Origin: a virus
Direction: 5' to 3' (one strand)
Virus genome (UHGV): UHGV-0369712
Length of the DNA stretch: 37,622 nucleotides
Notes under the pieces: generated by a model
What the model was told of the DNA's origin: nothing
Seen by the model: the letters and a program-made list of their open reading frames with translations, nothing else
The model's database searches: none
Part shown: in pieces, positions 1 to 37,622 of the stretch
Position numbering within the stretch: position 1 is the stretch's first letter
Layout: the number at the start of each line of letters is the position of its first letter
Translations under genes and position numbers: made by a program

Positions 1-44
1 TCACGACACTGCTTATTGCTTTGATTTTATTCTTATCTTTCCCA

Positions 45-99
45 TGGTACCCGGAGCGGGACTTGAACCCGCACAGCGCGAACGCCGAGGGATTTTAAA
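45..99 (-). tRNA. tRNA-Leu(UAA) 3' fragment (anticodon loop through CCA, ~55 nt) = prophage attachment-site core; not a complete tRNA
   Basis: Reverse complement reads ...TTTAAAATCCCTCGGCGTTCGCGCTGTGCGGGTTCAAGTCCCGCTCCGGGTACCA: T-arm GCGGG/TTCAAGT/CCCGC, long variable arm, acceptor 3' strand and CCA; matches the E. coli leuZ 3' end as I recall it. Similarity breaks at pos 100, so the 5' half is absent. Confidence 0.7.
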
Positions 100-205
100 A
101 ACTATCAACCACCATTTATAAATCATAACCTTATGATTTTATTAACTTTGGAAATGGCTCTATACAACGCCATTTGAATCTATTGTCACTTTTTATCGCC
201 ACTTT

Positions 206-1207
206 TTACCCTCTATTGTCAAAAGGGTTCAATTCAACAGCAGCCTCTAAATGACCTGGAGCAAAATGCGCATAACGCATAGTCATTTTTATATCGCTAT
301 GCCCCAGTATTTTTTGCAACACAAGAATATTTCCGCCCCGCATCATAAAATGACTGGCAAACGTGTGACGTAGCACATGAGTTAATTGCCCATCAGGAAG
401 CTCGATCTTCGCTCTCTTAATTGCAGCGTCAAAAGCCTCATAACATGGTGAAAATAGCGCTCCTCGTTTTTTAGGAAGCATAGCCTGCAATTGAGGTGAA
501 ATCGGTACAGTGCGGTTCTTCTTTCCTTTAGTTTTAACAAATGTGATTCGACCGGGCAGTACTTGAGATTGCTTTAATCCTTCTGCTTCACTCCACCGAG
601 CACCCGTCGCAAGCCCAATACGGACAACAACCCCCAAATCTTTATTCCGTGACTCATCACACGCAATCAGAAGGCGTTCAATCTCATCTACATACAGAAA
701 CGCCAGTTCCTTTTCTTCCTCACGAAACTTGCGAATACCAGTCAGGGGGTTTTCACCAGACCACTCCCCAAGGCGCTTCAGTTCGGCAAAAACAGCATGT
801 AGATATGACTGCTCGCGATTAACGGTTGCTTCACTAAGTTTTTTCTTCCCCTTGGGATTCCATTCTCCTGATAGCCTTCTTTCCCGATAAGTAGCAAACA
901 TATTTTTGTCAAACTGAGAAGCAAATGGATCTCCCAGCCTGGAACAAATCGCCTCAAGTTTGACTTTGCGCTCTGCACCAGAGGACAAGGTTTTACCGTA
1001 CATCTCAAACCAACGAGCAATCAACTCAGAAAGACGAGGACCAGAACCATCTTGAAACTCGTCTCCAACTCTACTATTCATTAAACGGCGCTCATAAGAG
1101 AGCGCCTCACTTTTTGTCGCAAACTGTTTACGAATGCGTTTTCCCGATGCCCCGTAGGGATAACATTCGCAAAGCCATTTACCTGATGGAATCTTACGAA
1201 CCGACAT
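206..1207 (-). CDS. int: P2-family tyrosine integrase
   Basis: 333 aa; C-terminal catalytic motifs HxLRHTFAS...GHSDIKMTMRYAH (R-H-R-Y tyrosine recombinase pattern); lies beside the tRNA-derived att core and reads toward it, as in P2. Confidence 0.9.
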   Translation of the reverse strand: MSVRKIPSGKWLCECYPYGASGKRIRKQFATKSEALSYERRLMNSRVGDEFQDGSGPRLSELIARWFEMYGKTLSSGAERKVKLEAICSRLGDPFASQFDKNMFATYRERRLSGEWNPKGKKKLSEATVNREQSYLHAVFAELKRLGEWSGENPLTGIRKFREEEKELAFLYVDEIERLLIACDESRNKDLGVVVRIGLATGARWSEAEGLKQSQVLPGRITFVKTKGKKNRTVPISPQLQAMLPKKRGALFSPCYEAFDAAIKRAKIELPDGQLTHVLRHTFASHFMMRGGNILVLQKILGHSDIKMTMRYAHFAPGHLEAAVELNPFDNRG

Positions 1208-1212
1208 TTTAG

Positions 1213-1560
1213 TTACTTATCACATAAATCAAATGCAGCCTTAGTGACATCCCCCAGACTCTTTTTTAACCCTGGGGCGGCATCATTATCTAGCCAAAAT
1301 GGATTATTGTTATCTAACGGTAACGCACCAAATGTTTTACCTTTTATTCGAGCCAAACCTGTAAGTGCATATAACTTATTATCGTCAAAATTCATCACAT
1401 AAGGATTACCATCAAGACACTGTAATTGAACCTCATCAGTATTAAATGGCCATACCCCATTAAAACTCTCACGTTCAATAGTTTTAAAAGGCATTGCGAC
1501 GGCGGAAAAAGAAAACATAGATAAAAAAGTAACTAATAGTTGAACATTTTTTACTTTCAT
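1213..1560 (-). CDS. small secreted protein (N-terminal signal peptide, two Cys), function unknown; lysogen-side accessory gene
   Basis: 115 aa; hydrophobic N-terminus MKVKNVQLLVTFLSMFSFSAVA followed by a polar mature domain; 6 bp upstream of int on the same strand; AT-rich compared with the phage core. Confidence 0.6.
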   Translation of the reverse strand: MKVKNVQLLVTFLSMFSFSAVAMPFKTIERESFNGVWPFNTDEVQLQCLDGNPYVMNFDDNKLYALTGLARIKGKTFGALPLDNNNPFWLDNDAAPGLKKSLGDVTKAAFDLCDK

Positions 1561-1589
1561 ATCATTACCTCAATTTAGCTCAAGTAAGA

Positions 1590-2240
1590 TTACAAATTAA
1601 AAAACGCCCTAGAAATGACACCGCCTACCAAAACCCCTACGCAGATAAAGAATATTATTTCTTTTGGATAAAGTCGGATTAATTCTGAAGCACGAAGTCG
1701 GACTTCTGGTAAGGTCGAACTCTCTGTGTGGCTTGATGCCGATTGTTGCTCTAACCACGACAATGCAGACTGTAACTGAGAACGAGTAAGATCGTTTAAA
1801 CGTCCTGTACCGAAATTGATATGGCAATACCGCAGAAGTTTTTGTCGAAGTCCACAGTCTTCACTGTTACGTAGTAATAAACTTACAAGAGCCTTACAGG
1901 CATCATGATCTTTACATCGCTCAAGCATTGCATGCAGAAAACTCTCCGCTGTTTTATATTGATTTACTGTCATATCATCAATACCAGCTACACCAATCTC
2001 CGCATGTACTTTTTGCCAAATAATAAACGCTTCAGTATTGCTAGCTTCTGCAATAGCAGCAACCAAGCTATTTAGCTCCTTACGCTGAGCCTTAAGCAAA
2101 GGGCGATCGTCATCATCATTATTCGAAGGGATTGCGATATTGACGGTATGAGAACCATCATATCGCTCTATCTGAATATTCTTTTCGTGAAAATCACGCC
2201 CAGCAACGCGATTGTTTGAACCGTTTGAGTTGACGGCCAT
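1590..2240 (-). CDS. C-terminally membrane-anchored protein, function unknown (candidate superinfection-exclusion or abortive-infection factor)
   Basis: 216 aa; single C-terminal hydrophobic segment IIFFICVGVLVGGVI; N-terminus GSNNRVAGRDFHE repeats the motif at the C-terminus of the upstream repressor; co-oriented with repressor and int. Confidence 0.6.
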   Translation of the reverse strand: MAVNSNGSNNRVAGRDFHEKNIQIERYDGSHTVNIAIPSNNDDDDRPLLKAQRKELNSLVAAIAEASNTEAFIIWQKVHAEIGVAGIDDMTVNQYKTAESFLHAMLERCKDHDACKALVSLLLRNSEDCGLRQKLLRYCHINFGTGRLNDLTRSQLQSALSWLEQQSASSHTESSTLPEVRLRASELIRLYPKEIIFFICVGVLVGGVISRAFFNL

Positions 2241-2255
2241 GTCACCTCCCTACTA

Positions 2256-2660
2256 TCACCTACCCTTAGTTTCGTTATAGTCACGACCAGCGATACGGTT
2301 ATTACCACCAGAAATATTTAACTCACGTCCTGATGGCTGAGTTTCCTTTTCACTGATCGCACCTTTTAAAGCCCCAATCACCGCGTTTTTCACATCTAAC
2401 GAAGCTGCTCGAAAGCGAGTAATCAACTCCTGCTCATCATCGTTATAAGTTTCAGGTGAGTGAATTCCCAACACAACATACTGAACATCAAGGCCAAAAC
2501 GAGACAGCGCTGCCAAATACGCAGCATCAGGAAAGCTATCTCCTTTCTCATATCTAAGCTGAGTTAGCTTTTTGACTCCACCAATGTCGCTCATGGCAAC
2601 TTGACTAAGTCCCAATCTTTCCCTTTCCTCACGCAACCGCTGACCAATATCATTTTTCAT
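2256..2660 (-). CDS. XRE-family helix-turn-helix repressor (putative immunity repressor, C/CI position)
   Basis: 134 aa; N-terminal HTH QRLREERERLGLSQVAMSDIGGVKKLTQLRYEKG; transcribed divergently from the early operon, first gene of a leftward repressor-int operon. Confidence 0.75.
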   Translation of the reverse strand: MKNDIGQRLREERERLGLSQVAMSDIGGVKKLTQLRYEKGDSFPDAAYLAALSRFGLDVQYVVLGIHSPETYNDDEQELITRFRAASLDVKNAVIGALKGAISEKETQPSGRELNISGGNNRIAGRDYNETKGR

Positions 2661-2735
2661 ACAAAAACCTTGACAGGTATCTTTTTTGATACCAAAATGA
2701 TTTCACGAGCTATTAGATGATCACAATATACCACT
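2661..2735. promoter_or_regulatory. divergent lysis/lysogeny switch region with a candidate operator
   Basis: 75-bp intergenic region; rightward -35 TTGACA (2670-2675) and weak -10 CAAAAT (2693-2698); perfect inverted repeat GGTATC-N6-GATACC (2676-2693) in the spacer; leftward extended -10-like TGGTATATT on the minus strand around 2722-2736. Confidence 0.5.
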
Positions 2736-2942
2736 ATGAAACAAGTTCTTCACGATACCAGATCACGCATTCCGCGTAACACCGCCACAGGTCCAAGACT
2801 GGCACTTCGGCTGTCCCTCGAGGAGCGAGCCGTCATTGATGAAATGGCAGCTAAAGAACAACGCTCATCCTCTAACATGGCGCGCATGATCTTCCTTCGC
2901 GGCCTAGAGCTAACCCAGAAAGAACAAAACAAATCTTCCTGA
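2736..2942 (+). CDS. ribbon-helix-helix (Arc/CopG-like) small regulator, Cro/Apl-like position
   Basis: 68 aa; RLALRLSLEERAVIDEMAAKEQRSSSNMARMIFLRGLE resembles RHH DNA-binding proteins; first gene of the rightward early operon. Confidence 0.55.
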   Translation: MKQVLHDTRSRIPRNTATGPRLALRLSLEERAVIDEMAAKEQRSSSNMARMIFLRGLELTQKEQNKSS

Positions 2943-2958
2943 TCAGGAGGCTAGTGGG

Positions 2959-3162
2959 ATGTCAGGTATAACCATCAATATCAATGTGAATGCCCCCTAT
3001 GTATCCCTGCAGAAATATGCAGAGATAACAGGTATCCCTCTTAATACATGCAAAAAGATGTTGGCTGACGGTCGAATTATTATCCGCCCCAAACGCGCCA
3101 AAATGGAAAAGCCTGAAGTAAACCTTGTGGCGATGTTAAAAGACGCTTTGGCTAACAGCTAA
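2959..3162 (+). CDS. Cox/AlpA-like HTH regulator (excisionase/transcriptional regulator)
   Basis: 67 aa; APYVSLQKYAEITGIPLNTCKKMLADGRI resembles the P2 Cox / AlpA-family HTH; RBS GGAGG upstream. Confidence 0.6.
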   Translation: MSGITININVNAPYVSLQKYAEITGIPLNTCKKMLADGRIIIRPKRAKMEKPEVNLVAMLKDALANS

Positions 3163-3183
3163 AACAATGAACAGAGCACCATC

Positions 3184-3534
3184 ATGAAAAAAAACGCTAA
3201 TAATCCATACTCCAAATTTCGTAATGGCGTAGAACGCCATGTACACCACGTCGCTACCAGTGCATCACGTAGTAACAGTCGCTATAACCTGAACGAGACG
3301 CACGCAACACCGGATGGCCACGCTGTAAAACAAATCGGCGAGCATGCCTGGCTGATTGAGAAAGCTGGAATCGTGGTCCACAAATGCCCACGCAATCCAT
3401 TTACCGGAAACCGCATTTTTGCATTGAACTGCGGCGACAATCACTTCGGGCAGGATTTCACATTATACGAAGCACTTCGCACGGTTGATCGTCTGCTTCG
3501 CGGGCAAAGTTTTATTAAACAGGCTGATTTATAA
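3184..3534 (+). CDS. hypothetical early protein
   Basis: 116-aa ORF in the co-directional early operon; no recognisable motif. Confidence 0.5.
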   Translation: MKKNANNPYSKFRNGVERHVHHVATSASRSNSRYNLNETHATPDGHAVKQIGEHAWLIEKAGIVVHKCPRNPFTGNRIFALNCGDNHFGQDFTLYEALRTVDRLLRGQSFIKQADL

Positions 3535-3544
3535 CAGGTGCTTT

Positions 3545-3823
3545 ATGACCAAAGAGCATGCACAAGGTGTATTTATCCGTTTTATTGATTTTCGCGGTGA
3601 ACTGTTATTACGCGCATCAGCCATTGACGGAGTTGTTCCATCCGAAAAAAACGCAGCTACTTACGTTTATCTGAACGGTACGCGCCTGACTGTGGAGCTT
3701 CCGTACCAGACCGTACGAGAAATCATTAGCGAAGCTGAAAAGGCACGTCAGGTTAATGGCGATGAACCCTATATCGAAATTATTTGTATGGATTCAGAAG
3801 CTGAAATTCAGAAAGCAGATTAA
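3545..3823 (+). CDS. hypothetical early protein
   Basis: Internal ATG at 3545 (MTKEHAQG...) preferred over the track start at 3485, which overlaps the previous gene; 92 aa. Confidence 0.5.
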   Translation: MTKEHAQGVFIRFIDFRGELLLRASAIDGVVPSEKNAATYVYLNGTRLTVELPYQTVREIISEAEKARQVNGDEPYIEIICMDSEAEIQKAD

Positions 3824-3834
3824 AGGGCGTTGCG

Positions 3835-4077
3835 ATGGGCAAAGAATATAAAACTCTCATTAACAAAGCACTTGAACGATTTTATTTTCGCTTAAGTGCA
3901 TCAGGCGCTCATGCTGAACATGCAGCCCGTGATTCATTGACCAGGGCAATCCGGAGTTTGTATGACGTTGCTTTTTACGCTGATGATCTGGATGCACTGA
4001 ACGAACTTTCCGAGCTGATCTGTGCCGCAGAATGCGGGGAACACATTGAACCGTATAAGCTGGGGAATATCGCATGA
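3835..4077 (+). CDS. hypothetical early protein
   Basis: 80-aa ORF in the operon; stop overlaps the next ATG (ATGA). Confidence 0.5.
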   Translation: MGKEYKTLINKALERFYFRLSASGAHAEHAARDSLTRAIRSLYDVAFYADDLDALNELSELICAAECGEHIEPYKLGNIA

Positions 4078-4187
4078 GTATATTTATCTCATGGCTTGTT
4101 CTGATTATTTCGGTGGCCTGCGCCATTGGGATTATGCGAATTATTCATTCAGTAAAAAAGATTGAACGCTTTTTCACTGACAAATAA
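4074..4187 (+). CDS. small hydrophobic membrane peptide (37 aa)
   Basis: ATG at 4074 in an ATGA overlap with the upstream stop; MSIFISWLVLIISVACAIGIMRIIHSVKKIERFFTDK has one TM helix; below the ORF-track length cutoff. Confidence 0.4.
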   Translation: MSIFISWLVLIISVACAIGIMRIIHSVKKIERFFTDK

Positions 4188-4279
4188 CAGCTTAAACAAA
4201 ACACCAGATTAAACCTGAAAACCTGAAAACTATCCGCATTCGCGGAGGTATTCGCACACGTAAATAACGGAGATATAAA

Positions 4280-4696
4280 ATGAACGCAAAAGAAAAAAAT
4301 ATTATCAATACATTAAAAATAGTGTCAGCAGAGCAAGACAAGCTGTCCAGGGCAGCCCAGAAAGATAATCAACATATGGCAGCGCTTTACGCACTGACCA
4401 TCGCAATAGCCACCTCTGAAGCAGCCAAAATTATTGAGGAACAGAGCAAAGAAATCGACACTCTTAAAACACAGTCAACAGTTGCAGCCATGAATCCGTC
4501 CAGCATTGGACGCCGCATTTACATTCTTGGTTCGGCAATAATGACGCAATACACCATTATTGCCGAACTGCACGGCAAATACCTGATAACGCCTTACCAC
4601 ACAAAAGAGTCAGAGCTTCTGACAAATCTCCGCCTGATAGAACGATCTCAAGCTGTATTCATTGATGACGCGCAACGTGCCGTATTTAACGCATAG
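4280..4696 (+). CDS. hypothetical early protein
   Basis: 138 aa; GGAG RBS 8 nt upstream; coiled-coil-like N-terminus. Confidence 0.55.
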   Translation: MNAKEKNIINTLKIVSAEQDKLSRAAQKDNQHMAALYALTIAIATSEAAKIIEEQSKEIDTLKTQSTVAAMNPSSIGRRIYILGSAIMTQYTIIAELHGKYLITPYHTKESELLTNLRLIERSQAVFIDDAQRAVFNA

Positions 4697-4719
4697 GGTT
4701 ACTGGACAAAGGGGGCGCA

Positions 4720-4923
4720 ATGGCAATTAAGCATTTTCCCGTCATTCGCTTTACCTCCAGAGGGCGCGAATACGAGGTCGACGAACGCCTGATTACCACT
4801 ATCGACAAACATCGTTCGGAAAAGGATGCACACCACATCTACCTCACTGACGGCACTTACTTCTGCGCCACCAACGTGGCGCGGGTGAATCTTATCCGAC
4901 AGGTACAGGAGCCACGCAAATGA
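4720..4923 (+). CDS. hypothetical early protein
   Basis: 67-aa ORF; stop overlaps the next start (ATGA at 4920). Confidence 0.5.
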   Translation: MAIKHFPVIRFTSRGREYEVDERLITTIDKHRSEKDAHHIYLTDGTYFCATNVARVNLIRQVQEPRK

Positions 4924-5186
4924 CCATTCTGGACTACATCACTACACATCCGGGTTGTAGCGGCGGAGAAATCGCCGCAGCACTGAACACCCCAACCACA
5001 GCTATTAATGCTGAGTTACGCCGACTTTGGCGCGGCGGCTTAGTCATCAGAACAAACCGCAGCACAGGTGGTCGCGCTCGCAAAACTGGAGGCCAGGCTT
5101 CTTACCACGTAAACCCGATGCCGTTCGGGTGTAGCAATCCACTTACTCACATGTTTAACCAGCTACTGAAGGAAGCCAGAACATGA
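4920..5186 (+). CDS. small putative winged-helix DNA-binding protein
   Basis: 88 aa; GGEIAAALNTPTTAINAELRRLWRGGLV helix-turn-helix-like; translationally coupled to its neighbours. Confidence 0.5.
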   Translation: MTILDYITTHPGCSGGEIAAALNTPTTAINAELRRLWRGGLVIRTNRSTGGRARKTGGQASYHVNPMPFGCSNPLTHMFNQLLKEART

Positions 5187-5482
5187 GCACCACCAACCAC
5201 CAGAAGCTACGCGAACTGGCATTTGCCCTGCAACGAATGGCAACTCCTCAAAAATTACTGGCATTTCGCGCAATGCTCTCGCCGTCTGCTGTGCTGGCAC
5301 TGCTGGATCAGCTGGAGCACGCCAGAACCACGGCTCCTGCCATTCGCCTGACGCTCCATCATGAAATCGCTGATTTCTGCGCAACGCTGGGGGCACCTGG
5401 CGAACCGGAAACGCCGGAAGCAATGCAGCAAGAGCTGCTGCAACGCATTGACAAGGTTTTTGATTTTTTTCTGAACCAGTAA
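5183..5482 (+). CDS. hypothetical early protein
   Basis: 99-aa ORF; ATGA overlap with the upstream gene; followed by an untranslated structured region. Confidence 0.5.
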   Translation: MSTTNHQKLRELAFALQRMATPQKLLAFRAMLSPSAVLALLDQLEHARTTAPAIRLTLHHEIADFCATLGAPGEPETPEAMQQELLQRIDKVFDFFLNQ

Positions 5483-5573
5483 GAAGCCAGAACATGCACA
5501 CACAAAAAAACCGCTTGCCATGCCGCAATCGGTCAGGTTACATTTCCGCTGCACCTCATAAAACGGGTGCCGG

Positions 5574-5798
5574 GATTCTCAACCCGATACAGAGCAAAGC
5601 GCATAACCGCGCCAGCGGTTTTTTTGTGCGTACTGTATTGCCACGTCTTTTTCGCGTCAGAATTATGGCGGGGCGTACGGGGCCGACTTCGGTCGGGCCG
5701 GATTCTTTGCTCTCCGGTGTTGAGAACCCTGTACGTCTCGCCACCCCGAGATTCTCAACTCTGGATGGTGAGCTATTTCTATCACCGAGCAAAGAGGC
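5574..5798 (+). promoter_or_regulatory. structured untranslated region: three copies of paired boxes (GATTCTCAAC / GAGCAAAG) in direct and inverted orientation around a terminator and the next gene's RBS
   Basis: Direct unit at 5574-5599, inverted unit at 5705-5726, direct unit at 5750-5794; the inverted unit can pair with either direct unit; the last box overlaps the Shine-Dalgarno (AAAGAGG, 5791-5797) of the ORF starting at 5805. Confidence 0.45.
5605..5627 (+). terminator. rho-independent terminator within the early operon
   Basis: AACCGCGCCAGCGGTTTTTTT: GC stem (CCGC/GCGG) followed by a T7 run. Confidence 0.6.
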
Positions 5799-5804
5799 CA
5801 CACC

Positions 5805-6035
5805 ATGGCAAACCGCAAACAACAGCGCGCATACGCTGCGCGTCGTCACATCCAGACTGAAATCAACCGTAGACTTTTCCGCACATCACGCGTCGCGCAA
5901 ATCATGCACATCAATATGCTGCATGAGCGCAGCCACGCGCTATCGAACATCTATTCCGCCTCTGTTTTCAGCTATCTGGCGGATGATCTGCGCGAGCTGC
6001 AACAACTCTTCCAGCAGCAAAACAAACTCCATTAA
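5805..6035 (+). CDS. small basic protein, function unknown
   Basis: 76 aa, Arg-rich N-terminus (MANRKQQRAYAARRH...); SD 7 nt upstream; sits immediately after the structured region. Confidence 0.5.
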   Translation: MANRKQQRAYAARRHIQTEINRRLFRTSRVAQIMHINMLHERSHALSNIYSASVFSYLADDLRELQQLFQQQNKLH

Positions 6036-6107
6036 TTCCTGTTCCGGGCCTTTCCTGCACCTTGCGGCGGGAGGCCTTCGCACATCTGTAGTAAAGAGAA
6101 TTGCAGC

Positions 6108-6497
6108 ATGATTGACGCTCATGACTTCACAAGATGGGTGCGCACACAGGACACCCGTCTGGCTCCCGTTCTTCAGGGATTATTTGATCTCTACATCCGT
6201 GGTCGTGACAACAGAGCACGCACCACAAAACCGGAGAATGCAGACACCCTTTATTTCACAGTAGACGACTGCTACCGCGTGGACTTCACACCACACGGGC
6301 TGGCGTTGCACTGCCTGACACCACACGGAGAATCACTGCTGGCGTATTACGACTCCCCGGCCTCCGTATTTGCGGCAATGCTGGCGCATCGCACTGCTGG
6401 CGGGTGTGCCTCGCTGAGTGAATACACCGCTGAATTTAACCGCCTTTCTGCCCTGTTCTCGCAGGAGTGGCAGCGCGTGACGGGATACCAGCCATGA
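6108..6497 (+). CDS. hypothetical protein upstream of the replicase
   Basis: 129-aa ORF; stop overlaps the A start (ATGA at 6494). Confidence 0.5.
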   Translation: MIDAHDFTRWVRTQDTRLAPVLQGLFDLYIRGRDNRARTTKPENADTLYFTVDDCYRVDFTPHGLALHCLTPHGESLLAYYDSPASVFAAMLAHRTAGGCASLSEYTAEFNRLSALFSQEWQRVTGYQP

Positions 6498-9277
6498 ATG
6501 AGTTTGCATGGAGCTGGAATGAACCACGGCCAGCCATTGATCCGGCCAGATTTACGGAGCACAGGCAGGAAACTGAAACCGACCTGCAACGCGCCATCCG
6601 TTACTACCTTGAGGCAGACAAAAAGGCTCTGGAAGAACAGGAAGCGAAGGAGGAAGCCTTTTTCGCACAATCCACCGTGGGTAAAAAACTCATGGCATCC
6701 CTTGAGGAAGCCGGACAGCGTGAAAAGCTGGCACAAAGCATCATCAGCAAGCGTCAGGCAACAGAACAAGACCCGGTGGCCCGTGCTTTTGCCACACTGA
6801 AGGTGCTTCCCGTTTATCTGCGTGAACCTCTGAGCCGCCACCTCTCTTTCCTGCGCAAAAAACAGGAAGCCGATCGCCAGAAAGGCAAAAAGAGCTGGCA
6901 GGCTGAACGCTACGCGCGCGGAACCCTGCGCAAAATATTCGAACGTCTGGACCGCACCGATCACCGCTGGCTGACACCGGGTTATCGCTCCCTTGCCGGA
7001 CGCGAACGCCTGGACGATTTGCTTTACCTGCCGCAGCTCAACAAACACCAGATACAGACGCTGGCCACCATGACGGCGGCGATGTTCAGCAGCACCTTCG
7101 AAAAACTCTGCGATGGCTTTGGCGCGACTGATGGCGAACTGACCATGGATGTAACGCTGAAGGCGTATCAGATGCTGGCCCGCATGGCGTTACACCTGCA
7201 CGCCATGCCTCCACATTATGACGCACTGACAACAGACAAAGACCGGAGGAACGAACCGGACACGGAGCTGCTGCCGGGCGCAATCCTTCGCTTGACCTGT
7301 GCGGAATGGTGGAAACGCAAACTGTGGCTGTTACGTTGTGAGTGGCGGGAAGAACAACTCCGCGCCGCCTGTCTGATTTCCAGAAAAACATCCCCCTATC
7401 TGAGCCAGGACGCGTTAAGCGAGTTTCGCGCACAGCGCGAGAAAACACGCGATTTCCTGAAAAGTTTCATGCTGGAAAATGAAGACGGGTTCACGATTGA
7501 TCTCGAGACGGTGTATTACGCGGGAGTAAGTAACCCGGTTCACCGTAAGGCAGAAATGATGGCCACCATGAAGGGACTGGAACTTCTGGCCGAAGCCCGT
7601 GGCGACAGAGCGGTGTTTCTGACCGTCACCTGCCCGTCAAAATACCACGCAACAACGGAGAACGGTCATCCGAACCCCAAATGGAACGGGGCCACCATGC
7701 GCGACTCCAGCGATTACCTGGTTAACACGTTTTTTGCGGCGGTCCGCAAAAAACTGAACCGCGACGGCCTGCGCTGGTATGGCATCCGCACGGTGGAGCC
7801 TCACCATGACGGCACTGTGCACTGGCATATGATGGTCTTTGCACATCCGGACGAGATTGAAACCATCGTGTCCCACGTCTGCGATATTGCCATTCAGGAG
7901 GACCGCCACGAGCTGGGCGATGACATAACTCCGCGTTTTAAGGCGGAGTATGTCGACGGCTCAAAAGGCACACCAACCAGCTACATCGCCACCTACATCG
8001 GAAAGAACCTGGACAGCCGCGCCGTGGATGGCATCGACCCGAAAACGGGCAAGCCACGCGTTGACCACGAAACCGGAAAATCAATGGCCGAGAGCGTGGA
8101 GCGCGCCATCGGCTGGGCGCGCCTTCACCGGGTCCGTCAGTTCCAGTTCTTTGGCATCCCCTCCCGTCAGGTGTGGCGTGAACTGCGCCGCCTTGCCAGC
8201 CAGATGGCACGCAATCCGGAAGGCCCGCAACGGCTGAAAGATGATGCAATGGATGCGGTACTCGCTGCCGCCGATGCCGGGTGTTTTGCCACCTACATTG
8301 AAAAACAGGGTGGCGTACTTGTTCCACGCAAAGACTACCTGATTCGCACCGCCTACGACCTCGCAGATGAGCTGAACGATTACGGCGAACAGAGCGTACA
8401 GATTTACGGGATCTGGTCGCCACTCATCGGGGAATCCTCCCGTGTGTGCACGCATCCGGATAACTGGAAGCTGGTAAGACGTAAACCGGAAACGGAAGAC
8501 AGCGCCCGCGAAAATGGTTTTGACCTTCAGGGCGGCCCTGCCGCCCCTTGGACTCGTGGCAATAACTGTCCCCGTGTACAGGAAACGGACAACAACGGGA
8601 CAGAACAGCAGGAAGAACGGCCAGCACTGTGGCCGCAGCTTCCTGACGGCGTTGATGTGGATGAATGGATGCGCTCACTGAAACGGCACGAACGCCGGGC
8701 GCTGATGCGTTCGCTTCGTGACAAACAGGCAAAAAACAGCAGTGATGAAATGCAGAGCTGGACACAGAGCCGCAAACAGCAGCGGCCTTTGCCTGATAAC
8801 CACGAATTACTCGCTAAAGAATGGCGGGAATCTGCCGAATCTCTCGGCCTGCATATCGGTGAACAGCAGATGCAGCACCTGTTACGAGGCGGCAGTCTGT
8901 ACGTTGACGGCAGCATCATTGCACCGCAGGGATTTGAAATTGTACGCAAACCAGATACCCGACCGGACAGCCGAATCACGCAGCTCTGGCAGCGCCTGAG
9001 CCGTAATCACGGCGTAAACAGCACGGAAATCCGCCATAACCCGATTTCCAGCTATCTGAAACAGCTCGGGGCATCAGACCCTGAAGCCGCTGCACGCCTG
9101 GCATCCACAATTCAGCAGGACCAGAACACCATGAAAACTCCCGTTACCGTGCTTTCTGACATGCTGCGCGCCATCCGTGACGCAGAGCACGCACAGAGAA
9201 TCAATGAAACCACTGAACGCGCACGTCACAAGGCGGGTCTGTTGCAGGACAAAGGCAATAGCGAGAAGAAAAAATAA
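6494..9277 (+). CDS. A: rolling-circle replication initiator (P2 gpA-like HUH endonuclease) with a long C-terminal extension
   Basis: About 930 aa; HUH-type motif VHWHMMVFAH and tyrosine pair SYIATYIGK as in P2/186 A; ATG 6494 preferred over GTG 6467 because of the ATGA coupling; last ~250 aa are low-complexity and R/Q/E-rich. Confidence 0.8.
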   Translation: MNEFAWSWNEPRPAIDPARFTEHRQETETDLQRAIRYYLEADKKALEEQEAKEEAFFAQSTVGKKLMASLEEAGQREKLAQSIISKRQATEQDPVARAFATLKVLPVYLREPLSRHLSFLRKKQEADRQKGKKSWQAERYARGTLRKIFERLDRTDHRWLTPGYRSLAGRERLDDLLYLPQLNKHQIQTLATMTAAMFSSTFEKLCDGFGATDGELTMDVTLKAYQMLARMALHLHAMPPHYDALTTDKDRRNEPDTELLPGAILRLTCAEWWKRKLWLLRCEWREEQLRAACLISRKTSPYLSQDALSEFRAQREKTRDFLKSFMLENEDGFTIDLETVYYAGVSNPVHRKAEMMATMKGLELLAEARGDRAVFLTVTCPSKYHATTENGHPNPKWNGATMRDSSDYLVNTFFAAVRKKLNRDGLRWYGIRTVEPHHDGTVHWHMMVFAHPDEIETIVSHVCDIAIQEDRHELGDDITPRFKAEYVDGSKGTPTSYIATYIGKNLDSRAVDGIDPKTGKPRVDHETGKSMAESVERAIGWARLHRVRQFQFFGIPSRQVWRELRRLASQMARNPEGPQRLKDDAMDAVLAAADAGCFATYIEKQGGVLVPRKDYLIRTAYDLADELNDYGEQSVQIYGIWSPLIGESSRVCTHPDNWKLVRRKPETEDSARENGFDLQGGPAAPWTRGNNCPRVQETDNNGTEQQEERPALWPQLPDGVDVDEWMRSLKRHERRALMRSLRDKQAKNSSDEMQSWTQSRKQQRPLPDNHELLAKEWRESAESLGLHIGEQQMQHLLRGGSLYVDGSIIAPQGFEIVRKPDTRPDSRITQLWQRLSRNHGVNSTEIRHNPISSYLKQLGASDPEAAARLASTIQQDQNTMKTPVTVLSDMLRAIRDAEHAQRINETTERARHKAGLLQDKGNSEKKK

Positions 9278-9457
9278 CCAAGAAAGAAATCATCAATTGT
9301 ATGAAGGTAGAGTTTAGACATGGTAAGGACGTTCCATGAGGCACACTGTAATTTCATATAGTATTCCTCTTCCCTGTTTGATAAAAAAGTGCAATACTAT
9401 AAATAGTCCAGTTAAATGCTTTTTCAATTCACTTAAAATCAAGAGGTTACAGTTAAG

Positions 9458-10579
9458 ATGGGCGACTTAGGTGGTATTCAGTCAGATTTAGCCCAACTAG
9501 TTAGACTGGTAATAACTGAACAGTATGATGACGTTCGGTTATATGTCGCTCGCTTGGTGCGTAAATATCGGGAAACTATGCCTGCTCTATCCGAGCAGCT
9601 TGATCTTTATCTACGAAATAAACCGCAAAAGCCTGCACAAAGCCTGCGTAAGGTTACCGCACCAAAACAAGCGCTGCCTCAAACCATGCCTGTGGACGAG
9701 GAGTCAAGGCTTACCTTGCTTAAAGCACCAAATGAAAAGATTGTGAGCAAACCTCTACTGTCCAGTCAGATAGAAGACTCACTGGATCAAATTATTCTTG
9801 AGCGGAAGCACATCGATCGCCTCAAGACTCTCGGCTTACAACCAACACGCTCTGCCATTTTTGTTGGCCCTCCGGGTGTAGGTAAAACACTTACGGCAAG
9901 CTGGTTAGCTCAGAAATTAGGGGTTCCTTTTTACGTTCTTGATTTAACGGCAGTAATGAGCAGCTATCTGGGCAAAAGCGGAAATAACCTTCGGGCAGCT
10001 TTAGATTTTGCGAAGAAAGGGCCGTGCGTTCTTCTGTTAGATGAAATTGATTCAATCGCCAAAAAGAGAAGTGATGATTCTGATGTTGGAGAATTAAAAA
10101 GACTTGTTACCGTGATACTCCAGGAGGTTGACGAATGGCCGTCTTCTAGTTTGCTACTTGCTGCAACTAACTTCGCTGAGTTGATTGATCCAGCACTATG
10201 GAGACGTTTTGATTTAGTGCTCAATTTTGAGAAGCCAGATAGCGAAAGTATTAAAGAAGCAATTAAACGCTTTTCAGGTCCCGACTACGCGATTTTTGCA
10301 CGTTGGATAGATCTACTGGCTATTATGTTCAAAAATGAATCTTTTAGTAATATTGAGCGTTCTATCAACAAATTCCGACGTTCGGTCGCTTTAGGTATTT
10401 CCTCAGATGAAGAGTTGATTGGGTCGTTCATTAAAGATGGTTTATCAGAATTAGACAGGAATGAACGTAAAGAAATTGCAGTTACTCTAAAAAGAAATTC
10501 TAAATTATCCCAGCATGCCATATCAGACTTAACCGGAGTCAGTAGGGATACAATTAGAAAATACAGTCAAAAAATGTAA
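9458..10579 (+). CDS. AAA+ ATPase (classical AAA clade), IetA-like candidate defence ATPase
   Basis: 373 aa; Walker A GPPGVGKT, Walker B VLLLDEID, sensor-1 ATN, arginine-finger region WRRFD; C-terminal HTH-like tail; AT-rich gene in the slot between A and the cos/Q region. Confidence 0.8.
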   Translation: MGDLGGIQSDLAQLVRLVITEQYDDVRLYVARLVRKYRETMPALSEQLDLYLRNKPQKPAQSLRKVTAPKQALPQTMPVDEESRLTLLKAPNEKIVSKPLLSSQIEDSLDQIILERKHIDRLKTLGLQPTRSAIFVGPPGVGKTLTASWLAQKLGVPFYVLDLTAVMSSYLGKSGNNLRAALDFAKKGPCVLLLDEIDSIAKKRSDDSDVGELKRLVTVILQEVDEWPSSSLLLAATNFAELIDPALWRRFDLVLNFEKPDSESIKEAIKRFSGPDYAIFARWIDLLAIMFKNESFSNIERSINKFRRSVALGISSDEELIGSFIKDGLSELDRNERKEIAVTLKRNSKLSQHAISDLTGVSRDTIRKYSQKM

Positions 10580-10602
10580 TACAGCATAGATAAGGAGTAT
10601 GT

Positions 10603-12828
10603 ATGGCGAAAACTAATTTTCTGATTGGACGCGGCGAATTATTAACCAGCGATATTCCTGGTCCTAAAAGAGTGCCCGGAAAAGCTGAGGTTTATTCTCT
10701 TTACGAATCGAAACAACGTTTATTGCCGCAAATTGCATCTACTATAGAAAATTTTGATGATTTACCCAGTCAGGCATGTCCTTATGATTATGCTGTGGCT
10801 AAGTTGACGTTGAATCCGAGCTATATTGCACGCTCTTTTTTTCCTGCAAAAATGCTTAAGTCTACCGGGTTAACGTCTATTGGCAGCAGGACGGTAAAAA
10901 TTACGCCTCAAAGCTGGAAGCGAAAAGTTACTGTGTCAGAAGTAACTACGACACAAATGTTTGTTGCTGGTAAAAGAGAATCCTTCAAAGAGTTACCTCA
11001 TTGGGTGTCAGGACTCAAAGAGTTTTCTGACGAAGCGATTGATTTTGCACGCATAGAACGGTTCGATGCCTATTTACCCGAAGAGCGTATTATTACCATT
11101 GGTGAGCAGGATTCTTCGTATTTTGAGGTTGGTGTTCATTTACTGCCAGATAATGAACAAGACTTGGTTCAGCAACAATTTGTTCAGTTTGCATCAAATT
11201 TGAACATCAAAGTACATACTTCATTAGCTTTTACCGCTGGTACATTATGGTTCGTGCCAATCCAGGCCGATAGAATTACTATTAGTAAGCTTGCGAAATT
11301 TACATTTGTACGAGTAATAAGACCGGTTCCAAGATTGCGTGGGATTAGACCAATACAAAGGAACTACGGTCCTTTAGCTCAGTGTAAATTGCCTGCTGAG
11401 GGCCCCGTATCTTCAGAAATAAAAGTTGCGATTCTTGATGGCGGTTTACCATCAGAGCACGCTATATCGCCATGGTTAAAATCCTATAGAGTTTTGGACG
11501 ATCATGCAGAGGATGATCCAGACGGTTTAGAGCATGGTTTAGCTGTGTCTTCAGCCTTTTTATTTGGACCAATAAGTAATAAATCGGAAGCGAAAAGACC
11601 ATACTCTTATATTGATAACTTAAGAGTTTTGGACAACAAGACCTGCCAAGAAGATCCGCTGGAACTATATCGAACTTTGGGCTTTATTGAAGAGGTATTG
11701 TTGTCTCGCCAGTATCAGTTTATCAATCTAAGTTTAGGTCCAGACCTACCAATTGAAGATACGGAAGTTCATGCATGGACTTCCGTTATTGATGATTTGT
11801 TAAGTGATGGTGAAACATTAATGACTGTTGCTGTTGGCAACAATGGAGAAATGGATCGCAAGTCTGGTAATGCAAGAATTCAAGTACCAGCCGATTGCGT
11901 TAATGCTCTTGCTGTTGGTGCTTGTGATACAGTTAATGATACGGAATGGAAACGAGCACCATATAGCGCCATTGGGCCAGGCAGAAGTCCTGGCGTGATG
12001 AAACCGGATTTAGTTGCGTTTGGTGGTGACACAGACGAGTACTTTCATGTCTTAGGTAAAGGTAAGAAGCCTGTAATCATACCCCAGCTAGGAACAAGCT
12101 TTGCCTCTCCTTACGCCTTACGAGCAGCTGTTGGTGTTCGGGCAATTTTAGGGAACGATTTGAGCCTACTAGCAATCAAAGCTTTGTTAATTCATGCGTC
12201 AAAACAGCTTGATCATCCTTGTATAGAAGTTGGCTGGGGAAAACTTCCTGAAGACTTGAACGACATTATAGTCAGCCCTGATGGTGTTGCCCGTATCGTC
12301 TACCAAGGTGAATTGAAACCAGGAAAATACTTACGCGCTCCTCTTCCAATACCTGAAGGTGGCTTGAAAGGTAGAATAAACTTAGCGGCAACTTTCTGTT
12401 ATGCAACAACCACTGATCCACAAGACCCAGCTTCCTATACAAAAGCTGGTTTGGAAGTGACATTCCGGCCAAATGATTCAAAAATCAAAGACGGAAAACA
12501 AAATGCTGAAACCAAGGGATTCTTTGAACTGGCCAAATATTCAACTGAAAGTGAGCGACGTTCTGACATGGGCAAATGGGAGACCGTCTTACATAATTCG
12601 AAGAACATGCTAGGTTCAACTCTAAAAAATCCTGTATTTGACATTCATTATAACGCTCGTGAGGCCGGTGCAAGCATAGCCAGCCATAAGGCAGAAAAAA
12701 TCAAGTATGCTCTTATAATTACCATTAAGGCATCAAAGCACCAAGACCTGTATAACGAAATTTTACGTACTTATAATCAGGTGCTCGTGCCAATTCAACC
12801 GCAAACATCAATTCCTATTCGTTCGTAA
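10603..12828 (+). CDS. subtilisin-like serine peptidase (S8 family), IetS-like
   Basis: 741 aa; catalytic triad motifs in order D (VAILDGG), H (LEHGLAVSS), S (GTSFASP), plus oxyanion AVGNNGE; 23 bp downstream of the ATPase with its own RBS. Confidence 0.8.
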   Translation: MAKTNFLIGRGELLTSDIPGPKRVPGKAEVYSLYESKQRLLPQIASTIENFDDLPSQACPYDYAVAKLTLNPSYIARSFFPAKMLKSTGLTSIGSRTVKITPQSWKRKVTVSEVTTTQMFVAGKRESFKELPHWVSGLKEFSDEAIDFARIERFDAYLPEERIITIGEQDSSYFEVGVHLLPDNEQDLVQQQFVQFASNLNIKVHTSLAFTAGTLWFVPIQADRITISKLAKFTFVRVIRPVPRLRGIRPIQRNYGPLAQCKLPAEGPVSSEIKVAILDGGLPSEHAISPWLKSYRVLDDHAEDDPDGLEHGLAVSSAFLFGPISNKSEAKRPYSYIDNLRVLDNKTCQEDPLELYRTLGFIEEVLLSRQYQFINLSLGPDLPIEDTEVHAWTSVIDDLLSDGETLMTVAVGNNGEMDRKSGNARIQVPADCVNALAVGACDTVNDTEWKRAPYSAIGPGRSPGVMKPDLVAFGGDTDEYFHVLGKGKKPVIIPQLGTSFASPYALRAAVGVRAILGNDLSLLAIKALLIHASKQLDHPCIEVGWGKLPEDLNDIIVSPDGVARIVYQGELKPGKYLRAPLPIPEGGLKGRINLAATFCYATTTDPQDPASYTKAGLEVTFRPNDSKIKDGKQNAETKGFFELAKYSTESERRSDMGKWETVLHNSKNMLGSTLKNPVFDIHYNAREAGASIASHKAEKIKYALIITIKASKHQDLYNEILRTYNQVLVPIQPQTSIPIRS

Positions 12829-12842
12829 TCCTTCAAGACATA

Positions 12843-12872
12843 ATGCCCCTCAATTTGAGGGGCATTTCTTTG
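12843..12872 (+). terminator. rho-independent terminator after the ATPase/protease cassette
   Basis: ATGCCCCTCAATTTGAGGGGCAT hairpin followed by a T-rich tract, immediately after the S8 stop. Confidence 0.65.
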
Positions 12873-12897
12873 CACAAAAGTGCACAAATTTGCACAA
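12871..12897. repeat. three direct TGCACAA repeats at exact 10-bp phasing (candidate protein-binding array near the presumed cos/packaging region)
   Basis: TGCACAAAAG TGCACAAATT TGCACAATTT at 12871, 12881 and 12891; lies in the non-coding region between the cassette and Q. Confidence 0.4.
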
Positions 12898-13320
12898 TTT
12901 TTTTGAACGACTTTTTGCCCTTCCGGCCCGCATGGCGGCTGGATCGGTCAAGGATCCGTGCGTGCACAAAAAAACGCGCTTTTTCTGCGCGCAGGTGACG
13001 GGGGAACAGCCCGCGTTTCAGGGGGTAAATAGCATTCCCTGAACGATGTCGCAGAGATACAACAGAATGGCTGTATTTCTCACGCTGAGCGTGAAAAAGA
13101 CGTGAGGGCTTTTGATTTATGGGGTGAAAGGTAAGGCCGTCAAAATCGCACTGAGACGGCGAGAACATGCAGTCAACGCGGTGGGATTGCGTAAGAGTCT
13201 GACTGTCGATGGTGGCGATAAACTGGAAGGCGTCGTGAAATTATCTGACTGATACAGGAGCTGGAGAGTCGGGGCATAAATTTTTTATGCCCCGGCGAAG
13301 CAGCAGACAAGCGAAGCGCG

Positions 13321-14367
13321 TCAGGATGTGGGCTGGGTGTCTAACAGTGCGTAAGGGTTAAAGCGGATCACCTCTTCGCCAAGCCAGTCATTGATGTGCT
13401 TCATGGCCTCCATGACAGGCATCAGCTCGTTAATTGCGTAAACCCGCGCGGCCTTCTCCACATCACCAAACGCACTTTTTTCGCCCGGCATCGCCCCCAT
13501 CAGTTGCGGCGGAACGCGGTGCGCAGCCAGCACATCATCACGGGATGCCGCCTTAACATTCATGAACTCATCCTTTGCGGTGATCTGCTGGAACGGCAAA
13601 ATTTGCACCCCCTCTTTGCCCCCGTTGGGAGCATGGATGAGCACGTTTTTAAACGCACCACCACCACGCGCACCCTGTAACGTTTCTTTCAGGGAGCCCA
13701 TGCTTTCGCGGTTTACCTGCGCTGCACCAATGTAGATGATGCACCCGGCGTGGGAGCCGTTGTCGTAGTACAGTTTTCTGAACATGTCCGCCGAATGAGA
13801 AAGGCTGGCCGAGAGTAATGCGCCAAGATATTCCGGCATGCCGTAGATTTCCTGATTAATATCCGGATTCATCAGATGGCACACTTTACCAGGGCGAAAC
13901 TCAAACGCGTCCTTGCCATCCTGCACATACCACCATGATTCAAGATCGCTTCCGCGTCGCATGTATTTCGCCAGTGCGTGCCGTAATTTAAGCGGTTCGC
14001 CGAGCATATTGCTTCGAAGCTCAAGGAATGCGTTACCGAACACAAACCAGTCCAGCGCCAGCGCCGAGAAATCCTGCCGGGAAAGCAGCGGGTGCGGGAT
14101 GTAGCAACCGAGCAATACATTGCGCTTAAAGTAAAGCGCAGACTGATGCCAGGACGTTTGCCGGGCGGCTCTTGCCAGACCGTACCAGTCCACCGGGGTT
14201 TCGTACCACCGCCCGTTATCAGCACAGTACATATTGTCCAGCAGGTCATGCCCGGTCAGGCGGTAAGGACCATCAAATGTGAATGCACTGAGCGACGATT
14301 CTTTCCTGAGCGCATCAGCAAGCTCAATGCGTGTACTCATGCGCACTTTTTTATTTTTTCTGCTCAT
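13321..14367 (-). CDS. Q: portal protein (P2 gpQ-like)
   Basis: 348 aa, about the size of P2 Q (344 aa) and at the Q position; start overlaps the P stop (ATGA), giving a P-Q operon as in P2. Confidence 0.85.
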   Translation of the reverse strand: MSRKNKKVRMSTRIELADALRKESSLSAFTFDGPYRLTGHDLLDNMYCADNGRWYETPVDWYGLARAARQTSWHQSALYFKRNVLLGCYIPHPLLSRQDFSALALDWFVFGNAFLELRSNMLGEPLKLRHALAKYMRRGSDLESWWYVQDGKDAFEFRPGKVCHLMNPDINQEIYGMPEYLGALLSASLSHSADMFRKLYYDNGSHAGCIIYIGAAQVNRESMGSLKETLQGARGGGAFKNVLIHAPNGGKEGVQILPFQQITAKDEFMNVKAASRDDVLAAHRVPPQLMGAMPGEKSAFGDVEKAARVYAINELMPVMEAMKHINDWLGEEVIRFNPYALLDTQPTS

Positions 14368-16118
14368 CAGAACTCCATAACCGTGAAACGCTCGTTTTCT
14401 CCTTCGCCGCCAATCGGTTCGTTAATGACAGCAAGCATGGTTGCCCACGCAAGGTCGCCGTGGCTGATCCCCCTCGCGCGGTCCGTTTCGTAAGTGATAA
14501 AGCCGCCCGGTGTTTTCACCTTACGCACGGCGTTAAAGGCTGCGACCAGCTCGCGTTCAGCGCGATCGTATTCCCACCGCCCGGCGCGCATTATTTGCAG
14601 CATTTTCAGTACCAGCGACCGTTTTGATGACAGCGTGAAGGTGTACGGAATAGCAGCAGGGAAAAACCGTTTCACTATCTGATAAACAGCCTCCCCGTTC
14701 CCGCCTGTCACATCAATGCCGATGTGTTCCACGTTGTAGCGACACGTGAACTCTTCAATGACTCTGGCCTGTTCTTCAAACTCCAGCCCCTGAACGCGTC
14801 GCGTCTCCACCGTTCGAAAACGGCCACCAGGAACAGCCGGAGGAACCACCACGGACACAGCGCCGCTGTCGCCGTTGCCACTGCTGCCGTTTGCGTCATA
14901 CCCAATCCATACCGGACGATTCCCCATCGGGCGGGGAGCAAAAGGTTTCCAGTCCTTCCAGTCGTCGTATCCGTCAACACCGCAGCCAATCAGGATATTC
15001 AGGTTAAATGCCGATTCCCCTTCGCGGACAAACTCACACATATAGAGATTGAGGAACTCGTCTTCGGTGTTTTCATCACGAATTTCGTCAATATCGGTGT
15101 GTTTCCAGCCGTGATTAACCACATCTTCCAGCGTGACAATCTGCCGCCACGTCCGGTCAGGGCAGATAAGCCCGTTATGCAGCGTTTTCCAGTCCACAGA
15201 AAAACGCTGGCGTTTATGCGTGGCCTTTTTCTCGTTCCAGCGGTCGCCATTCCAGTAGGCGTATGCCTCGTGCGTTTCGGTGGATGGCGTGGAGAAGTAG
15301 GTGCGCCGCAGTCCGCTGAGGGTTGCCATAGCGCCAGCCACCTTGCGCAGTTCAGCAAAGCGACTGACCCAGAAAAATTCATCAAAATAAAAATTGCCCG
15401 TATAGGACTGCGCCGACGCAGCAGAAGTGCCGAGAAAATGCAGCTCTGCGCCGTTGGAGAGGATGATTTTATCGCCCCCTTTCAGCTCCACATCAACTTC
15501 AGCCGCGGCCTTCTGAATAATGCTTTTAAACTGGAACGCCTGACGACGCGACGCAGACAAAAAAATCTGGTTACGCTGGTAAGGTTGCGCCACATCGTCA
15601 CGCAGCGCCATCAGCAGTGCTTCCTGTGCAAAATACCAGGTCGCCCCAATCTGTCGGGATTTCAGGATCATCCTGTTACGTATCCCGGCTTCCCTGCAAA
15701 GGGTCAGGGAGTCAAACCAGCCCCGCTGATGCCACTCCAGCCTGCTGATGATTTTTTCCCGCAGTGCGGCAATCTGTTCCGGCGTGAAATGATTTTTGAG
15801 TTTTTTCGCCCGGCCTTTCTTTCCTGCGGCCATCACATCCGGCTGGCCATCATGCAGCTTTTTAAGCTGCCGGGTCAGCAGGTCTATTTCCTTAAAGTCA
15901 CCGCCTGTTTTATTCTGTTTTTCAGTAAGCTGGATGAGGCGCGCATCGATGGACTGCGTGACACGCTGCACGGGTGGCGTTTCATCCCACTGGTCGCGTT
16001 TTTTCCACGCATAAATCGTGTTCGGGTTTATTCCCATCAGACGTGATATTTCTGCGGGCGGATAACCCTGCCAGTAAAGTTGCCGCGCACGCTGGCGCAC
16101 AAAAGCGTCCTGAATCAT
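14367..16118 (-). CDS. P: terminase large (ATPase) subunit (P2 gpP-like)
   Basis: 583 aa; P2 P is ~590 aa; N-terminal HTH-like segment; divergent from O as in P2. Confidence 0.85.
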   Translation of the reverse strand: MIQDAFVRQRARQLYWQGYPPAEISRLMGINPNTIYAWKKRDQWDETPPVQRVTQSIDARLIQLTEKQNKTGGDFKEIDLLTRQLKKLHDGQPDVMAAGKKGRAKKLKNHFTPEQIAALREKIISRLEWHQRGWFDSLTLCREAGIRNRMILKSRQIGATWYFAQEALLMALRDDVAQPYQRNQIFLSASRRQAFQFKSIIQKAAAEVDVELKGGDKIILSNGAELHFLGTSAASAQSYTGNFYFDEFFWVSRFAELRKVAGAMATLSGLRRTYFSTPSTETHEAYAYWNGDRWNEKKATHKRQRFSVDWKTLHNGLICPDRTWRQIVTLEDVVNHGWKHTDIDEIRDENTEDEFLNLYMCEFVREGESAFNLNILIGCGVDGYDDWKDWKPFAPRPMGNRPVWIGYDANGSSGNGDSGAVSVVVPPAVPGGRFRTVETRRVQGLEFEEQARVIEEFTCRYNVEHIGIDVTGGNGEAVYQIVKRFFPAAIPYTFTLSSKRSLVLKMLQIMRAGRWEYDRAERELVAAFNAVRKVKTPGGFITYETDRARGISHGDLAWATMLAVINEPIGGEGENERFTVMEF

Positions 16119-16272
16119 TGCTCCCCCTGAGTAATTACAGGAAGATTACCCGCGCGCGAAACCGTTCTCCTTAACCCCCTGTTCTGGCCGTTTTCTTACA
16201 ACAAAAGCCCTTTGTATCAGCCTGTTACGCTTTGCCATCATGACTGAAGAACCAGTCAGAGGGGCAAAAACT
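16119..16272. promoter_or_regulatory. divergent late-promoter region (P and O operons)
   Basis: Inferred from position between divergent P and O, as in P2; no Ogr-box (TGT-N12-ACA) confidently identified by eye. Confidence 0.35.
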
Positions 16273-17109
16273 ATGGCTAATGAAAAAAAGACATCCCGCA
16301 AAAAGTTTCGCGTGGCTGTCTCCGGATCAACTGTTGATGGCCGTGAAATCAGTCCGGTGCATCTGCGTGAAGCCGCCGAGAACTTCAACCCGGATGTTTA
16401 CGCTGCCCGCGTGAACGTTGAGCACTATCTCTCGCCATGCCCGTCAAGCGAATTTTCCGCAATGGGCGATGTCACCGCACTGAGTACGGAAGACATTACG
16501 GAAGGTCCGCTGGCCGGACGTACTGCGCTGTATGCAGAAATCGAACCGACCGAGCGCATGAAGCAGCTTGTCGCGGACGGCAAGAAAATCTATTCCAGTA
16601 TCGAACTGCACCCGCAGTTCTCCGTTAACGGGCGCGCCTATCTGGTCGGGCTGGCGATGACCGACACCCCGGCAAGCCTGGGCACTGAGCGCCTGAAATT
16701 CACGGCACAGCAACGTCAGGCGGTAATGACGTTCAACAGTGTCCAGGGTGAAGCGCCGCTTATCTCTGAAGCCATCGAGTCTGAAATCATCGAAATGGCA
16801 GAACAACGCCAGGAAGAAGGCACCCAGTGGTTTAACCGCGTAATGGGGATTATTGGCCGTGGCCGCAAAGCGGATGACGCCAGTTTTTCCCGTATTCAGG
16901 AAGCGGTGGAAGGCGTCGCAACGTCACAGGCCGACATTATCGACCGTTTTAATGTGCTGGAAACCCGCCATCAGCAGGACCGCCAGAAAATTACGTCACT
17001 GACCACAGAGCTGACAGCACTGAAGGAAAAACTGCGCACGCAGGACGGCGATCCGCAGAACCGGTTCACCGCAACGGGCGCAGCCTCCGACCAGCTGGCT
17101 GACTTCTGA
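16273..17109 (+). CDS. O: capsid scaffolding protein (P2 gpO-like)
   Basis: From MANEKKTSRKKFRVAVSGSTVDGREISPVHLREAAENFNPDVY, resembling the P2 O N-terminus; GAGGGG RBS before ATG 16273 (track start is 16240). Confidence 0.85.
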   Translation: MANEKKTSRKKFRVAVSGSTVDGREISPVHLREAAENFNPDVYAARVNVEHYLSPCPSSEFSAMGDVTALSTEDITEGPLAGRTALYAEIEPTERMKQLVADGKKIYSSIELHPQFSVNGRAYLVGLAMTDTPASLGTERLKFTAQQRQAVMTFNSVQGEAPLISEAIESEIIEMAEQRQEEGTQWFNRVMGIIGRGRKADDASFSRIQEAVEGVATSQADIIDRFNVLETRHQQDRQKITSLTTELTALKEKLRTQDGDPQNRFTATGAASDQLADF

Positions 17110-17132
17110 TAAGACAAAGGAGCAAATTTTTT

Positions 17133-18185
17133 ATGAATCTGGTGATGTCAGATATTACCCGCAACAAGCTGGGTTGCTATATGGCGCAGCAGGCGTCGCT
17201 TAACAATATCCCGGTTTCTGCGCTGGTATCGCGATTTACCGTAGAACCCGCGGTGCAGCAGCGTTTTGAAAACGCCTCAAAGGAAAGTACCGAATTTACG
17301 AAAAGAATTAACGTGATCGGCGTGACCGACCAGAAAGGCGAAAAAATCCTCCTGGATACCACAGGACCGATTGCGCGCACGAATACCAGTTATGACGGAA
17401 CAAAACGCCGTAACCCGAATAACGTGGTTGATCTGAAAAACCGCAAATACCAGTGCGAACAGGTGAACTACGACACGTTTATTTCGTATCCGCAGCTTGA
17501 TGCCTGGTCGGCACACCCTGATTTTCAGTCACGCATCAGCGCACAGATTGCCCGACAGGTGGCGCTTGACCGCATCATGATCGGTTTCAACGGCACGTCT
17601 CACGCGGATGAGTCCAACTTCAGCACCAACAAGCTGCTTCAGGACGTTAACGTGGGCTGGCTGGAGCACATCAGAACCGACGCCAGCGAACGCGTTATGA
17701 ATGACGTGACGCTGACCTCCCGCAACATGGACAACACCGTGGCGCACGCGGGTAAGTATGCGAACGCTGATGCACTGGTACAGGACGCGCGTTCATCCCT
17801 GCTGGATGAATGGCACAAGGAAGCTGACGACCTCGTGGTGATCATGGGGCGCAACCTGTTTAACTCGCTGCGTCTGCCCGTGCTGAACAGCATCAGCGGC
17901 CAGAATCCCAATGCGGAATTACTCGCCGGGCAGCTCATCCTGTCATCGCGCACCATTGGCGGGCTGGGCGTGTTCCTTGCGCCGTTCTTCCCGGATGCAA
18001 CGATGCTTATCACCTCGTTCAACAACCTGTCGATTTACTGGCAGAAAGGTTCAATGCGTCGCCTGATGAAAGACGAGCCGGAATACAACCGCATCGCCAC
18101 CTACCAGTCCATCAATGACGCTTATGTCGTTGAAGACTATGGCAAGTGCGCGATGGTCACTGGCCTGAAGTTCGCCGACAGCTAA
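17133..18185 (+). CDS. N: major capsid protein (P2 gpN-like)
   Basis: 350 aa; position and length match P2 N; conserved stretches KFTVEP, GEKI, YVVEDY. Confidence 0.85.
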   Translation: MNLVMSDITRNKLGCYMAQQASLNNIPVSALVSRFTVEPAVQQRFENASKESTEFTKRINVIGVTDQKGEKILLDTTGPIARTNTSYDGTKRRNPNNVVDLKNRKYQCEQVNYDTFISYPQLDAWSAHPDFQSRISAQIARQVALDRIMIGFNGTSHADESNFSTNKLLQDVNVGWLEHIRTDASERVMNDVTLTSRNMDNTVAHAGKYANADALVQDARSSLLDEWHKEADDLVVIMGRNLFNSLRLPVLNSISGQNPNAELLAGQLILSSRTIGGLGVFLAPFFPDATMLITSFNNLSIYWQKGSMRRLMKDEPEYNRIATYQSINDAYVVEDYGKCAMVTGLKFADS

Positions 18186-18230
18186 TCAACTCACGGCGGG
18201 CATCATGCCCGCCTGTAACGGAGAGAACAA

Positions 18231-19031
18231 ATGATTACTCCTGCACAGCAACACTGGCAGAACGTGATGGCACAGCGAGCAGGCCGGGCGAATGAAGGCG
18301 TGGACCACGCCGCGCGTACCGCACATGAAGAGGTACTGTATCGTCTGCGTCTGGCACAGGCCCGGCTTAAGGGCGTACAGGCCAGAAGCGCGAAAGCCGC
18401 CATCAAAAAAGAGTTGTTGCCGGACTTTTCCGGCTGGATTGAGGGAACGCTGGAGGCTGACGGCGGACAGCAGGATGAAGTGATTGCCACGCTGATGGTG
18501 TGGGCGATTGACTGCGGCGATCTTCCGCTTGCGCTGCGTATTGGCGCGTATGTGGTCCGTCATAACCTCATCATGCCGGATAACTTTGGCCGTACTGCTG
18601 CCACAGTGCTGACCGAAGAAATCTGCAACCCGGTGCTGACGCAGGCCGGGACGGATGCCGACGCGGATTTGTCCGCCTTTATCGAACCACTGGACATCCT
18701 CCGGGAGATTGTCACAGACCAGGATATGCCGGACGAAGTACGCGCCAAATTATGCAAGGCGTGCGCCTTTGCCCGTCGTGGTCTGACCGATGCAGACAAC
18801 ATGGCCTTATCACTGAAGCTGCTGCGCGAAGCGATGCACCTGAACCCGAACGCAGGTGTGAAACGCGAGATTGCAACCCTTTCCCGCGCCCTGAAAAAAG
18901 CCGATTCCGCAGCCGCACCAGAAGACGCCAGCGCACAGCAGGCGCAGGACGAAAGCAGCAAAAGTAAAAAGACAACGCGGAAGCCTGCAACACGAAAAAC
19001 CACCGCGACGCAGAAGGCGAAGCGCGGTTAA
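18231..19031 (+). CDS. M: terminase small/endonuclease subunit (P2 gpM-like)
   Basis: 266 aa at the M position; Lys/Thr-rich basic C-terminus. Confidence 0.8.
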   Translation: MITPAQQHWQNVMAQRAGRANEGVDHAARTAHEEVLYRLRLAQARLKGVQARSAKAAIKKELLPDFSGWIEGTLEADGGQQDEVIATLMVWAIDCGDLPLALRIGAYVVRHNLIMPDNFGRTAATVLTEEICNPVLTQAGTDADADLSAFIEPLDILREIVTDQDMPDEVRAKLCKACAFARRGLTDADNMALSLKLLREAMHLNPNAGVKREIATLSRALKKADSAAAPEDASAQQAQDESSKSKKTTRKPATRKTTATQKAKRG

Positions 19032-19124
19032 CGACTGACCCCGTCAGCGGGCGGCGTGCGCGGTGTTCCGGTTTGACTCCGTGACCGTTTACACCGCGCA
19101 CCCACCGCCCGATTTTTTTCAGGA

Positions 19125-19628
19125 GTGAACCCCATGAGTATGGTTGCCAGAACTGAACCCAGACCCGCAGAGGACGACATCACCGATACCGATGATGGCG
19201 ATACCCGCATTTCAGCGGGTGCATTCTGGCCGGATATTGTGTTGCGCGAGCTGCGTCTGGCGGTACGACTGCCGGGGCGCGTGACCACTTCCCGCCTGCT
19301 ACATACCGCCACCGGAGCTGTGGCACACGTTACCCGCGAGCTGGAAGCATGGCAGCAGGAACAGCAGGCGGCTGGCCATCAGACGCTGGCCGATGTTCCG
19401 GCACCCGTAATTAACGGAGAAAGCGTCAATCTCTGGCACTGGCGCAATGCTGTTTATACCGCCACGCGCGCCCTGATTCTGGAGCGTTATCGTGATGCAG
19501 ACACAACGGACAAGGGCGACCGCCGGGCGGACGCTCTGGATATACAGACATCGGATTTGTGGCGTGATGTGAGCTGGGCCATCTCTGACATTCTGTGCCG
19601 CCCGCGAATCTTTGCGGAGTTGTGCTGA
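19125..19628 (+). CDS. L: head completion/stabilisation protein (P2 gpL-like)
   Basis: 167 aa (P2 L is 169 aa); stop overlaps the X start (TGATG). Confidence 0.8.
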   Translation: MNPMSMVARTEPRPAEDDITDTDDGDTRISAGAFWPDIVLRELRLAVRLPGRVTTSRLLHTATGAVAHVTRELEAWQQEQQAAGHQTLADVPAPVINGESVNLWHWRNAVYTATRALILERYRDADTTDKGDRRADALDIQTSDLWRDVSWAISDILCRPRIFAELC

Positions 19629-19828
19629 TGAAAGTGAAGGCACTGGAAGGCGACACCGTGGATTCGCTCTGTTTCCGGTACTACGGCACGACGCAGGGCG
19701 TCACCGAAAAGGTGCTGGATGCCAACCCCGGACTCTGTCAGCAGGTATTTCTGGACGCCGGGCAGGAAGTGGAGATGCCGGAGCCGGAGAAGAAGAAACG
19801 AGAAATGATTCAGTTGTGGGGGGCGTAG
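19628..19828 (+). CDS. X: tail protein X (P2 gpX-like)
   Basis: 66 aa from MKVKALEGDTVDSLCFRYYG...ANPGL, resembling P2 X (67 aa); ATG at 19628. Confidence 0.8.
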   Translation: MKVKALEGDTVDSLCFRYYGTTQGVTEKVLDANPGLCQQVFLDAGQEVEMPEPEKKKREMIQLWGA

Positions 19829-19830
19829 CA

Positions 19831-20154
19831 GTGAGCACCATTCAAACAGGGATCACAGAGCAGGTTATTGCGTGGCTCTTTGACCACCTGCCAACGGTGT
19901 ATGCAGTAGGCGCGGCGGTCAGCATTTCCGCGCTGATGAGTCTTTATGACGGACGAACACTGGTTCAGACCGTAACGGGATCGCTGGCGTGCGGCGTTCT
20001 TGCCATGGCCGTGGCCGGGTCGTTGCGCTTCTTCGGTTTTCCTGAAGATGCCGTGACGTTTATCGGCGCATCAATCGGTTTTATGGGGGCAGAGAAAGCA
20101 CGCGACAAGGTTATTGCGGCCTTTAATCGCAGGGTGAAGGAGAAGGACGAATGA
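19831..20154 (+). CDS. holin (lysis cassette)
   Basis: GTG start with GGGG RBS; 107 aa with hydrophobic TM segments and a charged C-terminus; directly upstream of the endolysin with an ATGA overlap. Confidence 0.6.
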   Translation: MSTIQTGITEQVIAWLFDHLPTVYAVGAAVSISALMSLYDGRTLVQTVTGSLACGVLAMAVAGSLRFFGFPEDAVTFIGASIGFMGAEKARDKVIAAFNRRVKEKDE

Positions 20155-20543
20155 GCAACACATTTAAATTCAGCAGCCGGAGCGAAAAGAATTTGCAGGG
20201 CGTAAATCCTGATCTGGTGAAAGTGACCCGACGGGCACTGGAAATCTCGGAAGTGGATTTTGGTATCACCGAAGGGTTGCGCAGCCGTTACCGCCAGAAG
20301 CAACTGGTGACCACGGGTAAGAGCCAGACCATGAACAGCCGCCACCTTACGGGGCATGCCGTGGATGTTGTGGCTTATATCGGCAGCCAGGTGTCATGGG
20401 AATGGCCGCTGTACGAAAAAATCGCAGCAGCATTCAGACAGGCCAGCCGGGAACTGAATATTCCGGTGGAATGGGGCGGCGACTGGAAAACCCTGAAAGA
20501 CGGACCGCATTTTCAGTTACCACACGGAGCCTATCCGGCATGA
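20151..20543 (+). CDS. endolysin, peptidase M15-type (L-alanyl-D-glutamate endopeptidase-like), not the P2 gpK lysozyme type
   Basis: 130 aa; NSRHLTGHAVDVVAY and PHFQLPH motifs consistent with zinc-peptidase M15 phage endolysins; sits between holin and spanins. Confidence 0.7.
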   Translation: MSNTFKFSSRSEKNLQGVNPDLVKVTRRALEISEVDFGITEGLRSRYRQKQLVTTGKSQTMNSRHLTGHAVDVVAYIGSQVSWEWPLYEKIAAAFRQASRELNIPVEWGGDWKTLKDGPHFQLPHGAYPA

Positions 20544-20947
20544 AGCTCTGGCCCACGCTTGGCGTCGCTTTCCTTCTGATTGCCGGATGGGGAACATCCA
20601 TGCGTCTGTCGTGGTCGCTGGGCCGGGAGAACGCCAGAAACGAAGCGCAGGCCAGCACCCTGAAAAGTACCGCCGACACCCTGAATATCATTAGCGCCGG
20701 GGTACAGGATATGCAGCAGGTGCTGGCACAACTCCGCGTGGAAAATCAACAGAGAAATCAGGACGGAGAGGCCAGACGTGAACAGCTACGCAACGATATT
20801 GCAAAAGATGAATGCGCCCACGCTTTGCCTGACGCTCGTTTTACTGACAGGTTGCGCAGGCACGCAGAACGCGCCACGGCCAGCGCCGTCAGTCCGGCTT
20901 ATACCGCAGACGCTGACCATACCGGTAATGCCTCCCCCCTTCCCTGA
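20540..20947 (+). CDS. lysB: i-spanin (Rz / LysB-like)
   Basis: 135 aa; N-terminal TM MKLWPTLGVAFLLIAGW followed by a coiled-coil periplasmic domain; ATGA overlap with the endolysin stop. Confidence 0.7.
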   Translation: MKLWPTLGVAFLLIAGWGTSMRLSWSLGRENARNEAQASTLKSTADTLNIISAGVQDMQQVLAQLRVENQQRNQDGEARREQLRNDIAKDECAHALPDARFTDRLRRHAERATASAVSPAYTADADHTGNASPLP

Positions 20948-21098
20948 AACTCCCACATGGGGAAATCTCGGTATATGGGGCGACCGCCTTCTGGATGCAC
21001 TTGAAACCTGTAACGCGGATAAACGGGCCATTGAATTACTGGAACAGCGCAGGCTGCAACGACTGAACAACGAGGATAACAACCATGCTGAAAACTGA
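20808..21098 (+). CDS. lysC: o-spanin lipoprotein (Rz1 / LysC-like) nested out of frame in, and extending beyond, the i-spanin gene
   Basis: MNAPTLCLTLVLLTGCAG lipobox; proline-rich; +1 frame relative to lysB, a P2-type overlapped arrangement. Confidence 0.65.
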   Translation: MNAPTLCLTLVLLTGCAGTQNAPRPAPSVRLIPQTLTIPVMPPPFPETPTWGNLGIWGDRLLDALETCNADKRAIELLEQRRLQRLNNEDNNHAEN

Positions 21099-21552
21099 TT
21101 CCCTGCGTGAAGCCATGACCCGTTCATGCCGATGGTGTCAGGCTAACCCGGAAAAATTCACCATTTTCGTGGAGAGCGGCAACATTGAAACGACCGGAGA
21201 AACGCCCTCGTTTGTTTACCGCTATCAGATGGTGATGTTTGTCATGGATTACGCAGGAGAGCTGGACGACCTCACGCTGCCGCTGCTGGCGTGGTTATCC
21301 GAAAATCAGCCACAGTTGTTGCTCAATCCGGAGCGTAATCAGGACATCAAATTTTCCGCCGTTATCAATGACGATGACAGCGCCGATCTCCTGTTTACGC
21401 TCCCCCTGCGGGAACGCGTTCGCATCACGCGCAACAGTCAGGGCACACCGCAGGCAGAACACCTGCCGGAGCCAAAACCCCGTCTGCCCTCTTCCGAAGG
21501 CGACTGGTCGCATGTATTCCAGGATGTGACGTGGGGTGAAAGCGATGGATAA
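21085..21552 (+). CDS. R: tail completion protein (P2 gpR-like)
   Basis: 155 aa, same length as P2 R, at the R position. Confidence 0.8.
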   Translation: MLKTDSLREAMTRSCRWCQANPEKFTIFVESGNIETTGETPSFVYRYQMVMFVMDYAGELDDLTLPLLAWLSENQPQLLLNPERNQDIKFSAVINDDDSADLLFTLPLRERVRITRNSQGTPQAEHLPEPKPRLPSSEGDWSHVFQDVTWGESDG

Positions 21553-22180
21553 GGCATTCACCCGCGTGGATGAAACCTTTGAGGCCATCCGCGACAGCCT
21601 GAATCAGCAGGCCATCAATAACATCGCCAGAAAGCTGGCACAGGATTTACGCCGCGCCCAGCAGGCACGTATCCGGTCACAGAAAGCGCCGGACGGGACC
21701 GCGTGGACACCTCGCAGACGCCGCGTAACCCGGATACAGGAGCGCATTCGCTTTATCTGGAATAACGAAGCACGCACGCTGAAAAACTGGCATCACGACA
21801 CGGGGAAATACGGGCGAACCATTACCGGGTGGGATGAGGATAAAAACAATATCCGCACGTTTTACCGGGATGACATCGACCGTTTTCTGGAAATACGCAC
21901 CCGGCGCATCAACCAGGACAGCACAAAGCGCGTCCCCATGTTCGTAAAACTGCGCACCGCCCGCTACCTGAAAGCCCGTGCAGATGCTTCCGGTGTGACG
22001 GTGGGTTACAGCGGCGTGGCCGCACGTATTGCACGCGTTCATCAGTTCGGTGAGCGCGATCAGGTTGCGCCGGGCATTTTCACCGATTACCCGGTACGTG
22101 AGCTGCTGGGTATCAGCCAGGCAGATGAACGCCTGATTTATAACACGGTGCTGGGCCGGATTGCGGAGGCTGTACGGTGA
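21545..22180 (+). CDS. S: tail completion protein (P2 gpS-like)
   Basis: ATG at 21545 overlaps the R end; about 211 aa. Confidence 0.75.
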   Translation: MDKAFTRVDETFEAIRDSLNQQAINNIARKLAQDLRRAQQARIRSQKAPDGTAWTPRRRRVTRIQERIRFIWNNEARTLKNWHHDTGKYGRTITGWDEDKNNIRTFYRDDIDRFLEIRTRRINQDSTKRVPMFVKLRTARYLKARADASGVTVGYSGVAARIARVHQFGERDQVAPGIFTDYPVRELLGISQADERLIYNTVLGRIAEAVR

Positions 22181-22758
22181 GCGCAGAACTCATGCGACTG
22201 CTGAGCAACATCATTCGCACCGGGATCATCTCTGAAGTTGATGAGAAGTCCTGGCGCGTGCGCGTTCGCAGCGGCGAACTGGAAACAGGCTGGTTGCGCT
22301 GGAACACCACGCGCGCGGGAGCCTTCAATGTGTGGCTGCCGCCATCACCAGGCGAACAGGTGGTAATTGCCTGCATTGGCGGCAACCCGGAAACCGCCAT
22401 GATAATTGGCAGCCTGTGGAGTGATGCCATTCCGGCCCCCGGCAAAAGCCTGAAAGAAATCGTGGTCAGCGCGCCGGATGGCGCGGTGTTCCGCTACGAC
22501 GCGGCCGCAGGCGCACTGAGCGCCAGCGGCATGAAAACAGCCACCCTGCAGGCATCCGTCAGTGTGACACTGGATACGCCTGTCGTGGAATGCACAGACC
22601 TTCTGAGAACAGCGACGCTTGACGTCACAAAAGGGGGAACGATGAGCGGCAATATCACGCACAGCGGCGGCAATTTCACCTCAAACGGCATCACAGTGCA
22701 TACGCATAAACACGGTGGCGTTAAAGGTGGCAGCGATTCGACAGGAGGCCCGCAGTGA
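22177..22758 (+). CDS. V: baseplate spike / assembly protein (P2 gpV-like)
   Basis: 193 aa; IRTGII...G...WL.W and C-terminal THKH motif as in P2 V; GTG start overlapping the S stop. Confidence 0.85.
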   Translation: MSAELMRLLSNIIRTGIISEVDEKSWRVRVRSGELETGWLRWNTTRAGAFNVWLPPSPGEQVVIACIGGNPETAMIIGSLWSDAIPAPGKSLKEIVVSAPDGAVFRYDAAAGALSASGMKTATLQASVSVTLDTPVVECTDLLRTATLDVTKGGTMSGNITHSGGNFTSNGITVHTHKHGGVKGGSDSTGGPQ

Positions 22759-23105
22759 CAACCCGCTACACAGGAATGAACCAGGACGGAACGGGAAACC
22801 TGAACGATATGGAGCACCTGAAACAGTCAGTCAGGGACATCCTGACCACCCCGCTGGCCAGCCGGGTTATGCGACGGGAATATGGCAGCCTTGTGCCTGA
22901 TTTGATTGACGAACCCATGAATAACACCACGCGTCTGCAATGCATGAGTGCTGCCGTGATTGCGCTGACACGATGGGAACCCCGCATTGCCCTGGATGCC
23001 ATCGACGTTGTCTGGAAAGCGGGAGGCCGCGCCGGGGTGACGCTGTCGGGCACTGTCATGCAGACCATGCAGAATGTTGAGTTAACCATCACGCTGAGGG
23101 AGTAA
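22755..23105 (+). CDS. W: baseplate wedge protein (P2 gpW, GPW/gp25 family)
   Basis: 116 aa (P2 W is 115 aa) at the W position. Confidence 0.85.
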   Translation: MTTRYTGMNQDGTGNLNDMEHLKQSVRDILTTPLASRVMRREYGSLVPDLIDEPMNNTTRLQCMSAAVIALTRWEPRIALDAIDVVWKAGGRAGVTLSGTVMQTMQNVELTITLRE

Positions 23106-23108
23106 ATC

Positions 23109-24005
23109 ATGCCCGCCGTTGACCTTTCCCAGTTACCGGACCCCGCCATCATCGCGGAGCCTGACTTTGAAGCAATTCTGGCTGACACAAAAGCCATGAT
23201 GATTGCGTCCTATCCCGCCGAACAGCGTGAAGCCGTTTCCGCCGCGCTGGAGCTGGAATCGGAACCCCTTAACGTTATCGCTCAAACCATGTCGTTTCGT
23301 GAAATGCTGTTACGCCAGCGGGTTAATGAGGGCGCACGCGCCTGTATGTTAAGCCACGGTTCAGGGACAAACCTGGACAACCTCGCGGGCAATATGAACA
23401 CAAAGCGCCTGGTTATCACTCCGGCAACGGATACCACCGACGCGGTGATGGAGAGCGACACCTCGCTGAGACTGCGGGCGCAGCGGGCGTACGACGGCCT
23501 GAGTGTTGCTGGCCCGTCAGGTGCATACGAGTATTTTGCCCGCAGCGCCAGCGGTCTGGTGCGTGATGCGCGGGCTATCAGTCCGTCTCCGGCCAACGTG
23601 ACGGTTTCCATCCTGTCCACTGAAGGCGACGGCACAGCAACGGAGGCGTTGCTTAATACCGTTCGCGCCGTTCTGAATGCAGAGGATACCCGCCCGGTGG
23701 CCGACCGCCTTACTGTACAGAGCGCCAGAATCGTGACATGGCGGCTGAATGCAAAACTGTACTTTTACCCCGGCCCGGAATCCGAACCTATTCTGGCCGC
23801 GGCGGAATCGTCATTCAGGAAGTGGCTGGCTGAACAGGGGCTTATCGGTCAGGACGTGGCGTTGTCCGCCATTGCTGCCGCACTGCATGTGCACGGTGTG
23901 CAACGCGTGGAGATAATCGAACCCACACAGAATATGGCCATCAGCGACATACAGGCGGCGCGCTGTGAGTCATTCACCATCAGCGAAGGTGGGCGCAATG
24001 AGTAA
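23109..24005 (+). CDS. J: baseplate protein (P2 gpJ-like)
   Basis: 298 aa (P2 J is ~302 aa), ordered after W. Confidence 0.85.
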   Translation: MPAVDLSQLPDPAIIAEPDFEAILADTKAMMIASYPAEQREAVSAALELESEPLNVIAQTMSFREMLLRQRVNEGARACMLSHGSGTNLDNLAGNMNTKRLVITPATDTTDAVMESDTSLRLRAQRAYDGLSVAGPSGAYEYFARSASGLVRDARAISPSPANVTVSILSTEGDGTATEALLNTVRAVLNAEDTRPVADRLTVQSARIVTWRLNAKLYFYPGPESEPILAAAESSFRKWLAEQGLIGQDVALSAIAAALHVHGVQRVEIIEPTQNMAISDIQAARCESFTISEGGRNE

Positions 24006-24528
24006 TTCGTTGTTACCACCATCAGCCAGCAATTTCATGCGTTGCGCCGAAGCCGTCGGAACACGCATTACAGACATTCCGGTAGACCTCAACACGCTGT
24101 GGTCGCCGGACACATGCCCGGCGCATCTGCTGCCTTATCTCGCCTGGGCGTTTTCCGTTGACCGCTGGGATCGCAACTGGCCGGAAGAGACAAAGCGACA
24201 GGTGATTCGTGATGCATGGCTGATACACCGACACAAGGGAACCATCAGCGCACTGCGCCGGGCCATTGAGCCGCTGGGATACCTCATTCGCGTGTCTGAG
24301 TGGTGGGAGTTCGGCGGAGAACCGGGAACATTTACCGTTGAAGTCGGCACGCTGGACAGTGGCGTGACGGAGGAAATGTATCTGGAAATGGAGCGGTTGA
24401 TAGCTGATGCCCGCCCGGTCAGCCGCCACATGACAGGGCTGAATATCATTCAGGAAATTCCGGGAGATATTTTCGCGGCGGCAGCAACTTATGACGGTGA
24501 AGTTATTACCATTTATCCGGACGATTAA
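23998..24528 (+). CDS. I: baseplate / tail-fibre attachment protein (P2 gpI-like)
   Basis: 176 aa from MSNSLLPPSASNF; ATG overlaps the J stop. Confidence 0.8.
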   Translation: MSNSLLPPSASNFMRCAEAVGTRITDIPVDLNTLWSPDTCPAHLLPYLAWAFSVDRWDRNWPEETKRQVIRDAWLIHRHKGTISALRRAIEPLGYLIRVSEWWEFGGEPGTFTVEVGTLDSGVTEEMYLEMERLIADARPVSRHMTGLNIIQEIPGDIFAAAATYDGEVITIYPDD

Positions 24529-24530
24529 GC

Positions 24531-26681
24531 ATGAGTACCACAACACGAAAATTTAAAACCGTTATCACCGATACGGGTGCAAAAAAATTAGCTCAGGCAG
24601 CCGCGCCAGATGGTAAGCCCGTCCGCCTGACTCATATGGCCGTGGGCGACGGTGGCGGCACGTTGCCCACACCAGACAGTAAGCAGACCCGTCTGGTGCA
24701 TGAGGTGTGGCGACACACTGTTAATCGCGTCATCCTGGACGCAACACATCAGAACCGCATTATTGCGGAGCTGGTTATTCCTCCTGAAACGGGCGGATTC
24801 TGGATCCGGGAAATTGGTGTGTTTGATGAGCACGGCGATTTAATCGCGGTGGGCAATACTGCCGAAAGTTACAAGCCAACTGTTGCCGAAGGGTCCGGAC
24901 GTGCACAAACATTTCGCACCATTCTGACCGTATCCAGCACAGCCACCGTAGCGCTTACCGTGGATAGCACCATGGTGATGGCCACAGTGGATTACGTGGA
25001 TGACAAACTGAAAGAGCATGAACAGTCACGACGTCACCCGGACGCCTCGCTGACCGCAAAAGGCTTTGTTCAACTCAGTAGCGCCACTAACAGCGTGTCT
25101 GAAACGCAGGCTGCAACGCCGAAAGCAGTAAAGGCAGCGTATGACCTTGCTAACGGTAAATATACTGCGCAGGATGCCAGCACGACGCGAAAAGGCCTTG
25201 TCCAGCTCAGTAGCGCCACCAACAGCACGTCTGAAACGCAGGCTGCAACGCCGAAAGCAGTAAAGGCCGCGTATGACCTTGCTAACGCAAAATATACCGC
25301 TCAGGACGCCACGACGGCACAAAAAGGGATAGTCCAGCTCAGTAGTGCCACCAACAGCACGTCTGAAACACTGGCCGCGACATCGAAAGCGGTTAAGGCG
25401 GTAATGGATGAAACGAACAAGAAAGCGCCCTTAAACAGTCCTGCGCTGACCGGAACGCCAACAACACCAACTGCGCGACAGGGAACGAATAATACCCAAA
25501 TCGCAAACACGGCTTTCGTTATGGCTGCGATTGCCGCCCTTGTAGATTCGTCACCTGATGCACTGAACACGCTGAACGAGCTGGCGGCGGCGTTGGGCAA
25601 CGACCCGAATTTTGCGACCACCATGACTAACGCGCTTGCGGGTAAGCAACCGAAAGATGCCACCCTGACGGCGCTGGCCGGGCTTGCTACTGCGGCAGAC
25701 AGGTTTCCGTATTTTACGGGGAATGATGTCGCCAGCCTGGCAACTCTGACAAAAGTCGGGCGGGATATTCTTGCGAAATCGACCGTTGCCGCCGTTATCG
25801 AATACCTCGGTTTACAGGAAACGGTAAACAGGGCTGGTAACGCCGTGCAAAAAAATGGCGATACCTTGTCCGGTGGGCTTACTTTTGAAAATGACTCAAT
25901 CCTTGCCTGGATTCGAAATACTGACTGGGCGAAGATTGGATTTAAAAATGATGCTGATGGTGACACTGATTCATACATGTGGTTTGAAACAGGCGACAAC
26001 GGCAATGAATATTTCAAATGGAGAAGCCGCCAGAGCACCACAACAAAAGACCTGATGACGCTGAAATGGGATGCACTAAATATTCTGGTAAATGCCGTCA
26101 TTAATGGCAGTCTTGGAGTTGGTACGACGAATGCGTTAGGTGGTAGCTCTATTGTTCTTGGTGATAATGACACCGGATTCAAACAGAATGGTGATGGTAT
26201 TCTGGATGTTTACGCTAATAGTCAGCGAGTATTCCGCTTTCAGAATGGAGTTGCTATTGCTTTTAAAAACATTCAGGCAGGTGATAGTAAAAAGTTCTCG
26301 CTATCCAGCTCCAACACCTCCACAAAGAATGCAACGTTTAATTTATGGGGTGCTTCAACCCGTCCAGTAGTTGCAGAGTTAGGCGATGAGGCAGGATGGC
26401 ATTTCTATAGCCAGCGAAATACAGATAACTCGGTAATATTTTCTGTTAACGGTCAGATACAGCCCAGCAACTGGGGGAATTTTGATTCACGCTATGTAAA
26501 AGATGTTCGCCTGGGTACGCGTGTTGTTCAATTGATGGCGCGTGGTGGTCGTTATGAAAAAGCCGGACACGCAATTACCGGATTAAGAATCATTGGTGAA
26601 GTAGATGGCGATGATGAAGCCATCTTCAGACCAATACAAAAATACATCAATGGCACATGGTATAACGTCGCACAGGTATAA
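24531..26681 (+). CDS. H: tail fibre protein (P2 gpH-like); C-terminal part lies inside the invertible segment
   Basis: 716 aa, very similar throughout to P2 H as I recall it (N-terminus KFKTVITDTGAKKLAQAAAP..., C-terminus RPIQKYINGTWYNVAQV); contains tandem 44-aa repeats and a gix-like site. Confidence 0.9.
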   Translation: MSTTTRKFKTVITDTGAKKLAQAAAPDGKPVRLTHMAVGDGGGTLPTPDSKQTRLVHEVWRHTVNRVILDATHQNRIIAELVIPPETGGFWIREIGVFDEHGDLIAVGNTAESYKPTVAEGSGRAQTFRTILTVSSTATVALTVDSTMVMATVDYVDDKLKEHEQSRRHPDASLTAKGFVQLSSATNSVSETQAATPKAVKAAYDLANGKYTAQDASTTRKGLVQLSSATNSTSETQAATPKAVKAAYDLANAKYTAQDATTAQKGIVQLSSATNSTSETLAATSKAVKAVMDETNKKAPLNSPALTGTPTTPTARQGTNNTQIANTAFVMAAIAALVDSSPDALNTLNELAAALGNDPNFATTMTNALAGKQPKDATLTALAGLATAADRFPYFTGNDVASLATLTKVGRDILAKSTVAAVIEYLGLQETVNRAGNAVQKNGDTLSGGLTFENDSILAWIRNTDWAKIGFKNDADGDTDSYMWFETGDNGNEYFKWRSRQSTTTKDLMTLKWDALNILVNAVINGSLGVGTTNALGGSSIVLGDNDTGFKQNGDGILDVYANSQRVFRFQNGVAIAFKNIQAGDSKKFSLSSSNTSTKNATFNLWGASTRPVVAELGDEAGWHFYSQRNTDNSVIFSVNGQIQPSNWGNFDSRYVKDVRLGTRVVQLMARGGRYEKAGHAITGLRIIGEVDGDDEAIFRPIQKYINGTWYNVAQV
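25056..25420 (+). repeat. about 2.75 tandem copies of a 132-bp (44-aa) in-frame repeat within H
   Basis: KG[FLI]VQLSSATNS[VT]SET[QL]AAT[PS]KAVKA... repeated with a 132-bp period (units near 25062, 25194, 25326). Confidence 0.8.
25794..25819. other. gix/hix-like recombination site 1 (left inverted repeat of the invertible tail-fibre segment), inside H
   Basis: TTATCGAATACCTCGGTTTACAGGAA; 22/26 match to the reverse complement of site 2; close to the Mu gix consensus TTATCCAAAACCTCGGTTTACAGGAA as I recall it. Confidence 0.7.
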
Positions 26682-26684
26682 ATT

Positions 26685-27212
26685 ATGCAGCATTTAAAAA
26701 ATATTAAGTCCGGAAATCCAAAAACAAAAGAACAATATCAGCTAACAAAGAATTTTGATGTTATCTGGTTATGGTCCGAAGACGGTAAAAACTGGTATGA
26801 GGAAGTAAATAACTTTCAGGACGACACCATAAAGATTGTATACGACGAAAATAATATTATTGTTGCCATAACCAAAGATGCCTCAACGCTTAATCCCGAA
26901 GGCTTTAGTGTCGTTGAGATTCCCGATATAACAGCCAATCGTCGTGCCGATGATTCAGGGAAGTGGATGTTTAAGGACGGAGCTGTGGTTAAGCGGATTT
27001 ATACAGCAGACGAACAGCAACAACAGGCCGAATCACAAAAGGTCGCGTTGCTTTCTGAAGCTGAAAGCGTTATTCAGCCACTGGAACGCGCTGTCAGGCT
27101 GAATATGGCGACGGATGAGGAACGCACACGACTGGAGTCATGGGAACGCTACAGCGTTCTGGTCAGCCGTGTGGATACAGCAAATCCCGAATGGCCACAA
27201 AAGCCTGAGTAA
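26685..27212 (+). CDS. G: tail fibre assembly chaperone (P2 gpG-like)
   Basis: 175 aa; [40 protein letters not shown] closely resembles P2 G. Confidence 0.9.
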
Positions 27213-27240
27213 AAATTAAGGCCCAATATCGGGCCTTCCC

Positions 27241-27774
27241 TCATTCTGGTTGTTCGGGAAACGTTACTGGCAGGCTGGAGGTGTCTGTAGATTCGACTTT
27301 CTGCGCATAGAGCATCCACTCGGTTAATTTTTGTTTATTCTCGTCGGAAATGATGCCCAGCCGTAGCTGTGAGTCCCATAGCTGGGTTTTATCCCTGACA
27401 AGTTGCAACAGGCTTTGCTTTTCATTTTCCGCTTGTTGCCTCTGCTCTTCCTCGGTATAAGTTCGCTTTATCACTACGCCATCTTTGAACAACCATTTCC
27501 CCGAAATATCAGCCCGGCGATTTGCTGTAATATCAGGTAATTCAACGACGCTTGCGCCTTCCGGATTAATTGCTGAAACATCCTTTTCAATACAAATAAT
27601 AACGCCGTTATGGTCATAGACCATTTTCAAAGTGTCTGGCTGGAAATTCTTTTGTTCCTCATACCAGTTTTTTCCATCATCTGAATAAAGCCATTTGATG
27701 TTAAATTGCTTTGTTAGCTGGTATTGCTCTTTTGTTTTAGGGTTGCCAGTAGTAATGTTTTTTAAGTGCATCAT
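27241..27774 (-). CDS. alternative tail fibre assembly chaperone (G')
   Basis: 177 aa; N-terminal half paralogous to G ([23 protein letters not shown]...), C-terminus divergent; inverted relative to G. Confidence 0.8.
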   Translation of the reverse strand: MMHLKNITTGNPKTKEQYQLTKQFNIKWLYSDDGKNWYEEQKNFQPDTLKMVYDHNGVIICIEKDVSAINPEGASVVELPDITANRRADISGKWLFKDGVVIKRTYTEEEQRQQAENEKQSLLQLVRDKTQLWDSQLRLGIISDENKQKLTEWMLYAQKVESTDTSSLPVTFPEQPE

Positions 27775-27776
27775 CG

Positions 27777-28490
27777 TTAAATACTCCCCGCGTTATACCA
27801 CGTCCCATTAATGCAATACTGAATTGGCCTTGCCTGAGTTGTATCAATTAATTCATCACGGTTTCCGTTAACTGAACCCGTAACGACATAACCTGACCTG
27901 TCAGACCAGCCGGGACCATTCCATGTCTGAACAGATGACAGACCGCCAAGGCGAATACCTGTAATAAACCTTGAGTTACATTCTGCCTGCGTGTATGCAC
28001 CAACATCTCCCGCAGAGGGTTTGCGGGTCGTGGTGTAAAACTCTGACCAGTCGGCTTCAAAACCATAACCATCACGGGCTGAACGATAAAAAATACCGCC
28101 ATTTTTATAATTAATCCGAAACTGAGCTGCAGGACAACTTCCTTCTCCCATATAAAAATGAATAATTAACGTTGATGCACCACTAATAGTTGCGTTATAG
28201 GCTCCGCTACTCCAGTTCCATCCAACTGCTTTATCATTCGCAACGGTGCTTCCTGTTTTCCCTAAGGCAAACGCACCAACATGACTTGCTTTTAATGTGA
28301 TATCGGAGGAACCATCAAAAGCCACATTGCTTATTTTCCTGGCAGTTTTTAATTTTGCAGCTGTAGAAGCATTGCCGGATAGTTCACCAGAAAGGCCACC
28401 GCTGAATGTTTGTCGATTAGTCCAGGTATTCGCTGTACTGAGTAACGGTATTTTCTCCCCGCTTGTGCCGAGTTCTCGTAAACCGAGGTT
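27777..28490 (-). CDS. promoterless alternative tail-fibre C-terminal cassette (Hv')
   Basis: Minus-strand frame open from 28490 with no canonical start; C-terminus RPIQYCINGTWYNAGSI parallels the H C-terminus; its 5' end carries gix-like site 2 in the same codon phase (L-G-L) as site 1 in H. Confidence 0.75.
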   Translation of the reverse strand, partial: NLGLRELGTSGEKIPLLSTANTWTNRQTFSGGLSGELSGNASTAAKLKTARKISNVAFDGSSDITLKASHVGAFALGKTGSTVANDKAVGWNWSSGAYNATISGASTLIIHFYMGEGSCPAAQFRINYKNGGIFYRSARDGYGFEADWSEFYTTTRKPSAGDVGAYTQAECNSRFITGIRLGGLSSVQTWNGPGWSDRSGYVVTGSVNGNRDELIDTTQARPIQYCINGTWYNAGSI

Positions 28491-28498
28491 TTAGATAA
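28473..28498. other. gix/hix-like recombination site 2 (right inverted repeat)
   Basis: TTCTCGTAAACCGAGGTTTTAGATAA; inverted relative to site 1; about 35-60 bp upstream of the invertase gene. Confidence 0.7.
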
Positions 28499-28534
28499 TG
28501 GCCGTTTCTGACCTGCATGGCATGATTTACGCTT

Positions 28535-29152
28535 TTGGACGGGAGATTCAGCGTGCTGATTGGCTATGTAAGGGTATCAACAAATGACCAGAATACAGAC
28601 CTGCAACGAAACGCTCTTGTTTGTGCAGGATGTGAACAAATATTTGAAGATAAATTAAGCGGGACAAAGACAGACCGACCGGGATTAAAACGCGCTTTAA
28701 AGCGCCTTCAAAAAGGTGACACGCTGGTTGTCTGGAAACTGGATCGCCTCGGGCGAAGCATGAAACATCTGATTTCTCTCGTCGGGGAACTACGGGAGCG
28801 AGGGATTAATTTTCGCAGTCTGACCGACAGCATAGATACATCTTCTCCAATGGGGCGTTTTTTCTTCCACGTGATGGGTGCCCTGGCTGAAATGGAACGT
28901 GAATTAATTGTTGAACGTACACTGGCCGGACTGGCGGCAGCGCGTGCACGGGGGCGCACAGGCGGACGTCGACCGAAGCTGACAAAAGAACAGCATGAGC
29001 AAATAGCAAGGCTGATCAAAAACGGGCACGACAGAAAACAACTGGCAATAATTTACGGCATTGGCATATCGACGATTTATCGTTATCACCCTGTAGGCGA
29101 TATACAGGCTGAAGAAACAACCAGGCAGACTCAGGAAAATGAAAACCGCTAA
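28535..29152 (+). CDS. serine DNA invertase, Gin/Cin/Pin/Hin family
   Basis: ...LIGYVRVSTNDQNTDLQRNALVCAGCEQIFEDKLSGT...GRRPKLT... is nearly identical in its N-terminal two-thirds to Mu Gin as I recall it (catalytic Ser in VRVST); C-terminal HTH; true start may be GTG 28556 (MLIGY...) rather than ATG 28535. Confidence 0.9.
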   Translation: MDGRFSVLIGYVRVSTNDQNTDLQRNALVCAGCEQIFEDKLSGTKTDRPGLKRALKRLQKGDTLVVWKLDRLGRSMKHLISLVGELRERGINFRSLTDSIDTSSPMGRFFFHVMGALAEMERELIVERTLAGLAAARARGRTGGRRPKLTKEQHEQIARLIKNGHDRKQLAIIYGIGISTIYRYHPVGDIQAEETTRQTQENENR

Positions 29153-29171
29153 TCTGACCATTAGCGGTTTT
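29144..29171. terminator. hairpin between the convergent invertase and U genes (possible bidirectional terminator)
   Basis: AACCGCTAA-(8 nt)-TTAGCGGTT 9-bp stem followed by a short T tract; overlaps the invertase stop codon. Confidence 0.4.
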
Positions 29172-29178
29172 GCGTTAA

Positions 29179-29673
29179 TCAAAACAGCCCTTTAACGGAG
29201 CTGGCCGCGCTGTTAAGGGATGATGTGACCTTATCTTTGAAGCCGGACAGCATATCACTGAACGATGAGGATTGCAGGCGCTCCCGCAAATCCTCATCAC
29301 AGCGTTCAAGGGTCAGTGAAAATTCTATCTTTTTCGCCTTACCGTAGCGATCAAACTCGGAACGGGTCGTATTCGTTCCGGTCAGGACATACATGCCGTA
29401 AATCTGCCCGACGCCATCAATCAGAGGCCAGGGGCGTCCTGTATACGCCTGCGTGGTCAGCAGCGACAGCGACACTTCGCCACCTGTAATTTCAGGATAA
29501 AGCACACCAGAAAGAACGATGCGATCATCACCTGCACCGATATACTGCCAGCTTGCTGAACGGTTAACGCGTTCATTTTTCACATGCCGCCAGCTTTTGT
29601 TTTGCTGTAACTGCTGATGCGGCAGCGTGCGCAGCTCAAAAACAAACATGCCGTAGATCATCATCATGGCCAT
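29179..29673 (-). CDS. U: tail protein U (P2 gpU-like)
   Basis: 164 aa; MFVFELRT...WRH..N.RV.R...WQY.G.G.D...L.GVL.PEITGG resembles P2 U. Confidence 0.85.
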   Translation of the reverse strand: MAMMMIYGMFVFELRTLPHQQLQQNKSWRHVKNERVNRSASWQYIGAGDDRIVLSGVLYPEITGGEVSLSLLTTQAYTGRPWPLIDGVGQIYGMYVLTGTNTTRSEFDRYGKAKKIEFSLTLERCDEDLRERLQSSSFSDMLSGFKDKVTSSLNSAASSVKGLF

Positions 29674-29679
29674 GACTCC

Positions 29680-32523
29680 TCAATCTTTATCGTAAAAACT
29701 GCCACGCCCGGCACGGGTGCGCCGTTCCATTTCTGCCCTGACCATTTCACCGACCAGTTTCGCCAGTTCGCGGGGATTCTGCGTAACAACGTTATGCAGA
29801 TGAACATGAATTTCACCACCAAATCCGGAGGCAACAGGCTCCCGGTTACGGGAAGTTACAGGAACTGATGCCACTGGAGATCGTATAGCCTCCGCCACCG
29901 GGCGGGAGCTGGCCGCAACAACAGGGACCAGCGCCGGAGGCAGCGGAGCCGGGACCACGGGTGTGATATTAATTGCGGGGGCAGGCTTACTGACCTGCGC
30001 AATCTTCCGCTCCTGCCACTCCCCACGAACAGCAAGTGCTCGGGGCAGGTTTTTAAAGACAATATCGCCGGGGCCAATGCGTTTTTTCGTCTCCTCAACC
30101 AGCTTACCTGTGTTATCAGCAATTTTGCTGAGTCTGCGCAGCGTACCGGTATTGCTGTCTGTGAGCGGTTTATTGTCTTTGGGGTTATCACCTCCGGTGC
30201 CATTGCCATTTTCCACAGGCTTCGGCGGATTGATTTTCGCCAGGTCCCCCTGAAGCAAGGCAACCTTGTCCTGAAGAATGGCCGCACGCTGTGCGTCTTC
30301 GATTTTCTTGCGCGCCCTTTCCGCTTCATCCGGAAGCACACCAAGCTTTTCAAGTATCCACGCCAGCGTATCCAGCAACATTTTTGCAGGTGTCAGAACA
30401 AGTTGTAACGCACCGCCAAGAACGTTACCGAATATCTCGCCAGCACTGGTACATTTATCCAGAGTTTCCTTGCTGGACTCCATCGGTGACAGCAGCGATT
30501 TAAACCAGTTAAACACCTGGCTGATCCCGCTTCCGATTGCGTCAAAAACAGGGCCAAACCGTTCAAAGGTTTCACGCAACGGGTTCAGCCTTTCCATAAT
30601 CCCGCTGAACACCCCGGCAAAAAATGCCCTGATGGGATCCCAGTATTTCCAGATAAGAACGGCAGCTCCGGCAAGCGCAGCCACGATAAGACCAACCGGA
30701 CTGAACAGCGCCCCGATAGCGCCTCCCAGCAAAGAAACGGAACCCGTCAGCATTCCCCACAGCGCAGGCAACACCCTGACGACATTCATTGACCGGGTAA
30801 GAATGTCAAAACCAAGACGCAGGGTGGCCAGCTTTCCGTAAAGCACCCCAATAACCAGCGACAACGAGCCAATCGTTGCAGTCATTGCCAGCAACGCACC
30901 GCCTGCTATCAGTAGCTGGCGTGTCAGTACCGGATGGGCCTGCGCCAGCGAGGTGATTTTTTCAAGCACCCGCGTGAGCCACTGCGTGACAGAACGCAGC
31001 GGACCGTCAACCAGATCACTGATGCGAATACGAAGACCTTCCCATGCGCTGTCGAGATTTTTCAGGTCCCCATCAAGATTATCGGCCATTACTTTTGCAA
31101 CGCGATCGGCCTCTCCCCTTGCCCCCTGCAATTCTCTGGTCAGTTTTTGCAGCTCTCCTGAACCAGCCGCCGCAACAAGCGTCTGCAAACCAACGAACGC
31201 CTCTTCTCCGGCGATGTCCTTGAAGAAGGAGACCTGGTCCACCTGTCCGTATTTTTGTGTCGCCTTATAGAGATCAAGCAGCACATCCTCCATCGGGCGC
31301 ATTTTGCCTCTGGCGTCAGCAACTGACACCCCCAGCTCTTTCAGTGCATCAGCCGCAGCTTTTGGCGGTGATGCAAGGCGGGACAGACTTGCGCGCATGG
31401 CCGTGCCAGCATCGCTTCCGCGAAGACCATTATTGGCAAGCATCCCGGCCATGGCCGCCGCTTCTTCAAGACTGATACCAAGTTTTGCGGCAACCGGACC
31501 GGTATACTTCATGGTTTCGCCCAGCGCGCGTAAATCAGTATTGGTCCGGGTAAATGCTGCTGTCAGCGTATCGCCCACCCGGTCCATTTGATCGGCTGTC
31601 AGGTTGAACTGTGTGAGGATATTGGAGCCTATATCCGCCGTCTCGCCGAGTTCGACGCCACCTGCCAGCGCCATATTAAGAACACCGGGCAATGCGGCCT
31701 GAATGGCCTGCGGAGTAAAACCAGCCATTGCCAGAAAGCTCTGCCCACTGGCGGCATCACTCGCAGTAAACTGTGTTTCAGAGCCAAGTTTTAACGCCTG
31801 CTCACGCAGCGCCTTAAACTGCGGGCTGTTTTTGTCGATTCGCGTCAGTGCCTGAACGCGGGACATCTCTTTGCCGAACCCGATCGCAGGCTGCAAAAAA
31901 CGCCCGGCAGCATAGCCGCCCGCCGCTGCCGCACCAATTGCCAGCGCACCACCTGTTTTCAGTTTTCCCGCGGTTTCCTGCGCGCGCGAATACCGCTCAC
32001 GCGCCCGCGTTACACGCGCAAGCGCCTGCCGTTCGCGTTCAAGCTGGTTGTTGTACTGTTCGGTGCGTCTGATGGCCTGCTGGATGGTGTTATCGCTGCC
32101 TGTCAGGGAAATGCCGTGGCGTTTCAGCTCTCCGCCAAGCTCCCGCATTTTCTGAATTTCCCGTGTGCGCGATTCATTCAGGCGTTCAAGCCGGGTGCTT
32201 AACTGCTGCATCAGCTTTTGTTGTTTTTCGCTGAGCACTGTACCCGTGCGTTGTAACTGATTAAGGGCGTTAAGCTGGCGTCGTGCTTTCACGATACCCG
32301 CATCCGCTTTACTGACAGCGTCGCGGGCGCGCTCAAATGATCGCGCCTGACGCTCGAGATTTTTGATCGCCCCCTGCGTTCGCTGGATGGAGTCACCAAA
32401 CTGCCCCATCAGGCGGCGGGCGTTTTCGGCAGGCCGGGTCAGCCTGTCAACGGCGCTGAAAGCGACCCGGATATCAAGAGTCTTCATTGTCTGCATTCCC
32501 GCTGCGAAGTGCCGCCCGCTCAC
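29680..32523 (-). CDS. T: tail tape measure protein (P2 gpT-like)
   Basis: 947 aa; long coiled-coil N-terminus, glycine-rich hydrophobic central segments; follows E/E'. Start may be an internal Met (M10 or M13) because the annotated start overlaps E'. Confidence 0.85.
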   Translation of the reverse strand: MSGRHFAAGMQTMKTLDIRVAFSAVDRLTRPAENARRLMGQFGDSIQRTQGAIKNLERQARSFERARDAVSKADAGIVKARRQLNALNQLQRTGTVLSEKQQKLMQQLSTRLERLNESRTREIQKMRELGGELKRHGISLTGSDNTIQQAIRRTEQYNNQLERERQALARVTRARERYSRAQETAGKLKTGGALAIGAAAAGGYAAGRFLQPAIGFGKEMSRVQALTRIDKNSPQFKALREQALKLGSETQFTASDAASGQSFLAMAGFTPQAIQAALPGVLNMALAGGVELGETADIGSNILTQFNLTADQMDRVGDTLTAAFTRTNTDLRALGETMKYTGPVAAKLGISLEEAAAMAGMLANNGLRGSDAGTAMRASLSRLASPPKAAADALKELGVSVADARGKMRPMEDVLLDLYKATQKYGQVDQVSFFKDIAGEEAFVGLQTLVAAAGSGELQKLTRELQGARGEADRVAKVMADNLDGDLKNLDSAWEGLRIRISDLVDGPLRSVTQWLTRVLEKITSLAQAHPVLTRQLLIAGGALLAMTATIGSLSLVIGVLYGKLATLRLGFDILTRSMNVVRVLPALWGMLTGSVSLLGGAIGALFSPVGLIVAALAGAAVLIWKYWDPIRAFFAGVFSGIMERLNPLRETFERFGPVFDAIGSGISQVFNWFKSLLSPMESSKETLDKCTSAGEIFGNVLGGALQLVLTPAKMLLDTLAWILEKLGVLPDEAERARKKIEDAQRAAILQDKVALLQGDLAKINPPKPVENGNGTGGDNPKDNKPLTDSNTGTLRRLSKIADNTGKLVEETKKRIGPGDIVFKNLPRALAVRGEWQERKIAQVSKPAPAINITPVVPAPLPPALVPVVAASSRPVAEAIRSPVASVPVTSRNREPVASGFGGEIHVHLHNVVTQNPRELAKLVGEMVRAEMERRTRAGRGSFYDKD

Positions 32524-33003
32524 GCCAGCTAACCACTTCGCCGGGCGTCATCATGAAGATTTCGGCGGGCGACCAGTTAAAAATGGCGGCAATATCCGCC
32601 ACAAAGTCTTCTATGTGCTCAAAGCACACAACCGTGATCAGGCTTCCGTCGCCTGTTCGTTCTTCCCGCCAGAGTCCGCACCGCTCAAAAAATTTACGGC
32701 AACCACACATAACTGAATAAAATCACGGGATGCCATTTTTTTGATCGTCACTTCATCCAGTCGCGGTGATGTCACGCGTGACAGCAGCGTAAACATGGAT
32801 TCCGCTTTCAGATTCAGCACATCAGACAGCGACAAATCTCGCAGAGATCCAGCCTGCTCAATAGCCCCGGTGATCTCCACATACGTGATTTTTTCGCCGC
32901 CTCGCTCAATTGGTTGGGTAAGTTTTACGCCACGCTCACTGGTTTCTTTCACAGTGTCAGCAACGACCGTGTTTTCGGTATCGATGTTTTTCGTCTCTTT
33001 CAT
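32474..33003 (-). CDS. E+E' tail assembly chaperone produced by programmed -1 ribosomal frameshift
   Basis: Slippery sequence AAATTTTTTG within E; the -1 frame continues as ...FFERCGLWREERTGDGS... to the stop at 32474, the conserved G/GT-type arrangement between tube and tape-measure genes. Confidence 0.7.
32638..33003 (-). CDS. E: tail assembly chaperone E (P2 gpE-like)
   Basis: 121 aa; ends shortly after the slippery heptamer T TTT TTG (plus-strand 32686-32692). Confidence 0.8.
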   Translation of the reverse strand: MKETKNIDTENTVVADTVKETSERGVKLTQPIERGGEKITYVEITGAIEQAGSLRDLSLSDVLNLKAESMFTLLSRVTSPRLDEVTIKKMASRDFIQLCVVAVNFLSGADSGGKNEQATEA

Positions 33004-33057
33004 CAGGAAACTCCTTTCAGTCAGAGGCGACGCACTGCGCCGCCTGCATATTACTTA

Positions 33058-33570
33058 TCAGCCAAGCCCGAGCGCGGAACGGATGCGATCGGGCACAATG
33101 TCCTTGCCGTCCTTCCGGTAAATGAAGTTCAGCAGGTCAATCTCCCACAACGGGCGATCGTTAACACTCAGCTTGTAGTAGGTGTTTTTAATGGCGTAAG
33201 TGTGTGATGTGGCTTCGCCCTGTTTGGCTTCCCCCATATCAATTTCCGTCACACGTCCGCGCATTTCGACTTCATACAGGTCGCTTTCTGCATCGGTGTA
33301 GTATTCACCCGCAAAACGCAGCAGCGTGCCGTCAATCGTGCCGCCATACTTAAGGAACAGCTCACGAACTGCGCCCCCCATGACAAAGCTCGCATCAAGC
33401 GCGGAGTCGTCCAGACCGAGATCAATACTTACCGCACCCATCATGCCACCACCCCGGTAGCTGTCGGTTTTGCGCGTCAGCTTAGGCAGAGTGACGGACG
33501 TCACCTTACCCACTTCGTTTTCACCATCCACAAACAGCGTAAAAAAGCGAAGATGTTTTGGTACAGCCAT
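33058..33570 (-). CDS. FII: tail tube protein (P2 gpFII-like)
   Basis: 170 aa; VTLPKLTRK...YRG.GM.G...DLGLDD and RFAG.Y resemble P2 FII. Confidence 0.9.
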   Translation of the reverse strand: MAVPKHLRFFTLFVDGENEVGKVTSVTLPKLTRKTDSYRGGGMMGAVSIDLGLDDSALDASFVMGGAVRELFLKYGGTIDGTLLRFAGEYYTDAESDLYEVEMRGRVTEIDMGEAKQGEATSHTYAIKNTYYKLSVNDRPLWEIDLLNFIYRKDGKDIVPDRIRSALGLG

Positions 33571-34754
33571 CAGGCACCTCCCAGCACCGCAAATGCGGGA
33601 CCAAAGAATTCATCAGTAAACGACTGGTAAAGCTCCATGTCTTCCAGCGGGGGAACAGGCGTATATTTGTAGCGAATACGCACGCGCCCCTGACGTAAAT
33701 TCGTGGTGCTGTTATCCACGATGTCATACCAGCACTCCGCGCCAATCAGTTTCCCGGCAGTAACCAGTGAATCCAGTTTTGCCCTGATGGCACTGATAAC
33801 ATCTTTCACGTTCGCAGGCGTCAGTGGACTGTCGATGGTTTCAAACTGCGCTTCCGCAATTGAATCAGCCAGCACCTGTGCGGTTCGGGTATACACCTCA
33901 AAGATGTAGGCGTTCGTTTCCGGTGTGCGGTTGCCCCAGAAGCGGAACCCGTTGCGACGAATAATGGTCGTGATTTCTTTGTTGTTGAGGCTGTTGGCAT
34001 CACTGTCTTCGGCCTGCAACGACCAGAACACATGCCTGGACATCCCCAGCACATTTTTAACCGGAACGTTGGACAGCGATTTGTGCCAGCCCTGCTCATG
34101 GTCAATGTACGCACGAAGGCCGCACGCATAGGCAGGCGCGGGGAACGTTTCGTTTTTGCCACTTTTCGGGTTGTAGGCGATGAAGTCCGGCCATAAGAGC
34201 ATCACCTCACGCTCGTTGAATTTCTGGCGGTAGGTAATCGCCTCAGCCATCGTGTTGCAGCCGTGACATGAGGCATACACAAACGCGCGCAGTTTACCCG
34301 CAATCACGCACAGGGATTTTGTTACCGCCTCCGTGTCCAGCTCCGGCGCGGCCAGAATACGCGGACGGTATCCGATGCTTTCATCCTGCTCTGCAACAAG
34401 CAGCGCATACATCCCCGTATAGCTGCCGTCATCCTCAGAACCACCGATAACCAGTTGATCCTGCGTCTTTCCGTCTTCTTCTTTGTGTTCAGCCACGCGA
34501 ACGACGATCACCTTTGTGCTCACCTGGTCTGCGATGGCCTTAAGCGCACGATAAAGCGTCCCCGTTGTTCCGCATTTTCCCAGCACGTCATTGACGCGGG
34601 TCAGCAGTGTGGGCTTGTTCAGCGGGAACAGCTCCGCATCCGCATCATCCGCCGTTGCCACGATACCGATAACACTGGAATCAACATCATTAATCGCTGT
34701 TACCAGGTCGGTACTTTCCGTAACACGGGCACCATGAAAACGAGTTTCACTCAT
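33570..34754 (-). CDS. FI: tail sheath protein (P2 gpFI-like)
   Basis: 394 aa; ATADDADAELFPLNKP, KLRAF.Y, WPDF, IRRNGFRFWGNRT, YTPVPPLE resemble P2 FI. Confidence 0.9.
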   Translation of the reverse strand: MSETRFHGARVTESTDLVTAINDVDSSVIGIVATADDADAELFPLNKPTLLTRVNDVLGKCGTTGTLYRALKAIADQVSTKVIVVRVAEHKEEDGKTQDQLVIGGSEDDGSYTGMYALLVAEQDESIGYRPRILAAPELDTEAVTKSLCVIAGKLRAFVYASCHGCNTMAEAITYRQKFNEREVMLLWPDFIAYNPKSGKNETFPAPAYACGLRAYIDHEQGWHKSLSNVPVKNVLGMSRHVFWSLQAEDSDANSLNNKEITTIIRRNGFRFWGNRTPETNAYIFEVYTRTAQVLADSIAEAQFETIDSPLTPANVKDVISAIRAKLDSLVTAGKLIGAECWYDIVDNSTTNLRQGRVRIRYKYTPVPPLEDMELYQSFTDEFFGPAFAVLGGA

Positions 34755-34902
34755 AGCTTCAGCCCCTTGTATCCGTTAAATGATTCAGCAACAATCATCA
34801 CCCACCACGCGCGTAATCTCACCCCTGCGCTATTCTCCCGCCACGGCGACAACAAAAAGCAGTAACCCACTCCGCACGCACATGCGACCATGCCGCACAG
34901 GG
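34755..34902. promoter_or_regulatory. divergent intergenic region that must hold promoters for the leftward FI operon and rightward D
   Basis: 148-bp non-coding gap between divergent FI and D starts; inferred from gene arrangement; no consensus element confidently read. Confidence 0.35.
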
Positions 34903-36021
34903 AGGGAACAGATGACCGACACCACCATGCAATTGCTCAGTCAGGGCACAGACCCCGTGAAAATGCCGGATTTTGATATTCTCGCGGAGGGTAAAACGCT
35001 GTCCGGCGTGGCAGAGCGCCTGATGAGCCTGTCGCTGACCGACAACCGGGGATTTGAGGCGGACCAGCTCACCATCACGCTGGATGATGCCGATGGCCAG
35101 TTGCAGCTACCGCCACGGGGCGCGCGTCTGACGGTTCTCATTGGCTGGAAAGGGGAACCGCTGACAGAAAAAGGCACTTACATTGTTGATGAAATCGCTC
35201 ACGAAGGACCGCCGGACAGGCTGACTGTTTCAGCCAGAAGCGCAGATTTTCGGGATGAATTTAACGTTAAACGTGAGGTGTCCTGGCATGATGTGACCGT
35301 TGAGCGTGTGGTATCCGCCATCGCTCATCGGTACGGTCTGAAACCACAAATCAGCGAAATGCTGATGGATATCGAAATCGACCACGCCGACCAGACCGAA
35401 GAAAGCGACATGTCCTTTCTTACGCGCATGGCGGAAATGCTGGGCGCAATCACCACGGTAAAAAGCGGTAATCTGTTATTCATTATGCCAGGCGGTGGCG
35501 TGAACGCACAGGGCCAGCCGTTGCCATCGTTCGCCATCACGCGCAGCAGTGGCGATCGCCATCAGTTCCGCATTGCTGACCGCGAAGCGTATACGGGGGT
35601 ACGCGCTTACTGGCTTGATCTTAATTACGGGAAAAAGAAAAAAGTCAGCGTGAAACGCCGCAAACCACCAAAACCCAAAAAGGAGAAAAGCAGCAGCCGT
35701 GAAGGTGATTATATGGAAGGTGCGGAAGGCAATGTGTTTGTGTTACGCAAGACTTATCAGAACGAGCAGGCAGCAAGACGCGCAGCGGCGGCAAAGTGGC
35801 AGCAGCTACAACGCGGAGCCGCATCATTCTCCATCACACTGGCACGTGGACGCGCAGAACTCTACCCCGAAATGCATGGCACGGTAACAGGATTTAAAAG
35901 CGAGATTGATAATCAGGACTGGATTATTGCAAAAGCCGAGCACACCATTGATAACAGTGGCTTTACCACACAGCTTGAGCTTGAGGCAAAAATCCCGGAA
36001 TGGATAGCGGAAACAGAGTGA
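34903..36021 (+). CDS. D: tail protein D (P2 gpD-like)
   Basis: 372 aa from MTDTTMQLLSQGTDP; LSLTDNRGFEADQL, SARSADFR, WHD resemble P2 D; lysine-rich central linker; GGGAGGG RBS before 34903. Confidence 0.85.
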   Translation, partial: REQMTDTTMQLLSQGTDPVKMPDFDILAEGKTLSGVAERLMSLSLTDNRGFEADQLTITLDDADGQLQLPPRGARLTVLIGWKGEPLTEKGTYIVDEIAHEGPPDRLTVSARSADFRDEFNVKREVSWHDVTVERVVSAIAHRYGLKPQISEMLMDIEIDHADQTEESDMSFLTRMAEMLGAITTVKSGNLLFIMPGGGVNAQGQPLPSFAITRSSGDRHQFRIADREAYTGVRAYWLDLNYGKKKKVSVKRRKPPKPKKEKSSSREGDYMEGAEGNVFVLRKTYQNEQAARRAAAAKWQQLQRGAASFSITLARGRAELYPEMHGTVTGFKSEIDNQDWIIAKAEHTIDNSGFTTQLELEAKIPEWIAETE

Positions 36022-36063
36022 GGAACTTAGAATAGCGACAGCACCACGTTAAGGGAGGTCGCT

Positions 36064-36324
36064 ATGTTCCGTTGTCCGCTTTGTGGCGCATCTGCCCGTA
36101 TCCGCACCAGTCGTCCGGAAAATGATTCAAACACCGTGCGGCAAAAGTATTACCAGTGTAACAATCTGGAATGCGGCGTATGCTTCTCAACACTGGAAGC
36201 TTTCCATAAATTCACATCAAAACACGCCTCCGGCGTTCACTCTTCAGAAGGTATCCCGTGGCATGAGCTGCCAGCTTCACACAGGGGAAACAATCAGATG
36301 AGTTTGCCTTTATCTCAGAATTAA
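36064..36324 (+). CDS. ogr: late transcription activator, Ogr/Delta zinc-finger family
   Basis: 86 aa; MFRCPLCGASARIRTSR...YYQCNNLECG gives the C-x2-C...C-x4-C zinc finger characteristic of P2 Ogr / 186 B. Confidence 0.85.
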   Translation: MFRCPLCGASARIRTSRPENDSNTVRQKYYQCNNLECGVCFSTLEAFHKFTSKHASGVHSSEGIPWHELPASHRGNNQMSLPLSQN

Positions 36325-36345
36325 CAAGCAGAATTGCCGGAGTAA

Positions 36346-36460
36346 CAAAAAAGCGATAGATTACGCGCGGGTGCCTTTCGGCTGATGGTCGGAGGGAATA
36401 CCCGAAGGCCAGATGTGGAAAGGCCCCGGAAAACATTTCTGTTTAACCGAGGCCCTAACC
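36346..36460 (+). repeat. copy A of a ~105-115-nt conserved element (leader of the hok-like gene)
   Basis: About 75% identical to 37360-37463 (shared blocks AAAAAAG.ATAGA, CCTTT.GG.GGATGGT.GGAGG, GTTTAACC.AGGCCCTA). Confidence 0.55.
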
Positions 36461-36597
36461 GTCTAACCTTAGCAAGTGATAGGTTAGCGCCTCTCCAACA
36501 AAGGAGCAAGCGCTATGTCGCAAAAATCGCTTACGGCCATCACGTTCTGCGTGACGGTAATCCTCATCATCTGGATGCTGCACGGTTCGCTGTGTGA
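36385..36597 (+). CDS. mok-like overlapping reading frame (candidate translational-coupling ORF for the hok-like toxin)
   Basis: 70-aa ORF starting in the leader and overlapping the toxin ORF out of frame, as in hok/mok loci; coding status uncertain. Confidence 0.3.
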   Translation: MVGGNTRRPDVERPRKTFLFNRGPNRLTLASDRLAPLQQRSKRYVAKIAYGHHVLRDGNPHHLDAARFAV

Positions 36598-36655
36598 AAT
36601 ACGGATGAGCTTCTGGGGAGCGGAGTTTGCGGCGTTCTTACAGTGTAAGCAGTAA
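36515..36655 (+). CDS. Hok/Gef-family type I toxin (46 aa membrane peptide)
   Basis: MSQKSLTAITFCVTVILIIWMLHGSLCEIRMSFWGAEFAAFLQCKQ: N-terminal TM helix then ...SLCEIR...(E)FAAF..., matching the conserved Hok core; AAGGAG RBS 5 nt upstream; under the ORF-track size cutoff. Confidence 0.55.
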   Translation: MSQKSLTAITFCVTVILIIWMLHGSLCEIRMSFWGAEFAAFLQCKQ

Positions 36656-36743
36656 GGAAACCGCGACGGGGAGGCAACTCCCCGTCAATCGGTTGCTAGG
36701 GTAAGGCCGATAAGGCACCCTATCTCATAGGCATGAATAACAA

Positions 36744-36776
36744 CCCCGCAGCGTAAAAACTGCGGGGTTTCTTTTT
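36744..36776 (+). terminator. rho-independent terminator (bidirectional-capable) after the hok-like locus
   Basis: CCCCGCAGCGTAAAAACTGCGGGG hairpin followed by TTTCTTTTT. Confidence 0.65.
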
Positions 36777-36844
36777 GGAACTCTCACTAGCTAGTGAGGC
36801 GTTAACTGCACATAATGCTCGCACAACAAATCAGTTAAAAGAGA

Positions 36845-37126
36845 TTACTCAGCATTCTCCTGCTTCCATTGCCGGATCATTTCATCGGTAACATCACTTT
36901 CATAACATACCACGTCATACCCTCCAGTACGGCTATATGCACTGCGTCCACCACATCTACTACCATTCCTTGCATGATTATACGGACACGCACAATTGCC
37001 TGGATAAGATTCAATGGATTCTTTAATTATTTCTTTCTTGATCTGAGCATCTGACTTTCCTGTTGCTGCATACCCACTAAAAGATACCAAACAAAGGCAG
37101 ATTGCCATTAATAAACCACATCGCAT
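36845..37126 (-). CDS. small secreted cysteine-containing protein, function unknown
   Basis: Preferred start MRCGLLMAICLCLVSFSGYAA (signal-peptide-like), about 93 aa; the longer track ORF (to 37240) has a non-signal N-terminus; AT-rich. Confidence 0.45.
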   Translation of the reverse strand: MRCGLLMAICLCLVSFSGYAATGKSDAQIKKEIIKESIESYPGNCACPYNHARNGSRCGGRSAYSRTGGYDVVCYESDVTDEMIRQWKQENAE

Positions 37127-37359
37127 ACCGATACACTCTATTACTAACCAATCATAGCCCACATCATAAAATCGAGATGAGGAGTACAACACCTTTAACA
37201 AGAAGGTGCCATCACGATAATATGCCGTGCAATTCATCAAAAAAAAGATCTATATCAAAGAGATAGAGTTATTATCAGTGCTGCAGACATCAGCATTCGA
37301 GGCAGCAGAAAGACAGTAAATCTAACGAATTTGTCTTTTTCTCAGGATGTTGTCAGATT

Positions 37360-37463
37360 AAAAAAGATAGAGTAGCGCAGACACCTTTTGGTGGATGGTA
37401 GGAGGAAAAATGAAGTTGAGTGGGAAGATCCCAGAAAAAACTTTGGTTTAACCAAGGCCCTAG
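37360..37463 (+). repeat. copy B of the ~105-nt conserved element, without an obvious downstream hok-like ORF in the window
   Basis: Aligns with 36346-36460 block by block; the downstream 160 nt encode no Hok-like peptide in any plus frame. Confidence 0.5.
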
Positions 37464-37606
37464 TTCAATATGCGAAATGCAGATGAGTTGCAAGAGAGTT
37501 TTGCTTCACCCTTAGAGTTTAAACAGACGTGTACTATTATTATTTCTGCATATCGCCACACCATCGCCACTTTACCGCCATTTAACAAAATACAAATACA
37601 AAAAAA

Positions 37607-37622
37607 CCACCCGAAGGTGGTT
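37607..37622 (-). terminator. hairpin plus T-run at the window edge (terminator for a minus-strand gene lying to the right)
   Basis: Minus strand reads AACCACCTTCGGGTGGTTTTTTT; truncated by the window end. Confidence 0.4.

Follow-up and report, generated by a model that had tools for sequence, protein, structure and literature searches.

A short peptide shared by a prophage repressor and the membrane protein encoded beside it suggests a link between the lysogeny switch and the membrane

In a P2-like prophage of E. coli, one short peptide motif occurs both in the C-terminal tail of the immunity repressor and in the N-terminal head of a membrane protein whose gene follows that of the repressor. 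Across many unrelated prophages the two copies co-vary, which suggests that the lysogeny switch is physically linked to the membrane in a way that has not been described. The explanation that we favor, at a probability of about 45%, is that tail and head dock onto each other by homotypic β-pairing and that this dock couples the activity of the repressor to the membrane protein, controlling the repressor post-translationally. The pair was not described in the literature searched on amyloid signalling with prophage repressors, on Flk with prophages, or on membrane antirepressors, nor in that on Xuanwuvirus, P88, or P2-like repressors.

The window, the whole 37.6-kb stretch of DNA that was analyzed, derives from this prophage, and the genes concerned lie co-oriented on its minus strand between the repressor gene (134 aa; 2256-2660) and int (206-1207), in the arrangement that had been predicted. 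The repressor gene is the first gene of a leftward operon and is divergent from Arc-like and Cox-like early genes, from which it is separated by a switch region (2661-2735) containing a promoter-like site on the plus strand (2670-2698). It is followed, after a spacer of 15 nt (2241-2255), by the gene for a 216-aa protein, its partner (1590-2240; phrog_5825 at E=4e-103), by the gene for a secreted 115-aa protein (1213-1560), and by int, which encodes an integrase with the Pfam domains Int_N and Phage_integrase and is the final gene of the presumed lysogenic operon. At the spacer, three in-frame stops follow one another (the TGA of the repressor, then TAG TAG), a strong Shine-Dalgarno sequence, GGGAGG, lies upstream of the partner's ATG, and the repressor and partner open reading frames are in the same reading frame. 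The genes are tightly packed, and no terminator-like site was predicted on the strand of the repressor, 216-aa, and 115-aa genes, which fits the expectation for a lysogenic operon. The GC content is 0.34 in the 115-aa gene and about 0.41 in the 216-aa gene versus 0.52-0.58 in the phage core, so that the accessory region is indeed richer in AT, as had been noted.

The 134-aa protein is an XRE/CI-type immunity repressor on the basis of weak helix-turn-helix matches in Pfam (HTH_31, HTH_19, and HTH_3, every one under Pfam's own cut-offs), matches to PHROG repressor families, and the position of its gene. It is composed of an XRE helix-turn-helix (residues 5-64), two helices (74-105), and a disordered tail (105-134), with AF2 pLDDT values of 75-91 over residues 1-100 and of about 40 over 105-134. 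An S24 peptidase domain, which would allow RecA-stimulated self-cleavage, was not found on these 134 aa, which end in the disordered tail. The tail contains the motif LNISGGNNRIAGRDYNE (residues 114-130; 2271-2321) and terminates in the short stretch TKGR (2259-2270). In homologues from Yersinia, Klebsiella, Salmonella, Dickeya, Pectobacterium, and Serratia the tail follows the pattern I-N-V-S-G-x-G-N-R-[IVA]-A-G-R-D-[YF]-[NH]-E-x-K-K. The final eight residues are net basic in 27 of 32 repressors, the window repressor with its net charge of 0 being an exception; an acidic stretch after the head that would complement this basic end was considered and rejected, the charge flanking the head being negative in only 14 of the 32 pairs.

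The 216-aa partner is a tail-anchored protein with next to nothing beyond the membrane. The anchor that had been proposed for it is C-terminal (residues ~192-215; 1596-1667), with the Kyte-Doolittle maximum of 2.36 at residues 195-213 and an AF2 helix at 192-215. It is preceded by a cytoplasmic helical domain (residues 45-172; 1725-2108) that carries the precomputed Pfam assignment PF27202, named Flk_N, and has a pLDDT of 85-93, compared with about 44 in the head motif. This head motif, VNSNGSNNRVAGRDFHE, occupies residues 3-19 (2184-2234). The adjoining segment KNIQIERYDGSHTVNIAIPS (residues 20-39; 2124-2183) is possibly a second, degenerate pseudo-repeat, since MAFFT aligns it to the single motif of Mu-like partners and relatives retain a clear second copy, for example NRVAGRDFNEENTRIDQFVGRDLVNISIP in locus L022. 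MAFFT also slid partner heads onto the repressor tail, which illustrates their similarity.

Neither an NTPase domain nor, in Pfam, an AntA, Rha, KilA-N, or Bro-N N-terminal domain was found in the partner, and Foldseek searches against the PDB and viral models returned nothing significant (best E 1.1 and 0.03), with only a helical element of ~65 residues recurring, in SSAP C-terminal domains and phage regulators. A weak link to the ORF6C/antirepressor C-terminal domain was detected (phrog_245 at E=0.004). A homology search with a divergent alignment gave mostly the same close homologues, and a profile search of representatives was informative, linking the Flk_N core, again weakly, to the Rha- and AntA-type antirepressor proteins P0383 and P0403. 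Flk itself, a flagellar export regulator of Salmonella and E. coli, has the same combination of a Flk_N helical domain and a C-terminal tail anchor, whereas chromosomal Flk is 330-400 aa long with a Pro-rich start and no motif head, and the prophage protein is always encoded after a repressor. The NCBIfam model for Flk, PRK10715, gives 58 bits with the prophage protein against an equivalog cut-off of 353 and covers profile positions 20-149 of 339, and a full-length Flk equivalog was rejected on this score.

LNISGGNNRIAGRDYNE and VNSNGSNNRVAGRDFHE align without gaps with 10 of 17 residues identical and a BLOSUM62 local score of 62, in agreement with the original prediction that the two termini share a motif. 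Such a match has a p of about 1e-4 in 20,000 shuffles of the 216-aa protein (7e-5 from a Gumbel fit), and no third copy occurs in the six frames of the window. In the DNA of the 13-residue core, 27 of 39 bases match and 6 of the 10 identical residues have different codons; in line with the earlier claim, the pair is therefore not a fresh duplication. The motif was then sought in homologues of both proteins and is present in nearly all of the 120 homologues listed for the 216-aa protein and in most Enterobacterales homologues of the repressor, so that dismissing it as a chance match fails and the earlier impression that the peptide looks selected is strengthened.

The layout in which a repressor tail is matched by the head of the next gene's product is found again in P2-like prophages, which have an integrase nearby, in Mu-like ones, with a transposase nearby, and in others. 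Their hosts are Gamma- and Betaproteobacteria and include Enterobacterales, Gilliamella, Pseudomonas, Aeromonas, Bordetella, Burkholderia, and Rhodocyclaceae, and the pair is also found in the cultured phages B3 of Pseudomonas (ORF18/ORF20) and Ps59. The module is present in about 10% of complete E. coli genomes, and a single Klebsiella homologue (P0095) is recorded on 754 contigs. Outside the window the two genes are spaced by -4 to +34 nt, with overlaps of 4 nt in many loci.

The flavor of the motif varies between lineages, yet tail and head agree within a locus, as in SKQVFKGSVSGVAGRDVVK with MKQTFKGPVGDVAGNDVVK or TVDYGNAQIGQASAGDIVN with TVSFGGAQIDQAAAGDINN. Cognate pairing exceeded shuffled pairing with z=7.9 in a set of 23 pairs and z=10.8 in a set of 32. 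Because both sets had been picked after seeing the motifs, with the partner start codon set by similarity to the tail for seven loci, the test was redone on 39 non-redundant loci chosen by a positional rule and blind to the motifs, and the result held (z=11.1); the observed value was reached by 0 of 200,000 permutations for the 32 pairs and again for the 39 loci. Within the Enterobacterales block alone the co-variation is not significant (p=0.08), because the motif is almost invariant there. Identical aligned residues use the same codon in only 46% of cases (a raw share, for which no chance expectation was computed), from which we take the match to be kept by protein-level selection and not by recent gene conversion. 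An explanation at the level of RNA or of a DNA repeat was rejected, since the protein is conserved and the codons are not.

These results bear on the reading of the motif as a functionless relic, be it of an ancestral gene fission, of a junction duplication, or of a chance match. Fission or fusion did occur in the family, as a single-chain form exists (P0400) in which a helix-turn-helix leads through a G/N-rich linker into an ORF6C/Flk_N-like domain, and the two genes of the window share a frame. Opposed to this are the improbability of the window match among shuffled sequences, the conservation of the motif in both proteins across bacterial orders, the strength of the co-variation (z about 11), and the low share of identical codons; given the conservation and co-variation, we consider a relic extremely improbable.

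Without their heads, the partners sort into at least 14 clusters of bodies unrelated in sequence, and most of these bodies have hydrophobic membrane segments. The NR-x-AGRD flavor sits on Flk_N bodies in E. coli, on bodies with two hydrophobic segments in B3 and Ps59, and on the unrelated body of locus L017, indicating that the motif follows the repressor tail and not the groove of a particular partner domain. The original prediction had also offered a third party that recognizes the peptide on both proteins. This could be a host protease or chaperone reading a degradation tag, or a common binding partner from host or phage. Terminal disordered peptides are typical degrons, and the stability of the Mu repressor is controlled by ClpXP through its C-terminal tail. 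However, a host recognizer would impose one motif per host and not matched lineage-specific flavors, whereas very different flavors occur inside single genera and the same flavor in E. coli and Pseudomonas; moreover, the window encodes no third motif-bearing protein. Flavors that vary by lineage but match per locus, together with the use of one flavor on unrelated bodies, thus make a third party very unlikely. The more general proposal, that the motif would tie the repressor to the membrane protein encoded beside it, is supported by the sequence comparisons.

Within one genus, tail and head are either both present, as in B3 and Ps59, or both absent, as in Fc02, where the repressor has no tail and the downstream gene e4 is unrelated and has an N-terminus that reads like a lipoprotein signal. 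For this reason the Fc02 pair repc-e4 was rejected as an experimental precedent; its use is limited to that of a negative control and to showing co-transcription of a gene in this place.

The motifs are enriched in N (2.6x), Q (2.3x), G (2.1x), and V (1.8x) and depleted in L (0.13x), P (0.45x), and K (0.65x), with I not enriched (0.97x). A matching bias, with enrichment of Q, N, G, V, and I and depletion of K, P, and L, has been described for amyloid signalling sequences of bacteria (10.1101/2020.01.06.895854). The score of at least 40 over at least 15 residues that was published for amyloid pairs in the same study is reached by 12 of 23 pairs; the pair of the window scores 62 over 17.

As in the ASM/BASS pairs of amyloid signalling, the same short motif is found at the C-terminus of one protein and at the N-terminus of the product of the adjacent collinear gene. 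Bell-domain/NLR pairs (BASS1-10) and the fungal HET-S/NWD2 pairs (10.1101/2020.01.06.895854) also resemble the prophage pairs in their gene layout with short or negative spacing, in a motif of ~17-25 residues with N, Q, G, and V up and L, P, and K down, in the presence of pseudo-repeats on one partner, and in the existence of all-in-one fused versions. They differ in their domains. The protein with the N-terminal motif is here a Flk_N protein with a membrane anchor and not an NLR/STAND sensor with a NACHT/NB-ARC NTPase, the protein with the C-terminal motif is an XRE-type repressor and not a death or immune effector (HeLo, Bell, TIR), the output is a transcription factor, and the two pseudo-repeats seem to be on the N-terminal-motif protein and not on the C-terminal one. 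The hosts differ as well, being filamentous in the Bell/NLR survey and unicellular Proteobacteria here, in which the survey found such systems rare or absent (10.1101/2020.01.06.895854). As neither an NLR/STAND sensor nor a known death effector is present, the analogy with amyloid signalling is one of form alone.

In the Bab/Agp system of E. coli ECOR25 (BASS11; bioRxiv 10.1101/2024.11.07.622273), an amyloid motif activates a membrane-targeting killer. There, too, two adjacent collinear prophage genes are involved, the motif lies outside the folded domains, at the C-terminal end of the first protein and the N-terminal start of the second, and one partner works at the membrane. The C-terminal copy is there on the small pore-forming killer and here on a DNA-binding repressor, and the N-terminal copy is there on a 1094-aa TPR-GreA/B-C-PIN sensor and here on a small membrane protein. 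Bab/Agp has been proven to form amyloid, while the prophage pairs are known from sequence and predicted structure.

Bab/Agp, with its proven killer, also lends weight to the idea put forward in the original prediction, that the membrane partner acts in exclusion or abortive infection as an effector coupled to the repressor, in the style of lambda cI-rexA-rexB. The repressor tail would either keep the partner inactive or trigger it, and an invader that disturbs the repressor would let the partner cluster via its heads, with membrane damage and cell death or a block as the result. The position directly after the repressor in the lysogenic operon is the classic site for exclusion genes, lambda rex being an example. 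The lysogen of the beetrevirus Fc02 produces a transcript that carries the repressor together with the gene that follows it, and two overlapping genes that precede the repressor on this transcript have been linked to the exclusion of other phages. In addition, many partners are small and have one or two hydrophobic segments, like membrane-oligomerizing effectors. Several observations nevertheless make an effector role unlikely. PADLOC gave no match for the 216-aa or the 115-aa protein and only weak matches at the helix-turn-helix level for the repressor; the polarity is opposite to that of known amyloid pairs, with the membrane protein bearing the N-terminal copy, which is the position of the sensor; operator-bound repressor oligomers would always display clustered tails and should fire the effector constantly; and the Flk_N body resembles antirepressor domains, not toxins.

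A few repressors with tails (loci L019, L031, L033, and L039) have no detectable partner, so that the tail may also act alone, for example in self-association. The tail might accordingly be an element of cooperative binding, with the partner as a co-repressor or nucleator that tethers the complex to the membrane and stabilizes lysogeny. These are short repressors without a recognizable oligomerization domain beyond the two helices, the 4-nt overlaps in many loci indicate translational coupling and hence suggest a stoichiometric complex, and the single-chain protein P0400 suggests one functional unit. On the other side, the polybasic end on most tails would be expected to oppose tail-tail stacking, repression has no clear need for a membrane anchor, and the diversity of partner bodies is left unexplained. 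We regard stabilization of lysogeny in this way as distinctly unlikely.

According to the motif-to-motif dock that we favor, the disordered tail of the repressor and the disordered head of the partner, which bear the same G/N/Q/V-rich and β-prone motif, would pair directly by β-strand stacking, as in amyloid signalling motifs, and tie the master switch of lysogeny to an inner-membrane protein. A change of state or clustering of the partner, for example on perturbation of the envelope or membrane, would allow its heads to capture repressor tails and to pull the repressor off its operators, and the prophage would presumably be induced as a result. Several points count against the dock. AF2 models of the monomers show no β structure in either motif, only disorder, and the motifs contain conserved charged residues (R-D). 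An antirepressor that is constitutively co-expressed with its target would require a signal-gated step, which is purely hypothetical. A sensing role is opposed by the lack of a periplasmic part in the partner of the window lineage; in some other partners, the hydrophobic stretch is followed by a small segment containing Cys, which could be a periplasmic sensor.

P22 Ant, 186 Tum, the Gifsy antirepressors, and Qtip of Vibrio phage VP882 reportedly bind or aggregate repressors and thereby inactivate them. The known proteins of this kind are soluble and separately transcribed, controlled by LexA or otherwise, and their target is the folded repressor. The proposed mechanism is similar to theirs in the non-proteolytic inactivation of a repressor that has no self-cleavage domain, and the Flk_N core is common to Rha- and AntA-type proteins; it differs in that the partner is membrane-bound, is presumably made from the repressor's transcript, and has a terminal peptide in common with the repressor. 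Functional analogies also exist with membrane-anchored anti-sigma factors such as RseA with sigma-E, where a membrane protein is expressed alongside the transcription regulator that it holds or reports on, and with lambda cI-rexA-rexB, where the transcript of the immunity repressor also carries accessory membrane genes. Neither has any kinship in sequence or fold with the prophage pair, and neither uses a shared terminal peptide.

SOS control of the prophage was considered and rejected. A Tum-like antirepressor gene is absent from the window, as is a convincing LexA box, the single GC-rich LexA-like match being the number expected by chance. Since the repressor has no peptidase domain either, the route of induction is otherwise unaccounted for.

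A bolder form of the dock, which we think improbable, is a prion-like templating switch, in which a membrane sensor would nucleate a cross-β assembly through its head and so recruit and inactivate the tailed repressor, giving many P2- and Mu-like prophages of Proteobacteria an all-or-none, SOS-independent commitment to lysis. If true, it would be the first amyloid signalling pathway with a transcription factor as output and the first case of amyloid signalling in a lysis-lysogeny decision.

How prophages without a self-cleaving repressor, such as P2- and Mu-like ones, choose to induce is poorly understood. If the co-evolving peptide link between repressor and membrane protein is real, it could allow the phage to read the state of the envelope or, alternatively, connect immunity to a membrane effector. 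Amyloid-like pairing, if true, would take amyloid signalling beyond NLR/death-effector pairs and into the transcriptional control of unicellular bacteria, and would provide a set of naturally orthogonal peptide pairs usable as tools. The presence of the module in the cultured model phage B3 (ORF18/ORF20) makes it directly testable.

The original prediction had treated the 216-aa and 115-aa proteins as a pair, whereas the conserved pair is that of the repressor and the 216-aa protein. The 115-aa product is a DUF2511 (YebY-like) protein (Pfam, 28.3 bits against a cut-off of 21), and its predicted secretion agrees with a Sec-type N-terminal signal peptide recognized by visual inspection of the sequence. 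None of the other loci examined encodes DUF2511; the protein is lineage-specific cargo outside the conserved module and occupies a variable slot, which in loci L085 and L088 is taken by DUF8087 or by an unrelated protein of 288 aa.

The window is an E. coli P2-like prophage whose left 3.2 kb shows 98% identity to "Escherichia phage 520873" (Peduoviridae, Xuanwuvirus). The genes for the repressor (2256-2660, 134 aa), the 216-aa protein (1590-2240; hereafter the partner), the 115-aa protein (1213-1560), and the integrase (206-1207) are tightly packed on the minus strand, the Arc-like and Cox-like early genes point the opposite way, and a prediction of terminator-like sites yielded none on the minus strand between repressor and integrase. 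The ORFs of repressor and partner share a reading frame; between them lie three stop codons in a row and a strong ribosome-binding site (2241-2258; TGA TAG TAG, then GGA GGT GAC ATG). The 1.5 kb with the repressor, partner, and 115-aa genes are present in 521 of 5,426 complete E. coli genomes (about 10%), mostly with at least 99% identity.

The original prediction that the repressor and the partner share a short peptide motif was confirmed, with stronger evidence than was then at hand. Repressor residues 114-130 (LNISGGNNRIAGRDYNE), the tail, pair without gaps with partner residues 3-19 (VNSNGSNNRVAGRDFHE), the head; 10 of 17 positions are identical, the BLOSUM62 score is 62, and comparison with shuffled sequences gives p ~1e-4. 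Six of the ten identical residues are encoded by different codons, in agreement with the proposal that this is not a recent duplication, and no further copy of the motif occurs in any other frame of the window. The motif was also present when homologues of both proteins were searched, whereas its absence there was to have refuted the proposal. The partner family is Flk_N in Pfam (PF27202); of its 120 listed homologues, which come from Escherichia, Klebsiella, Serratia, Erwinia, Citrobacter, and other genera, nearly all open with the head N-S-x-G-x-x-N-R-x-[AS]-G-R-D-[FY]-x-E. A Klebsiella homologue, P0095, has 754 contigs on record. Repressor homologues from Enterobacterales end in I-N-V-S-G-x-G-N-R-[IVA]-A-G-R-D-[YF]-[NH]-E-x-K-K, and remoter ones carry other G/N/Q-rich tails. 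Past the motif, the last eight residues of the repressor are net basic at 27 of 32 loci (for example KKNK, RRRKTK, or SKRKK); the window repressor ends in TKGR, and its last eight residues have a net charge of 0.

The arrangement recurs in Mu-like prophages of Brenneria, Pectobacterium, and Gilliamella, where a Flk_N protein again directly follows the repressor and tail and head are matched within each lineage (QVFHGDINGQFAGNKIVN / QEFNGTAQGQFSSRDIIN; GQIAGGNIY / EQIAGRDIY). A scan of one genome per species provided 80 more loci, at which the ORF following a tailed repressor almost always opens with a matching sequence, as in the pairs SKQVFKGSVSGVAGRDVVK / MKQTFKGPVGDVAGNDVVK, TVDYGNAQIGQASAGDIVN / TVSFGGAQIDQAAAGDINN, and GQQINGPISGGVAGRDFV / KQEINGDVEGGIAGRDIV; in the rule-based set the two ORFs are spaced by -4 to +34 nt. 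In the Pseudomonas putida group, where a response regulator follows the repressor relatives, both tail and head are missing.

In permutation tests, cognate pairs were more similar than shuffled ones, with a z of 7.9 in a set of 23 non-redundant pairs and of 10.8 in a set of 32; without the nearly invariant Enterobacterales block, the 32-pair set still gave z=10.6. Because the 23- and 32-pair sets had been chosen with the motifs already known, the test was repeated with 39 non-redundant loci picked by position alone, giving z=11.1, and none of 200,000 permutations reached the observed sum. Independent divergence from one ancestral duplication would leave cognate and non-cognate pairs equally similar; the excess similarity of cognate pairs thus indicates that the match between tail and head is maintained. 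Codons are shared at 46% of identical aligned residues, a figure that does not take in the codon identity expected by chance, and this low sharing is read as selection on the peptides and not recent gene conversion. The co-variation also bears on the earlier suggestion of a shared interaction or degradation tag: a degron common to both proteins would account for the presence of one peptide on each, but the co-variation of tail and head counts against it, so that this half of the suggestion is disfavoured.

The repressor is modular. Heteroimmune P2-like loci (L085, 3093-3485; L088, 3099-3491) encode repressors with an unrelated HTH domain, in which the C-terminal helix, the tail (...APLAVKAAALAALTAGSSASN..NVSG.G.R.AGRDYNE), and the partner are all kept, so that a swappable DNA-binding head sits on a constant tail module. 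The spacer between repressor and partner at L085, an E. coli locus, is identical to that of the window. According to AlphaFold2, the window repressor consists of an HTH and two more helices, with a tail disordered from residue 105. The partner model begins with 40 disordered residues (pLDDT ~44); residues 45-172 form a confidently predicted helical domain (pLDDT 85-93), which a disordered linker joins to a membrane helix at the C-terminus.

Without their heads, partners fall into at least 14 clusters with no sequence relationship. Their bodies comprise a Flk_N domain with a tail anchor, a Flk_N domain or coiled coil followed by a hydrophobic segment and a small Cys-containing segment past it, short proteins with one or two hydrophobic segments, and, in one case, an apparently soluble protein. 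The NR-x-AGRD version of the motif occurs on Flk_N bodies in E. coli, on the partners of phages B3 and Ps59 (two hydrophobic segments each), and on an unrelated Oleiphilus protein. Since the same version sits on unrelated bodies and different HTH domains carry the same tail, the motif follows the tail-head relation and not the DNA-binding domain or the partner body, which argues for motif-to-motif pairing over binding in a particular groove. Partners at L013, L014, L021, and L046, together with P0365 and P0397, run beyond the hydrophobic segment into a small, presumably periplasmic C-terminal segment in which two cysteines are conserved (C-x-[FY]-x-G-K-x-[YF]-x-x-G-S...C), which could be a sensor module; P0365 has a weak DUF1496 match.

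A profile search of 1.84 billion representative proteins found only 141 Flk_N representatives. At least 86 carry a motif-type head, and about 20-30 are genuine chromosomal Flk proteins, whose N-terminus is Pro-rich and lacks the motif. The window partner was ruled out as a Flk equivalog (NCBIfam, 58 bits against a cut-off of 353), and fold searches with it gave no significant match. Three representatives are fusions: P0400 joins HTH_3, a G/N-rich linker (VNIAGSNSGNINIDN), and an ORF6C/Flk_N-like domain and lacks a membrane anchor, P0383 joins Rha to a Flk_N-like domain, and P0403 combines AntA, ORF6C, and a Flk_N-like domain. These fusions indicate that the helical core also occurs in phage antirepressor-type proteins and that repressor plus partner also exists as a single chain.

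The pair is carried by two cultured Mu-like Pseudomonas phages, B3 (L091, 2153-3156; ORF18/ORF20) and Ps59 (L092, 2165-3180; gp17/gp18), with the version of the motif found in E. coli but on an unrelated partner body; B3 ORF20 is annotated merely as hypothetical. The related beetrevirus Fc02, in which lysogen RNA-seq showed co-transcription of the repressor and the gene after it, has a tailless repressor followed by an unrelated protein that reads like a lipoprotein, and is a useful within-genus negative control. The module is widespread, and its carriers may rarely be recovered by standard induction. When partners from E. coli, Pseudomonas, Bordetella, and B3 were compared with 50,697 deposited phage genomes, clear copies emerged in just three, namely B3, Ps59, and 520873 (itself a predicted and decayed prophage); three further matches, in Ralstonia phages, were weak and partial.

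The 115-aa protein stands apart from this module. It belongs to the DUF2511 (YebY-like) proteins, its N-terminus looks like a Sec signal peptide, and its gene has the lowest GC of the region (0.34). The gene was found at none of the other loci, and other P2-like prophages have different genes between partner and integrase, encoding a DUF8087 protein in a second E. coli lineage (L085, 4340-4597) and an unrelated 288-aa protein in Klebsiella (L088, 4147-5013). The proposed pairing of the 216-aa and 115-aa proteins was therefore not borne out, and by gene content the latter is cargo of a variable slot outside the conserved pair.

Amyloid signalling motifs of fungi and bacteria were likewise discovered through a C-terminal/N-terminal motif in adjacent genes (10.1101/2020.01.06.895854), and a proven, prophage-borne E. 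coli example is Bab/Agp (10.1101/2024.11.07.622273). As in those systems, one short motif ends a protein and opens the next, in collinear genes with tiny or negative spacing; the aligned motifs have an excess of N, Q, G, and V and a deficit of L, P, and K, which is the bias reported for amyloid signalling motifs, and 12 of 23 pairs pass the pair criterion of the study cited first. Some partners show two apparent pseudo-repeats, similar to HET-s-type motifs (10.1101/2020.01.06.895854). The resemblance is one of form, since two traits that define the class are lacking: the present pairs have neither an NLR-like sensor nor a death effector, consisting instead of a repressor and a small membrane protein. 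Our literature searches returned no paper describing the repressor/partner pair, and the module appears to be undescribed.

Two disordered terminal peptides are thus kept matched by selection, one on the master repressor and the other on a co-transcribed, often translationally coupled protein that in most lineages has hydrophobic membrane segments. From this we infer that tail and head pair directly, probably as stacked beta strands, so that the membrane protein could retain the repressor or act on it; the original interpretation was partly right. The partner could also be an effector of exclusion or abortive infection that is coupled to the repressor, or a membrane-tethered co-repressor. We favour signal-dependent capture and inactivation of the repressor, which would constitute an SOS-independent induction route, because the repressor is the constant element, some of the varied partner bodies are sensor-like, with a segment past the membrane span, the Flk_N core also occurs in antirepressor proteins, and the window lacks a Tum-like antirepressor, a cleavable repressor domain, and a credible LexA site. 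No Tum-like gene follows gene D in the window, and no cleavable domain was found on its repressor. The sole CTGT-N8-ACAG match (8566-8581, CTGTCCCCGTGTACAG) has a spacer rich in GC, and 32% of shuffled sequences would contain one such match by chance. The module is open to experiment in phage B3 and E. coli lysogens.

At the left end, window 1-99 resembles phage attachment-site regions (mEp390 attP, ~92% identity; Pectobacterium ZF40, 96%) and looks like the 3' portion of a tRNA gene; ARAGORN detected no full-length tRNA in the window. An Ogr-type zinc-finger gene occupies 36064-36324. Phage 520873 (L084, NC_049344), the closest one deposited, appears decayed: its integrase is divided between two CDS, its partner gene is matched in three pieces, and its tail sheath gene is broken by an IS100 element (1039-2039, 2459-3065, and 31638-34782).

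Follow-up and report, generated by a model that had tools for sequence, protein, structure and literature searches.

The question raised by this locus is what kind of device is formed by two short sequence boxes which recur three times within a few hundred nucleotides of a viral genome, first as a direct unit ahead of an intrinsic terminator, then in inverted and compact form, and finally as a second direct unit that reaches into the ribosome binding site of a gene shortly before the replicase. The stretch of DNA analysed (the window, 37,622 nucleotides, virus genome UHGV-0369712) is, as judged from its sequence, a P2-like E. coli prophage of the P88-like/Xuanwuvirus type. In a preliminary description the boxes were put forward as a candidate RNA switch resembling an attenuator or translational-control element. 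The part of this reading which invokes RNA control with occlusion of a Shine-Dalgarno sequence was retained, whereas the idea of a new switch was given up, as Rfam assigns the region to the C4 and isrK families. With high confidence, the region represents the C4/CI-type antisense-RNA immunity module of a P88-like prophage, a device already known from the phages P1 and P4 and covered by a curated family, and the earlier reading is correct in substance without describing anything new; the C4/isrK tandem is already annotated in at least one related phage record.

The positions of boxes, terminator, Shine-Dalgarno sequence and start codon given earlier were reproduced and are listed here together with the complementary parts of each box, whereby a1 and b1 denote the upstream copies, a' and b' the middle ones and a2 and b2 the downstream ones:

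5574-5583 and 5592-5599, plus strand: first direct unit, GATTCTCAAC and GAGCAAAG, from sequence inspection
5705-5712 and 5719-5726, plus strand: inverted (middle) unit, CTTTGCTC and GTTGAGAA
5750-5759 and 5787-5794, plus strand: second direct unit, GATTCTCAAC and GAGCAAAG
5576-5583, plus strand: box a1, TTCTCAAC, complement of a', with which it covaries (38 sequences)
5591-5599, plus strand: box b1, AGAGCAAAG, complement of b', the helix being 100% paired with six of nine pairs compensatory
5605-5620, plus strand: stem of the intrinsic terminator, followed by seven T to 5625-5627
5704-5713, plus strand: box b', TCTTTGCTCT, in the loop of C4 hairpin 2, partner of b1 and b2
5719-5726, plus strand: box a', GTTGAGAA, in a single-stranded C4 junction, partner of a1 and a2
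5752-5759, plus strand: box a2, TTCTCAAC, target site 4 nt past the C4 match, positioned as the annotated a2 of P1
5787-5795, plus strand: box b2, GAGCAAAGA, target site overlapping the Shine-Dalgarno sequence, with the ATG 9 nt past the box
5792-5797, plus strand: Shine-Dalgarno sequence AAGAGG, seven bases 5' of the ATG at 5805

A box length of 8-10 nt had been proposed, which fits box B, where complementarity covers 9 nt both upstream (AGAGCAAAG/CTTTGCTCT) and downstream (GAGCAAAGA/TCTTTGCTC), but is too generous for box A, of which just 8 contiguous nt (TTCTCAAC/GTTGAGAA) are complementary. The arrangement is not expected by chance: when the 62-nt flanks were subjected to 3000 dinucleotide-preserving shuffles and complements of at least 8 nt were demanded for both boxes, no shuffle qualified upstream, a single one downstream and none on both sides at once, while the longest complements found downstream sum to 17 nt as compared to 9.5 +/- 1.3 nt in the shuffled flanks. 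At the level of the boxes, duplex energies of -14.3 (b'/b2), -10.2 (a'/a2), -12.5 (b'/b1) and -12.2 kcal/mol (a'/a1) were obtained, these values being preferred as RNAduplex returned uninformative full-length duplexes when applied to the whole RNAs. A search for box copies across the window revealed no second target combining a and b; the copies found elsewhere, TTCTCAAC at 36184 and GAGCAAAG at 4444, are single and unpaired.

The identity of the region became apparent when the whole window was scanned against Rfam at gathering thresholds, as this yielded two matches, isrK and C4, both full length and both falling onto the region of the boxes, with a candidate promoter directly in front:

5515-5544, plus strand: predicted sigma-70 promoter, TTGCCA, 18-nt spacer, TACATT (consensus scan)
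5551-5625, plus strand: IsrK-like small RNA, equivalent of the P4 seqA RNA (Rfam RF01394, 62.8 bits)
5661-5748, plus strand: C4/CI-type antisense RNA gene (Rfam RF01695, 78.5 bits)

The C4 match exceeds its gathering threshold of 45 bits, includes model positions 1-87 of 87 and has an E-value of 6.5e-14. Its fold consists of a 17-bp closing stem around two hairpins, whereby the minimum free energy structure (-47.6 kcal/mol, z = -4.9) equals the family fold, and 15 of the 27 pairs were found to be compensatory among 16 phages. The middle unit is more than a switch strand, being provided by the exposed, unpaired parts of this structured RNA: b' resides in the 10-12-nt loop of hairpin 2, and a' is the 8-nt junction preceding the closing stem. 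In P1, P7 and P4, the C4-type RNA is processed from the transcript and serves as a trans-acting immunity repressor, the processing to approximately 77-80 nt involving RNase P and PNPase. Aligned to the model, the annotated c4 of P1 predicts the ends of a mature C4 of 79 nt for the present locus (5667-5745). Cofolding of this mature C4 with the leader was just -1.7 kcal/mol better than the separate folds and, because of this low gain, loop-loop kissing rather than a full duplex must be assumed.

The isrK match (gathering threshold 50 bits, model positions 1-77 of 77) is located on the same strand, separated from C4 by a gap of 35 nt, and is laid out as hairpin 1 (5551-5570), hairpin 2 (5571-5586) and terminator (5605-5625), whereby box a1 is found in the loop of hairpin 2 and box b1 in the single-stranded linker preceding the terminator; seven of the 16 pairs of the consensus fold covary. 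The intrinsic terminator is placed upstream of the middle unit and, by analogy to the family, would be the 3' end of the IsrK-like RNA rather than the attenuator. The predicted promoter ends 6-7 nt before the isrK start, so that transcription is expected to begin at about 5551, the first isrK base. A -35/-10 pair at equal distance from isrK was identified in all types examined, i.e., in P88-like, lambdoid, N15, Yersinia and Klebsiella phages and in P4, where the pair coincides with the position of PLE.

Whether the boxes function by pairing with each other was addressed by comparison of relatives. Using the 76-aa protein encoded downstream as bait, 83 further P88-like loci were collected, the comparative set coming from viral contigs, as genome contigs gave just three loci with this bait, and their alignment comprises 38 distinct versions of the 263-nt module. 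Across these, differences accumulate in the six boxes, while the scaffold hardly varies. For the upstream pairing (a1:a' and b1:b'), 96.3% of the cells are paired and 10 of 17 pairs are compensatory, giving a score of 0.675, as compared to at most 0.18 when the partners were slid by 1-3 columns; for the downstream pairing (b':b2 and a':a2) the respective values are 95.0%, 9 of 17 and 0.655, again with a maximum of 0.18 for slid partners, and in neither case was the observed score reached by any of 500 shuffles. Six a-types and 12 b-types reassort freely into 16 combinations (one box type from other P88-like phages being CTGTAGTTG/GTGGAAA), whereby the three sites always match. G-U wobbles are tolerated: one b':b2 pair is UG in 10 sequences, and another is GU or UG in two. 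Thus the covariation in related prophages, which had been named as a check in the preliminary description, was found, and it argues for RNA-RNA pairing as the way in which the boxes act.

The same principle extends beyond the P88-like phages. For a set of 29 loci (P88-like, lambdoid/Stx, N15, Yersinia and Klebsiella phages and P4), boxes were located at C4 positions of about 44-54 and 57-67, and adding up the two best complementary stretches gives on average 15.4 nt inside a locus as compared to 5.5 nt between loci; the automatic complement search also recovers the annotated box sites of P1. Box b2 adjoins the Shine-Dalgarno sequence, at a distance of 9-11 nt from the start codon, in almost every homologue, P1 and P4 included. 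When 16 related phage loci were scanned with Rfam, C4 was identified in all 16 and isrK directly upstream of it in 14. A further family, RF03163 (a1, b1 targets of C4), was matched by P1, where it replaces the isrK match, and by Klebsiella phage NAR688; for F004, the isrK and C4 pair was taken from the record's own annotation. At the level of the sequence, the analysis hence demonstrates membership in the C4 and isrK families, coevolving partners and one pairing that covers the Shine-Dalgarno sequence of the ORF starting at 5805 (b2, 5787-5795, overlapping AAGAGG at 5792-5797), the latter as had been claimed.

The explanation that competes best with an antisense RNA is a purely cis-acting attenuator or RNA switch, in which the nascent transcript would toggle between middle:upstream and middle:downstream pairing and thereby set termination at 5605-5625 and access to the Shine-Dalgarno sequence, no processed RNA acting in trans being required. 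Mutually exclusive cis pairings of this kind, as put forward in the preliminary description, are thermodynamically plausible, as three alternative folds of the unprocessed RNA (5551-5830) lie within about 2 kcal/mol: the unconstrained minimum of -109.6 kcal/mol uses b':b2 and a':a2 and covers the Shine-Dalgarno sequence, the fold with the middle unit inside the C4 cloverleaf amounts to -108.5 kcal/mol, and that with the middle unit paired to the upstream unit to -107.6 kcal/mol. Moreover, experiments on the isrK-orf45 RNA of Gifsy-1 demonstrated two conformers, A and B (PMC4825925). However, the middle unit follows the terminator and because of this is unable to govern it co-transcriptionally. 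Furthermore, the middle unit is embedded in a closing stem of 17 bp which has tRNA-like ends and is conserved in P1, P4, N15 and lambdoid phages; a stem of this kind is required if a processed RNA is to be stable, but not if the strand is to act as a switch, and the RNA of P1, P7 and P4 is established to act in trans and to define immunity. Taken together, a device working exclusively in cis is considered improbable. A ligand-sensing riboswitch or leader-peptide attenuator was rejected as a candidate, Rfam finding isrK and C4 and the terminator preceding the supposed switch strand; across the whole window no riboswitch or leader family was matched in Rfam.

A further possibility, namely that the module is a decayed remnant without function in the prophage, has very little to recommend it, given that all six boxes are perfectly matched and coevolve, that both RNAs are full length, that promoter and Shine-Dalgarno geometry are intact and that the segment 5400-6100 is widespread, having a match in 1293 of 5426 complete E. 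coli genomes, with at least 80% of the segment present in 1093 of those. Least credible is the suggestion that the boxes are double-stranded DNA sites for a sequence-specific protein (operator or iteron), the direct and inverted copies being one site in two orientations. Three occurrences of the same sequence, in either orientation, would be expected of such a site as well, and perfect Watson-Crick covariation taken by itself is compatible with both readings, but G-U variants are tolerated where DNA sites would differ, the boxes coincide exactly with the unpaired loop and junction of C4 and the loop and linker of isrK, no covarying DNA-binding gene was identified adjacent to the 16 box combinations, b2 is fixed relative to the Shine-Dalgarno sequence in homologues, and P1 genetics, according to the annotation of the P1 record, assigns the boxes to RNA pairing.

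For the preferred reading as an antisense-RNA immunity module, the genomic surroundings are informative. At its left end, the prophage carries an integrase and an HTH repressor on the minus strand, followed by a long early operon on the plus strand, in which the RNA module succeeds a MarR-like and an Ead-like gene; this location lies inside the early operon that is repressed by C in P2-like phages, the prophage's C-type repressor being encoded at 2256-2660 on the minus strand. Downstream of the module the following genes are found:

5805-6035, plus strand: epsilon-like gene, the first regulated gene, 76 aa (Pfam PF25738, 'Derepression' family, 29.0 bits, cut-off 27)
6108-6497, plus strand: ORF129, 129 codons, with ATGA overlaps to the ORF205 stop (6108-6111) and to the gpA ATG (6494-6497)
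6494-9277, plus strand: P2 gpA-type replication initiator (Pfam PF05840, E = 4.9e-129), its ATG at 6494 being chosen from the ATGA overlap

The 76-aa protein shares 31% identity over 51 aa with P4 epsilon (BLASTP, E = 2e-8), and its reading frame has a pN/pS of 0.28. For ORF129, neither a Pfam nor an NCBIfam match was obtained, and comparison with P4 orf151 revealed no similarity. The stretch 5800-5960 is rich in C and poor in G (C>G skew), which is compatible with a rut site.

Based on the characterized relatives, the following sequence of events may be suggested. A transcript from the module promoter would end at the IsrK terminator or else continue into C4, which, by analogy to P1 c4, P4 CI and Gifsy-1 IsrK, would be cut from the transcript to about 79 nt. 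The a' and b' loops of C4 would then kiss a2 and b2, and ribosome binding at the epsilon-like gene would be blocked, whereupon the untranslated RNA would be terminated by Rho; in the characterized homologues, it is Rho that brings about the regulated termination once translation is blocked. As a consequence, the epsilon-like protein, ORF129 and the gpA replicase would be off in the lysogen and likewise in a superinfecting phage that carries identical boxes, with immunity specificity presumably set by the box sequences. The earlier proposal that the element gates the genes just before the replicase would, by this analogy, be borne out. The IsrK-like RNA may act as a decoy that carries the copies a1 and b1 and competes for C4 in cis or in trans, thereby tuning or relieving repression. 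In the P1 GenBank record a1 and b1 are labelled as 'putative' targets; in P4, seqA is required to establish immunity, and for Gifsy-1 IsrK was reported to act as an activator (PMC4825925).

The module is overlapped by a further open reading frame:

5494-6111, plus strand: ORF205, 205 codons, hypothetical Eta-like overlapping ORF (open-frame conservation)

ORF205 starts 21 nt upstream of the -35 hexamer and spans isrK, C4, the target sites and the whole epsilon-like gene, with respect to which it occupies the +1 frame. Of 57 distinct P88-like contexts, 56 leave it open, and an ATG is kept in place across several unrelated upstream contexts. Among the variable boxes, no stop-bearing variant occurs in the ORF205 frame, as compared to 12 and 14 distinct ones in the remaining two frames. 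Likewise, within the epsilon gene one stop-creating substitution was observed in this frame with 5.6 expected, as opposed to seven observed with 5.1 expected in the third frame. Over the same gene the pN/pS of ORF205 is 1.54, as compared to 0.28 for the epsilon frame, and its amino-acid sequence is not conserved there; because it appears unconstrained (pN/pS 1.5), it is only the openness of ORF205 that would be under selection.

The frame used corresponds to that of P4 eta and of the long antirepressor ORF of PhiR49_2 (as in some lambdoid phages), although the Pfam family PF10554 (Phage_ASH) gives just 19.3 bits for ORF205, below the cut-off of 26, while the P4 ORF over cI scores 59.7 bits. 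As in eta, there is a long ORF that begins upstream of the promoter, remains open and runs across the RNA genes; the nesting seen with kil, which as first regulated ORF lies in frame within eta, has no counterpart, the ATG at 5805 being in another frame. Forti et al. reportedly found in 1999 that P4 transcripts escape immunity when eta is translated from the upstream promoter. Tentatively, and with somewhat less than even confidence, we suggest that ORF205 is an Eta-like 'ribosome bridge' of P88-like P2-type phages: its start codon would be present exclusively on transcripts from the early promoter, ribosomes would cross the IsrK terminator, C4, the boxes and the epsilon-like gene and, via the ATGA overlaps which chain ORF205 to ORF129 (6108-6111) and ORF129 to gpA (6494-6497), pass on to the latter two genes, such that lytic transcripts would be immune to the RNA repressor while those from the module promoter would be repressed. 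Unlike P4 eta/kil, such a bridge would be out of frame with the regulated gene and solely its openness would be selected. The observation of ORF205 may be new.

Several consequences follow from the assignment. Recognition of the C4/isrK module averts a false call of a new riboswitch, and it explains the spurious or pseudo 'Ash family' proteins that annotation pipelines have placed there. For a widespread P2-like prophage family of E. coli, the module amounts to an RNA immunity layer in the style of P1 and P4 within the early operon, preceding an epsilon-like antirepressor candidate and the replicase. Its coevolving specificity types, at least 16 in number, constitute a natural set of orthogonal pairs of RNA repressor and target, and the diversity of the boxes may matter for the cross-talk of P2-like helpers with P4-like satellites.

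Among the known systems, that of the lambdoid Salmonella phage Gifsy-1 (isrK - orf45/STnc1160 - anrP) likewise has a tandem of isrK and a C4-like processed RNA before an antirepressor-type gene (PMC4825925), albeit with other cargo. For this locus, read-through of the isrK terminator and alternative cis structures controlling access to the ribosome binding site were reported, and IsrK was found to act in trans on the C4 region; binding of Hfq and activation in trans of downstream translation are known just for Gifsy-1 (PMC4825925). The C4 region of Gifsy-1 was there treated as the coding region orf45, translationally coupled to anrP (PMC4825925), a short coupling ORF which is needless in the present locus, as the epsilon-like gene has its own Shine-Dalgarno sequence. 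The anti-immunity locus of the linear plasmid-prophage N15 also has the isrK and C4 tandem, whereby its a' box, GTTGAGAA, is identical to that of the window, while b box and cargo differ. In N15, a small processed RNA controls the antirepressor.

With the immI region of P1/P7 (c4 - icd - ant), the present locus shares the three-helix RNA fold with b' and a' at identical model positions. The order annotated in the P1 record (a1, b1, 77-nt c4, a2, b2, icd) equals that found here, including the spacing: a2 starts 3-4 nt past the RNA, and b2 overlaps the Shine-Dalgarno sequence, its end being placed some 10 nt 5' of the start codon. In both cases the module has its own promoter, which is a predicted one here, and by analogy to the heteroimmunity of P1 and P7 the box sequence would set immunity specificity. 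As compared to P1, which has an a1b1 motif, the upstream targets here are part of an isrK-type RNA with an intrinsic terminator, the cargo consists of the epsilon-like gene, ORF129 and gpA instead of icd and ant, and the host phage is P2-like rather than P1-like.

The immunity region of the satellite phage P4 is ordered PLE - seqA - cI (CI RNA, seqB) - seqC - kil/eta - epsilon - alpha, and the gene order described here (isrK, C4, epsilon-like gene, ORF, replicase) parallels this left operon. Rfam matches fall on both P4 regions, the isrK-type seqA RNA and the C4-type CI RNA; the equivalence of seqA/CI and isrK/C4 has been stated explicitly (PMC3632133, PMC10111431), and P4 immunity acts through premature termination (PMC4825925, PMC3632133, PMC10111431), as would that of the present locus. 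Common to both operons are furthermore an epsilon homologue, a replication gene in last position and a long ORF which, starting upstream of the promoter, crosses the RNA genes in the same frame. They differ in the first regulated ORF, which in P4 is kil, in frame within eta and followed by epsilon, whereas here the epsilon-like gene comes first and does not share the frame of the long ORF. The spacer between isrK and C4 is 35 nt here and about 107 nt in P4, and the replicase is the rolling-circle initiator gpA here, as compared to the primase-helicase alpha of P4.

Several further features were noted in and around the RNA module:
5494-6111, plus strand: ORF205, a hypothetical ORF of 205 codons, which runs across the module from its promoter through isrK, C4 and the target boxes, and also spans the complete epsilon-like gene, in a frame other than that of the latter
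5498-5518 and 5611-5631: 21-nt inverted repeat with 90% complementary arms
5638-5666, plus strand: second promoter-like site, with TTGCCA and AATTAT spaced by 17 nt
5539-5826: Ash-type translation overlapping the RNA genes

ORF205 is joined to ORF129 by an ATGA stop/start overlap at 6108-6111, and ORF129 is joined in the same way to the gpA replicase gene at 6494-6497. As these two overlaps chain the three ORFs, translational coupling from ORF205 via ORF129 to gpA is suggested, whereby the epsilon-like gene would be bypassed. Among 57 related contexts, 56 leave the reading frame of ORF205 uninterrupted, but its protein sequence is without conservation across the epsilon overlap. ORF205 may be an analogue of eta, the overlapping ORF of satellite phage P4.

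At the RNA level, the upstream arm of the inverted repeat lies directly before the module promoter, and the downstream arm is made up of the 3' half of the IsrK terminator together with its U-tract. The related locus L070 has A6 and T6 runs in place of A7 and T7, each shorter by one base. On transcripts coming from the upstream early promoter, the repeat could act as an antiterminator. The -10 hexamer of the second promoter-like site is the conserved AATTAT leader immediately preceding the predicted mature C4 5' end; this site could be an internal promoter or simply a conserved processing context.

What Pfam groups as Phage_ASH, and what PGAP annotates as 'similar to ash family protein', corresponds to translated isrK-C4 DNA. 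Further such translations overlapping the RNA genes are:
6095-6355 in the related locus L002
8168-8584, minus strand, in P4 (L015)
'Ash' or 'cI' proteins annotated over these RNA genes may be artefacts, in part or wholly.

As to box specificity, the related locus L034 (IMGVR_UViG_2582580934_000004) carries, some 100-140 nt before the gene that lies at 397, a C4 gene with a duplicated hairpin-2 loop, which holds both the window-type b' box CTTTGCTC and the ST131-type b' box CTTGTGTAG; this is either a dual-specificity recombinant or an assembly chimera at the contig end. The a' box GTTGAGAA (5719-5726 in the window) also occurs in phage N15 (L007) and in several P88-like phages with differing b boxes (loci L019, L044 and L072). 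As N15 and P88-like phages have this box in common, it is conceivable that unrelated phages would be partially cross-reactive.

Two further regions set the window apart from P88:
9458-10579, plus strand: protein of 373 aa containing an AAA ATPase domain, directly 3' of the replicase gene
1213-2240, minus strand: two ORFs between integrase and repressor, of 115 aa (DUF2511) and of 216 aa (without family)
The two ORFs are probably moron or hotspot cargo; P88 has no gene at this position. The 373-aa protein, which gives weak HTH matches below the Pfam cut-offs at its C-terminus, may be variable cargo or a defence gene; P88 possesses ParM-like partition genes in its place.

Follow-up and report, generated by a model that had tools for sequence, protein, structure and literature searches.

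An IetAS-type ATPase-protease cassette in the gpA-gpQ hotspot of a P88-like prophage of Escherichia coli

The gpA-gpQ locus of P2-like prophages, where P2 itself carries old and tin, is an experimentally supported defence hotspot (PMC9122126). We analysed a viral genome of 37,622 nucleotides (UHGV-0369712, hereafter the window) that holds a P88-like prophage (Xuanwuvirus, P2-family) of E. coli, in which two genes for an AAA+ ATPase and an S8 serine protease lie between gpA and the portal gene gpQ. An initial annotation had taken them for a candidate IetAS anti-phage system. Does this identity hold, is the system new, and how could the ATPase and the protease work together? As shown below, the ietAS cassette is very probably an IetAS-type two-gene toxin-antitoxin or abortive-infection module, carried as exchangeable cargo of the gpA-gpQ (old/tin) hotspot.

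Position, limits and distribution of the cassette

The gene order of the prophage runs from the integrase to gpA, the ietAS cassette, portal, terminase, scaffold and capsid. The gene of the replication endonuclease gpA ends at 9277, left of the cassette, and the portal gene is found at 13321-14367 on the minus strand, next to those for terminase, scaffold and capsid; no gene other than ietA and ietS lies between gpA and cos/portal. Both are read from the plus strand with a gap of 23 nt, and GC falls to 0.38-0.46 over 9001-13000 as compared with 0.55-0.59 on either side, in agreement with the AT-rich two-gene operon initially placed between replicase A and cos/portal. A search with the P2 19-nt cohesive-end sequence gave no match with up to 3 mismatches; either P88-like phages differ or the query sequence is inaccurate. 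Homology to phage P88, which shares the common backbone at 96% identity, ends at 9248 and restarts at 12864; the swapped segment therefore spans 9249-12863, almost exactly the 9280-12872 proposed at first. Composition and junctions mark the ietAS cassette as foreign cargo. Its features are the following:

9249-12863, no strand assigned: variable cargo segment of the gpA-gpQ hotspot, delimited by the P88 junctions and the GC drop, holding the complete IetAS module and its regulatory ends
9345-9410, plus strand: conserved upstream block, candidate promoter/operator, with an inverted repeat and a sigma-70-like match
9458-10579, plus strand: ietA, 373 aa, classical-clade AAA+ ATPase, antitoxin-type component
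10592-10597, plus strand: ietS ribosome-binding site AAGGAG, read from the sequence, 5 nt before the ietS ATG and inside the ietA-ietS gap
10603-12828, plus strand: ietS, 741 aa, S8 subtilase, toxin-type component
12842-12872, plus strand: intrinsic terminator of the ietAS operon, a GC-rich hairpin (12842-12866, 11-bp stem) followed by TTTCTTT

The flanks of the cassette match 1421 E. coli records, only 44 of which carry the cassette itself. It is absent from P88, 520873 and others, and the slot of these two sibling phages holds ParM/partition genes, so that the locus also hosts maintenance functions; a partition system occupies it in about a quarter of P2-like phages (PMC9122126). The same cassette subfamily is present in the equivalent slot of Salmonella, Serratia and Klebsiella P2-like prophages, follows gpD in a Laribacter P2-like prophage, and has a member in a Salmonella integrase island; the family is also found outside phages. 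Comparison of the slot among related prophages, suggested with the initial annotation, has therefore revealed both other cargo and the cassette itself. Alignment with divergent P2-like prophages gives 84-86% identity for the cassette (9279 or 9340 to about 13020), whereas the backbone reaches 70-73% or cannot be aligned; conservation is higher in the cassette than in the prophage around it. Judged from sequence comparison, this distribution shows that divergent P2-like prophages have exchanged the cassette horizontally.

Two further readings of the homologues were rejected. A link to SgiAT of SGI1 had been considered through a 70%-identical Salmonella homologue, whose locus is another integrase island and not SGI1. 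A modular swap, with a conserved IetA and a diverging IetS, had been suggested by hit lists of 93-95% versus 92/85/77% identity; the paired genes of three related loci (L002-L004) give 93-95% for IetA and 92% for IetS, and the asymmetry is an artefact, since the homologue lists were clustered at 90%.

Family identity and previous records

The IetAS anti-phage system (Gao et al., 2020), called ietAS in PADLOC and DefenseFinder and IteA/IteS in NCBIfam, resembles the present pair in that its two-gene operon encodes first an AAA+ ATPase and then an S8 protease, about 740 aa long. The PADLOC IetA profile PDLC02196 matches the first protein with an E-value of 1e-77 (residues 9-372 on profile positions 5-370 of 374), as do three more IetA profiles (2e-72 to 7e-41), and the IetS profile PDLC02197 matches the second with 1.1e-51 (residues 36-726 on positions 38-733 of 749), together with six further IetS profiles. 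Both components are thus recognised over most of their length, and the genes are adjacent and co-oriented, as in the PADLOC/DefenseFinder definition of the system; the IetAS architecture noted in the initial annotation is confirmed.

In NCBIfam, IteA and IteS are the best and only specific matches of the pair, and the alignment of IetA with IteA (residues 56-365 on positions 50-366 of the 367 in the model) takes in its entire architecture, C-terminal HTH included. The scores are nevertheless well under the equivalog cut-offs, with 223.3 vs 510 bits for IetA (IteA NF042959) and 135.9 vs 900 for IetS (IteS NF042956). Given that the IetA of Rousset #7 also misses the IteA cut-off (253 vs 510), the latter delimits one narrow subfamily rather than the system type, and the low scores place the present pair in another subfamily than that of the model. 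By these profile scores, the cassette is a distinct IetAS subfamily. Rousset #7 'ietAS', with 400 occurrences in gpA-gpQ, has hotspot, gene pair and host species in common with it, as well as the motifs MPVD..SR..LL in the linker and RV[VI]RP.P.LR at the junction, while its representative is only 43% (IetA) and 33% (IetS residues 1-398) identical to the present pair.

The proteins themselves are on record. The RefSeq pair WP_000502620 and WP_001140702 matches IetA and IetS exactly and is tabulated in the P2 gpA-gpQ hotspot, apart from the #7 'ietAS', as 'AAA/HTH_50 + Peptidase_S8' (Table S5A of Rousset et al., 2022, PMC9122126). Furthermore, a published PADLOC run calls 'ietAS' in E. coli UMNK88 at NC_017641.1 1028717-1032087; this call spans 3371 bp, the length from the ietA start through the ietS stop here, and lies inside a 99.8%-identical match to the cassette (NC_017641.1 1028673-1032265). 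The ietAS cassette is genuine, but not new: system type, locus and protein pair are already published. Of the candidate system initially put forward, the IetAS type stands, and the novelty does not. Identity of the present allele with the ECOR52 ietAS that Wu et al. cloned was considered and rejected, as the ECOR52 primers have no match in the window. Since the ECOR52 ietAS is another allele, the function of the present pair is transferred by homology; our literature search found no direct experimental test or phage-challenge data for the present subfamily.

Anatomy of the two proteins and ends of the operon

IetA begins with a three-helix domain (residues 3-53), for which a Pfam search at E up to 10 gave no match. 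A disordered linker follows and carries the motif PVDEESRLTLLK (residues 78-89); as P-V-D-x-[DE]-[ST]-R-L-x-L-L, the linker motif is conserved across the family (91 representatives). The AAA module (about 103-312; Pfam AAA PF00004, 2.6e-30, residues 134-258) contains Walker A GPPGVGKT (137-144), the pore loop SYLGK (169-173), Walker B LLLDEID (192-198), sensor-1 N238 and WRRFD (248-252) with the arginine pair R249/R250. Among the 91 diverse representatives, K143, D195/E196, N238 and R249/R250 are invariant or at least 90% conserved; the pore-loop residue is aromatic in 66 and Leu in 17 of them, and the Leu-Gly that follows is nearly invariant. The nearest solved structures are Cdc48/p97/VAT, FtsH and Rpt subunits. 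The module aligns with Cdc48/VAT, pore loop included; unlike the Cdc48/VAT/FtsH type, IetA has a single AAA module and an HTH, and its protease is encoded as a polypeptide of its own, of another catalytic class than FtsH or Lon. The HTH (about 350-370) is matched only weakly in Pfam (HTH_11/HTH_23 over residues 339-369, E about 1e-3), but its conservation across the IetA family is strong, with R363 kept in 88 of the 91 representatives. The classical AAA ATPase with an HTH-like tail described at first is therefore upheld, and the present analysis adds to it an anatomy of helical N-domain, linker motif, Cdc48-like AAA module and C-terminal HTH (AlphaFold model, pLDDT 74.6).

In IetS, Pfam Peptidase_S8 (PF00082, 7.3e-19) covers residues 271-546, leaving extensions of 270 aa at the N-terminus and 195 aa at the C-terminus. 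Its motifs are VAILDGG (275-281), HGLAVSS (311-317), the oxyanion VGNNG (411-415) and GTSFASP (497-503), the last also inside the Pfam match. None of the catalytic residues D279, H311, N413/N414 and S499 varies among 30 homologues, and D32/H64/N155 of subtilisin are the counterparts of the D, H and N, which bears out the 741-aa S8 protease with intact triad and large extensions of the initial annotation; the Pfam and PADLOC searches proposed there have matched AAA, Peptidase_S8, IetA and IetS. The N-terminal region (1-270) comprises two ferredoxin-like, prodomain-like modules followed by the junction RVIRPVPRLRG (237-247), whose motif RV[VI]RP[VM]PxLR is conserved between IetS subfamilies, and the C-terminal domain (547-741) is a predicted beta-sandwich. 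The isolated extensions had no Pfam match at E up to 10, and no solved structure similar in sequence was detectable beyond the generic subtilisin core. The AlphaFold model of IetS, built with 30 homologues, is poor overall (pLDDT 54.5): residues 30-240 are confident, about 560-720 moderate, and the S8 core is unfolded (pLDDT about 25-30). Its fold matches are the pro-subtilase Tk-SP, the PCSK9 prodomain and jelly-roll/GOLD domains; the domains assigned as prodomain and beta-sandwich are small, and their scores are moderate. As modelled, IetS resembles a pro-subtilase in which the N-region is prodomain-like and the C-domain a beta-sandwich. Among pro-subtilases with a C-terminal beta-jelly-roll (pro-Tk-SP, KP-43), its domain order of prodomain-like region, S8 and beta-sandwich mirrors pro-Tk-SP, whereas one N-terminal module is additional in IetS and sequence similarity could be detected within the S8 core only.

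Upstream of ietA, two arms of 15 nt (9357-9371 and 9387-9401), 87% complementary with the perfect core TATAGTATT / AATACTATA, are retained across 5 enterobacterial variants of the cassette, whereas the spacer between them, putative -35 included, varies. A sigma-70-like match is found at 9378-9407, but related cassettes do not conserve its -35 hexamer, and such matches in the region do not exceed chance (7 found vs 7.8 expected in shuffled sequence). An ietAS promoter at this position is thus only plausible, and the repeat may be an operator for the IetA HTH. Every related locus examined from L002 to L016 keeps the order of the two genes and the short gap between them; at L017, no ietS gene was called. 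At the other end, the terminator hairpin has a dG of -19.4 kcal/mol (z = -4.9), and 0 of 200 shuffled sequences fold as well. Of the operon's own promoter and terminator, as initially claimed, the terminator is hence well founded and the promoter only weakly supported.

A possible mechanism and its alternatives

The mechanism of IetAS was stated in 2026 to be still not known. Studies of other IetAS systems describe IetS, the protease, as a toxin that IetA, the ATPase, neutralises, and the pair as protective against phage. For instance, the IetS-type protease of the SGI1 pair S025/S026 is rapidly toxic when expressed alone in E. coli and is counteracted by the ATPase, and a B. cereus ietAS has an abortive phenotype in which expression of a single phage protein, the trigger, kills the cell. 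Work on ietHAS reported that protease activity is needed for defence and that attempts to clone ietA active-site mutants failed, which points to an essential IetA as well. This system (Liu-DS4) is a three-gene variant that has the IetA and IetS components in common with the present cassette but includes an SNF2 helicase, for which the latter has no gene. The abortive infection or protein cleavage suggested in the initial annotation would agree with these reports on other IetAS systems, and we infer by analogy that IetA inhibits IetS rather than activating it.

On these grounds we tentatively propose a mechanism in four steps, which taken jointly is possible rather than probable. IetS would resemble a zymogen, access to its subtilase active site being gated by the prodomain-like N-region. 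IetA would act as a Cdc48-like unfoldase, a hexamer whose pore loop has the conserved sequence Ser-Ser-[Tyr/Phe/Leu]-Leu-Gly, and would keep IetS inactive by ATP-driven holding or remodelling, possibly docked via the conserved linker motif. The operon would be repressed by the IetA HTH at the conserved inverted repeat. Finally, a phage product would disable or titrate IetA, and the freed IetS would cleave essential proteins and abort the infection, so that the lysogen population and its prophage are protected.

The alternative that survives best, although we consider it unlikely, is that the cassette is mainly an addiction (post-segregational killing) module which stabilises the prophage or its episomal form, phage defence being secondary or absent. 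The earliest description of IetAS presents it as a toxin-antitoxin for plasmid stability, encoded on pTiC58, and a homologue, SgiAT, stabilises the island SGI1. Both resemble the present pair in a serine-protease toxin and an AAA-ATPase antitoxin that are co-transcribed on mobile elements (the gap is 20 bp in SGI1 vs 23 bp here), and differ in having been studied for plasmid or island stability and not for phage defence. The ParM/partition genes in the slot of P88 and 520873 also fit this reading. However, other IetAS pairs protect against phage when cloned, the locus is a supported defence hotspot, and an integrated prophage would gain little from plasmid-type addiction; moreover, the two roles are not mutually exclusive. 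The P2 old and tin genes, in the equivalent slot, are likewise prophage-encoded and exclude other phages, although their proteins are unrelated to IetA and IetS: Old is an ATPase-nuclease, and Tin targets the T-even ssDNA-binding protein.

Less likely still is a true ATP-dependent protease comparable to FtsH, Lon or the proteasome, in which IetA would thread specific phage or host proteins into IetS and defence would proceed by direct degradation instead of suicide. IetA is indeed closest to protease-coupled or substrate-threading AAA unfoldases (Cdc48/VAT, FtsH, Rpt) and keeps a canonical pore loop, and the ietHAS requirements for protease activity and ietA would fit. On the other hand, the toxicity of IetS alone and its counteraction by IetA in homologous systems, and the trigger-dependent killing by the B. 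cereus ietAS, argue for suicide; S8 subtilases do not normally form a chamber, their active sites being open, and the (poor) IetS model shows no element for ring formation.

It is improbable that IetA acts as an activator that senses phage through its N-domain or HTH and pulls out or unfolds the prodomain-like N-region, converting the IetS zymogen into active protease. The resemblance of this region to subtilase prodomains, the conserved junction motif and the ability of AAA unfoldases to strip inhibitory domains would allow it, but the genetics of the homologues is the opposite, the protease being toxic without the ATPase and neutralised by it, and the unclonable ietA active-site mutants speak against it too. 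A conserved phage morphogenesis or housekeeping module, such as a head-maturation protease with its chaperone, is suggested by the adjoining packaging and head genes, but can practically be dismissed in view of the few flank-matching records that carry the cassette, its absence from sibling phages, the separate P2-type scaffold/protease gpO, the foreign composition and junctions, and the family members outside phages.

As a discovery, the cassette adds little, the IetAS type, the P2 gpA-gpQ hotspot and the protein pair all being published. Its residual value is practical: it is a compact prophage-borne E. coli allele with defined regulatory ends, and its anatomy (pore loop, linker motif, HTH, prodomain-like region, operator-like repeat) offers specific residues and DNA sites to mutate. 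Beyond the inhibitory mechanism proposed above, it is conceivable, though doubtful, that the P2-borne 'AAA/HTH + S8' subfamily is functionally distinct from the tested IetAS systems and embodies a perhaps undescribed control principle, in which a Cdc48-like unfoldase serves as an ATP-consuming antitoxin that continuously blocks the maturation of a pro-subtilase, docked via the P-V-D linker motif, and reports to its own promoter via the HTH. If this is true, any phage product that stalls the IetA unfoldase would free the IetS protease.

The cassette and its family

Two co-oriented open reading frames, ietA and ietS, separated by a 23-nt gap which contains an AAGGAG ribosome-binding site, occupy a region (about 9000–13000) whose GC content is 0.38–0.46 as compared to 0.55–0.59 on either flank. 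The initial annotation had described this low-GC pair, followed by a terminator, as a AAA ATPase with a C-terminal HTH-like tail and an S8 protease with an intact catalytic triad; all the motifs that it quoted are found at the expected positions, and the terminator hairpin is clearly more stable than shuffled sequences (ΔG = −19.4 kcal/mol, z = −4.9).

Features of the cassette and of its products
9357–9371 and 9387–9401: arms of an inverted repeat, core TATAGTATT / AATACTATA
9378–9407: sigma-70-like match upstream of ietA
9458–10579, + strand: ietA, 373 aa
IetA residues 3–53: N-terminal three-helix domain (AlphaFold)
IetA residues 55–100: disordered linker (AlphaFold)
IetA, between linker and C-terminal extension: AAA large and small subdomains (AlphaFold)
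IetA residues 137–144, 192–198 and 248–252: GPPGVGKT, LLLDEID and WRRFD
IetA, C-terminal: helical extension with a terminal HTH (AlphaFold)
10603–12828, + strand: ietS, 741 aa
IetS residues 275–281, 311–317 and 497–503: VAILDGG, HGLAVSS and GTSFASP
IetS residues 411–415: oxyanion motif VGNNG
12842–12872: terminator hairpin directly 3′ of the ietS stop, 11-bp GC-rich stem followed by TTTCTTT

Both proteins are matched end to end by PADLOC profiles, IetA by PDLC02196 (1e-77, residues 9–372) and IetS by PDLC02197 (1.1e-51, residues 36–726), and several additional IetA/IetS profiles of this collection match too. The Pfam check suggested in the annotation returns AAA for IetA (2.6e-30) and Peptidase_S8 for IetS (7.3e-19). 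The anti-phage IteA/IteS models are the sole specific NCBIfam matches, with scores well below the equivalog cut-offs (223 vs 510 bits for IetA, 136 vs 900 bits for IetS). All of 30 IetS homologues (65–92% identity) share the catalytic Asp, His, Asn and Ser, and in 91 IetA representatives (34–56% identity) the ATPase motifs vary little or not at all. Overall, the interpretation of the cassette as an instance of the IetAS anti-phage system is supported.

The cassette is, moreover, already known as a catalogued IetAS instance in a catalogued P2 hotspot, as seen from three independent lines. The exact pair WP_000502620 + WP_001140702 is listed in Table S5A of Rousset et al. (2022; PMC9122126) among the occupants of the interval between the replication endonuclease gpA and the portal gpQ, with the label 'AAA/HTH_50 + Peptidase_S8'. 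In the curated Table S5B of the same work, a Peptidase_S8 + AAA system is named 'ietAS (Gao et al, 2020)' and is the seventh commonest hotspot cargo, with 400 occurrences. Finally, Table S1 of Wu et al., who report a tendency of E. coli ietAS toward a prophage location, contains a PADLOC call 'ietAS' at NC_017641.1 1028717–1032087; this call lies inside a 99.8%-identical copy of the cassette (1028673–1032265) and spans 3371 bp, which is the length from the ietA start to the ietS stop in the window.

Judged from its sequence, the IetAS of the window is a distinct subfamily: as compared to the ietAS representative of the Rousset hotspot table (system #7), IetA is 43% and IetS (residues 1–398) 33% identical. 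That representative also falls below the NCBIfam cut-off, like the window pair. The ECOR52 ietAS cloned by Wu et al. is not the window allele, since neither primer matches the window. In the literature we found no experiment in which this subfamily was directly challenged with phage or assayed for toxicity, and the putative function of the pair is transferred by homology.

Position in the prophage and exchange of the cassette

The window is a P2-family prophage, whose E. coli integration site adjoins yecA/tyrP. In an identical, RefSeq-annotated copy in E. coli strain O18, the order is integrase, HTH repressor, early genes, replication endonuclease, cassette ('AAA family ATPase' WP_000502620.1 and 'S8 family peptidase' WP_001140702.1), portal, terminase, GPO scaffold and P2-family capsid. 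The cassette was correctly placed by the annotation in the accessory slot which holds old and tin in P2. This slot has been described as a hotspot of anti-phage systems (PMC9122126), and a 2026 preprint confirms it. Its content differs among relatives: in the nearest sequenced phage backbone, that of phage P88 (Peduoviridae, Xuanwuvirus), ParM/partition and small genes take this place, while other prophages carry cassette variants. The junctions of the swapped segment, as given by alignment to P88, are at 9248 and 12864, so that the region first annotated (9280–12872) is essentially the cargo segment.

The cassette is present in 44 of 5426 complete E. coli genomes, full-length at ≥99.5% identity in 42 of the 44, as against 1421 records matching the flanking backbone; it is thus accessory. 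A variant of 85% identity occupies the same slot of a different P2-like E. coli prophage, and further variants are found between gpA and the portal in Salmonella, Serratia and Klebsiella prophages, at 95/92%, 84% and 73% (IetA) identity, respectively. A 70% variant lies in a non-phage integrase island of Salmonella. In a P2-like prophage of the beta-proteobacterium Laribacter, a variant (65%, IetA) is positioned after gpD, and the P2-family association therefore reaches beyond the gpA–gpQ slot; in Laribacter hongkongensis L013/L014 (6001–9377), this variant stands between the tail gene gpD and the repressor/ogr region. IetS relatives at 65–77% identity extend across gamma- and beta-proteobacteria. 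In divergent prophages the cassette (9279 to about 13020) is 84–86% identical, whereas the adjoining backbone is 70–73% identical or unalignable, a pattern which, at the sequence level, is the signature expected of cassette exchange via the hotspot.

Three copies are damaged or IS-flanked. Disrupted or IS-flanked copies are seen in the records H1/H2 (NZ_CP169013.1, NZ_CP077596.1), H46 (NZ_CM143910.1) and H74 (NZ_CP077515.1), with IS1203 beside the cassette, ISKpn26 within ietS, and one truncated ietS. Such copies suggest that the protease gene is at times inactivated.

Between cassette and portal, the stretch 12864–13320 is ORF-free, 93–97% conserved in many P88-like phages and, in some phage records, placed at the very beginning or close to it, as would fit the cos region. 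It contains hairpins at 12974–12992 and about 13270–13297, the latter being probably the portal-gene terminator; a 111-aa minus-strand ORF (12833–13168) is probably spurious.

Other features of the prophage
1213–2240, − strand: two low-GC genes between integrase and CI-like HTH repressor
5551–5625, + strand: isrK Hfq-binding sRNA (Rfam gathering-level, 62.8 bits)
5661–5748, + strand: C4 antisense RNA (Rfam gathering-level, 78.5 bits)
24531–29152: invertible host-range segment, partly low-GC (0.40–0.44)
within 24531–29152, + strand: tail-fibre gene and tail-fibre assembly gene
27241–27774, − strand: alternative assembly gene
27777–28325, − strand: gp37_C tail-fibre end
28535–29152: resolvase-family DNA invertase

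The isrK and C4 matches lie side by side in the early operon, are RefSeq-unannotated there in the identical prophage, and resemble a P1 c4/ant-type or IsrK-type immunity/antirepressor RNA module in a P2-family prophage. The genes at 1213–2240 encode a DUF2511 protein of 115 aa and one of 216 aa without any match in Pfam or PADLOC; they mark a second accessory slot, which may hold uncharacterised cargo.

Anatomy of IetA, IetS and the upstream region

By sequence and fold searches, the IetA AAA module belongs to the classical clade, near Cdc48/p97/VAT, FtsH and the proteasomal Rpt subunits. The four-part architecture of its AlphaFold model (pLDDT 74.6) is kept across the 91 representatives, as is a short linker motif, P-V-D-x-[DE]-[ST]-R-L-x-L-L. 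Pore-loop-1 reads Ser-Ser-[Tyr/Phe/Leu]-Leu-Gly (Tyr in 38, Phe in 28 and Leu in 17 of these proteins), with the following Leu and Gly present in 89/91 and 90/91. This canonical pore loop argues that IetA would thread or remodel a protein substrate. The HTH-like tail, SQR....TGVSRDTIRK, proved to be conserved (R363 in 88/91, T365 in 85/91).

The sequence of IetS gives just a marginal subtilisin match among solved structures, and no Pfam match in the large extensions noted earlier, of 270 aa (N-terminal) and 195 aa (C-terminal). Taken as a whole, its AlphaFold model is poor (pLDDT 54.5) and leaves the S8 core without a fold; residues 30–240 are confident (blocks of 85–95) and about 560–720 moderate. 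In Foldseek, pro-Tk-SP together with its propeptide (3e-7) and tandem ACT/ferredoxin-like domains come out on top. The most economical reading, held with lower confidence, would be that the N-region is prodomain-like and is followed by the S8 core and a C-domain of beta-sandwich type. Identity to the window protein averages 53–63% over the N-region, the least conserved part, vs 75–76% elsewhere (29 aligned homologues), and a junction motif, RV[VI]RP[VM]PxLR, is conserved even across subfamilies.

The AT-rich promoter region assigned to the cassette fared less well: one sigma-70-like match is present, but such matches are no commoner in the cassette region than in shuffled sequence, and its −35 hexamer varies among related cassettes. 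A block about 55–115 nt 5′ of ietA is kept in five enterobacterial cassette variants, which retain the arms of the inverted repeat with a variable spacer; the repeat (9357–9401) would look like a candidate operator for the IetA HTH.

A tentative mechanism

The IetAS mechanism was called unknown in a 2026 publication. In SgiAT of SGI1, toxicity of the protease is evident within 30 minutes and is counteracted by the ATPase. Published work on IetAS further shows that the pair confers phage defence, for which protease activity is needed, and that ietA genes mutated in the active site resisted cloning. A B. cereus ietAS shows abortive behaviour and becomes toxic upon expression of the SPbeta yosG product. 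From these systems and the anatomy of the pair, we tentatively put forward a model which we consider possible. IetS would be a zymogen-like subtilase held inactive by IetA, an ATP-driven unfoldase whose HTH would repress the operon; a phage product would block or titrate IetA, and the freed IetS would cleave essential proteins, aborting the infection.

Alternatively, the pair could be primarily an addiction module, or IetA and IetS could form a true ATP-dependent protease which degrades phage proteins directly, or else IetA could be an activator stripping the IetS prodomain. A role in morphogenesis or housekeeping can be excluded, since the cassette is missing from most sibling phages, a gpO scaffold/protease is present separately, and the composition is foreign. 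The window subfamily, with its motifs and candidate operator defined, offers a convenient E. coli entry point into the IetAS mechanism.

Follow-up and report, generated by a model that had tools for sequence, protein, structure and literature searches.

In a P88-like prophage of the P2 family, a triplet of TGCACAA repeats next to the portal gene Q most probably forms the distal half of the packaging signal cos, and comparison with related phages suggests that the terminase reads this signal. The triplet lies in a viral DNA stretch of 37,622 nucleotides (UHGV-0369712), called the window here. With 100% identity to Escherichia coli C7 (NZ_CP010240.1), the window represents a prophage of that strain, of the P88-like group (Xuanwuvirus, Peduoviridae). 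What was observed directly is how the sequence is laid out, that this layout is conserved and that it occurs together with P2-type terminase genes. An earlier, sequence-only reading had presumed that the repeats belong to a cos region. This placement was supported by homology to relatives that starts at the first repeat, by a 19-mer at the cos position of P2 and 186, by corresponding triplets in P2, 186 and P4, and by the presence of the module in satellite-like elements.

The box array and its surroundings

The features of the region are given below, in coordinates of the window.

6467-9277: gpA-type replication gene
9458-12828: IetA/IetS defence pair (IetA, AAA ATPase of 373 aa; IetS, subtilase of 741 aa)
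12842-12870, + strand: intrinsic terminator of the cassette, a perfect 12-nt inverted repeat with a T-rich tail; left edge of the module
12871-12877, + strand: box 1, TGCACAA; varies more between lineages than the other boxes (TGCACGA, TGCAAAA and others)
12881-12887, + strand: box 2, TGCACAA; GTGC invariant in the alignment of P2, 186, P4 and the window
12891-12897, + strand: box 3, TGCACAA; 72 bp upstream of box 4 and better conserved than boxes 1 and 2; TTGCA invariant
12905-12962, + strand: spacer, conserved in length and variable in sequence; mean information 0.56 bit
12963-12974, + strand: box 4 (proximal), TGCACAA with an A tract (12970-12974); counterpart of TGCATTAAAA in P2, 186 and P4
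12974-12992, no strand assigned: short GC-rich inverted repeat between box 4 and the 19-mer; found in P2, 186, P4 and P88-like phages
12994-13012, + strand: candidate 19-nt cohesive end (cosN equivalent), GGTGACGGGGGAACAGCCC; nick positions placed by homology
13013-13032, + strand: right flank GCGTTTCAGGGGGTAAAT, still common to satellite elements; right edge of the common module
13321-14367, - strand: portal gene Q (PF04860)
14367-16118, - strand: large terminase gpP, with an N-terminal helix-turn-helix (HTH) at residues 6-63 (nt 15930-16103)
18231-19031, + strand: small terminase gpM (PF05944), the other candidate for reading the boxes

The three TGCACAA copies at 12871-12877, 12881-12887 and 12891-12897 lie on the + strand with exactly 10 bp from start to start, as the sequence-only reading had stated. 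It was also right that the triplet begins directly behind the cassette terminator: the T-tail of the hairpin ends one base before it. Its count of three repeats holds for the triplet itself, but the array has a fourth copy in the same orientation (12963-12969, + strand), which it had overlooked. A T7 tract (12898-12904) follows box 3 directly, and the spacer holds a partly conserved, GC-rich imperfect palindrome, CCGGCCCGCATGGCGGCTGG (12923-12942). The hairpin between box 4 and the 19-mer was rejected as a universal element; several lineages are without it.

We counted all TGCACAA copies across the window and found 8, where 9.5 were expected. There is no overall over-representation, and this would agree with a chance clustering of an AT-rich 7-mer. 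However, 4 of the 8 copies fall within 12871-12969, so that the repeat is clustered rather than enriched. No 7-mer appeared three times at period 10 in any of 2000 first-order Markov simulations of the window (0/2000), and the array is conserved across genera. Both results refute chance, whose probability we regard as negligible.

On the left side, the stop codon of the 741-aa ORF is at 12828 and the hairpin comes next. The hairpin (12842-12866) is clear on folding, with -19.4 kcal/mol and z = -4.9, though it was not among the results of the terminator scan. PADLOC recognised the IetA and IetS pair with E-values of 1e-77 and 1e-51. Rousset et al. (PMC9122126) described the cos-proximal locus of P2-like phages as a hotspot of gene exchange, and the IetAS locus of the window is this hotspot. 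Enterobacter phage phiT5282H carries a similar two-gene cassette before cos, with products annotated as FtsH and a 734-aa hypothetical protein.

The distance from the cassette stop to the Q stop (13321) is 492 bp. In this intergenic region before Q, the promoter scan found no sigma-70-like promoter, and no Rfam family scored above threshold. The module (12871-13032) stands between the replication and accessory-gene region and the divergently read Q-P operon, as the cos site of the P2 family does. The gpP of the window has the Terminase_5 HTH, ATPase and nuclease; it is P2-type and occurs alongside the PF05944 gpM. Two ORFs overlapping the module (12833-13168, - strand; 12843-12998, + strand) were judged spurious, because conservation tracks the box pattern and stops at the satellite boundary. 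The remaining ~290 bp up to Q (13033-13320) are conserved only among P88-like phages and have no Rfam match; the terminator hairpin of Q is at 13270-13294. The annotation of P88 places two small hypothetical ORFs between the cos module and Q.

Conservation of the module in phages, prophages and satellite-like elements

Among 5426 complete E. coli genomes, 1146 matched the intergenic region, as did 18 phage records. Nearly all of these matches begin at window position 12864-12871, that is, at box 1 and right after the variable cassette. In phiT5282H (Novemvirus) the match is limited to 12864-13015 with 73% identity. Its distal boxes, TGCACGA/TGCACAA/TGCACAA, are spaced 10 bp apart, and it has the fourth box and the same 19-mer as the window; the intervening sequence differs. 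The triplet was present in all P88-like loci with enough flank. In six P88-like loci (L027, L036-L040) it lies ~1050 bp from the end of Q instead of ~430 bp, so that ~600 bp of extra DNA have been inserted between cos and Q.

We then considered 80 IMG/VR loci, which were fetched via the portal protein and anchored on the G-rich sequence. Boxes 1-3 carried 0.58, 0.67 and 0.89 bit of information and box 4 carried 0.94 bit, against 0.10 bit in the left flank and 0.56 bit in the spacer; the 7 nt ahead of the putative cut reached 1.81 bit and the 19-mer 1.40 bit. A set of 34 lineages, less than 70% identical over the repeats and spacer, was used for the distances. Upstream of the proximal box, a GCA core was present at a distance of 71-73 bp in 32 of the 34; for 80-83 bp the count was 29 and for 90-95 bp it was 28, against a background of 0.39 per distance. 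The typical layout has TGCA-type boxes 72, 82 and 92 bp upstream of the proximal box. From the proximal box to the 19-mer there are 31 bp in the GGTGAC type and 29 bp in the GGCGAGG type.

Scanning 185,579 species genomes for boxes 2, 3 and 4 gave 58 matches, ~37 of them in Enterobacterales. The 72-bp distance holds in all but one of the Enterobacterales matches, and a cos-like 19-mer follows at +29/+31 in nearly all of them; the matches outside this order are unrelated and have no cos-like sequence. The sequence-only reading had made its claim depend in part on conservation of the repeats among related prophages, and the boxes are indeed conserved. TGCACAA arrays with roughly 10-11-bp spacing also occur in Bryobacterales MAGs (L100, L103, L105, L116, L124, L136); these loci have neither a cos-like sequence nor P2-type genes and are unrelated to the cos array. 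In Thiolinea disciformis (L134), a TGCACAA triplet and a proximal box stand beside a P2-family capsid homologue, followed by a different G-rich sequence. From this locus, the box layout may extend to P2-like phages outside Enterobacterales.

The candidate cohesive end GGTGACGGGGGAACAGCCC starts 31 bp after the start of box 4, directly behind a near-invariant GCGCGCA. It is identical to the P2 cohesive end at 13/19 positions in the same register; the mapped ends used for comparison were GGCGAGGCGGGGAAAGCAC (P2) and GGCGTGGCGGGGAAAGCAT (186). Related phages have the intermediate 19-mers GGCGAGGCGGGGGAGCAAG and GGTGACGGGGGGCAAGCCC in the same place behind GCGCGCA, and GGTGACGGGGGAACAGCCC itself is identical in phiT5282H and many Enterobacterales prophages. 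The experimentally determined end of phage phiRSA1 begins GGTGAGGCGGGG, like the 19-mer of the window (PMC5694545). These comparisons support the G-rich sequence that the sequence-only reading had picked as its nearest candidate; its coordinates are 12994-13012 and not about 12990-13008. Among the phage records searched, we found no TGCACAA-class genome deposited from its cohesive ends. Mapped virion ends were found for no TGCACAA-class phage in the collections searched, so the cut site of the window is placed by homology.

Two records vary at this place. The start of LR595891 (window 12916) was rejected as a physical end, since this record is a circular permutation broken inside the spacer; it ends with the TGCACAA triplet. 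Its 19-mer region (P88_4B11; L002 1-120) reads GGTGACGGGGGGACAGG-TTTCAGG, ~5 nt shorter than in the window and other relatives; either the 3' part of the cohesive end really varies or cos was misassembled in this record. In L074 (IMGVR_UViG_2938772992_000001), the GGCGAGGCGGGG class accounts for the sequence to the left of the 19-mer and for the first 12 nt of the 19-mer; the remainder, GGGGGGCAAGCCCCC..., belongs to another class. Judged by these two parts, L074 is a recombinant with a crossover inside cos, and it accords with cohesive ends promoting exchange at the hotspot.

The alignment with the cos regions of P2 and 186, which the sequence-only reading had proposed as a check, gave the same box layout, with the 19-mer at the annotated cos position. 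The annotated cohesive ends of P2, 186 and P4 are all preceded by this layout, in TGCAT boxes. In P2 (locus L005) the boxes start at 653, 665, 675 and 747, and cos is at 776. The successive spacings are 12, 10, 72 and 29 in P2 and 13, 10, 72 and 29 in 186 and P4. In a six-way alignment of P2, 186, P4, the window, a satellite and another prophage, GTGC of box 2, TTGCA of box 3, TGCA..AAAA of box 4 and G.G.GC were invariant.

The homology of P2 and P4 has been reported to be limited to a 55-bp cos core (PMC9594776). The proximal box of P2, 186 and P4, 29 bp upstream of cos, is near enough to fall inside this core. The distal triplet lies outside it, and this counts against a role in packaging. 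However, the retention of the distal triplet in P4 is informative precisely because the reported P2-P4 homology is the 55-bp core only. In P2, three TGCAT boxes (L005 625-679, equal to 33424-33478 of the P2 record) are 28-54 bp upstream of the annotated old-tin transcript starts. These starts are on the strand opposite to the boxes, and the boxes overlap the -35 region; thus, box conservation in P2 could have a second cause.

We also found the module in satellite-like elements. The match in E. coli mip270_22 (L011/L152; NZ_CM132655.1, ~2727100-2739900) is an island of ~12.5 kb between hpt and gcd. It encodes two integrases, an Icd-like gene, an HTH regulator, a toprim primase, an Ogr/Delta zinc finger, an unknown 236-aa protein and its own P2-family major capsid protein (PF05125); no portal or terminase genes were found in the island. 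TGCACAA occurs there three times, with the fourth box 72 bp on and then GGTGACGGGGGAACAGCAC. The homology to the window extends only from box 1 to ~20 bp past the 19-mer (~160 bp). Among the Enterobacterales matches, relatives of this island were found in Kluyvera, Erwinia dacicola, Apirhabdus, Izhakiella and a 12.7-kb contig; their proteins are 28-60% identical to those of the island and their cos module is the same. In Izhakiella australiensis, one genome contains both a prophage (L137) and a satellite-like element (L133). Because these terminase-borrowing elements keep exactly the ~160 bp, they are the strongest available evidence that the whole module, including the triplet, is a packaging signal. 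For the module being sufficient in cis for packaging by a P2-type terminase, their support is indirect.

The loci of this island family (L011/L152, L140, L095, L099, L111, L118/L128, L133) carry a complete TGCACAA cos module. The contig QAKE01000006.1 (12,723 bp; L118, L128) has two cos modules ~12.2 kb apart, as expected if a satellite genome of unit length and P4-like size had been assembled with terminal redundancy. Its label as a Bacillota MAG is probably a binning error, and an adapter-like sequence at its end, inside the 19-mer, was judged uninterpretable. A survey of P4-like satellites does not mention capsid genes, and the capsid-encoding islands of ~12.5 kb may be an undescribed satellite type.

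The repeats could also have no packaging role and be a regulatory element of the cassette, such as a terminator, operator or promoter, or merely a conserved homology arm for cassette exchange. They abut the cassette terminator, the locus is a known gene-exchange hotspot beside cos (PMC9122126), and the TGCAT boxes of P2 are just upstream of the old-tin transcript starts. However, there is no promoter-like site, and the cassette is read in the direction of the boxes rather than starting at them. If the repeats were a passive homology arm, the boxes and the 71-73-bp distance (mostly 72) would not be kept with a spacer less than 70% identical, nor would the repeats persist in satellites with unrelated neighbour genes or in P4. 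We therefore consider this explanation very improbable.

Proposed mechanism and candidate readers of the boxes

From the layout we infer protein binding, DNA bending and a cut site in the module. The signal would comprise ~160 bp (12871-13032), with three direct boxes one helical turn apart, a fixed-length spacer, a fourth box and the 19-mer. Boxes 3 and 4 have the same orientation and are 72 bp, or about seven turns, apart. The sequence-reading part of the terminase, that is, the N-terminal HTH of gpP and/or gpM, would bind the four boxes. The fixed-length spacer would be bent or wrapped, with the distal and proximal boxes in one complex. This complex would position the gpP nuclease on the 19-mer, where the staggered cut would be made. 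The box sequence (TGCACAA or TGCAT) would set packaging specificity and, with it, the range of satellites that a helper packages. A single nucleoprotein complex is suggested by the four direct boxes, three of which lie on one helix face, and by the spacer, whose length but not sequence is conserved. Since box 1 is degenerate in many lineages, perhaps not all three distal boxes are required.

The boxes may instead belong to cos and act late, holding the right chromosome end or ending packaging, like lambda cosQ. Relative to the cut, the array is on the side from which the right end of the mature chromosome is formed, and the terminase genes are not on this side. In lambda, the docking site cosB sits on the opposite side of the nick. 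Roles in initiation and termination are, moreover, inseparable by sequence data. However, the proximal box is near enough to the cut for the 55-bp P2-P4 core. The P2-type terminase is reported to act on circular monomers (Bowden and Modrich 1985, as cited in PMC7552001). Both sides of the cut would then be in cis, and a separate termination signal would be less needed. A late role is thus unlikely in our view, though we give it more weight than a cassette element.

Which terminase subunit reads the boxes was explored by comparing the phages of the TGCACAA class. The N-terminal HTH of gpP belongs to PF06056/HTH_23, and the 186 record also notes a putative HTH in its gpP homologue. The AF2 model of gpP residues 1-80 has helices at 2-16, 21-28 and 32-42, with pLDDT ~90 over 11-40. 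In the region of helix 3, all TGCACAA-class phages compared share GIN.NT[IV]Y[AS]WK except L090, which has VSANTIYSWR; P2 and 186 have Q[MV]KRPTVQSWK. Identity to the window in this class, L090 excepted, is 79-89% for the gpP HTH and 65-78% for the rest of gpP, and the first 60 residues of gpM in the class are 48-61% identical. As the gpP HTH is more conserved than both the rest of gpP and the gpM N-terminus, gpP is favoured as the reader. L090 keeps the TGCACAA boxes with a gpP HTH identity of just 47%. With two box classes, one outlier and little statistical power, the case for the gpP N-terminal HTH as box reader is only suggestive, and the comparison points to this HTH at least as much as to gpM.

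The sequence-only reading had proposed either the terminase or a host factor as the binding protein. The comparison supports the first of these, whereas a host factor is unlikely because phages of one host, E. coli, use two box classes. Bending of cos DNA by an architectural protein of the host, such as IHF, HU or Fis, would suit the one-turn phasing, the A/T tracts (12898-12904, 12970-12974) and the fixed spacer, which fit a bent nucleoprotein complex, and lambda cosB employs IHF. However, the IHF consensus WATCAANNNNTTR had no match with at most 1 mismatch in 12829-13320. Furthermore, TGCAT (P2, 186, P4) and TGCACAA (P88-like) occur in E. coli each with matching satellites, which argues for a phage-encoded reader. 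We rate binding by a host protein as quite improbable, and reading by the terminase is preferred here.

A broader reading is put forward tentatively, as a possibility about which we are doubtful. The 3+1 array with its 72-bp spacing might be a family-wide packaging code of Peduoviridae read by the HTH of the large terminase, in which box classes would define helper-satellite groups, one of them with the apparently undescribed, capsid-encoding satellites of ~12 kb. If this were true, these satellites would encode their own P2-type capsid and borrow portal, terminase and tail.

Significance and comparison with known cos sites

About one in five complete E. coli genomes contains a P2-like prophage with this cos type, and the site beside cos is a major reservoir for defence systems. 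A true signal extent of ~160 bp, beyond the 55-bp core, would fix the exact right-hand border of the defence hotspot, predict the satellites mobilisable by each helper and provide a design rule for P2/P4-based transducing particles. Transduction efficiency has been reported to rise with longer cos flanks (PMC9594776). The cos descriptions in PMC9122126, PMC9594776 and PMC5694545 cover just the 19-nt ends and the 55-bp core. We did not find the TGCACAA class, the 72-bp rule or the sharing with capsid-encoding satellites in the searchable literature, where a text search for the motif returned primers only. The array offers a simple hypothesis for DNA recognition by P2-type terminases, of which no account was found in searchable papers. 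Ziermann and Calendar are said to have defined the P2 and P4 cos sites in 1990, and the conserved 55-bp core is credited to them; the TGCAT triplet of P2 may already have been noted in that paper. A cos signal is an ordinary kind of element; its architecture here is tidy and possibly undescribed.

The window agrees with the cos sites of P2, 186 and P4 in its place between the cos-proximal accessory-gene hotspot and the portal gene Q, in the G-rich 19-mer, and in the proximal TGCA box, A-rich tract and short GC hairpin before the cut. Both also have three distal TGCA boxes, the third of them exactly 72 bp before the proximal box, and P2-type gpP and gpM terminase genes. The differences concern the box sequence (TGCACAA in the window, TGCAT(T/G) in P2/186/P4), the distal spacing (10 and 10 against 12-13 and 10), the distance from the proximal box to the 19-mer (31 bp against 29 bp) and that from cos to Q (~300 bp against ~170 bp). 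The gpP HTH of the window is 39% identical to that of P2. The ends of P2 and 186 are mapped, whereas the end of the window is assigned by homology. The cos of Ralstonia phage phiRSA1, GGTGAGGCGGGGTCCAAC, whose ends are experimental, starts with GGTGA and has a CGGGG core like the candidate of the window, although its host clade is different (PMC5694545).

The window and lambda share a general plan, that of several short repeats by the nicking site with proposed terminase specificity and implied bending. In lambda cosB, the sites R3-I1-R2-R1 are bound by the winged-helix domain of the small terminase gpNu1, with an IHF site between the repeats. However, there is no sequence similarity between the two, the boxes of the window are all direct repeats, the IHF consensus is absent from the window region, and, seen from the terminase genes, the array and cosB lie on different sides of the nick. 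In lambda the small subunit reads the sites, while in the window an HTH on the large subunit may do so. By analogy, the signal of the window would work like lambda cosB without being of that family; by position, 19-mer, core and terminase genes, sequence comparison identifies the module as a member of the P2-family cos sites.

Follow-up and report, generated by a model that had tools for sequence, protein, structure and literature searches.

The tail-fibre module of a P88-like, P2-type Escherichia coli prophage very probably contains a functional site-specific inversion switch of the Gin/gix type, a system of the Din family (Gin, Cin, Pin and Hin). The module lies in a stretch of 37,622 nucleotides, which is referred to here as the window. 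The original prediction, an invertible tail-fibre switch resembling the Mu G segment, is borne out by two recombination sites, an in-frame fusion product, an intact enzyme, and the presence of both orientations in complete genomes. The features of the module are listed below, with coordinates given in the window.

24531-26681, plus strand: H, 716 aa; open reading frame with Pfam matches to Phage_tail_fib and, three times, to Phage_fiber_2
24531-25806, plus strand: Hc, the constant part of H, common to both isoforms; 428-aa prefix shared by both products
25795-25820, plus strand: left gix-type site, 26 bp, TTATCGAATACC-TC-GGTTTACAGGAA, inside H; central TC at 25807-25808
25807-26681, plus strand: Hv, the variable C-terminal part of H, read in the window orientation; P2 H-type tip
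26685-27212, plus strand: G, tail-fibre assembly chaperone paired with Hv; Pfam Caudo_TAP, E=2e-36
27218-27237, minus strand: terminator-like GC-rich hairpin with T-run, from a consensus scan; putative function
27241-27774, minus strand: G', alternative chaperone, silent in the window orientation; Pfam Caudo_TAP, E=1e-36
27777-28486, minus strand: Hv', alternative fibre C-terminus cassette, promoterless and start-less; Pfam gp37_C, tip of the Mu S' (G-minus) type
28473-28498, minus strand: right gix-type site, 26 bp, inverted relative to the left site; reverse complement TTATCTAAAACC-TC-GGTTTACGAGAA
28553-29152, plus strand: Gin-like serine DNA invertase, 199 aa; GTG is the start codon, as it is for Mu gin; Pfam Resolvase E=1.5e-50, HTH_7 E=7.5e-13
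28553-28732, plus strand: 5'-terminal part of the invertase gene, expected on the model of Mu gin to contain a Fis-dependent enhancer (sis); putative function
29142-29171, minus strand: terminator-like hairpin over the stop codon of the invertase gene, where this gene and gpU converge, from a consensus scan; putative function

In the mechanism we propose, dimers of the invertase would bind the two inverted 26-bp sites and, with Fis on an enhancer at the 5' end of the invertase gene as the probable activator, would cut at the central TC and rotate the 2,680-bp segment between the sites. This segment carries Hv-G on the plus strand and G'-Hv' on the minus strand, and a late transcript entering H from upstream would read one of the two gene pairs. 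In the present state, the products would be a 716-aa fibre, Hc-Hv, with a P2 H-type tip, and the chaperone G; in the flipped state, they would be a 661-aa fibre, Hc-Hv', with a Mu S'-type tip, and G'. Because inversion selects between two gene pairs, a population of lysogens would therefore release particles of two receptor specificities.

The sites form part of a 30-nt inverted repeat (25791-25820 and 28473-28502, 83% complementary). Relative to the Mu gix consensus, the left site has one mismatch, and it can also be aligned with Mu gixL; the right site has two mismatches, both in the outer half. When the entire window was scanned with this consensus, allowing up to three mismatches, only these two matches were found, against 0.00 expected from 100 shuffles. 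The same scan rules out a multi-inversion, shufflon-like system with extra sites. The two sites have an identical central dinucleotide, TC, as is characteristic of the Din family. The predicted pair of inverted 26-bp sites is thus confirmed, with the right site at the expected coordinates, but the left site had been placed one base too far to the left (25794-25819). The sites had also been proposed to lie in the same codon phase, within the residues L-G-L; they do, because the central TC provides bases 2 and 3 of a CTC codon in each.

Inversion of 25807-28486 in silico joins the first 428 residues of H in frame to Hv', yielding a protein of 661 aa, and places the start of G' 2 nt past the stop codon of this fusion. 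Inversion thus swaps the C-terminus without loss of frame, and with it the cognate chaperone gene, exactly as had been anticipated. Genomes in the flipped state are annotated accordingly: PGAP calls the same 661-aa fibre gene, followed by G'. The full-length module was found in the window orientation in 134 complete E. coli genomes, at 100.0% identity in C7 and O111:H8 7-27 20A. The flipped construct was found at full length and in one piece in 146 complete E. coli genomes, at 100.0% identity in UTAK-5, 2015C-3108, C3, UTAK-13 and O111:H8 7-32 9A. That is, about 280 complete genomes are split roughly evenly between the two orientations. Strains NU14 and UTI89 show no differences over 12,622 bp once 25807-28486 is flipped, and this comparison limits the crossover to a 13-bp interval that is the shared core of the sites, ACCTCGGTTTAC, with a perfect core of 12 bp. 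Comparison between strains thus shows that the inversion happens in nature, with the crossover inside the site core.

Three tandem fibre repeats of 132 bp lie within Hc, at 25040-25399, and Hc is identical to the N-terminal part of P2 H at 311 of 375 residues. Hv matches P2 H residues 379-669 at 285 of 291 positions (98%), and its N-terminal part matches the Mu S structure 5yvq (E=1e-75). The chaperone G is identical to Mu U at 172 of 176 residues, and to P2 G at 163 of 175 (93%). On the opposite strand, G' shares 172 of 178 residues with Mu U'. The Hv' frame stays open between the right site and 27777; an in-frame TAA lies just upstream, inside the site, and the cassette has no start codon of its own. 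Its tip is identical to the Mu S'v tip at 151 of 165 residues (91.5%), and Hv' matches the S/S' fibre structure 8ju3 (E=8e-102). The hairpin at 27218-27237 occupies the middle of the segment, between the convergent chaperone genes and downstream of G'. A P2 H-type tip in one state and a Mu S'-type tip in the other point to a phase-variable host range.

The invertase has the two parts of a Din-family serine recombinase, namely a catalytic domain with the serine of the YVRVS motif and a C-terminal HTH domain, and RefSeq carries the same coding sequence. Residues 1-125, which include Ser9 in this motif, are identical to Mu Gin at 122 positions (97.6%), as against 32 of 60 for residues 126-185; the near-identity to Gin over the N-terminal two-thirds that had been proposed is therefore accurate. 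Structural matches are to Gin (4m6f and 3uj3, E about 1e-100) and to the DNA-binding domain of Hin (1hcr, E=1.8e-12). Given the divergence of the DNA-binding domain (32/60), the site preference of this enzyme may differ from that of Gin. The enhancer of Mu is located inside gin (Kahmann et al. 1985, cited in PMC3798978). Nucleotides 1-110 of the invertase gene are 100% identical to Mu gin, with three substitutions over nucleotides 1-180, so any enhancer that Mu has in this 5' part of gin is also kept here. A degenerate Fis-motif scan of the same region returned several G-N13-C candidates and no clean pair. By analogy with Mu, inversion would depend on Fis and this enhancer. In the interval from the right site to the GTG start codon, no sigma-70-like promoter passed a consensus scan, and this upstream region has 4 promoter-like matches, compared with 6.8 in shuffled sequence.

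It is improbable, in our assessment, that the switch works but is flipped in vivo by another Din invertase of the host, from e14, Qin, Rac or a Mu-like prophage, with the adjacent gene dispensable or silent. Such enzymes do act across elements, in that PinQ of the Qin prophage inverts the P segment of e14 (PMC12529663), and genomes with the element studied here contain a median of two, and up to 14-15, places resembling the query module; the outcome of the promoter scan also fits a silent gene. However, the adjacent gene encodes a full-length enzyme that has an HTH domain and whose catalytic domain shares 97.6% identity with that of Gin. All related phages and prophages that were examined also keep this gene beside the segment, as would be expected if selection were acting on an enzyme encoded in cis. 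The adjacent invertase is therefore the likely acting enzyme.

Less probable still is that this lysogen carries a frozen relic, in which a Mu-like G-segment layout was inherited, no inversion takes place, and only Hc-Hv and G are made, as in P2. The window displays a single orientation, and frozen states exist in the family, since P2 lacks a second cassette and has just one gix-like site, in H. Nevertheless, copies of the module that are 100% identical to the window occur in both orientations, the inversion is the sole difference between NU14 and UTI89, and both sites, the silent open reading frames and the invertase are all intact. We give the least credence, close to none, to the notion that the polymorphism in orientation between genomes reflects assembly error, or RecA recombination between the inverted repeats, rather than site-specific recombination. 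While assemblers can be misled by inverted repeats, and homologous recombination can occur between them, the perfect core of the present repeats is only 12 bp within about 30 bp; RecA recombination would thus be inefficient, and modern reads would leave no ambiguity in assembly. Neither cause is easily reconciled with about 280 independent complete genomes that are divided roughly evenly between the states, or with a breakpoint in the site core, which is where serine invertases cut. Site-specific inversion by a Gin/gix-type system thus remains our reading of the module.

The layout is that of the Mu G segment and Gin, found also in D108: the constant part of the fibre, a site, Sv-U, U'-S'v, a second site and the invertase. 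Identity to Mu DNA reaches 90-91% in three blocks (25788-26108, 26646-28275 and 28478-28941), and the two chaperones, G and G', match U and U' at 97-98% of residues. The constant part, by contrast, is of the P2 H type and not of the Mu S type (50 of 136 residues identical locally), and the middle of Hv likewise resembles P2 H rather than Mu Sv. The Hv' cassette is shorter than its Mu counterpart (236 versus 322 codons) and has a different N-terminal part, and the invertase differs in its diverged C-terminal DNA-binding domain (32/60) and a longer acidic tail. The segment measures 2.68 kb here and about 3.06 kb in Mu, where the G-segment boundaries are at locus positions 621 and 3680. The C segment of P1/P7 (Cin) and p15B (Min) carry homologous S'v and U' cassettes and use a recombinase of the same family. 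Identity between the Hv' tip and the cassettes of P1 and P7 is 90-92%, but P1/P7 and p15B differ in phage backbone and in the constant part of the fibre, and their genes are ordered along the opposite strand.

The window contains a P2-type gene set, with Pfam matches to Phage_GPA, Phage_portal, Baseplate_J, Tail_P2_I, Phage_P2_GpU, Phage_GPD and integrase domains, and the neighboring baseplate genes J and I are of the P2 type. P2 itself is 91.6% identical at the DNA level over 25190-27205, through Hv-G. In its H gene, the homologous position is occupied by a gix-like site, TTATCGAATATCTCGGTTTACAGGAA, that differs by one base from the left site of the window. P2 lacks the G'-Hv' cassette and the invertase, with a terminator and fun(Z) following G, and its fibre is thus fixed. 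With this site in P2 H and the 91.6% identity of H/G, the P2-type fibre gene is already half a switch. The proposal that the switch was grafted onto a P2-type H/G module thus needs to be qualified as regards the graft, given that P2 H already has the site; either this lineage added G'-Hv' and the invertase, or P2 lost them.

On the basis of this gene set and of sequence identity over the module, the element can be placed in the P88/Xuanwuvirus group of the Peduoviridae. The whole 4.6-kb module is 96.4% identical to that of Xuanwuvirus P88_4B11 and 95.3% identical to that of Citrobacter phage phiSM, with the same gene order. These P88-like phages, a group that includes Escherichia phage P88, are annotated with a tail fiber, two assembly proteins, a tail fiber and a DNA invertase, and show no substantive difference in architecture; the Hv' cassette is 86% identical at the protein level. 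Inversion is not mentioned in the published P88 host-range paper, and the phiSM paper lists the invertase only as predicted. The same kind of switch is found in the P2-like prophages of EPEC E2348/69, whose invertible fibre loci were demonstrated to flip in experiments on clonal cultures (PMC4272514), and in the e14 P segment with Pin. The sites of these loci are of the pix type, AAACCTTGGTTTGGGAGAA, their cassettes are different and measure 1.6-2.0 kb, and in one locus three sites make up a multi-inversion system, whereas the module described here has two gix-type sites with a TC core. Because the sites differ, the EPEC loci are a precedent for the kind of switch and not for this element.

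The module is a near copy of the textbook Mu G-segment/Gin system, which is already known, and it adds nothing new on mechanism; as a near copy found in hundreds of sequenced E. coli genomes, the switch is an ordinary one. There is a slim chance that it serves the host, in place of the phage or in addition to it, through a fibre isoform or chaperone expressed from the prophage that blocks adsorption of unrelated phages, or that its invertase cross-flips segments of other prophages and so links phase-variable loci into a network. StfE2, the product of the PinQ-driven e14 inversion, reportedly blocks adsorption of unrelated phages. For annotation, the lesson is that the silent cassette is entered in RefSeq as a hypothetical protein or a pseudogene, and that flips will show up in comparisons of strains as spurious differences in the tail-fibre gene. 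For the biology of the phage, the two tips predict that virions of two kinds should come from this lysogen, with P2-like receptor specificity in one and Mu G(-)-like specificity in the other. Two kinds of virion would matter for host-range tests of P88-like phages, and for reading prophage transfer among E. coli, Citrobacter and Shigella.

The fibre module at 24531-29152 consists of five coding units, listed here together with two sites resembling the gix sites of phage Mu and two hairpins.

24531-26681, plus strand: tail-fibre gene H (716 aa), with a Pfam Phage_tail_fib N-terminal domain, three Phage_fiber_2 repeats and a Gp34_trimer-like stretch
25795-25820: left site, TTATCGAATACC-TC-GGTTTACAGGAA, read in register
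26685-27212, plus strand: chaperone gene G (Caudo_TAP)
27218-27237: terminator-like hairpin between G and G'
27241-27774, minus strand: alternative chaperone gene G' (Caudo_TAP)
ending at 27777, minus strand: Hv' C-terminal fibre cassette (gp37_C)
28473-28498, reverse complement: right site, TTATCTAAAACC-TC-GGTTTACGAGAA, read in register
28553-29152, plus strand: serine recombinase, the invertase (Resolvase and HTH_7 domains)
29142-29171: terminator-like hairpin at the invertase stop codon

The Hv' cassette is an open minus-strand frame that runs from the right site to its stop at 27777 and lacks its own start codon. Within the constant part of H (Hc) lie three 132-bp tandem repeats at 25040-25399 (75-87% identical), which correspond to the three Phage_fiber_2 repeats and could provide for length variation of the fibre shaft.

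The original prediction placed two gix-like sites in inverted orientation around this segment, and they are recovered both by a repeat finder, as the inverted repeat 25791-25820 / 28473-28502, and by a search of the whole window for the Mu gix consensus. With as many as 3 mismatches allowed, these two sites are the only matches; shuffled sequence gave 0.00 matches. The right site lies exactly where it had been placed, but the left one was off by one base, reading in register giving 25795-25820. At both sites the central TC forms bases 2 and 3 of the CTC codon in Leu-Gly-Leu; that is, the codon phase is the same, as had been claimed. The right site also includes an in-frame TAA (28491-28493, minus strand) directly upstream of the Leu-Gly-Leu codons, where Mu gixR has CAA, so that read-through coming from the invertase cannot enter the silent cassette.

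In silico inversion of 25807-28486 produces a 661-aa protein, of which residues 1-428 are common with H and are followed by ...LGLRELGTSGEK... and then Hv'. In this flipped state, G' starts 2 nt past the stop of the fibre gene. Thus, the constant part of H is fused in frame to the alternative C-terminus with G' brought behind it, as anticipated.

The native 4,622-bp module and its in silico flipped version were then searched for in 5,426 complete E. coli genomes. A full-length native form is present in 134 of these, and is 100.0% identical in C7 and O111:H8 7-27 20A. The flipped form, full-length and unbroken, is present in 146, and is 100.0% identical in UTAK-5, 2015C-3108, C3, UTAK-13 and O111:H8 7-32 9A. 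In flipped genomes, the NCBI pipeline calls a fibre gene of 1,986 nt (661 aa plus stop) and, after it, G', matching the prediction. The segment, therefore, does invert in nature, and the notion of a frozen relic, whose orientation would be fixed, is contradicted by this coexistence of both orientations. It is contradicted also by strains NU14 (native) and UTI89 (flipped), in which the prophage occupies one and the same chromosomal position: once the NU14 segment is flipped, their 12,622-bp regions are identical at all bases.

The same data contradict an origin of the two forms in RecA-dependent recombination or in assembly error, given the numbers of genomes in either state and the position of the exchange. 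When the assumed breakpoint is moved along, the exchange between NU14 and UTI89 can be placed only inside an interval of 13 bp, formed by the core ACCTCGGTTTAC that the sites share around TC. A perfect core of 12 bp is not long enough to support efficient homologous recombination or to confuse assembly; the strain-to-strain difference is therefore the footprint of a site-specific inversion.

The adjacent enzyme is intact. Its gene has the same GTG start codon as Mu gin, and the protein is identical to Gin at 122 of 125 residues of the catalytic domain, with the YVRVS active-site motif among them, which bears out the near-identity proposed for its N-terminal two-thirds. It matches Gin crystal structures (E about 1e-100) and the Hin DNA-binding domain (E=1.8e-12). 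Residues 126-185 are identical to Gin at only 32 of 60 positions, and the C-terminal end is a longer acidic tail than that of Gin, …VGDIQAEETTRQTQENENR. The gene is thus a mosaic (28930-29152), its 91% DNA identity to gin stopping near 28941; its HTH is probably closer to that of Hin than to that of Gin. Nucleotides 1-110 of the gene are identical to gin, and there are 3 substitutions in nucleotides 1-180. Since Mu has its Fis-dependent enhancer within the invertase gene (Kahmann et al. 1985, as listed in PMC3798978), the Mu-type enhancer sequence is very probably conserved here. Scanning with a motif did not define the Fis sites, and a separate consensus scan yielded no sigma-70-like promoter for the invertase.

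Taken together, these data make a Gin-type inversion switch by far the most likely mechanism, and in its recombinase, its pair of inverted sites and its occurrence in both orientations the module matches a Din-family inversion system. Invertase dimers bound at the two sites would synapse, probably with a Fis-bound enhancer, and make their cuts at the central TC, so that the 2.68-kb segment is rotated. We infer that the acting enzyme is the adjacent invertase; the rival reading is flipping in trans by another Din invertase, for which the action of PinQ on the e14 segment is a precedent (PMC12529663). With the Gin-type switch, the late transcript entering H would encode either Hc-Hv and G or Hc-Hv' and G'. 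As two gene pairs are readable, both fibre types, i.e., P2-type and Mu G(-)-type populations, would be expected in induced lysates, probably with an effect on host range. For the Hv (P2-type) tip the predicted hosts are E. coli C and K-12, and for the Hv' (Mu G(-)-type) tip Citrobacter freundii, Shigella sonnei and Enterobacter cloacae.

DNA identity to Mu is 90-91% in three blocks: 25788-26108, which begins at the left site; 26646-28275, which takes in the Hv end, both chaperone genes and the Hv' tip; and 28478-28941, which covers the right site and runs about 390 nt into the invertase gene. G is identical to Mu U at 172/176 residues, G' to U' at 172/178, and the Hv' tip to S'v at 151/165; the same tip hits the solved structure of the Mu S/S' fibre, 8ju3 (E=8e-102). 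Identity to P2 DNA is 91.6% over 25190-27205, ending where G ends (Hc versus the N-part of P2 H, 311/375; Hv versus its last 291 residues, 285/291; G versus P2 G, 163/175). The description of a switch grafted onto a P2-type module is fair for this mosaic, but the P2 fibre gene already holds the junction site: a solo gix-like site, TTATCGAATATCTCGGTTTACAGGAA (NC_001895, locus L003, 2405-2430), at the homologous position and differing by one base from the left site of the window. What follows G in P2 is only a terminator and fun(Z), with neither a second cassette nor an invertase. P2 thus resembles a fixed form of this design with a single cassette, and its solo site may be a relic or a hotspot for fibre-module exchange.

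Elsewhere in the prophage, two plus-strand genes at 9458-12828, flanked by the replication gene gpA (6467-9277) on one side and the portal gene (13321-14367) on the other, match models of IetA (AAA ATPase, E=1e-77) and IetS (subtilase, E=1e-51). IetAS is an anti-phage and anti-plasmid defence system; the prophage therefore carries defence cargo in a P2-type variable region. The tail-gene region spans 29179-36021. Its minus-strand genes, namely U (29179-29673), the tape measure gene (29680-32523), E, FII and FI (to 34754), are read towards H/G and the invertase; gpD (34780-36021) is on the plus strand. The P2 F operon is transcribed in the same direction as H/G, so the U-to-FI block would be inverted relative to P2 in the lineage of the window.

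Close relatives of the module are found in Xuanwuvirus P88_4B11 (96.4% identical) and Citrobacter phage phiSM (95.3%), whose annotations each list a pair of fibre genes, a pair of assembly genes and a DNA invertase. Inversion goes undiscussed in the P88 host-range paper, and the phiSM paper lists a predicted invertase with nothing further on it. Invertible fibre loci of P2-like prophages in EPEC E2348/69 flip within clonal cultures, as seen by sequencing and PCR; unlike the window, these have pix-type sites and other cassettes (PMC4272514). Pipelines mislabel the silent cassette in the comparison records (L004, 7247-7957; L006, 7247-7744; L005 and L007, 7082-7918; L002, 6247-6585), as 'tail fiber protein, incomplete; missing N-terminus' (pseudogene) or 'hypothetical protein', and in the P88_4B11 record as a truncated 113-aa tail fiber protein; which cassette receives which label varies with the orientation in the genome.

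Both the observation and the interpretation in the original prediction are correct. Novelty is low, because this is a textbook system, with working parts nearly identical to Mu G/Gin, that is frequent in E. coli and already listed in databases of phages and genomes. A mild interest is left in the solo gix-like site of P2 H, the mosaic invertase and the mislabelled silent cassette.

Follow-up and report, generated by a model that had tools for sequence, protein, structure and literature searches.

The stretch of DNA analysed here, virus genome UHGV-0369712 of the UHGV collection (37,622 nucleotides, hereafter the window), is on sequence grounds a complete P2-type prophage of the P88-like kind (Xuanwuvirus, Peduoviridae). 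The genes and features of its tail and late control region are the following:

24531-26681, plus strand, gene H (open reading frame list)
25796-28498, no strand assigned, invertible tail-fibre segment, with gixL inside H (25796-25821) and gixR (28473-28498) at its ends
26685-27212, plus strand, gene G (open reading frame list)
28553-29152, plus strand, gene for a Gin/Cin-type serine invertase, convergent with U (Pfam Resolvase and HTH_7)
29179-29673, minus strand, gene for the tail protein gpU, the last of the inverted block (Pfam Phage_P2_GpU, E = 1.5e-38)
29680-32523, minus strand, gene for the tape-measure protein gpT, the longest open reading frame (Pfam PhageMin_Tail, E = 1.6e-56)
32474-32710, minus strand, open reading frame of E', overlapping E and running to 32474 (open reading frame list)
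32638-33003, minus strand, gene for gpE (tblastn with P2 E, E = 1.8e-9)
33058-33570, minus strand, gene for the tail tube protein gpFII (Pfam Phage_tube, E = 7.5e-47)
33570-34754, minus strand, gene for the tail sheath protein gpFI, the first of the inverted operon (three Pfam sheath domains)
34912-36021, plus strand, gene for gpD, baseplate hub or late control protein D (Pfam Phage_GPD)
36064-36324, plus strand, gene for a zinc-finger late activator of the Ogr/Delta family (Pfam Ogr_Delta, E = 5e-14)

The location of FI, FII, E/E', T and U on the minus strand (29179-34754), opposite to H/G and to D-ogr, had been claimed in the first-pass annotation and was borne out by the open reading frame list, by Pfam and by tblastn with the P2 proteins; H, G, the invertase gene, D and ogr are all encoded on the plus strand in the same list. 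The identities to the P2 proteins in tblastn are 46% for FI, 42% for FII, 33% for T, 46% for U, 48% for D and 42% for the Ogr homologue, and all seven homologues, including E, for which no Pfam match was obtained, fall within only 32-48%. The tape-measure gene has two likely start codons, ATG 32487 and ATG 32496, both overlapping the end of E', and its annotated length in P88 is 2808 nt. The start of D at ATG 34912 is preceded by the ribosome-binding site GGGAGGG at 34900-34906 and agrees with the 1110-nt annotation of D in the Citrobacter phage Shae_phiSM (phiSM), and therefore the gap between FI and D is 157 bp long (34755-34911), not 148 bp as first reported. The IetAS cargo sits elsewhere in the window.

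The same genes in the same internal order make up the P2 F operon (pF-FI-FII-E/E'-T-U-D, then ogr), in which FI to D are co-directional, as had been stated earlier and as the P2 record confirms. Such canonical synteny, with FI..U..D in one direction and in one operon, is not what the window contains: the whole of pF-FI..U is turned round and D is split off to head a unit of its own, whereas the D gene of P2 overlaps U by 1 nt and ends the operon. Thus, D is the first gene of a separate transcription unit, and the ogr-like gene, starting 42 nt downstream, follows it directly as in P2. The slippery heptamer TTTTTTG, located in E upstream of T (32692-32686), is also found in P2 E, for which the P2 record carries the equivalent -1 frameshift annotation; the E/E' pair matches the P2-type frameshift chaperone pair, with the -1 shift itself being predicted.

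The inverted layout is shared by the closest relatives. Alignment to P2-like phages, which had been proposed as a check, has shown that the region 27000-37000 is collinear, in the same orientation and at 93-95% nucleotide identity, with P884B11, P88 and phiSM; for P88 and P884B11 the match extends over 96-97% of the region in one or two pieces, at 93.7-95% identity. The strands annotated in P88 and phiSM are identical to those of the window, and all three phages carry H, G, the invertible segment and the invertase on the plus strand, then U-T-E'-E-FII-FI on the minus strand and, again on the plus strand, D, the differences being short insertions and deletions within the invertible segment and, in P88, a D annotated 9 nt shorter. 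Phage P88 has been induced by mitomycin, forms plaques and was imaged by electron microscopy (PMC5285337), and phiSM too is functional, as a temperate phage (PMC6456863); the inverted layout is compatible with functional tails. A more distant form is represented by the Salmonella phages SEN4 and SEN5 (Senquatrovirus), in which the FI..U block is likewise inverted and divergent from D, although D is just 63% identical, and neither the invertase nor the invertible fibre segment is present, so that G converges directly on U. The same orientation in closely related functional phages had been set beforehand as the observation that would mark the layout as a conserved one and, since such phages do have it, the layout is not a fresh rearrangement; of the options listed in the first-pass annotation, that of a lineage-specific arrangement, common to P88, phiSM and SEN5, was the right one.

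Of the 5426 complete E. coli genomes searched, 1358 (~25%) have a contiguous FI/D junction and 621 a contiguous invertase/U junction, both at 95-100% identity in finished genomes. A wrong join or a flipped contig at about 29160 and about 34830, i.e., the assembly artefact that the annotation had listed as a possibility, has the departure from the P2 gene order as the sole point in its favour, and is refuted by the recurrence of both junctions in sequenced phage genomes and in E. coli genomes that were finished independently, several hundred for one junction and more than a thousand for the other. As little credit can be given to programmed, reversible flipping of FI-U after the manner of the tail-fibre segment: the block does adjoin a genuine invertible segment and its invertase, but the simulated flipped U->D junction occurred in none of the 1412 E. 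coli genomes holding its halves, against the 1358 genomes with the observed junction, no recombination sites are present at the borders, and the orientation does not vary within the clade described below. Since the layout is standard in a very common prophage type, there is no reason to mark it as misassembled, as a sign of prophage decay or as an actively switching element, and a P2 specialist would find nothing surprising in it.

The invertase, whose reading frame starts with GTG CTG ATT GGC TAT, has 91-94% nucleotide identity to the G region of Mu/D108 and belongs to the neighbouring tail-fibre switch, apart from the inverted block. This switch, with alternative G' and H' reading frames on the minus strand (27241-28325), is of the kind known as the Mu G segment with Gin and the P1 C segment with Cin, and lies immediately upstream. 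The FI-U block differs from such switches in being separate, in comprising 5.6 kb of essential genes and in never having been found flipped; the features that define a serine-invertase segment, namely 26-bp sites at the borders, occurrence in both orientations and an invertase travelling with the segment, are all missing from it. Searches of the window for further gix sites (up to three mismatches to gixR, and the core pattern) returned only gixL and gixR, with none near 29160 or 34830. The invertase adjoins U in just 6 of 48 inverted loci. Because gix sites flank only the tail-fibre segment and few relatives possess the invertase, the FI-U inversion is unrelated to the adjacent Gin-type enzyme.

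That this one genome was rearranged recently, either through the serine invertase next to the block or through homologous recombination at inverted repeats on both flanks, is suggested by the contiguity of the invertase gene with the block and by a 9-mer inverted match near both borders. The latter had been called weak, and rightly: a match of this kind arises by chance in 10% of shuffles of the junction windows, and in the aligned relatives it lies where the sequence varies; its positions are, however, 29191-29199 and 34772-34780, slightly displaced from those first given. No better repeat flanking the block was found between 26000 and 37622, where the inverted-repeat search returned only short pairs of low identity within coding sequence. 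With the orientation shared by P88, P884B11, phiSM, SEN5 and 47 loci of other genera, with gix sites confined to the two ends of the tail-fibre segment, and with the invertase so rarely next to U, a recent event is very improbable. The earlier suggestion of a large inversion thus holds insofar as the ancestor of the clade underwent one, a single time, while its recent or invertase-mediated origin is unsupported, there being no gix site at the borders and no invertase in SEN5.

The extent of this clade was assessed in other species from the best 80 D loci retrieved by two peptide patterns, one genome per species, of which 71, those showing FI, FII and U together, were counted for orientation. 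All 47 loci with a D 61-99% identical to that of the window were inverted, and all 24 with a D 47-54% identical were co-directional. The inverted loci span about 22 genera of Enterobacterales, the edges of the clade being sampled only as far as the best-80 set reaches; the genes share one direction in P2 and in three outgroup phages, namely Pseudomonas phage Dobby, Mannheimia phiMhaA1 and Ralstonia RSY1. In neighbour-joining trees of D and of FI (without bootstrap), the inverted loci constitute a single clade with no co-directional member, and for this reason a single, ancient and fixed inversion is proposed. Co-directional FI..U..D is therefore a feature of the P2 type and no requirement for Peduoviridae, as the ICTV genera Xuanwuvirus and Senquatrovirus have the inverted form. 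A single ancient inversion provides a clean shared derived character, which separates Xuanwuvirus, Senquatrovirus and their relatives from P2, the 186-type phages and the non-enteric relatives.

No explicit account of the inversion was found in the literature on P88, P2-like phage diversity (a 2026 survey), the prophages of C. rodentium, the P2-like phages of Burkholderia and the genus names, a coverage so limited that this silence is weak evidence, and within the same limited coverage there was no description of its use as a clade-defining character in Peduoviridae or of the shared-operator variant considered below.

The gap between FI and D contains the following predicted elements, with a comparator from the divergent late region between P and O:

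16183-16200, no strand assigned, dyad TCT-N12-ACA(AC) between the divergent late genes P and O (terminase/scaffold), comparator found by sequence match
34794-34799, minus strand, predicted -10 element GATGAT of pF, the late promoter towards FI, in conserved columns
34834-34851 (centre 34842.5), no strand assigned, predicted Ogr/Delta-type activator dyad TCT-N12-ACA, conserved in relatives
34886-34891, plus strand, predicted -10 element GACCAT of the D-ward late promoter, in conserved columns

The dyad lies between the two divergent late genes, its centre being 88.5 nt from the ATG of FI and 69.5 nt from the ATG of D. The P2 F operon likewise has its activator dyad upstream of FI, with the centre of the pF site 83 nt from the FI ATG. 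The left half-site in the window is TCT and not the canonical TGT: an exact search of the window for TGT-N12-ACA gave three matches, none of them in the FI/D or P/O gaps, and the TCT variant was recognised after alignment of relatives, the more distant of which have TGT-N12-ACA. Of 49 inverted loci, 45 have the pattern T(G/C)T-N12-ACA at a distance of 75-88 nt from the FI start codon, and the remaining four lack an exact match. In the alignment, the dyad columns T.T and ACA are invariant against a mean column identity of 40%, and so are the columns of the FI-side -10 element.

A motif nAnnAT is maintained at 44-49 nt on either side of the dyad centre among 44 unique loci. On the FI side, positions 45, 48 and 49 from the centre are A, A and T in 42, 43 and 42 of the 44 relatives, respectively, and on the D side in 42, 34 and 39. 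From these elements, transcription is predicted to start near 34787 towards FI and near 34898 towards D. A scan with the sigma-70 consensus returned no promoter in the 157-bp gap, a result uninformative for activator-dependent promoters. The earlier opinion that D needs a promoter of its own was sound, and a conserved candidate for it is now available in the gap. A conserved alternating CGCGCG block is situated between the dyad and the D-side -10 element.

The same design is known from the divergent pP/pO region of P2, where, according to the P2 record, a single activator site (3057-3087) serves both pP (start 3016) and pO (start 3127), the starts being 55-56 nt either side of the site centre. 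Both regions have one dyad midway between divergent late genes and equidistant -10 elements; the design occurs only at P/O in P2, whereas in the inverted clade a second copy is found at FI/D, with the TCT half-site in the window and with promoters predicted from sequence conservation. SEN4 and SEN5 have TGT-N12-ACA dyads and flanking nAnnnT hexamers in their FI/D and P/O gaps, the P/O dyad of SEN5 being equivalent to that of the window. The 157-bp gap may therefore be regarded as a putative bidirectional, Ogr-dependent late promoter.

Alternatively, the layout could be conserved with D driven independently, by a constitutive or otherwise regulated promoter of its own or through a second activator site in the gap. 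The weak D-side hexamer GACCAT, the TCT half-site and the CGCGCG block, to which no role is assigned, are in line with such independence, but only one conserved dyad is found in the gap, the -10-like positions are kept at identical distances on both sides of it, the geometry fits that of P2 pP/pO with one site for two promoters, and D, as a late structural gene, has to be co-expressed with the tail genes. Independent expression of D is accordingly considered unlikely, and a shared late promoter is preferred.

As to the origin of the inverted block, the ancestor of the clade might also have acquired FI-U from another P2-like phage in reverse orientation. P2-like phages are mosaic, and exchange of tail modules is evident from H and G, which are 84-93% identical to P2, compared with 26-62% for the other late genes. 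However, FI-U has diverged from P2 (32-46%) as much as the neighbouring genes have (48% for D and 44-54% for V, W and J), the identities of D and FI co-vary over the 71 loci (r = 0.97), both trees recover the same clade, and the distance from the dyad to FI is the same as in P2. Although an inversion in situ and an ancient replacement in reverse orientation are not strictly separable, replacement is rated as improbable. The best reading, held with high confidence, is that a single inversion of pF-FI..U, in the common ancestor of a large clade of P2-like phages of Enterobacterales, has since been fixed as the normal layout of that clade, with a putative bidirectional late promoter.

Under the model proposed for this event, the ancestral inversion would have carried the pF promoter and the Ogr-binding dyad along with the operon, placing both beside D. 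The single dyad would then stand between two divergent late promoters, one of them driving FI to U leftwards and the other driving D, and probably ogr too, rightwards, in a design that would be that of the shared P2 pP/pO region. In this model Ogr binding, the transcription starts, the co-transcription of D and ogr and the function of the terminator described below are predictions from the sequence. That the inversion was viable because the Ogr operator dyad activates in both directions, the P2 F operon having been split into an Ogr-dependent FI-U unit and a D-ogr unit, is favoured with moderate confidence. The putative shared-operator promoter would constitute a natural example of an operon split by inversion with its co-regulation kept.

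The leftward transcript would end at a hairpin between the two convergent genes:

29142-29171, no strand assigned, predicted bidirectional intrinsic terminator, hairpin AAAACCGCTAAT-N6-ATTAGCGGTTTT

The hairpin is flanked by a run of A and, on the opposite side, by a run of T, overlaps the stop codon of the invertase gene and may terminate the transcripts of both U and the invertase. The search with Rfam gathering thresholds over 27-37 kb gave no matches, and the hairpin was flagged by the terminator scan, with folding energies of -16.9 kcal/mol (z = -4.2) on the plus strand and -15.9 kcal/mol (z = -3.4) on the minus strand.

The window, a complete P2-type prophage, belongs to the P88-like (Xuanwuvirus) group. 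The inversion of its tail genes is a conserved, clade-wide gene order: the observation is real and its explanation ordinary. The genes were assigned from the list of open reading frames, Pfam matches and tblastn with the P2 proteins, as follows.

206-1207, minus strand, int
6467-9277, plus strand, replication gene A
13321-16118, minus strand, Q and P
16240-27212, plus strand, the run from O through G
28553-29152, plus strand, serine invertase
29179-29673, minus strand, U
29680-32487/32523, minus strand, T
32474-33003, minus strand, E/E'
33058-33570, minus strand, FII
33570-34754, minus strand, FI
34912-36021, plus strand, D
36064-36324, plus strand, Ogr/Delta zinc-finger gene

The first-pass annotation, which had placed FI-U on the strand opposite to its neighbours, is confirmed by these assignments and by the P2 record, where FI, FII, E, T, U and D all run in one direction and D and U overlap by 1 nt. 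The gap between FI and D exists, but measures 157 bp instead of the 148 bp first given, if D starts at the ATG at 34912, a codon preceded by the ribosome-binding site GGGAGGG. An inverted 9-mer near the borders of the block is likewise present, at the corrected positions 29191-29199 and 34772-34780, and an inverted match of such length occurs in 10% of shuffles. U and the invertase converge on a hairpin (29142-29171) with a perfect 12-bp stem, an A-run and a T-run, the folding energies being -16.9 and -15.9 kcal/mol for the two strands (z = -4.2 and -3.4), which is plausibly a bidirectional terminator.

In megablast against phage genomes, the region 27000-37000 was collinear in a single piece, at 93-95% identity, with Xuanwuvirus P884B11, P88 and Citrobacter phage Shae_phiSM, and the strands annotated in these records agree with the window. 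Escherichia phage P88 is mitomycin C-inducible and plaque-forming, with a measured burst size and electron microscopy images (PMC5285337), and phiSM is reported to be temperate and fully functional (PMC6456863). Functional close relatives thus share the orientation, and the layout is conserved rather than a rearrangement, one of the possibilities first raised. The FI/D junction (34455-35210) was contiguous in 1358 of 5426 complete E. coli genomes and the invertase/U junction in 621, whereas a query constructed to represent the flipped arrangement, in which the 3' end of U is fused to the 5' end of D, found its two halves together in none of the 1412 E. coli genomes that contain them. By these counts both an assembly artefact, which had been proposed, and a reversible switch are ruled out. 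In two phage records of P88-like E. coli prophages, NC_049344.1 (520873) and NC_049341.1 (503458), an IS21-family IS100 (transposase plus IstB) is annotated within the matched tail-gene region, and NC_049344.1 lists tape-measure and tail-sheath products twice each; these two prophages are probably defective, if the insertion breaks a tail gene.

A Mu-like invertible tail-fibre segment sits between G and the invertase, delimited by the only gix-type sites found.

25796-25821, gixL, inside H
28473-28498, gixR

No gix-type or comparable recombination site was found at either end of the FI-U block, and an invertase adjoins U in only 6 of the 48 inverted loci (FI..U opposite to D) described below; the suggestion of an invertase-made inversion was therefore rejected. 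The fibre switch shares 91-94% DNA identity with the Mu/D108 G region, segment and invertase together matching Mu/D108/P1. H and G (24531-27212) are 84% and 93% identical to those of P2, with the other late proteins at 26-62%. Since H and G are near P2 and the invertible segment and invertase near Mu/D108/P1, these similarities point to a probable recent exchange of the tail-fibre module.

The spread of the inversion was assessed in the 80 best D-homologue loci of a one-genome-per-species collection, each of which was searched for FI, FII, E, T, U and ogr. Wherever D is at least 61% identical to that of the window, FI..U run opposite to it; at a D identity of 54% or less, the order is always that of P2. 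Of the 71 loci in which FI, FII and U could all be detected, 47 are inverted and 24 co-directional. The assemblies that hold the inverted loci bear the labels Salmonella, Trabulsiella, Symbiopectobacterium, Edwardsiella, Serratia, Erwinia, Enterobacter, Pantoea, Kosakonia, Citrobacter, Pectobacterium, Izhakiella, Brenneria, Klebsiella, Xenorhabdus, Providencia, Rouxiella, Dryocola, Photorhabdus, Hafnia, Yersinia and Morganella. An inverted block, with no invertase, occurs also in Salmonella phage SEN5 (Senquatrovirus), whose D is 63% identical. The distant Peduoviridae examined, Pseudomonas phage Dobby, Mannheimia phiMhaA1 and Ralstonia RSY1, are all co-directional, and therefore the P2 order is ancestral. 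In neighbour-joining trees of both D and FI, rooted on these three and built without bootstrap support, the 48 inverted loci group into a single clade that includes none of the co-directional ones. The identities of D and FI co-vary (r = 0.97; within the inverted clade, r = 0.95), and in tblastn those to P2 are 32-46% for FI-U, 48% for the flanking D and 44-54% for V/W/J, FI-U being as distant from P2 as the genes around them. The simplest reading of these comparisons would be one ancient in-place inversion, passed down vertically along with the neighbouring genes; that the block was instead replaced long ago by one in reverse orientation is an unlikely alternative, which none of the evidence favours. 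One locus (L005, NZ_JBQPOM010000071.1), with a P88-like tail region on a 226-kb contig and D 98% identical to that of the window, bears the Gram-positive label Vagococcus sp. WN89Y, for which contamination or mislabelling is the likeliest explanation.

D has no co-directional gene upstream, and therefore its transcription must start in the 157-bp gap; the earlier claim that it needs its own promoter is sound, and the gap holds a conserved candidate. In an alignment of the gap from 19 diverse clade members the mean column identity was 40%, the invariant columns being the FI start codon, an A-T-x-x-T motif, a CG-rich block, and the T.T and ACA columns of a T(G/C)T-N12-ACA dyad, the known operator form of the Ogr/Delta family. 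The P2 record annotates activator sites corresponding to the dyad. The dyad was found in 45 of 49 loci, at a distance of 75-88 nt from the FI ATG, and in P2 the site centre of pF, the late promoter ahead of FI, lies 83 nt from that codon, which suggests that pF moved together with the FI-U operon. When 44 unique loci were anchored on the dyad centre and read outward both ways, the only strongly conserved distal positions on both sides were A45, A48 and T49, giving hexamers of the form nAnnAT 44-49 nt from the centre. Predicted -10 elements, from conservation around the dyad, are as follows.

34799-34794, minus strand, FI-ward, GATGAT
34886-34891, plus strand, D-ward, GACCAT (weak)

Starts would fall about 56 nt from the dyad centre, near 34787 (FI) and 34898 (D). 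The window half-site is TCT, not TGT, and a sigma-70 scan of the gap detected no promoter.

A single dyad would thus stand between two divergent late promoters, one for FI-U and one for D. The inverted block and a D gene that heads a separate unit set the window apart from the textbook P2 F operon, while its promoter design resembles the P2 pP/pO region, where one activator site (3057-3087) serves both promoters, with starts at 3016 and 3127, the same spacing as predicted here. The TCT-N12-ACAAC variant occurs also in the window's own P/O gap (16183-16202), and in SEN5 both divergent late gaps hold TGT-N12-ACA dyads with flanking nAnnnT hexamers. The layout itself is already known, as it is visible in the deposited, annotated genomes of named functional phages; the literature searched gave no description of the inversion or of a shared FI/D operator, and the latter, as a reading of sequence, may be a modest addition.

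In SEN5 (2993-3091) the dyad centre is separated by only 55.5 and 44.5 nt from the start codons annotated for P and O; the predicted late transcription starts would then fall at or inside these codons, one or both of which may therefore be mis-annotated. Exact TGT-N12-ACA matches number only three in the window, and one of them (TGTCGCAGAGATACAACA; 13047-13064, plus strand) falls in the stretch from the IetS gene to the end of Q, within a 111-aa minus-strand ORF without a defence-family match; it may be a chance match or one more late-type operator. The S-like and V-like genes (21536-22758) overlap at 22177-22180, and no dyad turned up ahead of V, so the separate pV promoter of P2 may be absent and O through G a possible single operon of about 11 kb.

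Between A and the portal gene Q, where P2 has old/tin, two low-GC plus-strand genes (9458-12828; GC 0.39-0.41) match in PADLOC the anti-phage defence proteins IetA (E = 1e-77) and IetS (E = 1e-51) of the IetAS system. The early region holds neighbouring Rfam matches, both on the plus strand and at gathering level, to the isrK Hfq-binding sRNA (5551-5625; 62.8 bits) and to C4 antisense RNA (5661-5748; 78.5 bits), which suggests a P1/P7-style antisense immunity element inside a P2-type prophage. Downstream of ogr, a 46-aa ORF (36515-36655, plus strand; MSQKSLTAITFCVTVILIIWMLHGSLCEIRMSFWGAEFAAFLQCKQ) is Hok/Gef toxin-like; hok/sok gave no Rfam match at gathering level, and P88 has a hok/gef-family 'MokW-like' gene annotated at the equivalent position.

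Follow-up and report, generated by a model that had tools for sequence, protein, structure and literature searches.

Why does the right end of UHGV virus genome UHGV-0369712 carry a Hok/Gef-like toxin locus and, about 1 kb downstream and in the same orientation, what looks like a second copy of the leader of this locus without its toxin? An earlier note on this DNA (37,622 nucleotides; "the window" below always means this whole stretch) had considered several possibilities for the second copy, namely a degenerate locus, a decoy or antisense-related RNA gene, or a conserved element with a function of its own. Our analysis suggests, with a probability of about 0.82, that the upstream locus (copy A) is an intact hok/sok system and that the downstream locus (copy B) is a fossil left by another, more divergent member of the same subfamily, both residing in a prophage at leuZ. 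The features on which this interpretation is based are listed in Table 1.

Table 1. Features of the prophage ends and of the two hok loci (positions refer to the window)
Feature	Position	Strand	Details
att, left copy	24 nt left of the window to 99 (1-99 inside the window)		leuZ terminator, 44-nt spacer, 3' half of tRNA-Leu(taa)
Integrase gene	206-1207	minus	
ogr, late-gene activator	36064-36324	+	Ogr/Delta zinc finger; Pfam PF04606, 52.4 bits; RefSeq ogr/Delta
Copy A, candidate hok promoter	36334-36362	+	TTGCCG, 17-nt spacer, TAGATT; presumed start near G36369
Copy A, full-length hok mRNA (predicted)	36369-36778	+	tac-like 5' element, fbi-like 3' element
Copy A, "mok-like" ORF	36385-36597	+	70 aa, overlaps hok; from ORF listing
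Copy A, candidate Sok unit	36415-36509	minus	-35 TTGCTC (36509-36504), 17-nt spacer, -10 TAACCT (36486-36481)
Copy A, hok Shine-Dalgarno sequence	36501-36506	+	AAGGAG
Copy A, hok CDS	36515-36655	+	46 aa
Cysteine-rich secreted-type protein	36845-37126	minus	93 aa; PHROG 27544, 199 bits, function unknown
Copy B, part 1	37346-37462	+	hok promoter remnant and first ~90 nt of leader; alignment, profile
Copy B, -35-like hexamer	37350-37355	+	TTGTCA
Copy B, -10-like hexamer	37368-37373	+	TAGAGT
Copy B, part 2	37463-37526	+	remnant of C-terminal half of hok ORF; nhmmer, junction at 37463
AT-rich stretch between copy B and att	37528-37597		38% G+C; repeated ATCGCCAC motifs
att, right copy (first 25 nt)	37598-37622		leuZ terminator; tRNA-Leu just past the window end

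The window represents a P88-like prophage (Xuanwuvirus, P2-type) that is integrated in the tRNA gene leuZ of E. coli and is bordered on both sides by a 124-nt att repeat. It is found with 100% identity in E. coli UTAK-5 (NZ_CP157152.1), where it is followed directly on the right by tRNA-Leu(taa) leuZ, cysT, glyW and pgsA; yecA forms the left flank, beyond the integrase. The left and right copies of the direct repeat match perfectly (124/124). Tandem or remnant elements would be expected to leave a third att copy between copies A and B, but none was found, and the tRNA 3' fragment is present only once in the window. Together with the att repeat at both ends, this places copy B and all other elements discussed here inside one integrated element. 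As a check, the earlier note had suggested looking to the right of the window for another toxin behind copy B; extension of the sequence in this direction revealed the leuZ terminator and tRNA-Leu instead.

At the right end of the prophage, tail gene D is followed by ogr and copy A. Deposited Xuanwuvirus phages (P88, Chuche and others) match the window at 96% up to position ~36778, just past the hok terminator, and the remaining segment (36779-37622) has no match among deposited phages in either BLAST mode. This break is explained by the fact that P88 and the other phages carry other att/int modules. The segment was first suspected to be host DNA, an interpretation that was dropped because the 124-nt att repeat maps outside it and because viral contigs in IMG/VR contain it. 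The AT-rich stretch that separates copy B from the att repeat is possibly an attP arm.

Copy A (36334-36778) is an intact type I toxin locus of the Hok/Gef family, most likely a toxin-antitoxin module of the hok/sok type, and of a kind that has already been catalogued. As the earlier note had stated, a 46-aa Hok ORF is present after ogr. The encoded peptide (MSQKSLTAITFCVTVILIIWMLHGSLCEIRMSFWGAEFAAFLQCKQ) is recognized by Pfam HOK_GEF (PF01848) with 30.1 bits, above the cut-off of 22, and by PHROG 251 with 82.8 bits; RefSeq lists the product as Hok/Gef family protein (WP_000078920.1). It remained under the cut-offs of the NCBIfam models for the Hok family, including the HokA equivalog NF007290 (35.8 bits, cut-off 89). 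A variant of the copy A peptide with the single substitution V15A is listed as 72_1621 in the supplement to a recently published Hok catalogue; in the induction assay of that study 42 of 45 peptides were toxic, and 72_1621 was tested and is not one of the three non-toxic ids, which places it among the toxic ones (bioRxiv 10.1101/2025.08.07.668861).

Copy A was aligned with five relatives that are 75-96% identical to it and originate from P2-type prophages, Stx2 phages, a lambdoid tail region and an island. Both hexamers of the candidate hok promoter are kept in these six loci. Fold-back closure of the 5' and 3' ends is the defining trait of hok mRNAs, and this closure is also predicted for copy A: the tac-like element (36369-36384) pairs with the fbi-like element (36705-36720) in the minimum free energy (MFE) structure as well as in the centroid structure, the 412-nt transcript from 36369 to 36780 has an MFE of -183.6 kcal/mol (z = -8.8), and pairing between 5' and 3' ends is found in the consensus fold of the six loci, too. 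The leader of copy A alone folds with z = -2.43. The strong terminator that had been noticed downstream of hok is seen as a terminator-like hairpin with a T-run at 36742-36777. The hok leader is covered by the Rfam model 'sok' (RF01794), which aligns over its full length to 36369-36525 with 45.9 bits (E = 1.2e-8), but this score falls short of the gathering score of 59 because the copy A leader belongs to a different, divergent lineage.

The antitoxin of copy A would be encoded on the minus strand, where a candidate Sok RNA might extend from ~36473 to 36415, with a 5' tail followed by a long hairpin and a U-rich end, which is also the shape of Sok of plasmid R1. The minus strand between 36480 and 36410 folds with -25.7 kcal/mol (z = -3.4), and AGGTTA, the complement of the putative Sok -10 hexamer, is invariant across the six loci. 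The search for a Sok-like promoter that had been suggested for this strand yielded two candidate hexamers with a 17-nt spacer, read by eye and from the alignment; a consensus promoter scan, however, called neither the sok promoter nor the hok promoter of copy A (the latter falls below its threshold), and both are thus assigned purely by alignment and analogy. The mok-like frame of the earlier note exists as a 70-aa ORF in the window sequence but is not conserved among relatives. P88 offers no start codon in this frame, which opens only at +105, and four further loci either have it closed or provide no usable start; a conserved mok frame was therefore rejected for the subfamily of copy A. The 70-aa ORF has no match in Pfam, PHROG or NCBIfam and is probably fortuitous. 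The absence of a conserved mok frame, a piece of the classical R1 mechanism, counts against our interpretation, as does the Rfam score below the gathering score.

The repeat of the leader about 1 kb downstream, described in the earlier note, proved to be real. Positions 37360-37462 and 36347-36457 are identical in 80 of 111 alignment columns (72%, with several gaps), and the Smith-Waterman score of 60 is far above that of shuffled sequences (18.2 +/- 2.3, maximum 29 in 300 shuffles). A profile of the six intact hok loci matches copy B with its positions 23-132, which represent promoter and leader (E = 5e-9). With nhmmer, profile positions 259-331, which represent the C-terminal half of the hok ORF, match from the base directly after position 132. 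One might argue that an identity of only 72% with several gaps reflects a chance resemblance of stretches of mixed AT/GC content, but this explanation is already refuted by the alignment score, the profile match and the collinear hok ORF block, and its probability is close to nil.

Copy B had been regarded as lacking a recognisable toxin ORF, yet the sequence following its leader shares homology with the C-terminal half of hok. This second block is clear in the O157-type variant of copy B (GGTTCACTATGCGAAATACGGAGGAGCT), where 24 of 28 nt are identical to 36584-36611 of copy A, a score reached by none of 500 shuffles, and where GSLCEIR can still be read. The match is weaker in the window's own copy B (19 of 25 nt; score reached by 32 of 500 shuffles), and here the block is identified as a C-terminal remnant because it adjoins the leader block exactly and is orthologous to the clearer block of the O157-type variants. 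It is also present in three further E. coli loci and, with E <= 0.1, in 11 of 23 viral contigs that were retrieved from IMG/VR by a pattern scan for the B leader. As leader block and C-terminal block are contiguous, copy B represents a hok/sok locus from which ~126 nt have been deleted internally. The missing part is equivalent to 36458-36583 of copy A (profile positions 133-258) and contained the 5' tail and promoter of Sok as well as the ribosome-binding site and first 23 codons of hok. There is no RefSeq annotation under copy B, and an Rfam search of 35900-37622 at E <= 1 gave no match on it.

Among the possibilities raised earlier, that of a degenerate locus agrees best with what is left of copy B. 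The same deletion beside the leuZ terminator is found in all five E. coli variants and in all 23 IMG/VR contigs, and in 21 of these contigs an intact copy A is located ~1030 nt upstream. No intact B-type hok locus was detected by the pattern scan of IMG/VR, all 23 contigs containing the deleted form, and the Sok promoter and 5' recognition tail are absent from copy B in each of the five variants and 23 contigs. The spacer between the -35-like and the -10-like hexamer is 12 nt long (11 nt in the O157 type) compared to 17 nt in the six intact loci, and the 5-nt gap in this spacer is common to all B variants. An intact toxin ORF with a ribosome-binding site was not found in copy B; the remnant is frameshifted, and no ORF is common to the variants. 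The leader shows no significant fold on the plus strand (z = -0.56 for the window variant, +0.28 for the O157 variant), the minus strand yields z = -0.74, and the G+C content of copy B is 40%, compared to 52.5% for copy A. Copy B variants carry small indels and differ from each other by 14-18% (13.9% for part 1), more than any other stretch of the segment. This fast divergence also defeats the proposal that the leader element has its own function. As it stands, copy B could presumably give rise to neither toxin nor antitoxin and would simply be drifting.

Several other explanations for copy B have to be weighed against decay. It might have been co-opted as DNA, forming a piece of the ogr-side attP arm that is bound or bent by Int, IHF or Cox. 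In favour of this, ~70 nt separate the end of copy B from the 124-nt att repeat, the AT-rich ATCGCCAC repeats in between are kept in five variants, and the arrangement is fixed in all examples. The conserved repeats are located outside copy B, however, and a sequence with 14-18% divergence and small indels does not resemble a constrained protein-binding array; we consider such a co-option unlikely. The retention of copy B with the same deletion throughout this divergence was counted against the fossil interpretation. It is conceivable that the hok fossil was kept for another use, for example to space or bend the attP arm, or as a barrier that separates the tRNA operon from the 93-aa gene, but we regard this as less probable again.

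Similarly, we see very little likelihood that copy B is a functional RNA gene, acting either as an orphan antitoxin of the Sok type or as a decoy that would modulate copy A by titrating Sok or by mimicking the hok leader. Copy B is indeed related to the leader that holds the Sok target, it is retained in every variant examined, and the window variant shows a small minus-strand hairpin followed by a T6 run. This hairpin is not kept in the other variants, though, and the deletion took exactly the region of the Sok 5' tail and promoter. The decoy or antisense RNA gene suggested by the earlier note thus fails, as both these elements are missing from copy B, its promoter spacer is 12 nt long and neither strand folds significantly; the high divergence of copy B and the lack of an Rfam match also speak against it. 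Even smaller is the chance that copy B stems from an element that occupied leuZ before the current prophage and has since decayed, in which case it would represent host-side or remnant DNA. The missing counterpart of the segment in deposited phages and the end of P88-type homology at the hok terminator would fit this scenario, but the latter is accounted for by the different att/int module of P88. Moreover, the att repeat brackets the whole region, with no additional copy between A and B; the segment is found in 23 viral contigs, 21 of which contain hok A at the same distance, and it is always joined to P2-type prophage DNA at leuZ. In addition, a strain in which IS1 replaces most of the segment keeps only the att-proximal 211 nt.

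The gene located between the two hok loci is an independent moron. Its segment has a G+C content of 40%, and it diverges by 1-3% between variants; the window and the O157 variant differ in 6 synonymous and 2 non-synonymous codon changes (6 of ~65 synonymous sites). No hok was found near homologues of the 93-aa protein at seven loci in Aeromonas, Kosakonia and Pseudomonas, and PADLOC gave no match for Hok or for the 93-aa protein.

Taken together, the arrangement of a living and a dead hok locus indicates repeated acquisition followed by decay rather than a two-part system. The leuZ-type att/int module might have brought an old hok locus, which has since died, and the living one might have come with the late-gene module, which extends to the hok A terminator; the ogr-att end of P2-type phages would then serve as a cargo site. 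In copy A, a weak constitutive promoter would produce a stable hok mRNA whose 5' and 3' ends pair with each other and thereby prevent translation. After processing of this mRNA, the short and unstable antisense Sok RNA would bind to its leader and cause its destruction, and once Sok synthesis stops, the 46-aa Hok peptide would be made and damage the inner membrane. This could be triggered when the prophage is lost or induced, or when an infecting phage shuts off transcription. By analogy, a role of copy A in prophage maintenance or defence is plausible.

Overall, the locus consists of a known system and an unannotated pseudogene and contains nothing new in kind. Copy A adds nothing to what is known, as both the enrichment of hok in prophages and the peptide cluster, catalogued and tested, have been described. 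Copy B is a recognisable hok/sok pseudogene that RefSeq has left unannotated in more than 600 E. coli genomes, and its presence next to copy A suggests that the ogr-att end of these phages took up hok modules more than once. This is a small data point on the turnover of toxin-antitoxin cargo in P2-type phages and has little weight beyond annotation.

Among the known systems closest to copy A is hok/sok of plasmid R1. Like other members of the Hok/Gef family, both encode a small single-helix toxin with LCE(I/F)R and AAF motifs. The R1 system also shares with copy A, as far as the latter can be predicted, an mRNA of ~400 nt that is closed by 5'-3' pairing and followed by a terminator, and a cis-antisense RNA of ~60 nt whose own promoter overlaps the region upstream of hok. 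In contrast to R1, the copy A peptide comprises 46 instead of 52 amino acids, its leader is of a different lineage, there is no conserved mok frame, and the locus is found at the ogr-att end of a P2-type prophage and not on a plasmid. The hok lineage of copy A is present in 1750 of 5426 complete E. coli genomes, with up to nine places per genome. An O157 prophage locus (L008; 82% identical to copy A) is located just 3' of an Ail/Lom gene. The closest described peptides belong to cluster 72 of the 2026 Hok catalogue, which includes, besides 72_1621, peptide 72_1589, a Stx-phage form very close to that of L008. Both were tested by inducing their expression with arabinose, and the three non-toxic peptides include neither of them; the same study reported the enrichment of hok in prophages. 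It considered coding sequences only and discarded degenerate ones, and copy B and the two-locus arrangement are not described (bioRxiv 10.1101/2025.08.07.668861).

[quoted passage not shown] HokW differs from the copy A toxin in its length of 51 amino acids, its start MKQQKAM and its R1-like leader (GCGGGTGCTTGAGGC..., according to the published primers). We considered whether copy A might be hokW-sokW itself and rejected this, as the published primers show another toxin and another leader lineage (MKQQKAM and GCGGGTGCTTGAGGCTATCTGCC, compared to MSQKSL and GGGTGCCTTTCGGCTGATGG in copy A). The locus of Stx2 phages with an 84.5% match to copy A is distinct from hokW-sokW and holds a 46-aa hok gene.

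For copy B, the closest parallels are disabled hok/sok loci left as fossils in the chromosome of E. coli K-12, where hokA-E were reportedly found by Pedersen and Gerdes in 1999 to be inactivated by rearrangement, truncation or point mutation. A truncated hokD is known from the Qin prophage (PMC6379469), and 5.1% and 2.6% of unique hok coding sequences were found to be too short or interrupted (bioRxiv 10.1101/2025.08.07.668861). Copy B is distinguished from the inactivated K-12 loci by the nature of its lesion, a clean internal deletion of ~126 nt that fused the leader to the C-terminal half of hok, and by its location 1 kb from an intact paralogue in the same prophage.

The 93-aa protein gene is under purifying selection across the E. 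coli variants, and its product matches PHROG 27544 with 199 bits (PHROG function label "unknown"), with no match in Pfam or NCBIfam; Aeromonas, Kosakonia and Pseudomonas have homologues with 50-64% identity to it. The N-terminus of the protein resembles a signal peptide, and its core is rich in Cys (YPGNCACPYN...RCGGRSAYSRTGGYDVVCY). In some lineages the prophage in leuZ is heavily eroded, as seen at three E. coli comparison loci (L003, L004 and L005). In O157:H7, the segment comprising the tail gene D, ogr and hok A (the intact Hok/Sok locus) has been replaced by IS30 and IS3, and the prophage of Iso00270 contains an IS3 element with a group II intron inside; the 93-aa gene and the decayed second hok/sok locus (hok fossil) are still present in both. 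In WP3-S18, only the last 211 nt remain, the rest having been lost to an IS1 and tet(B) region.

The att duplication bracketing the prophage is unusually long. Besides the 3' half of tRNA-Leu(taa), it takes in a 44-nt downstream spacer and the entire leuZ operon terminator, and the phage thus brings a replacement tRNA end and terminator. Within the adjoining AT-rich stretch, closely spaced ATCGCCAC / ACCGCCAT repeats, which are kept in five variants, could represent arm-type integrase binding sites of attP. Of the three small genes beside int, one encodes a 115-aa DUF2511 protein and another a 216-aa protein that could be placed in no family with significance, whereas the product of the third, of the HTH type and 134 aa long, is probably the immunity repressor; PADLOC returned no defence-system match for these genes except weak HTH ones. 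The tandem repeat presumably sits within a tail-fibre or tail gene.

Coordinates of features in the window and at the comparison loci
Feature	Position	Remarks
att repeat copies	window 1-99 and 37598-37622 (latter extending beyond window)	perfect, 124 nt
Integrase gene	window 206-1207	
Three small genes adjoining int	window 1213-2660	minus strand
Tandem repeat, 2 copies of 132-nt unit	window 25058-25321	87% identity
93-aa protein gene	window 36845-37126	minus strand; in segment of 40% G+C
AT-rich stretch	window 37528-37597	directly inside att repeat
Eroded leuZ prophage	L003 733-4171	
Eroded leuZ prophage	L004 2172-5031	E. coli O157:H7 SS52
Eroded leuZ prophage	L005 2070-3945	
hok locus, 46-aa type	L008 1670-1810	O157:H7 Stx2-type prophage

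A second hok locus, of the 46-aa type and with 82-84% identity to copy A (hok A), is found in Stx2 phages directly 3' of the Ail/Lom gene lom. Homology between the L008 locus and copy A extends over 373 bp (window 36348-36720), with the promoter and the fbi element as its exact limits; this indicates that the module moves as a cassette. This 46-aa hok locus differs from hokW-sokW, the published type I toxin-antitoxin system of the Stx2 prophage Sp5.
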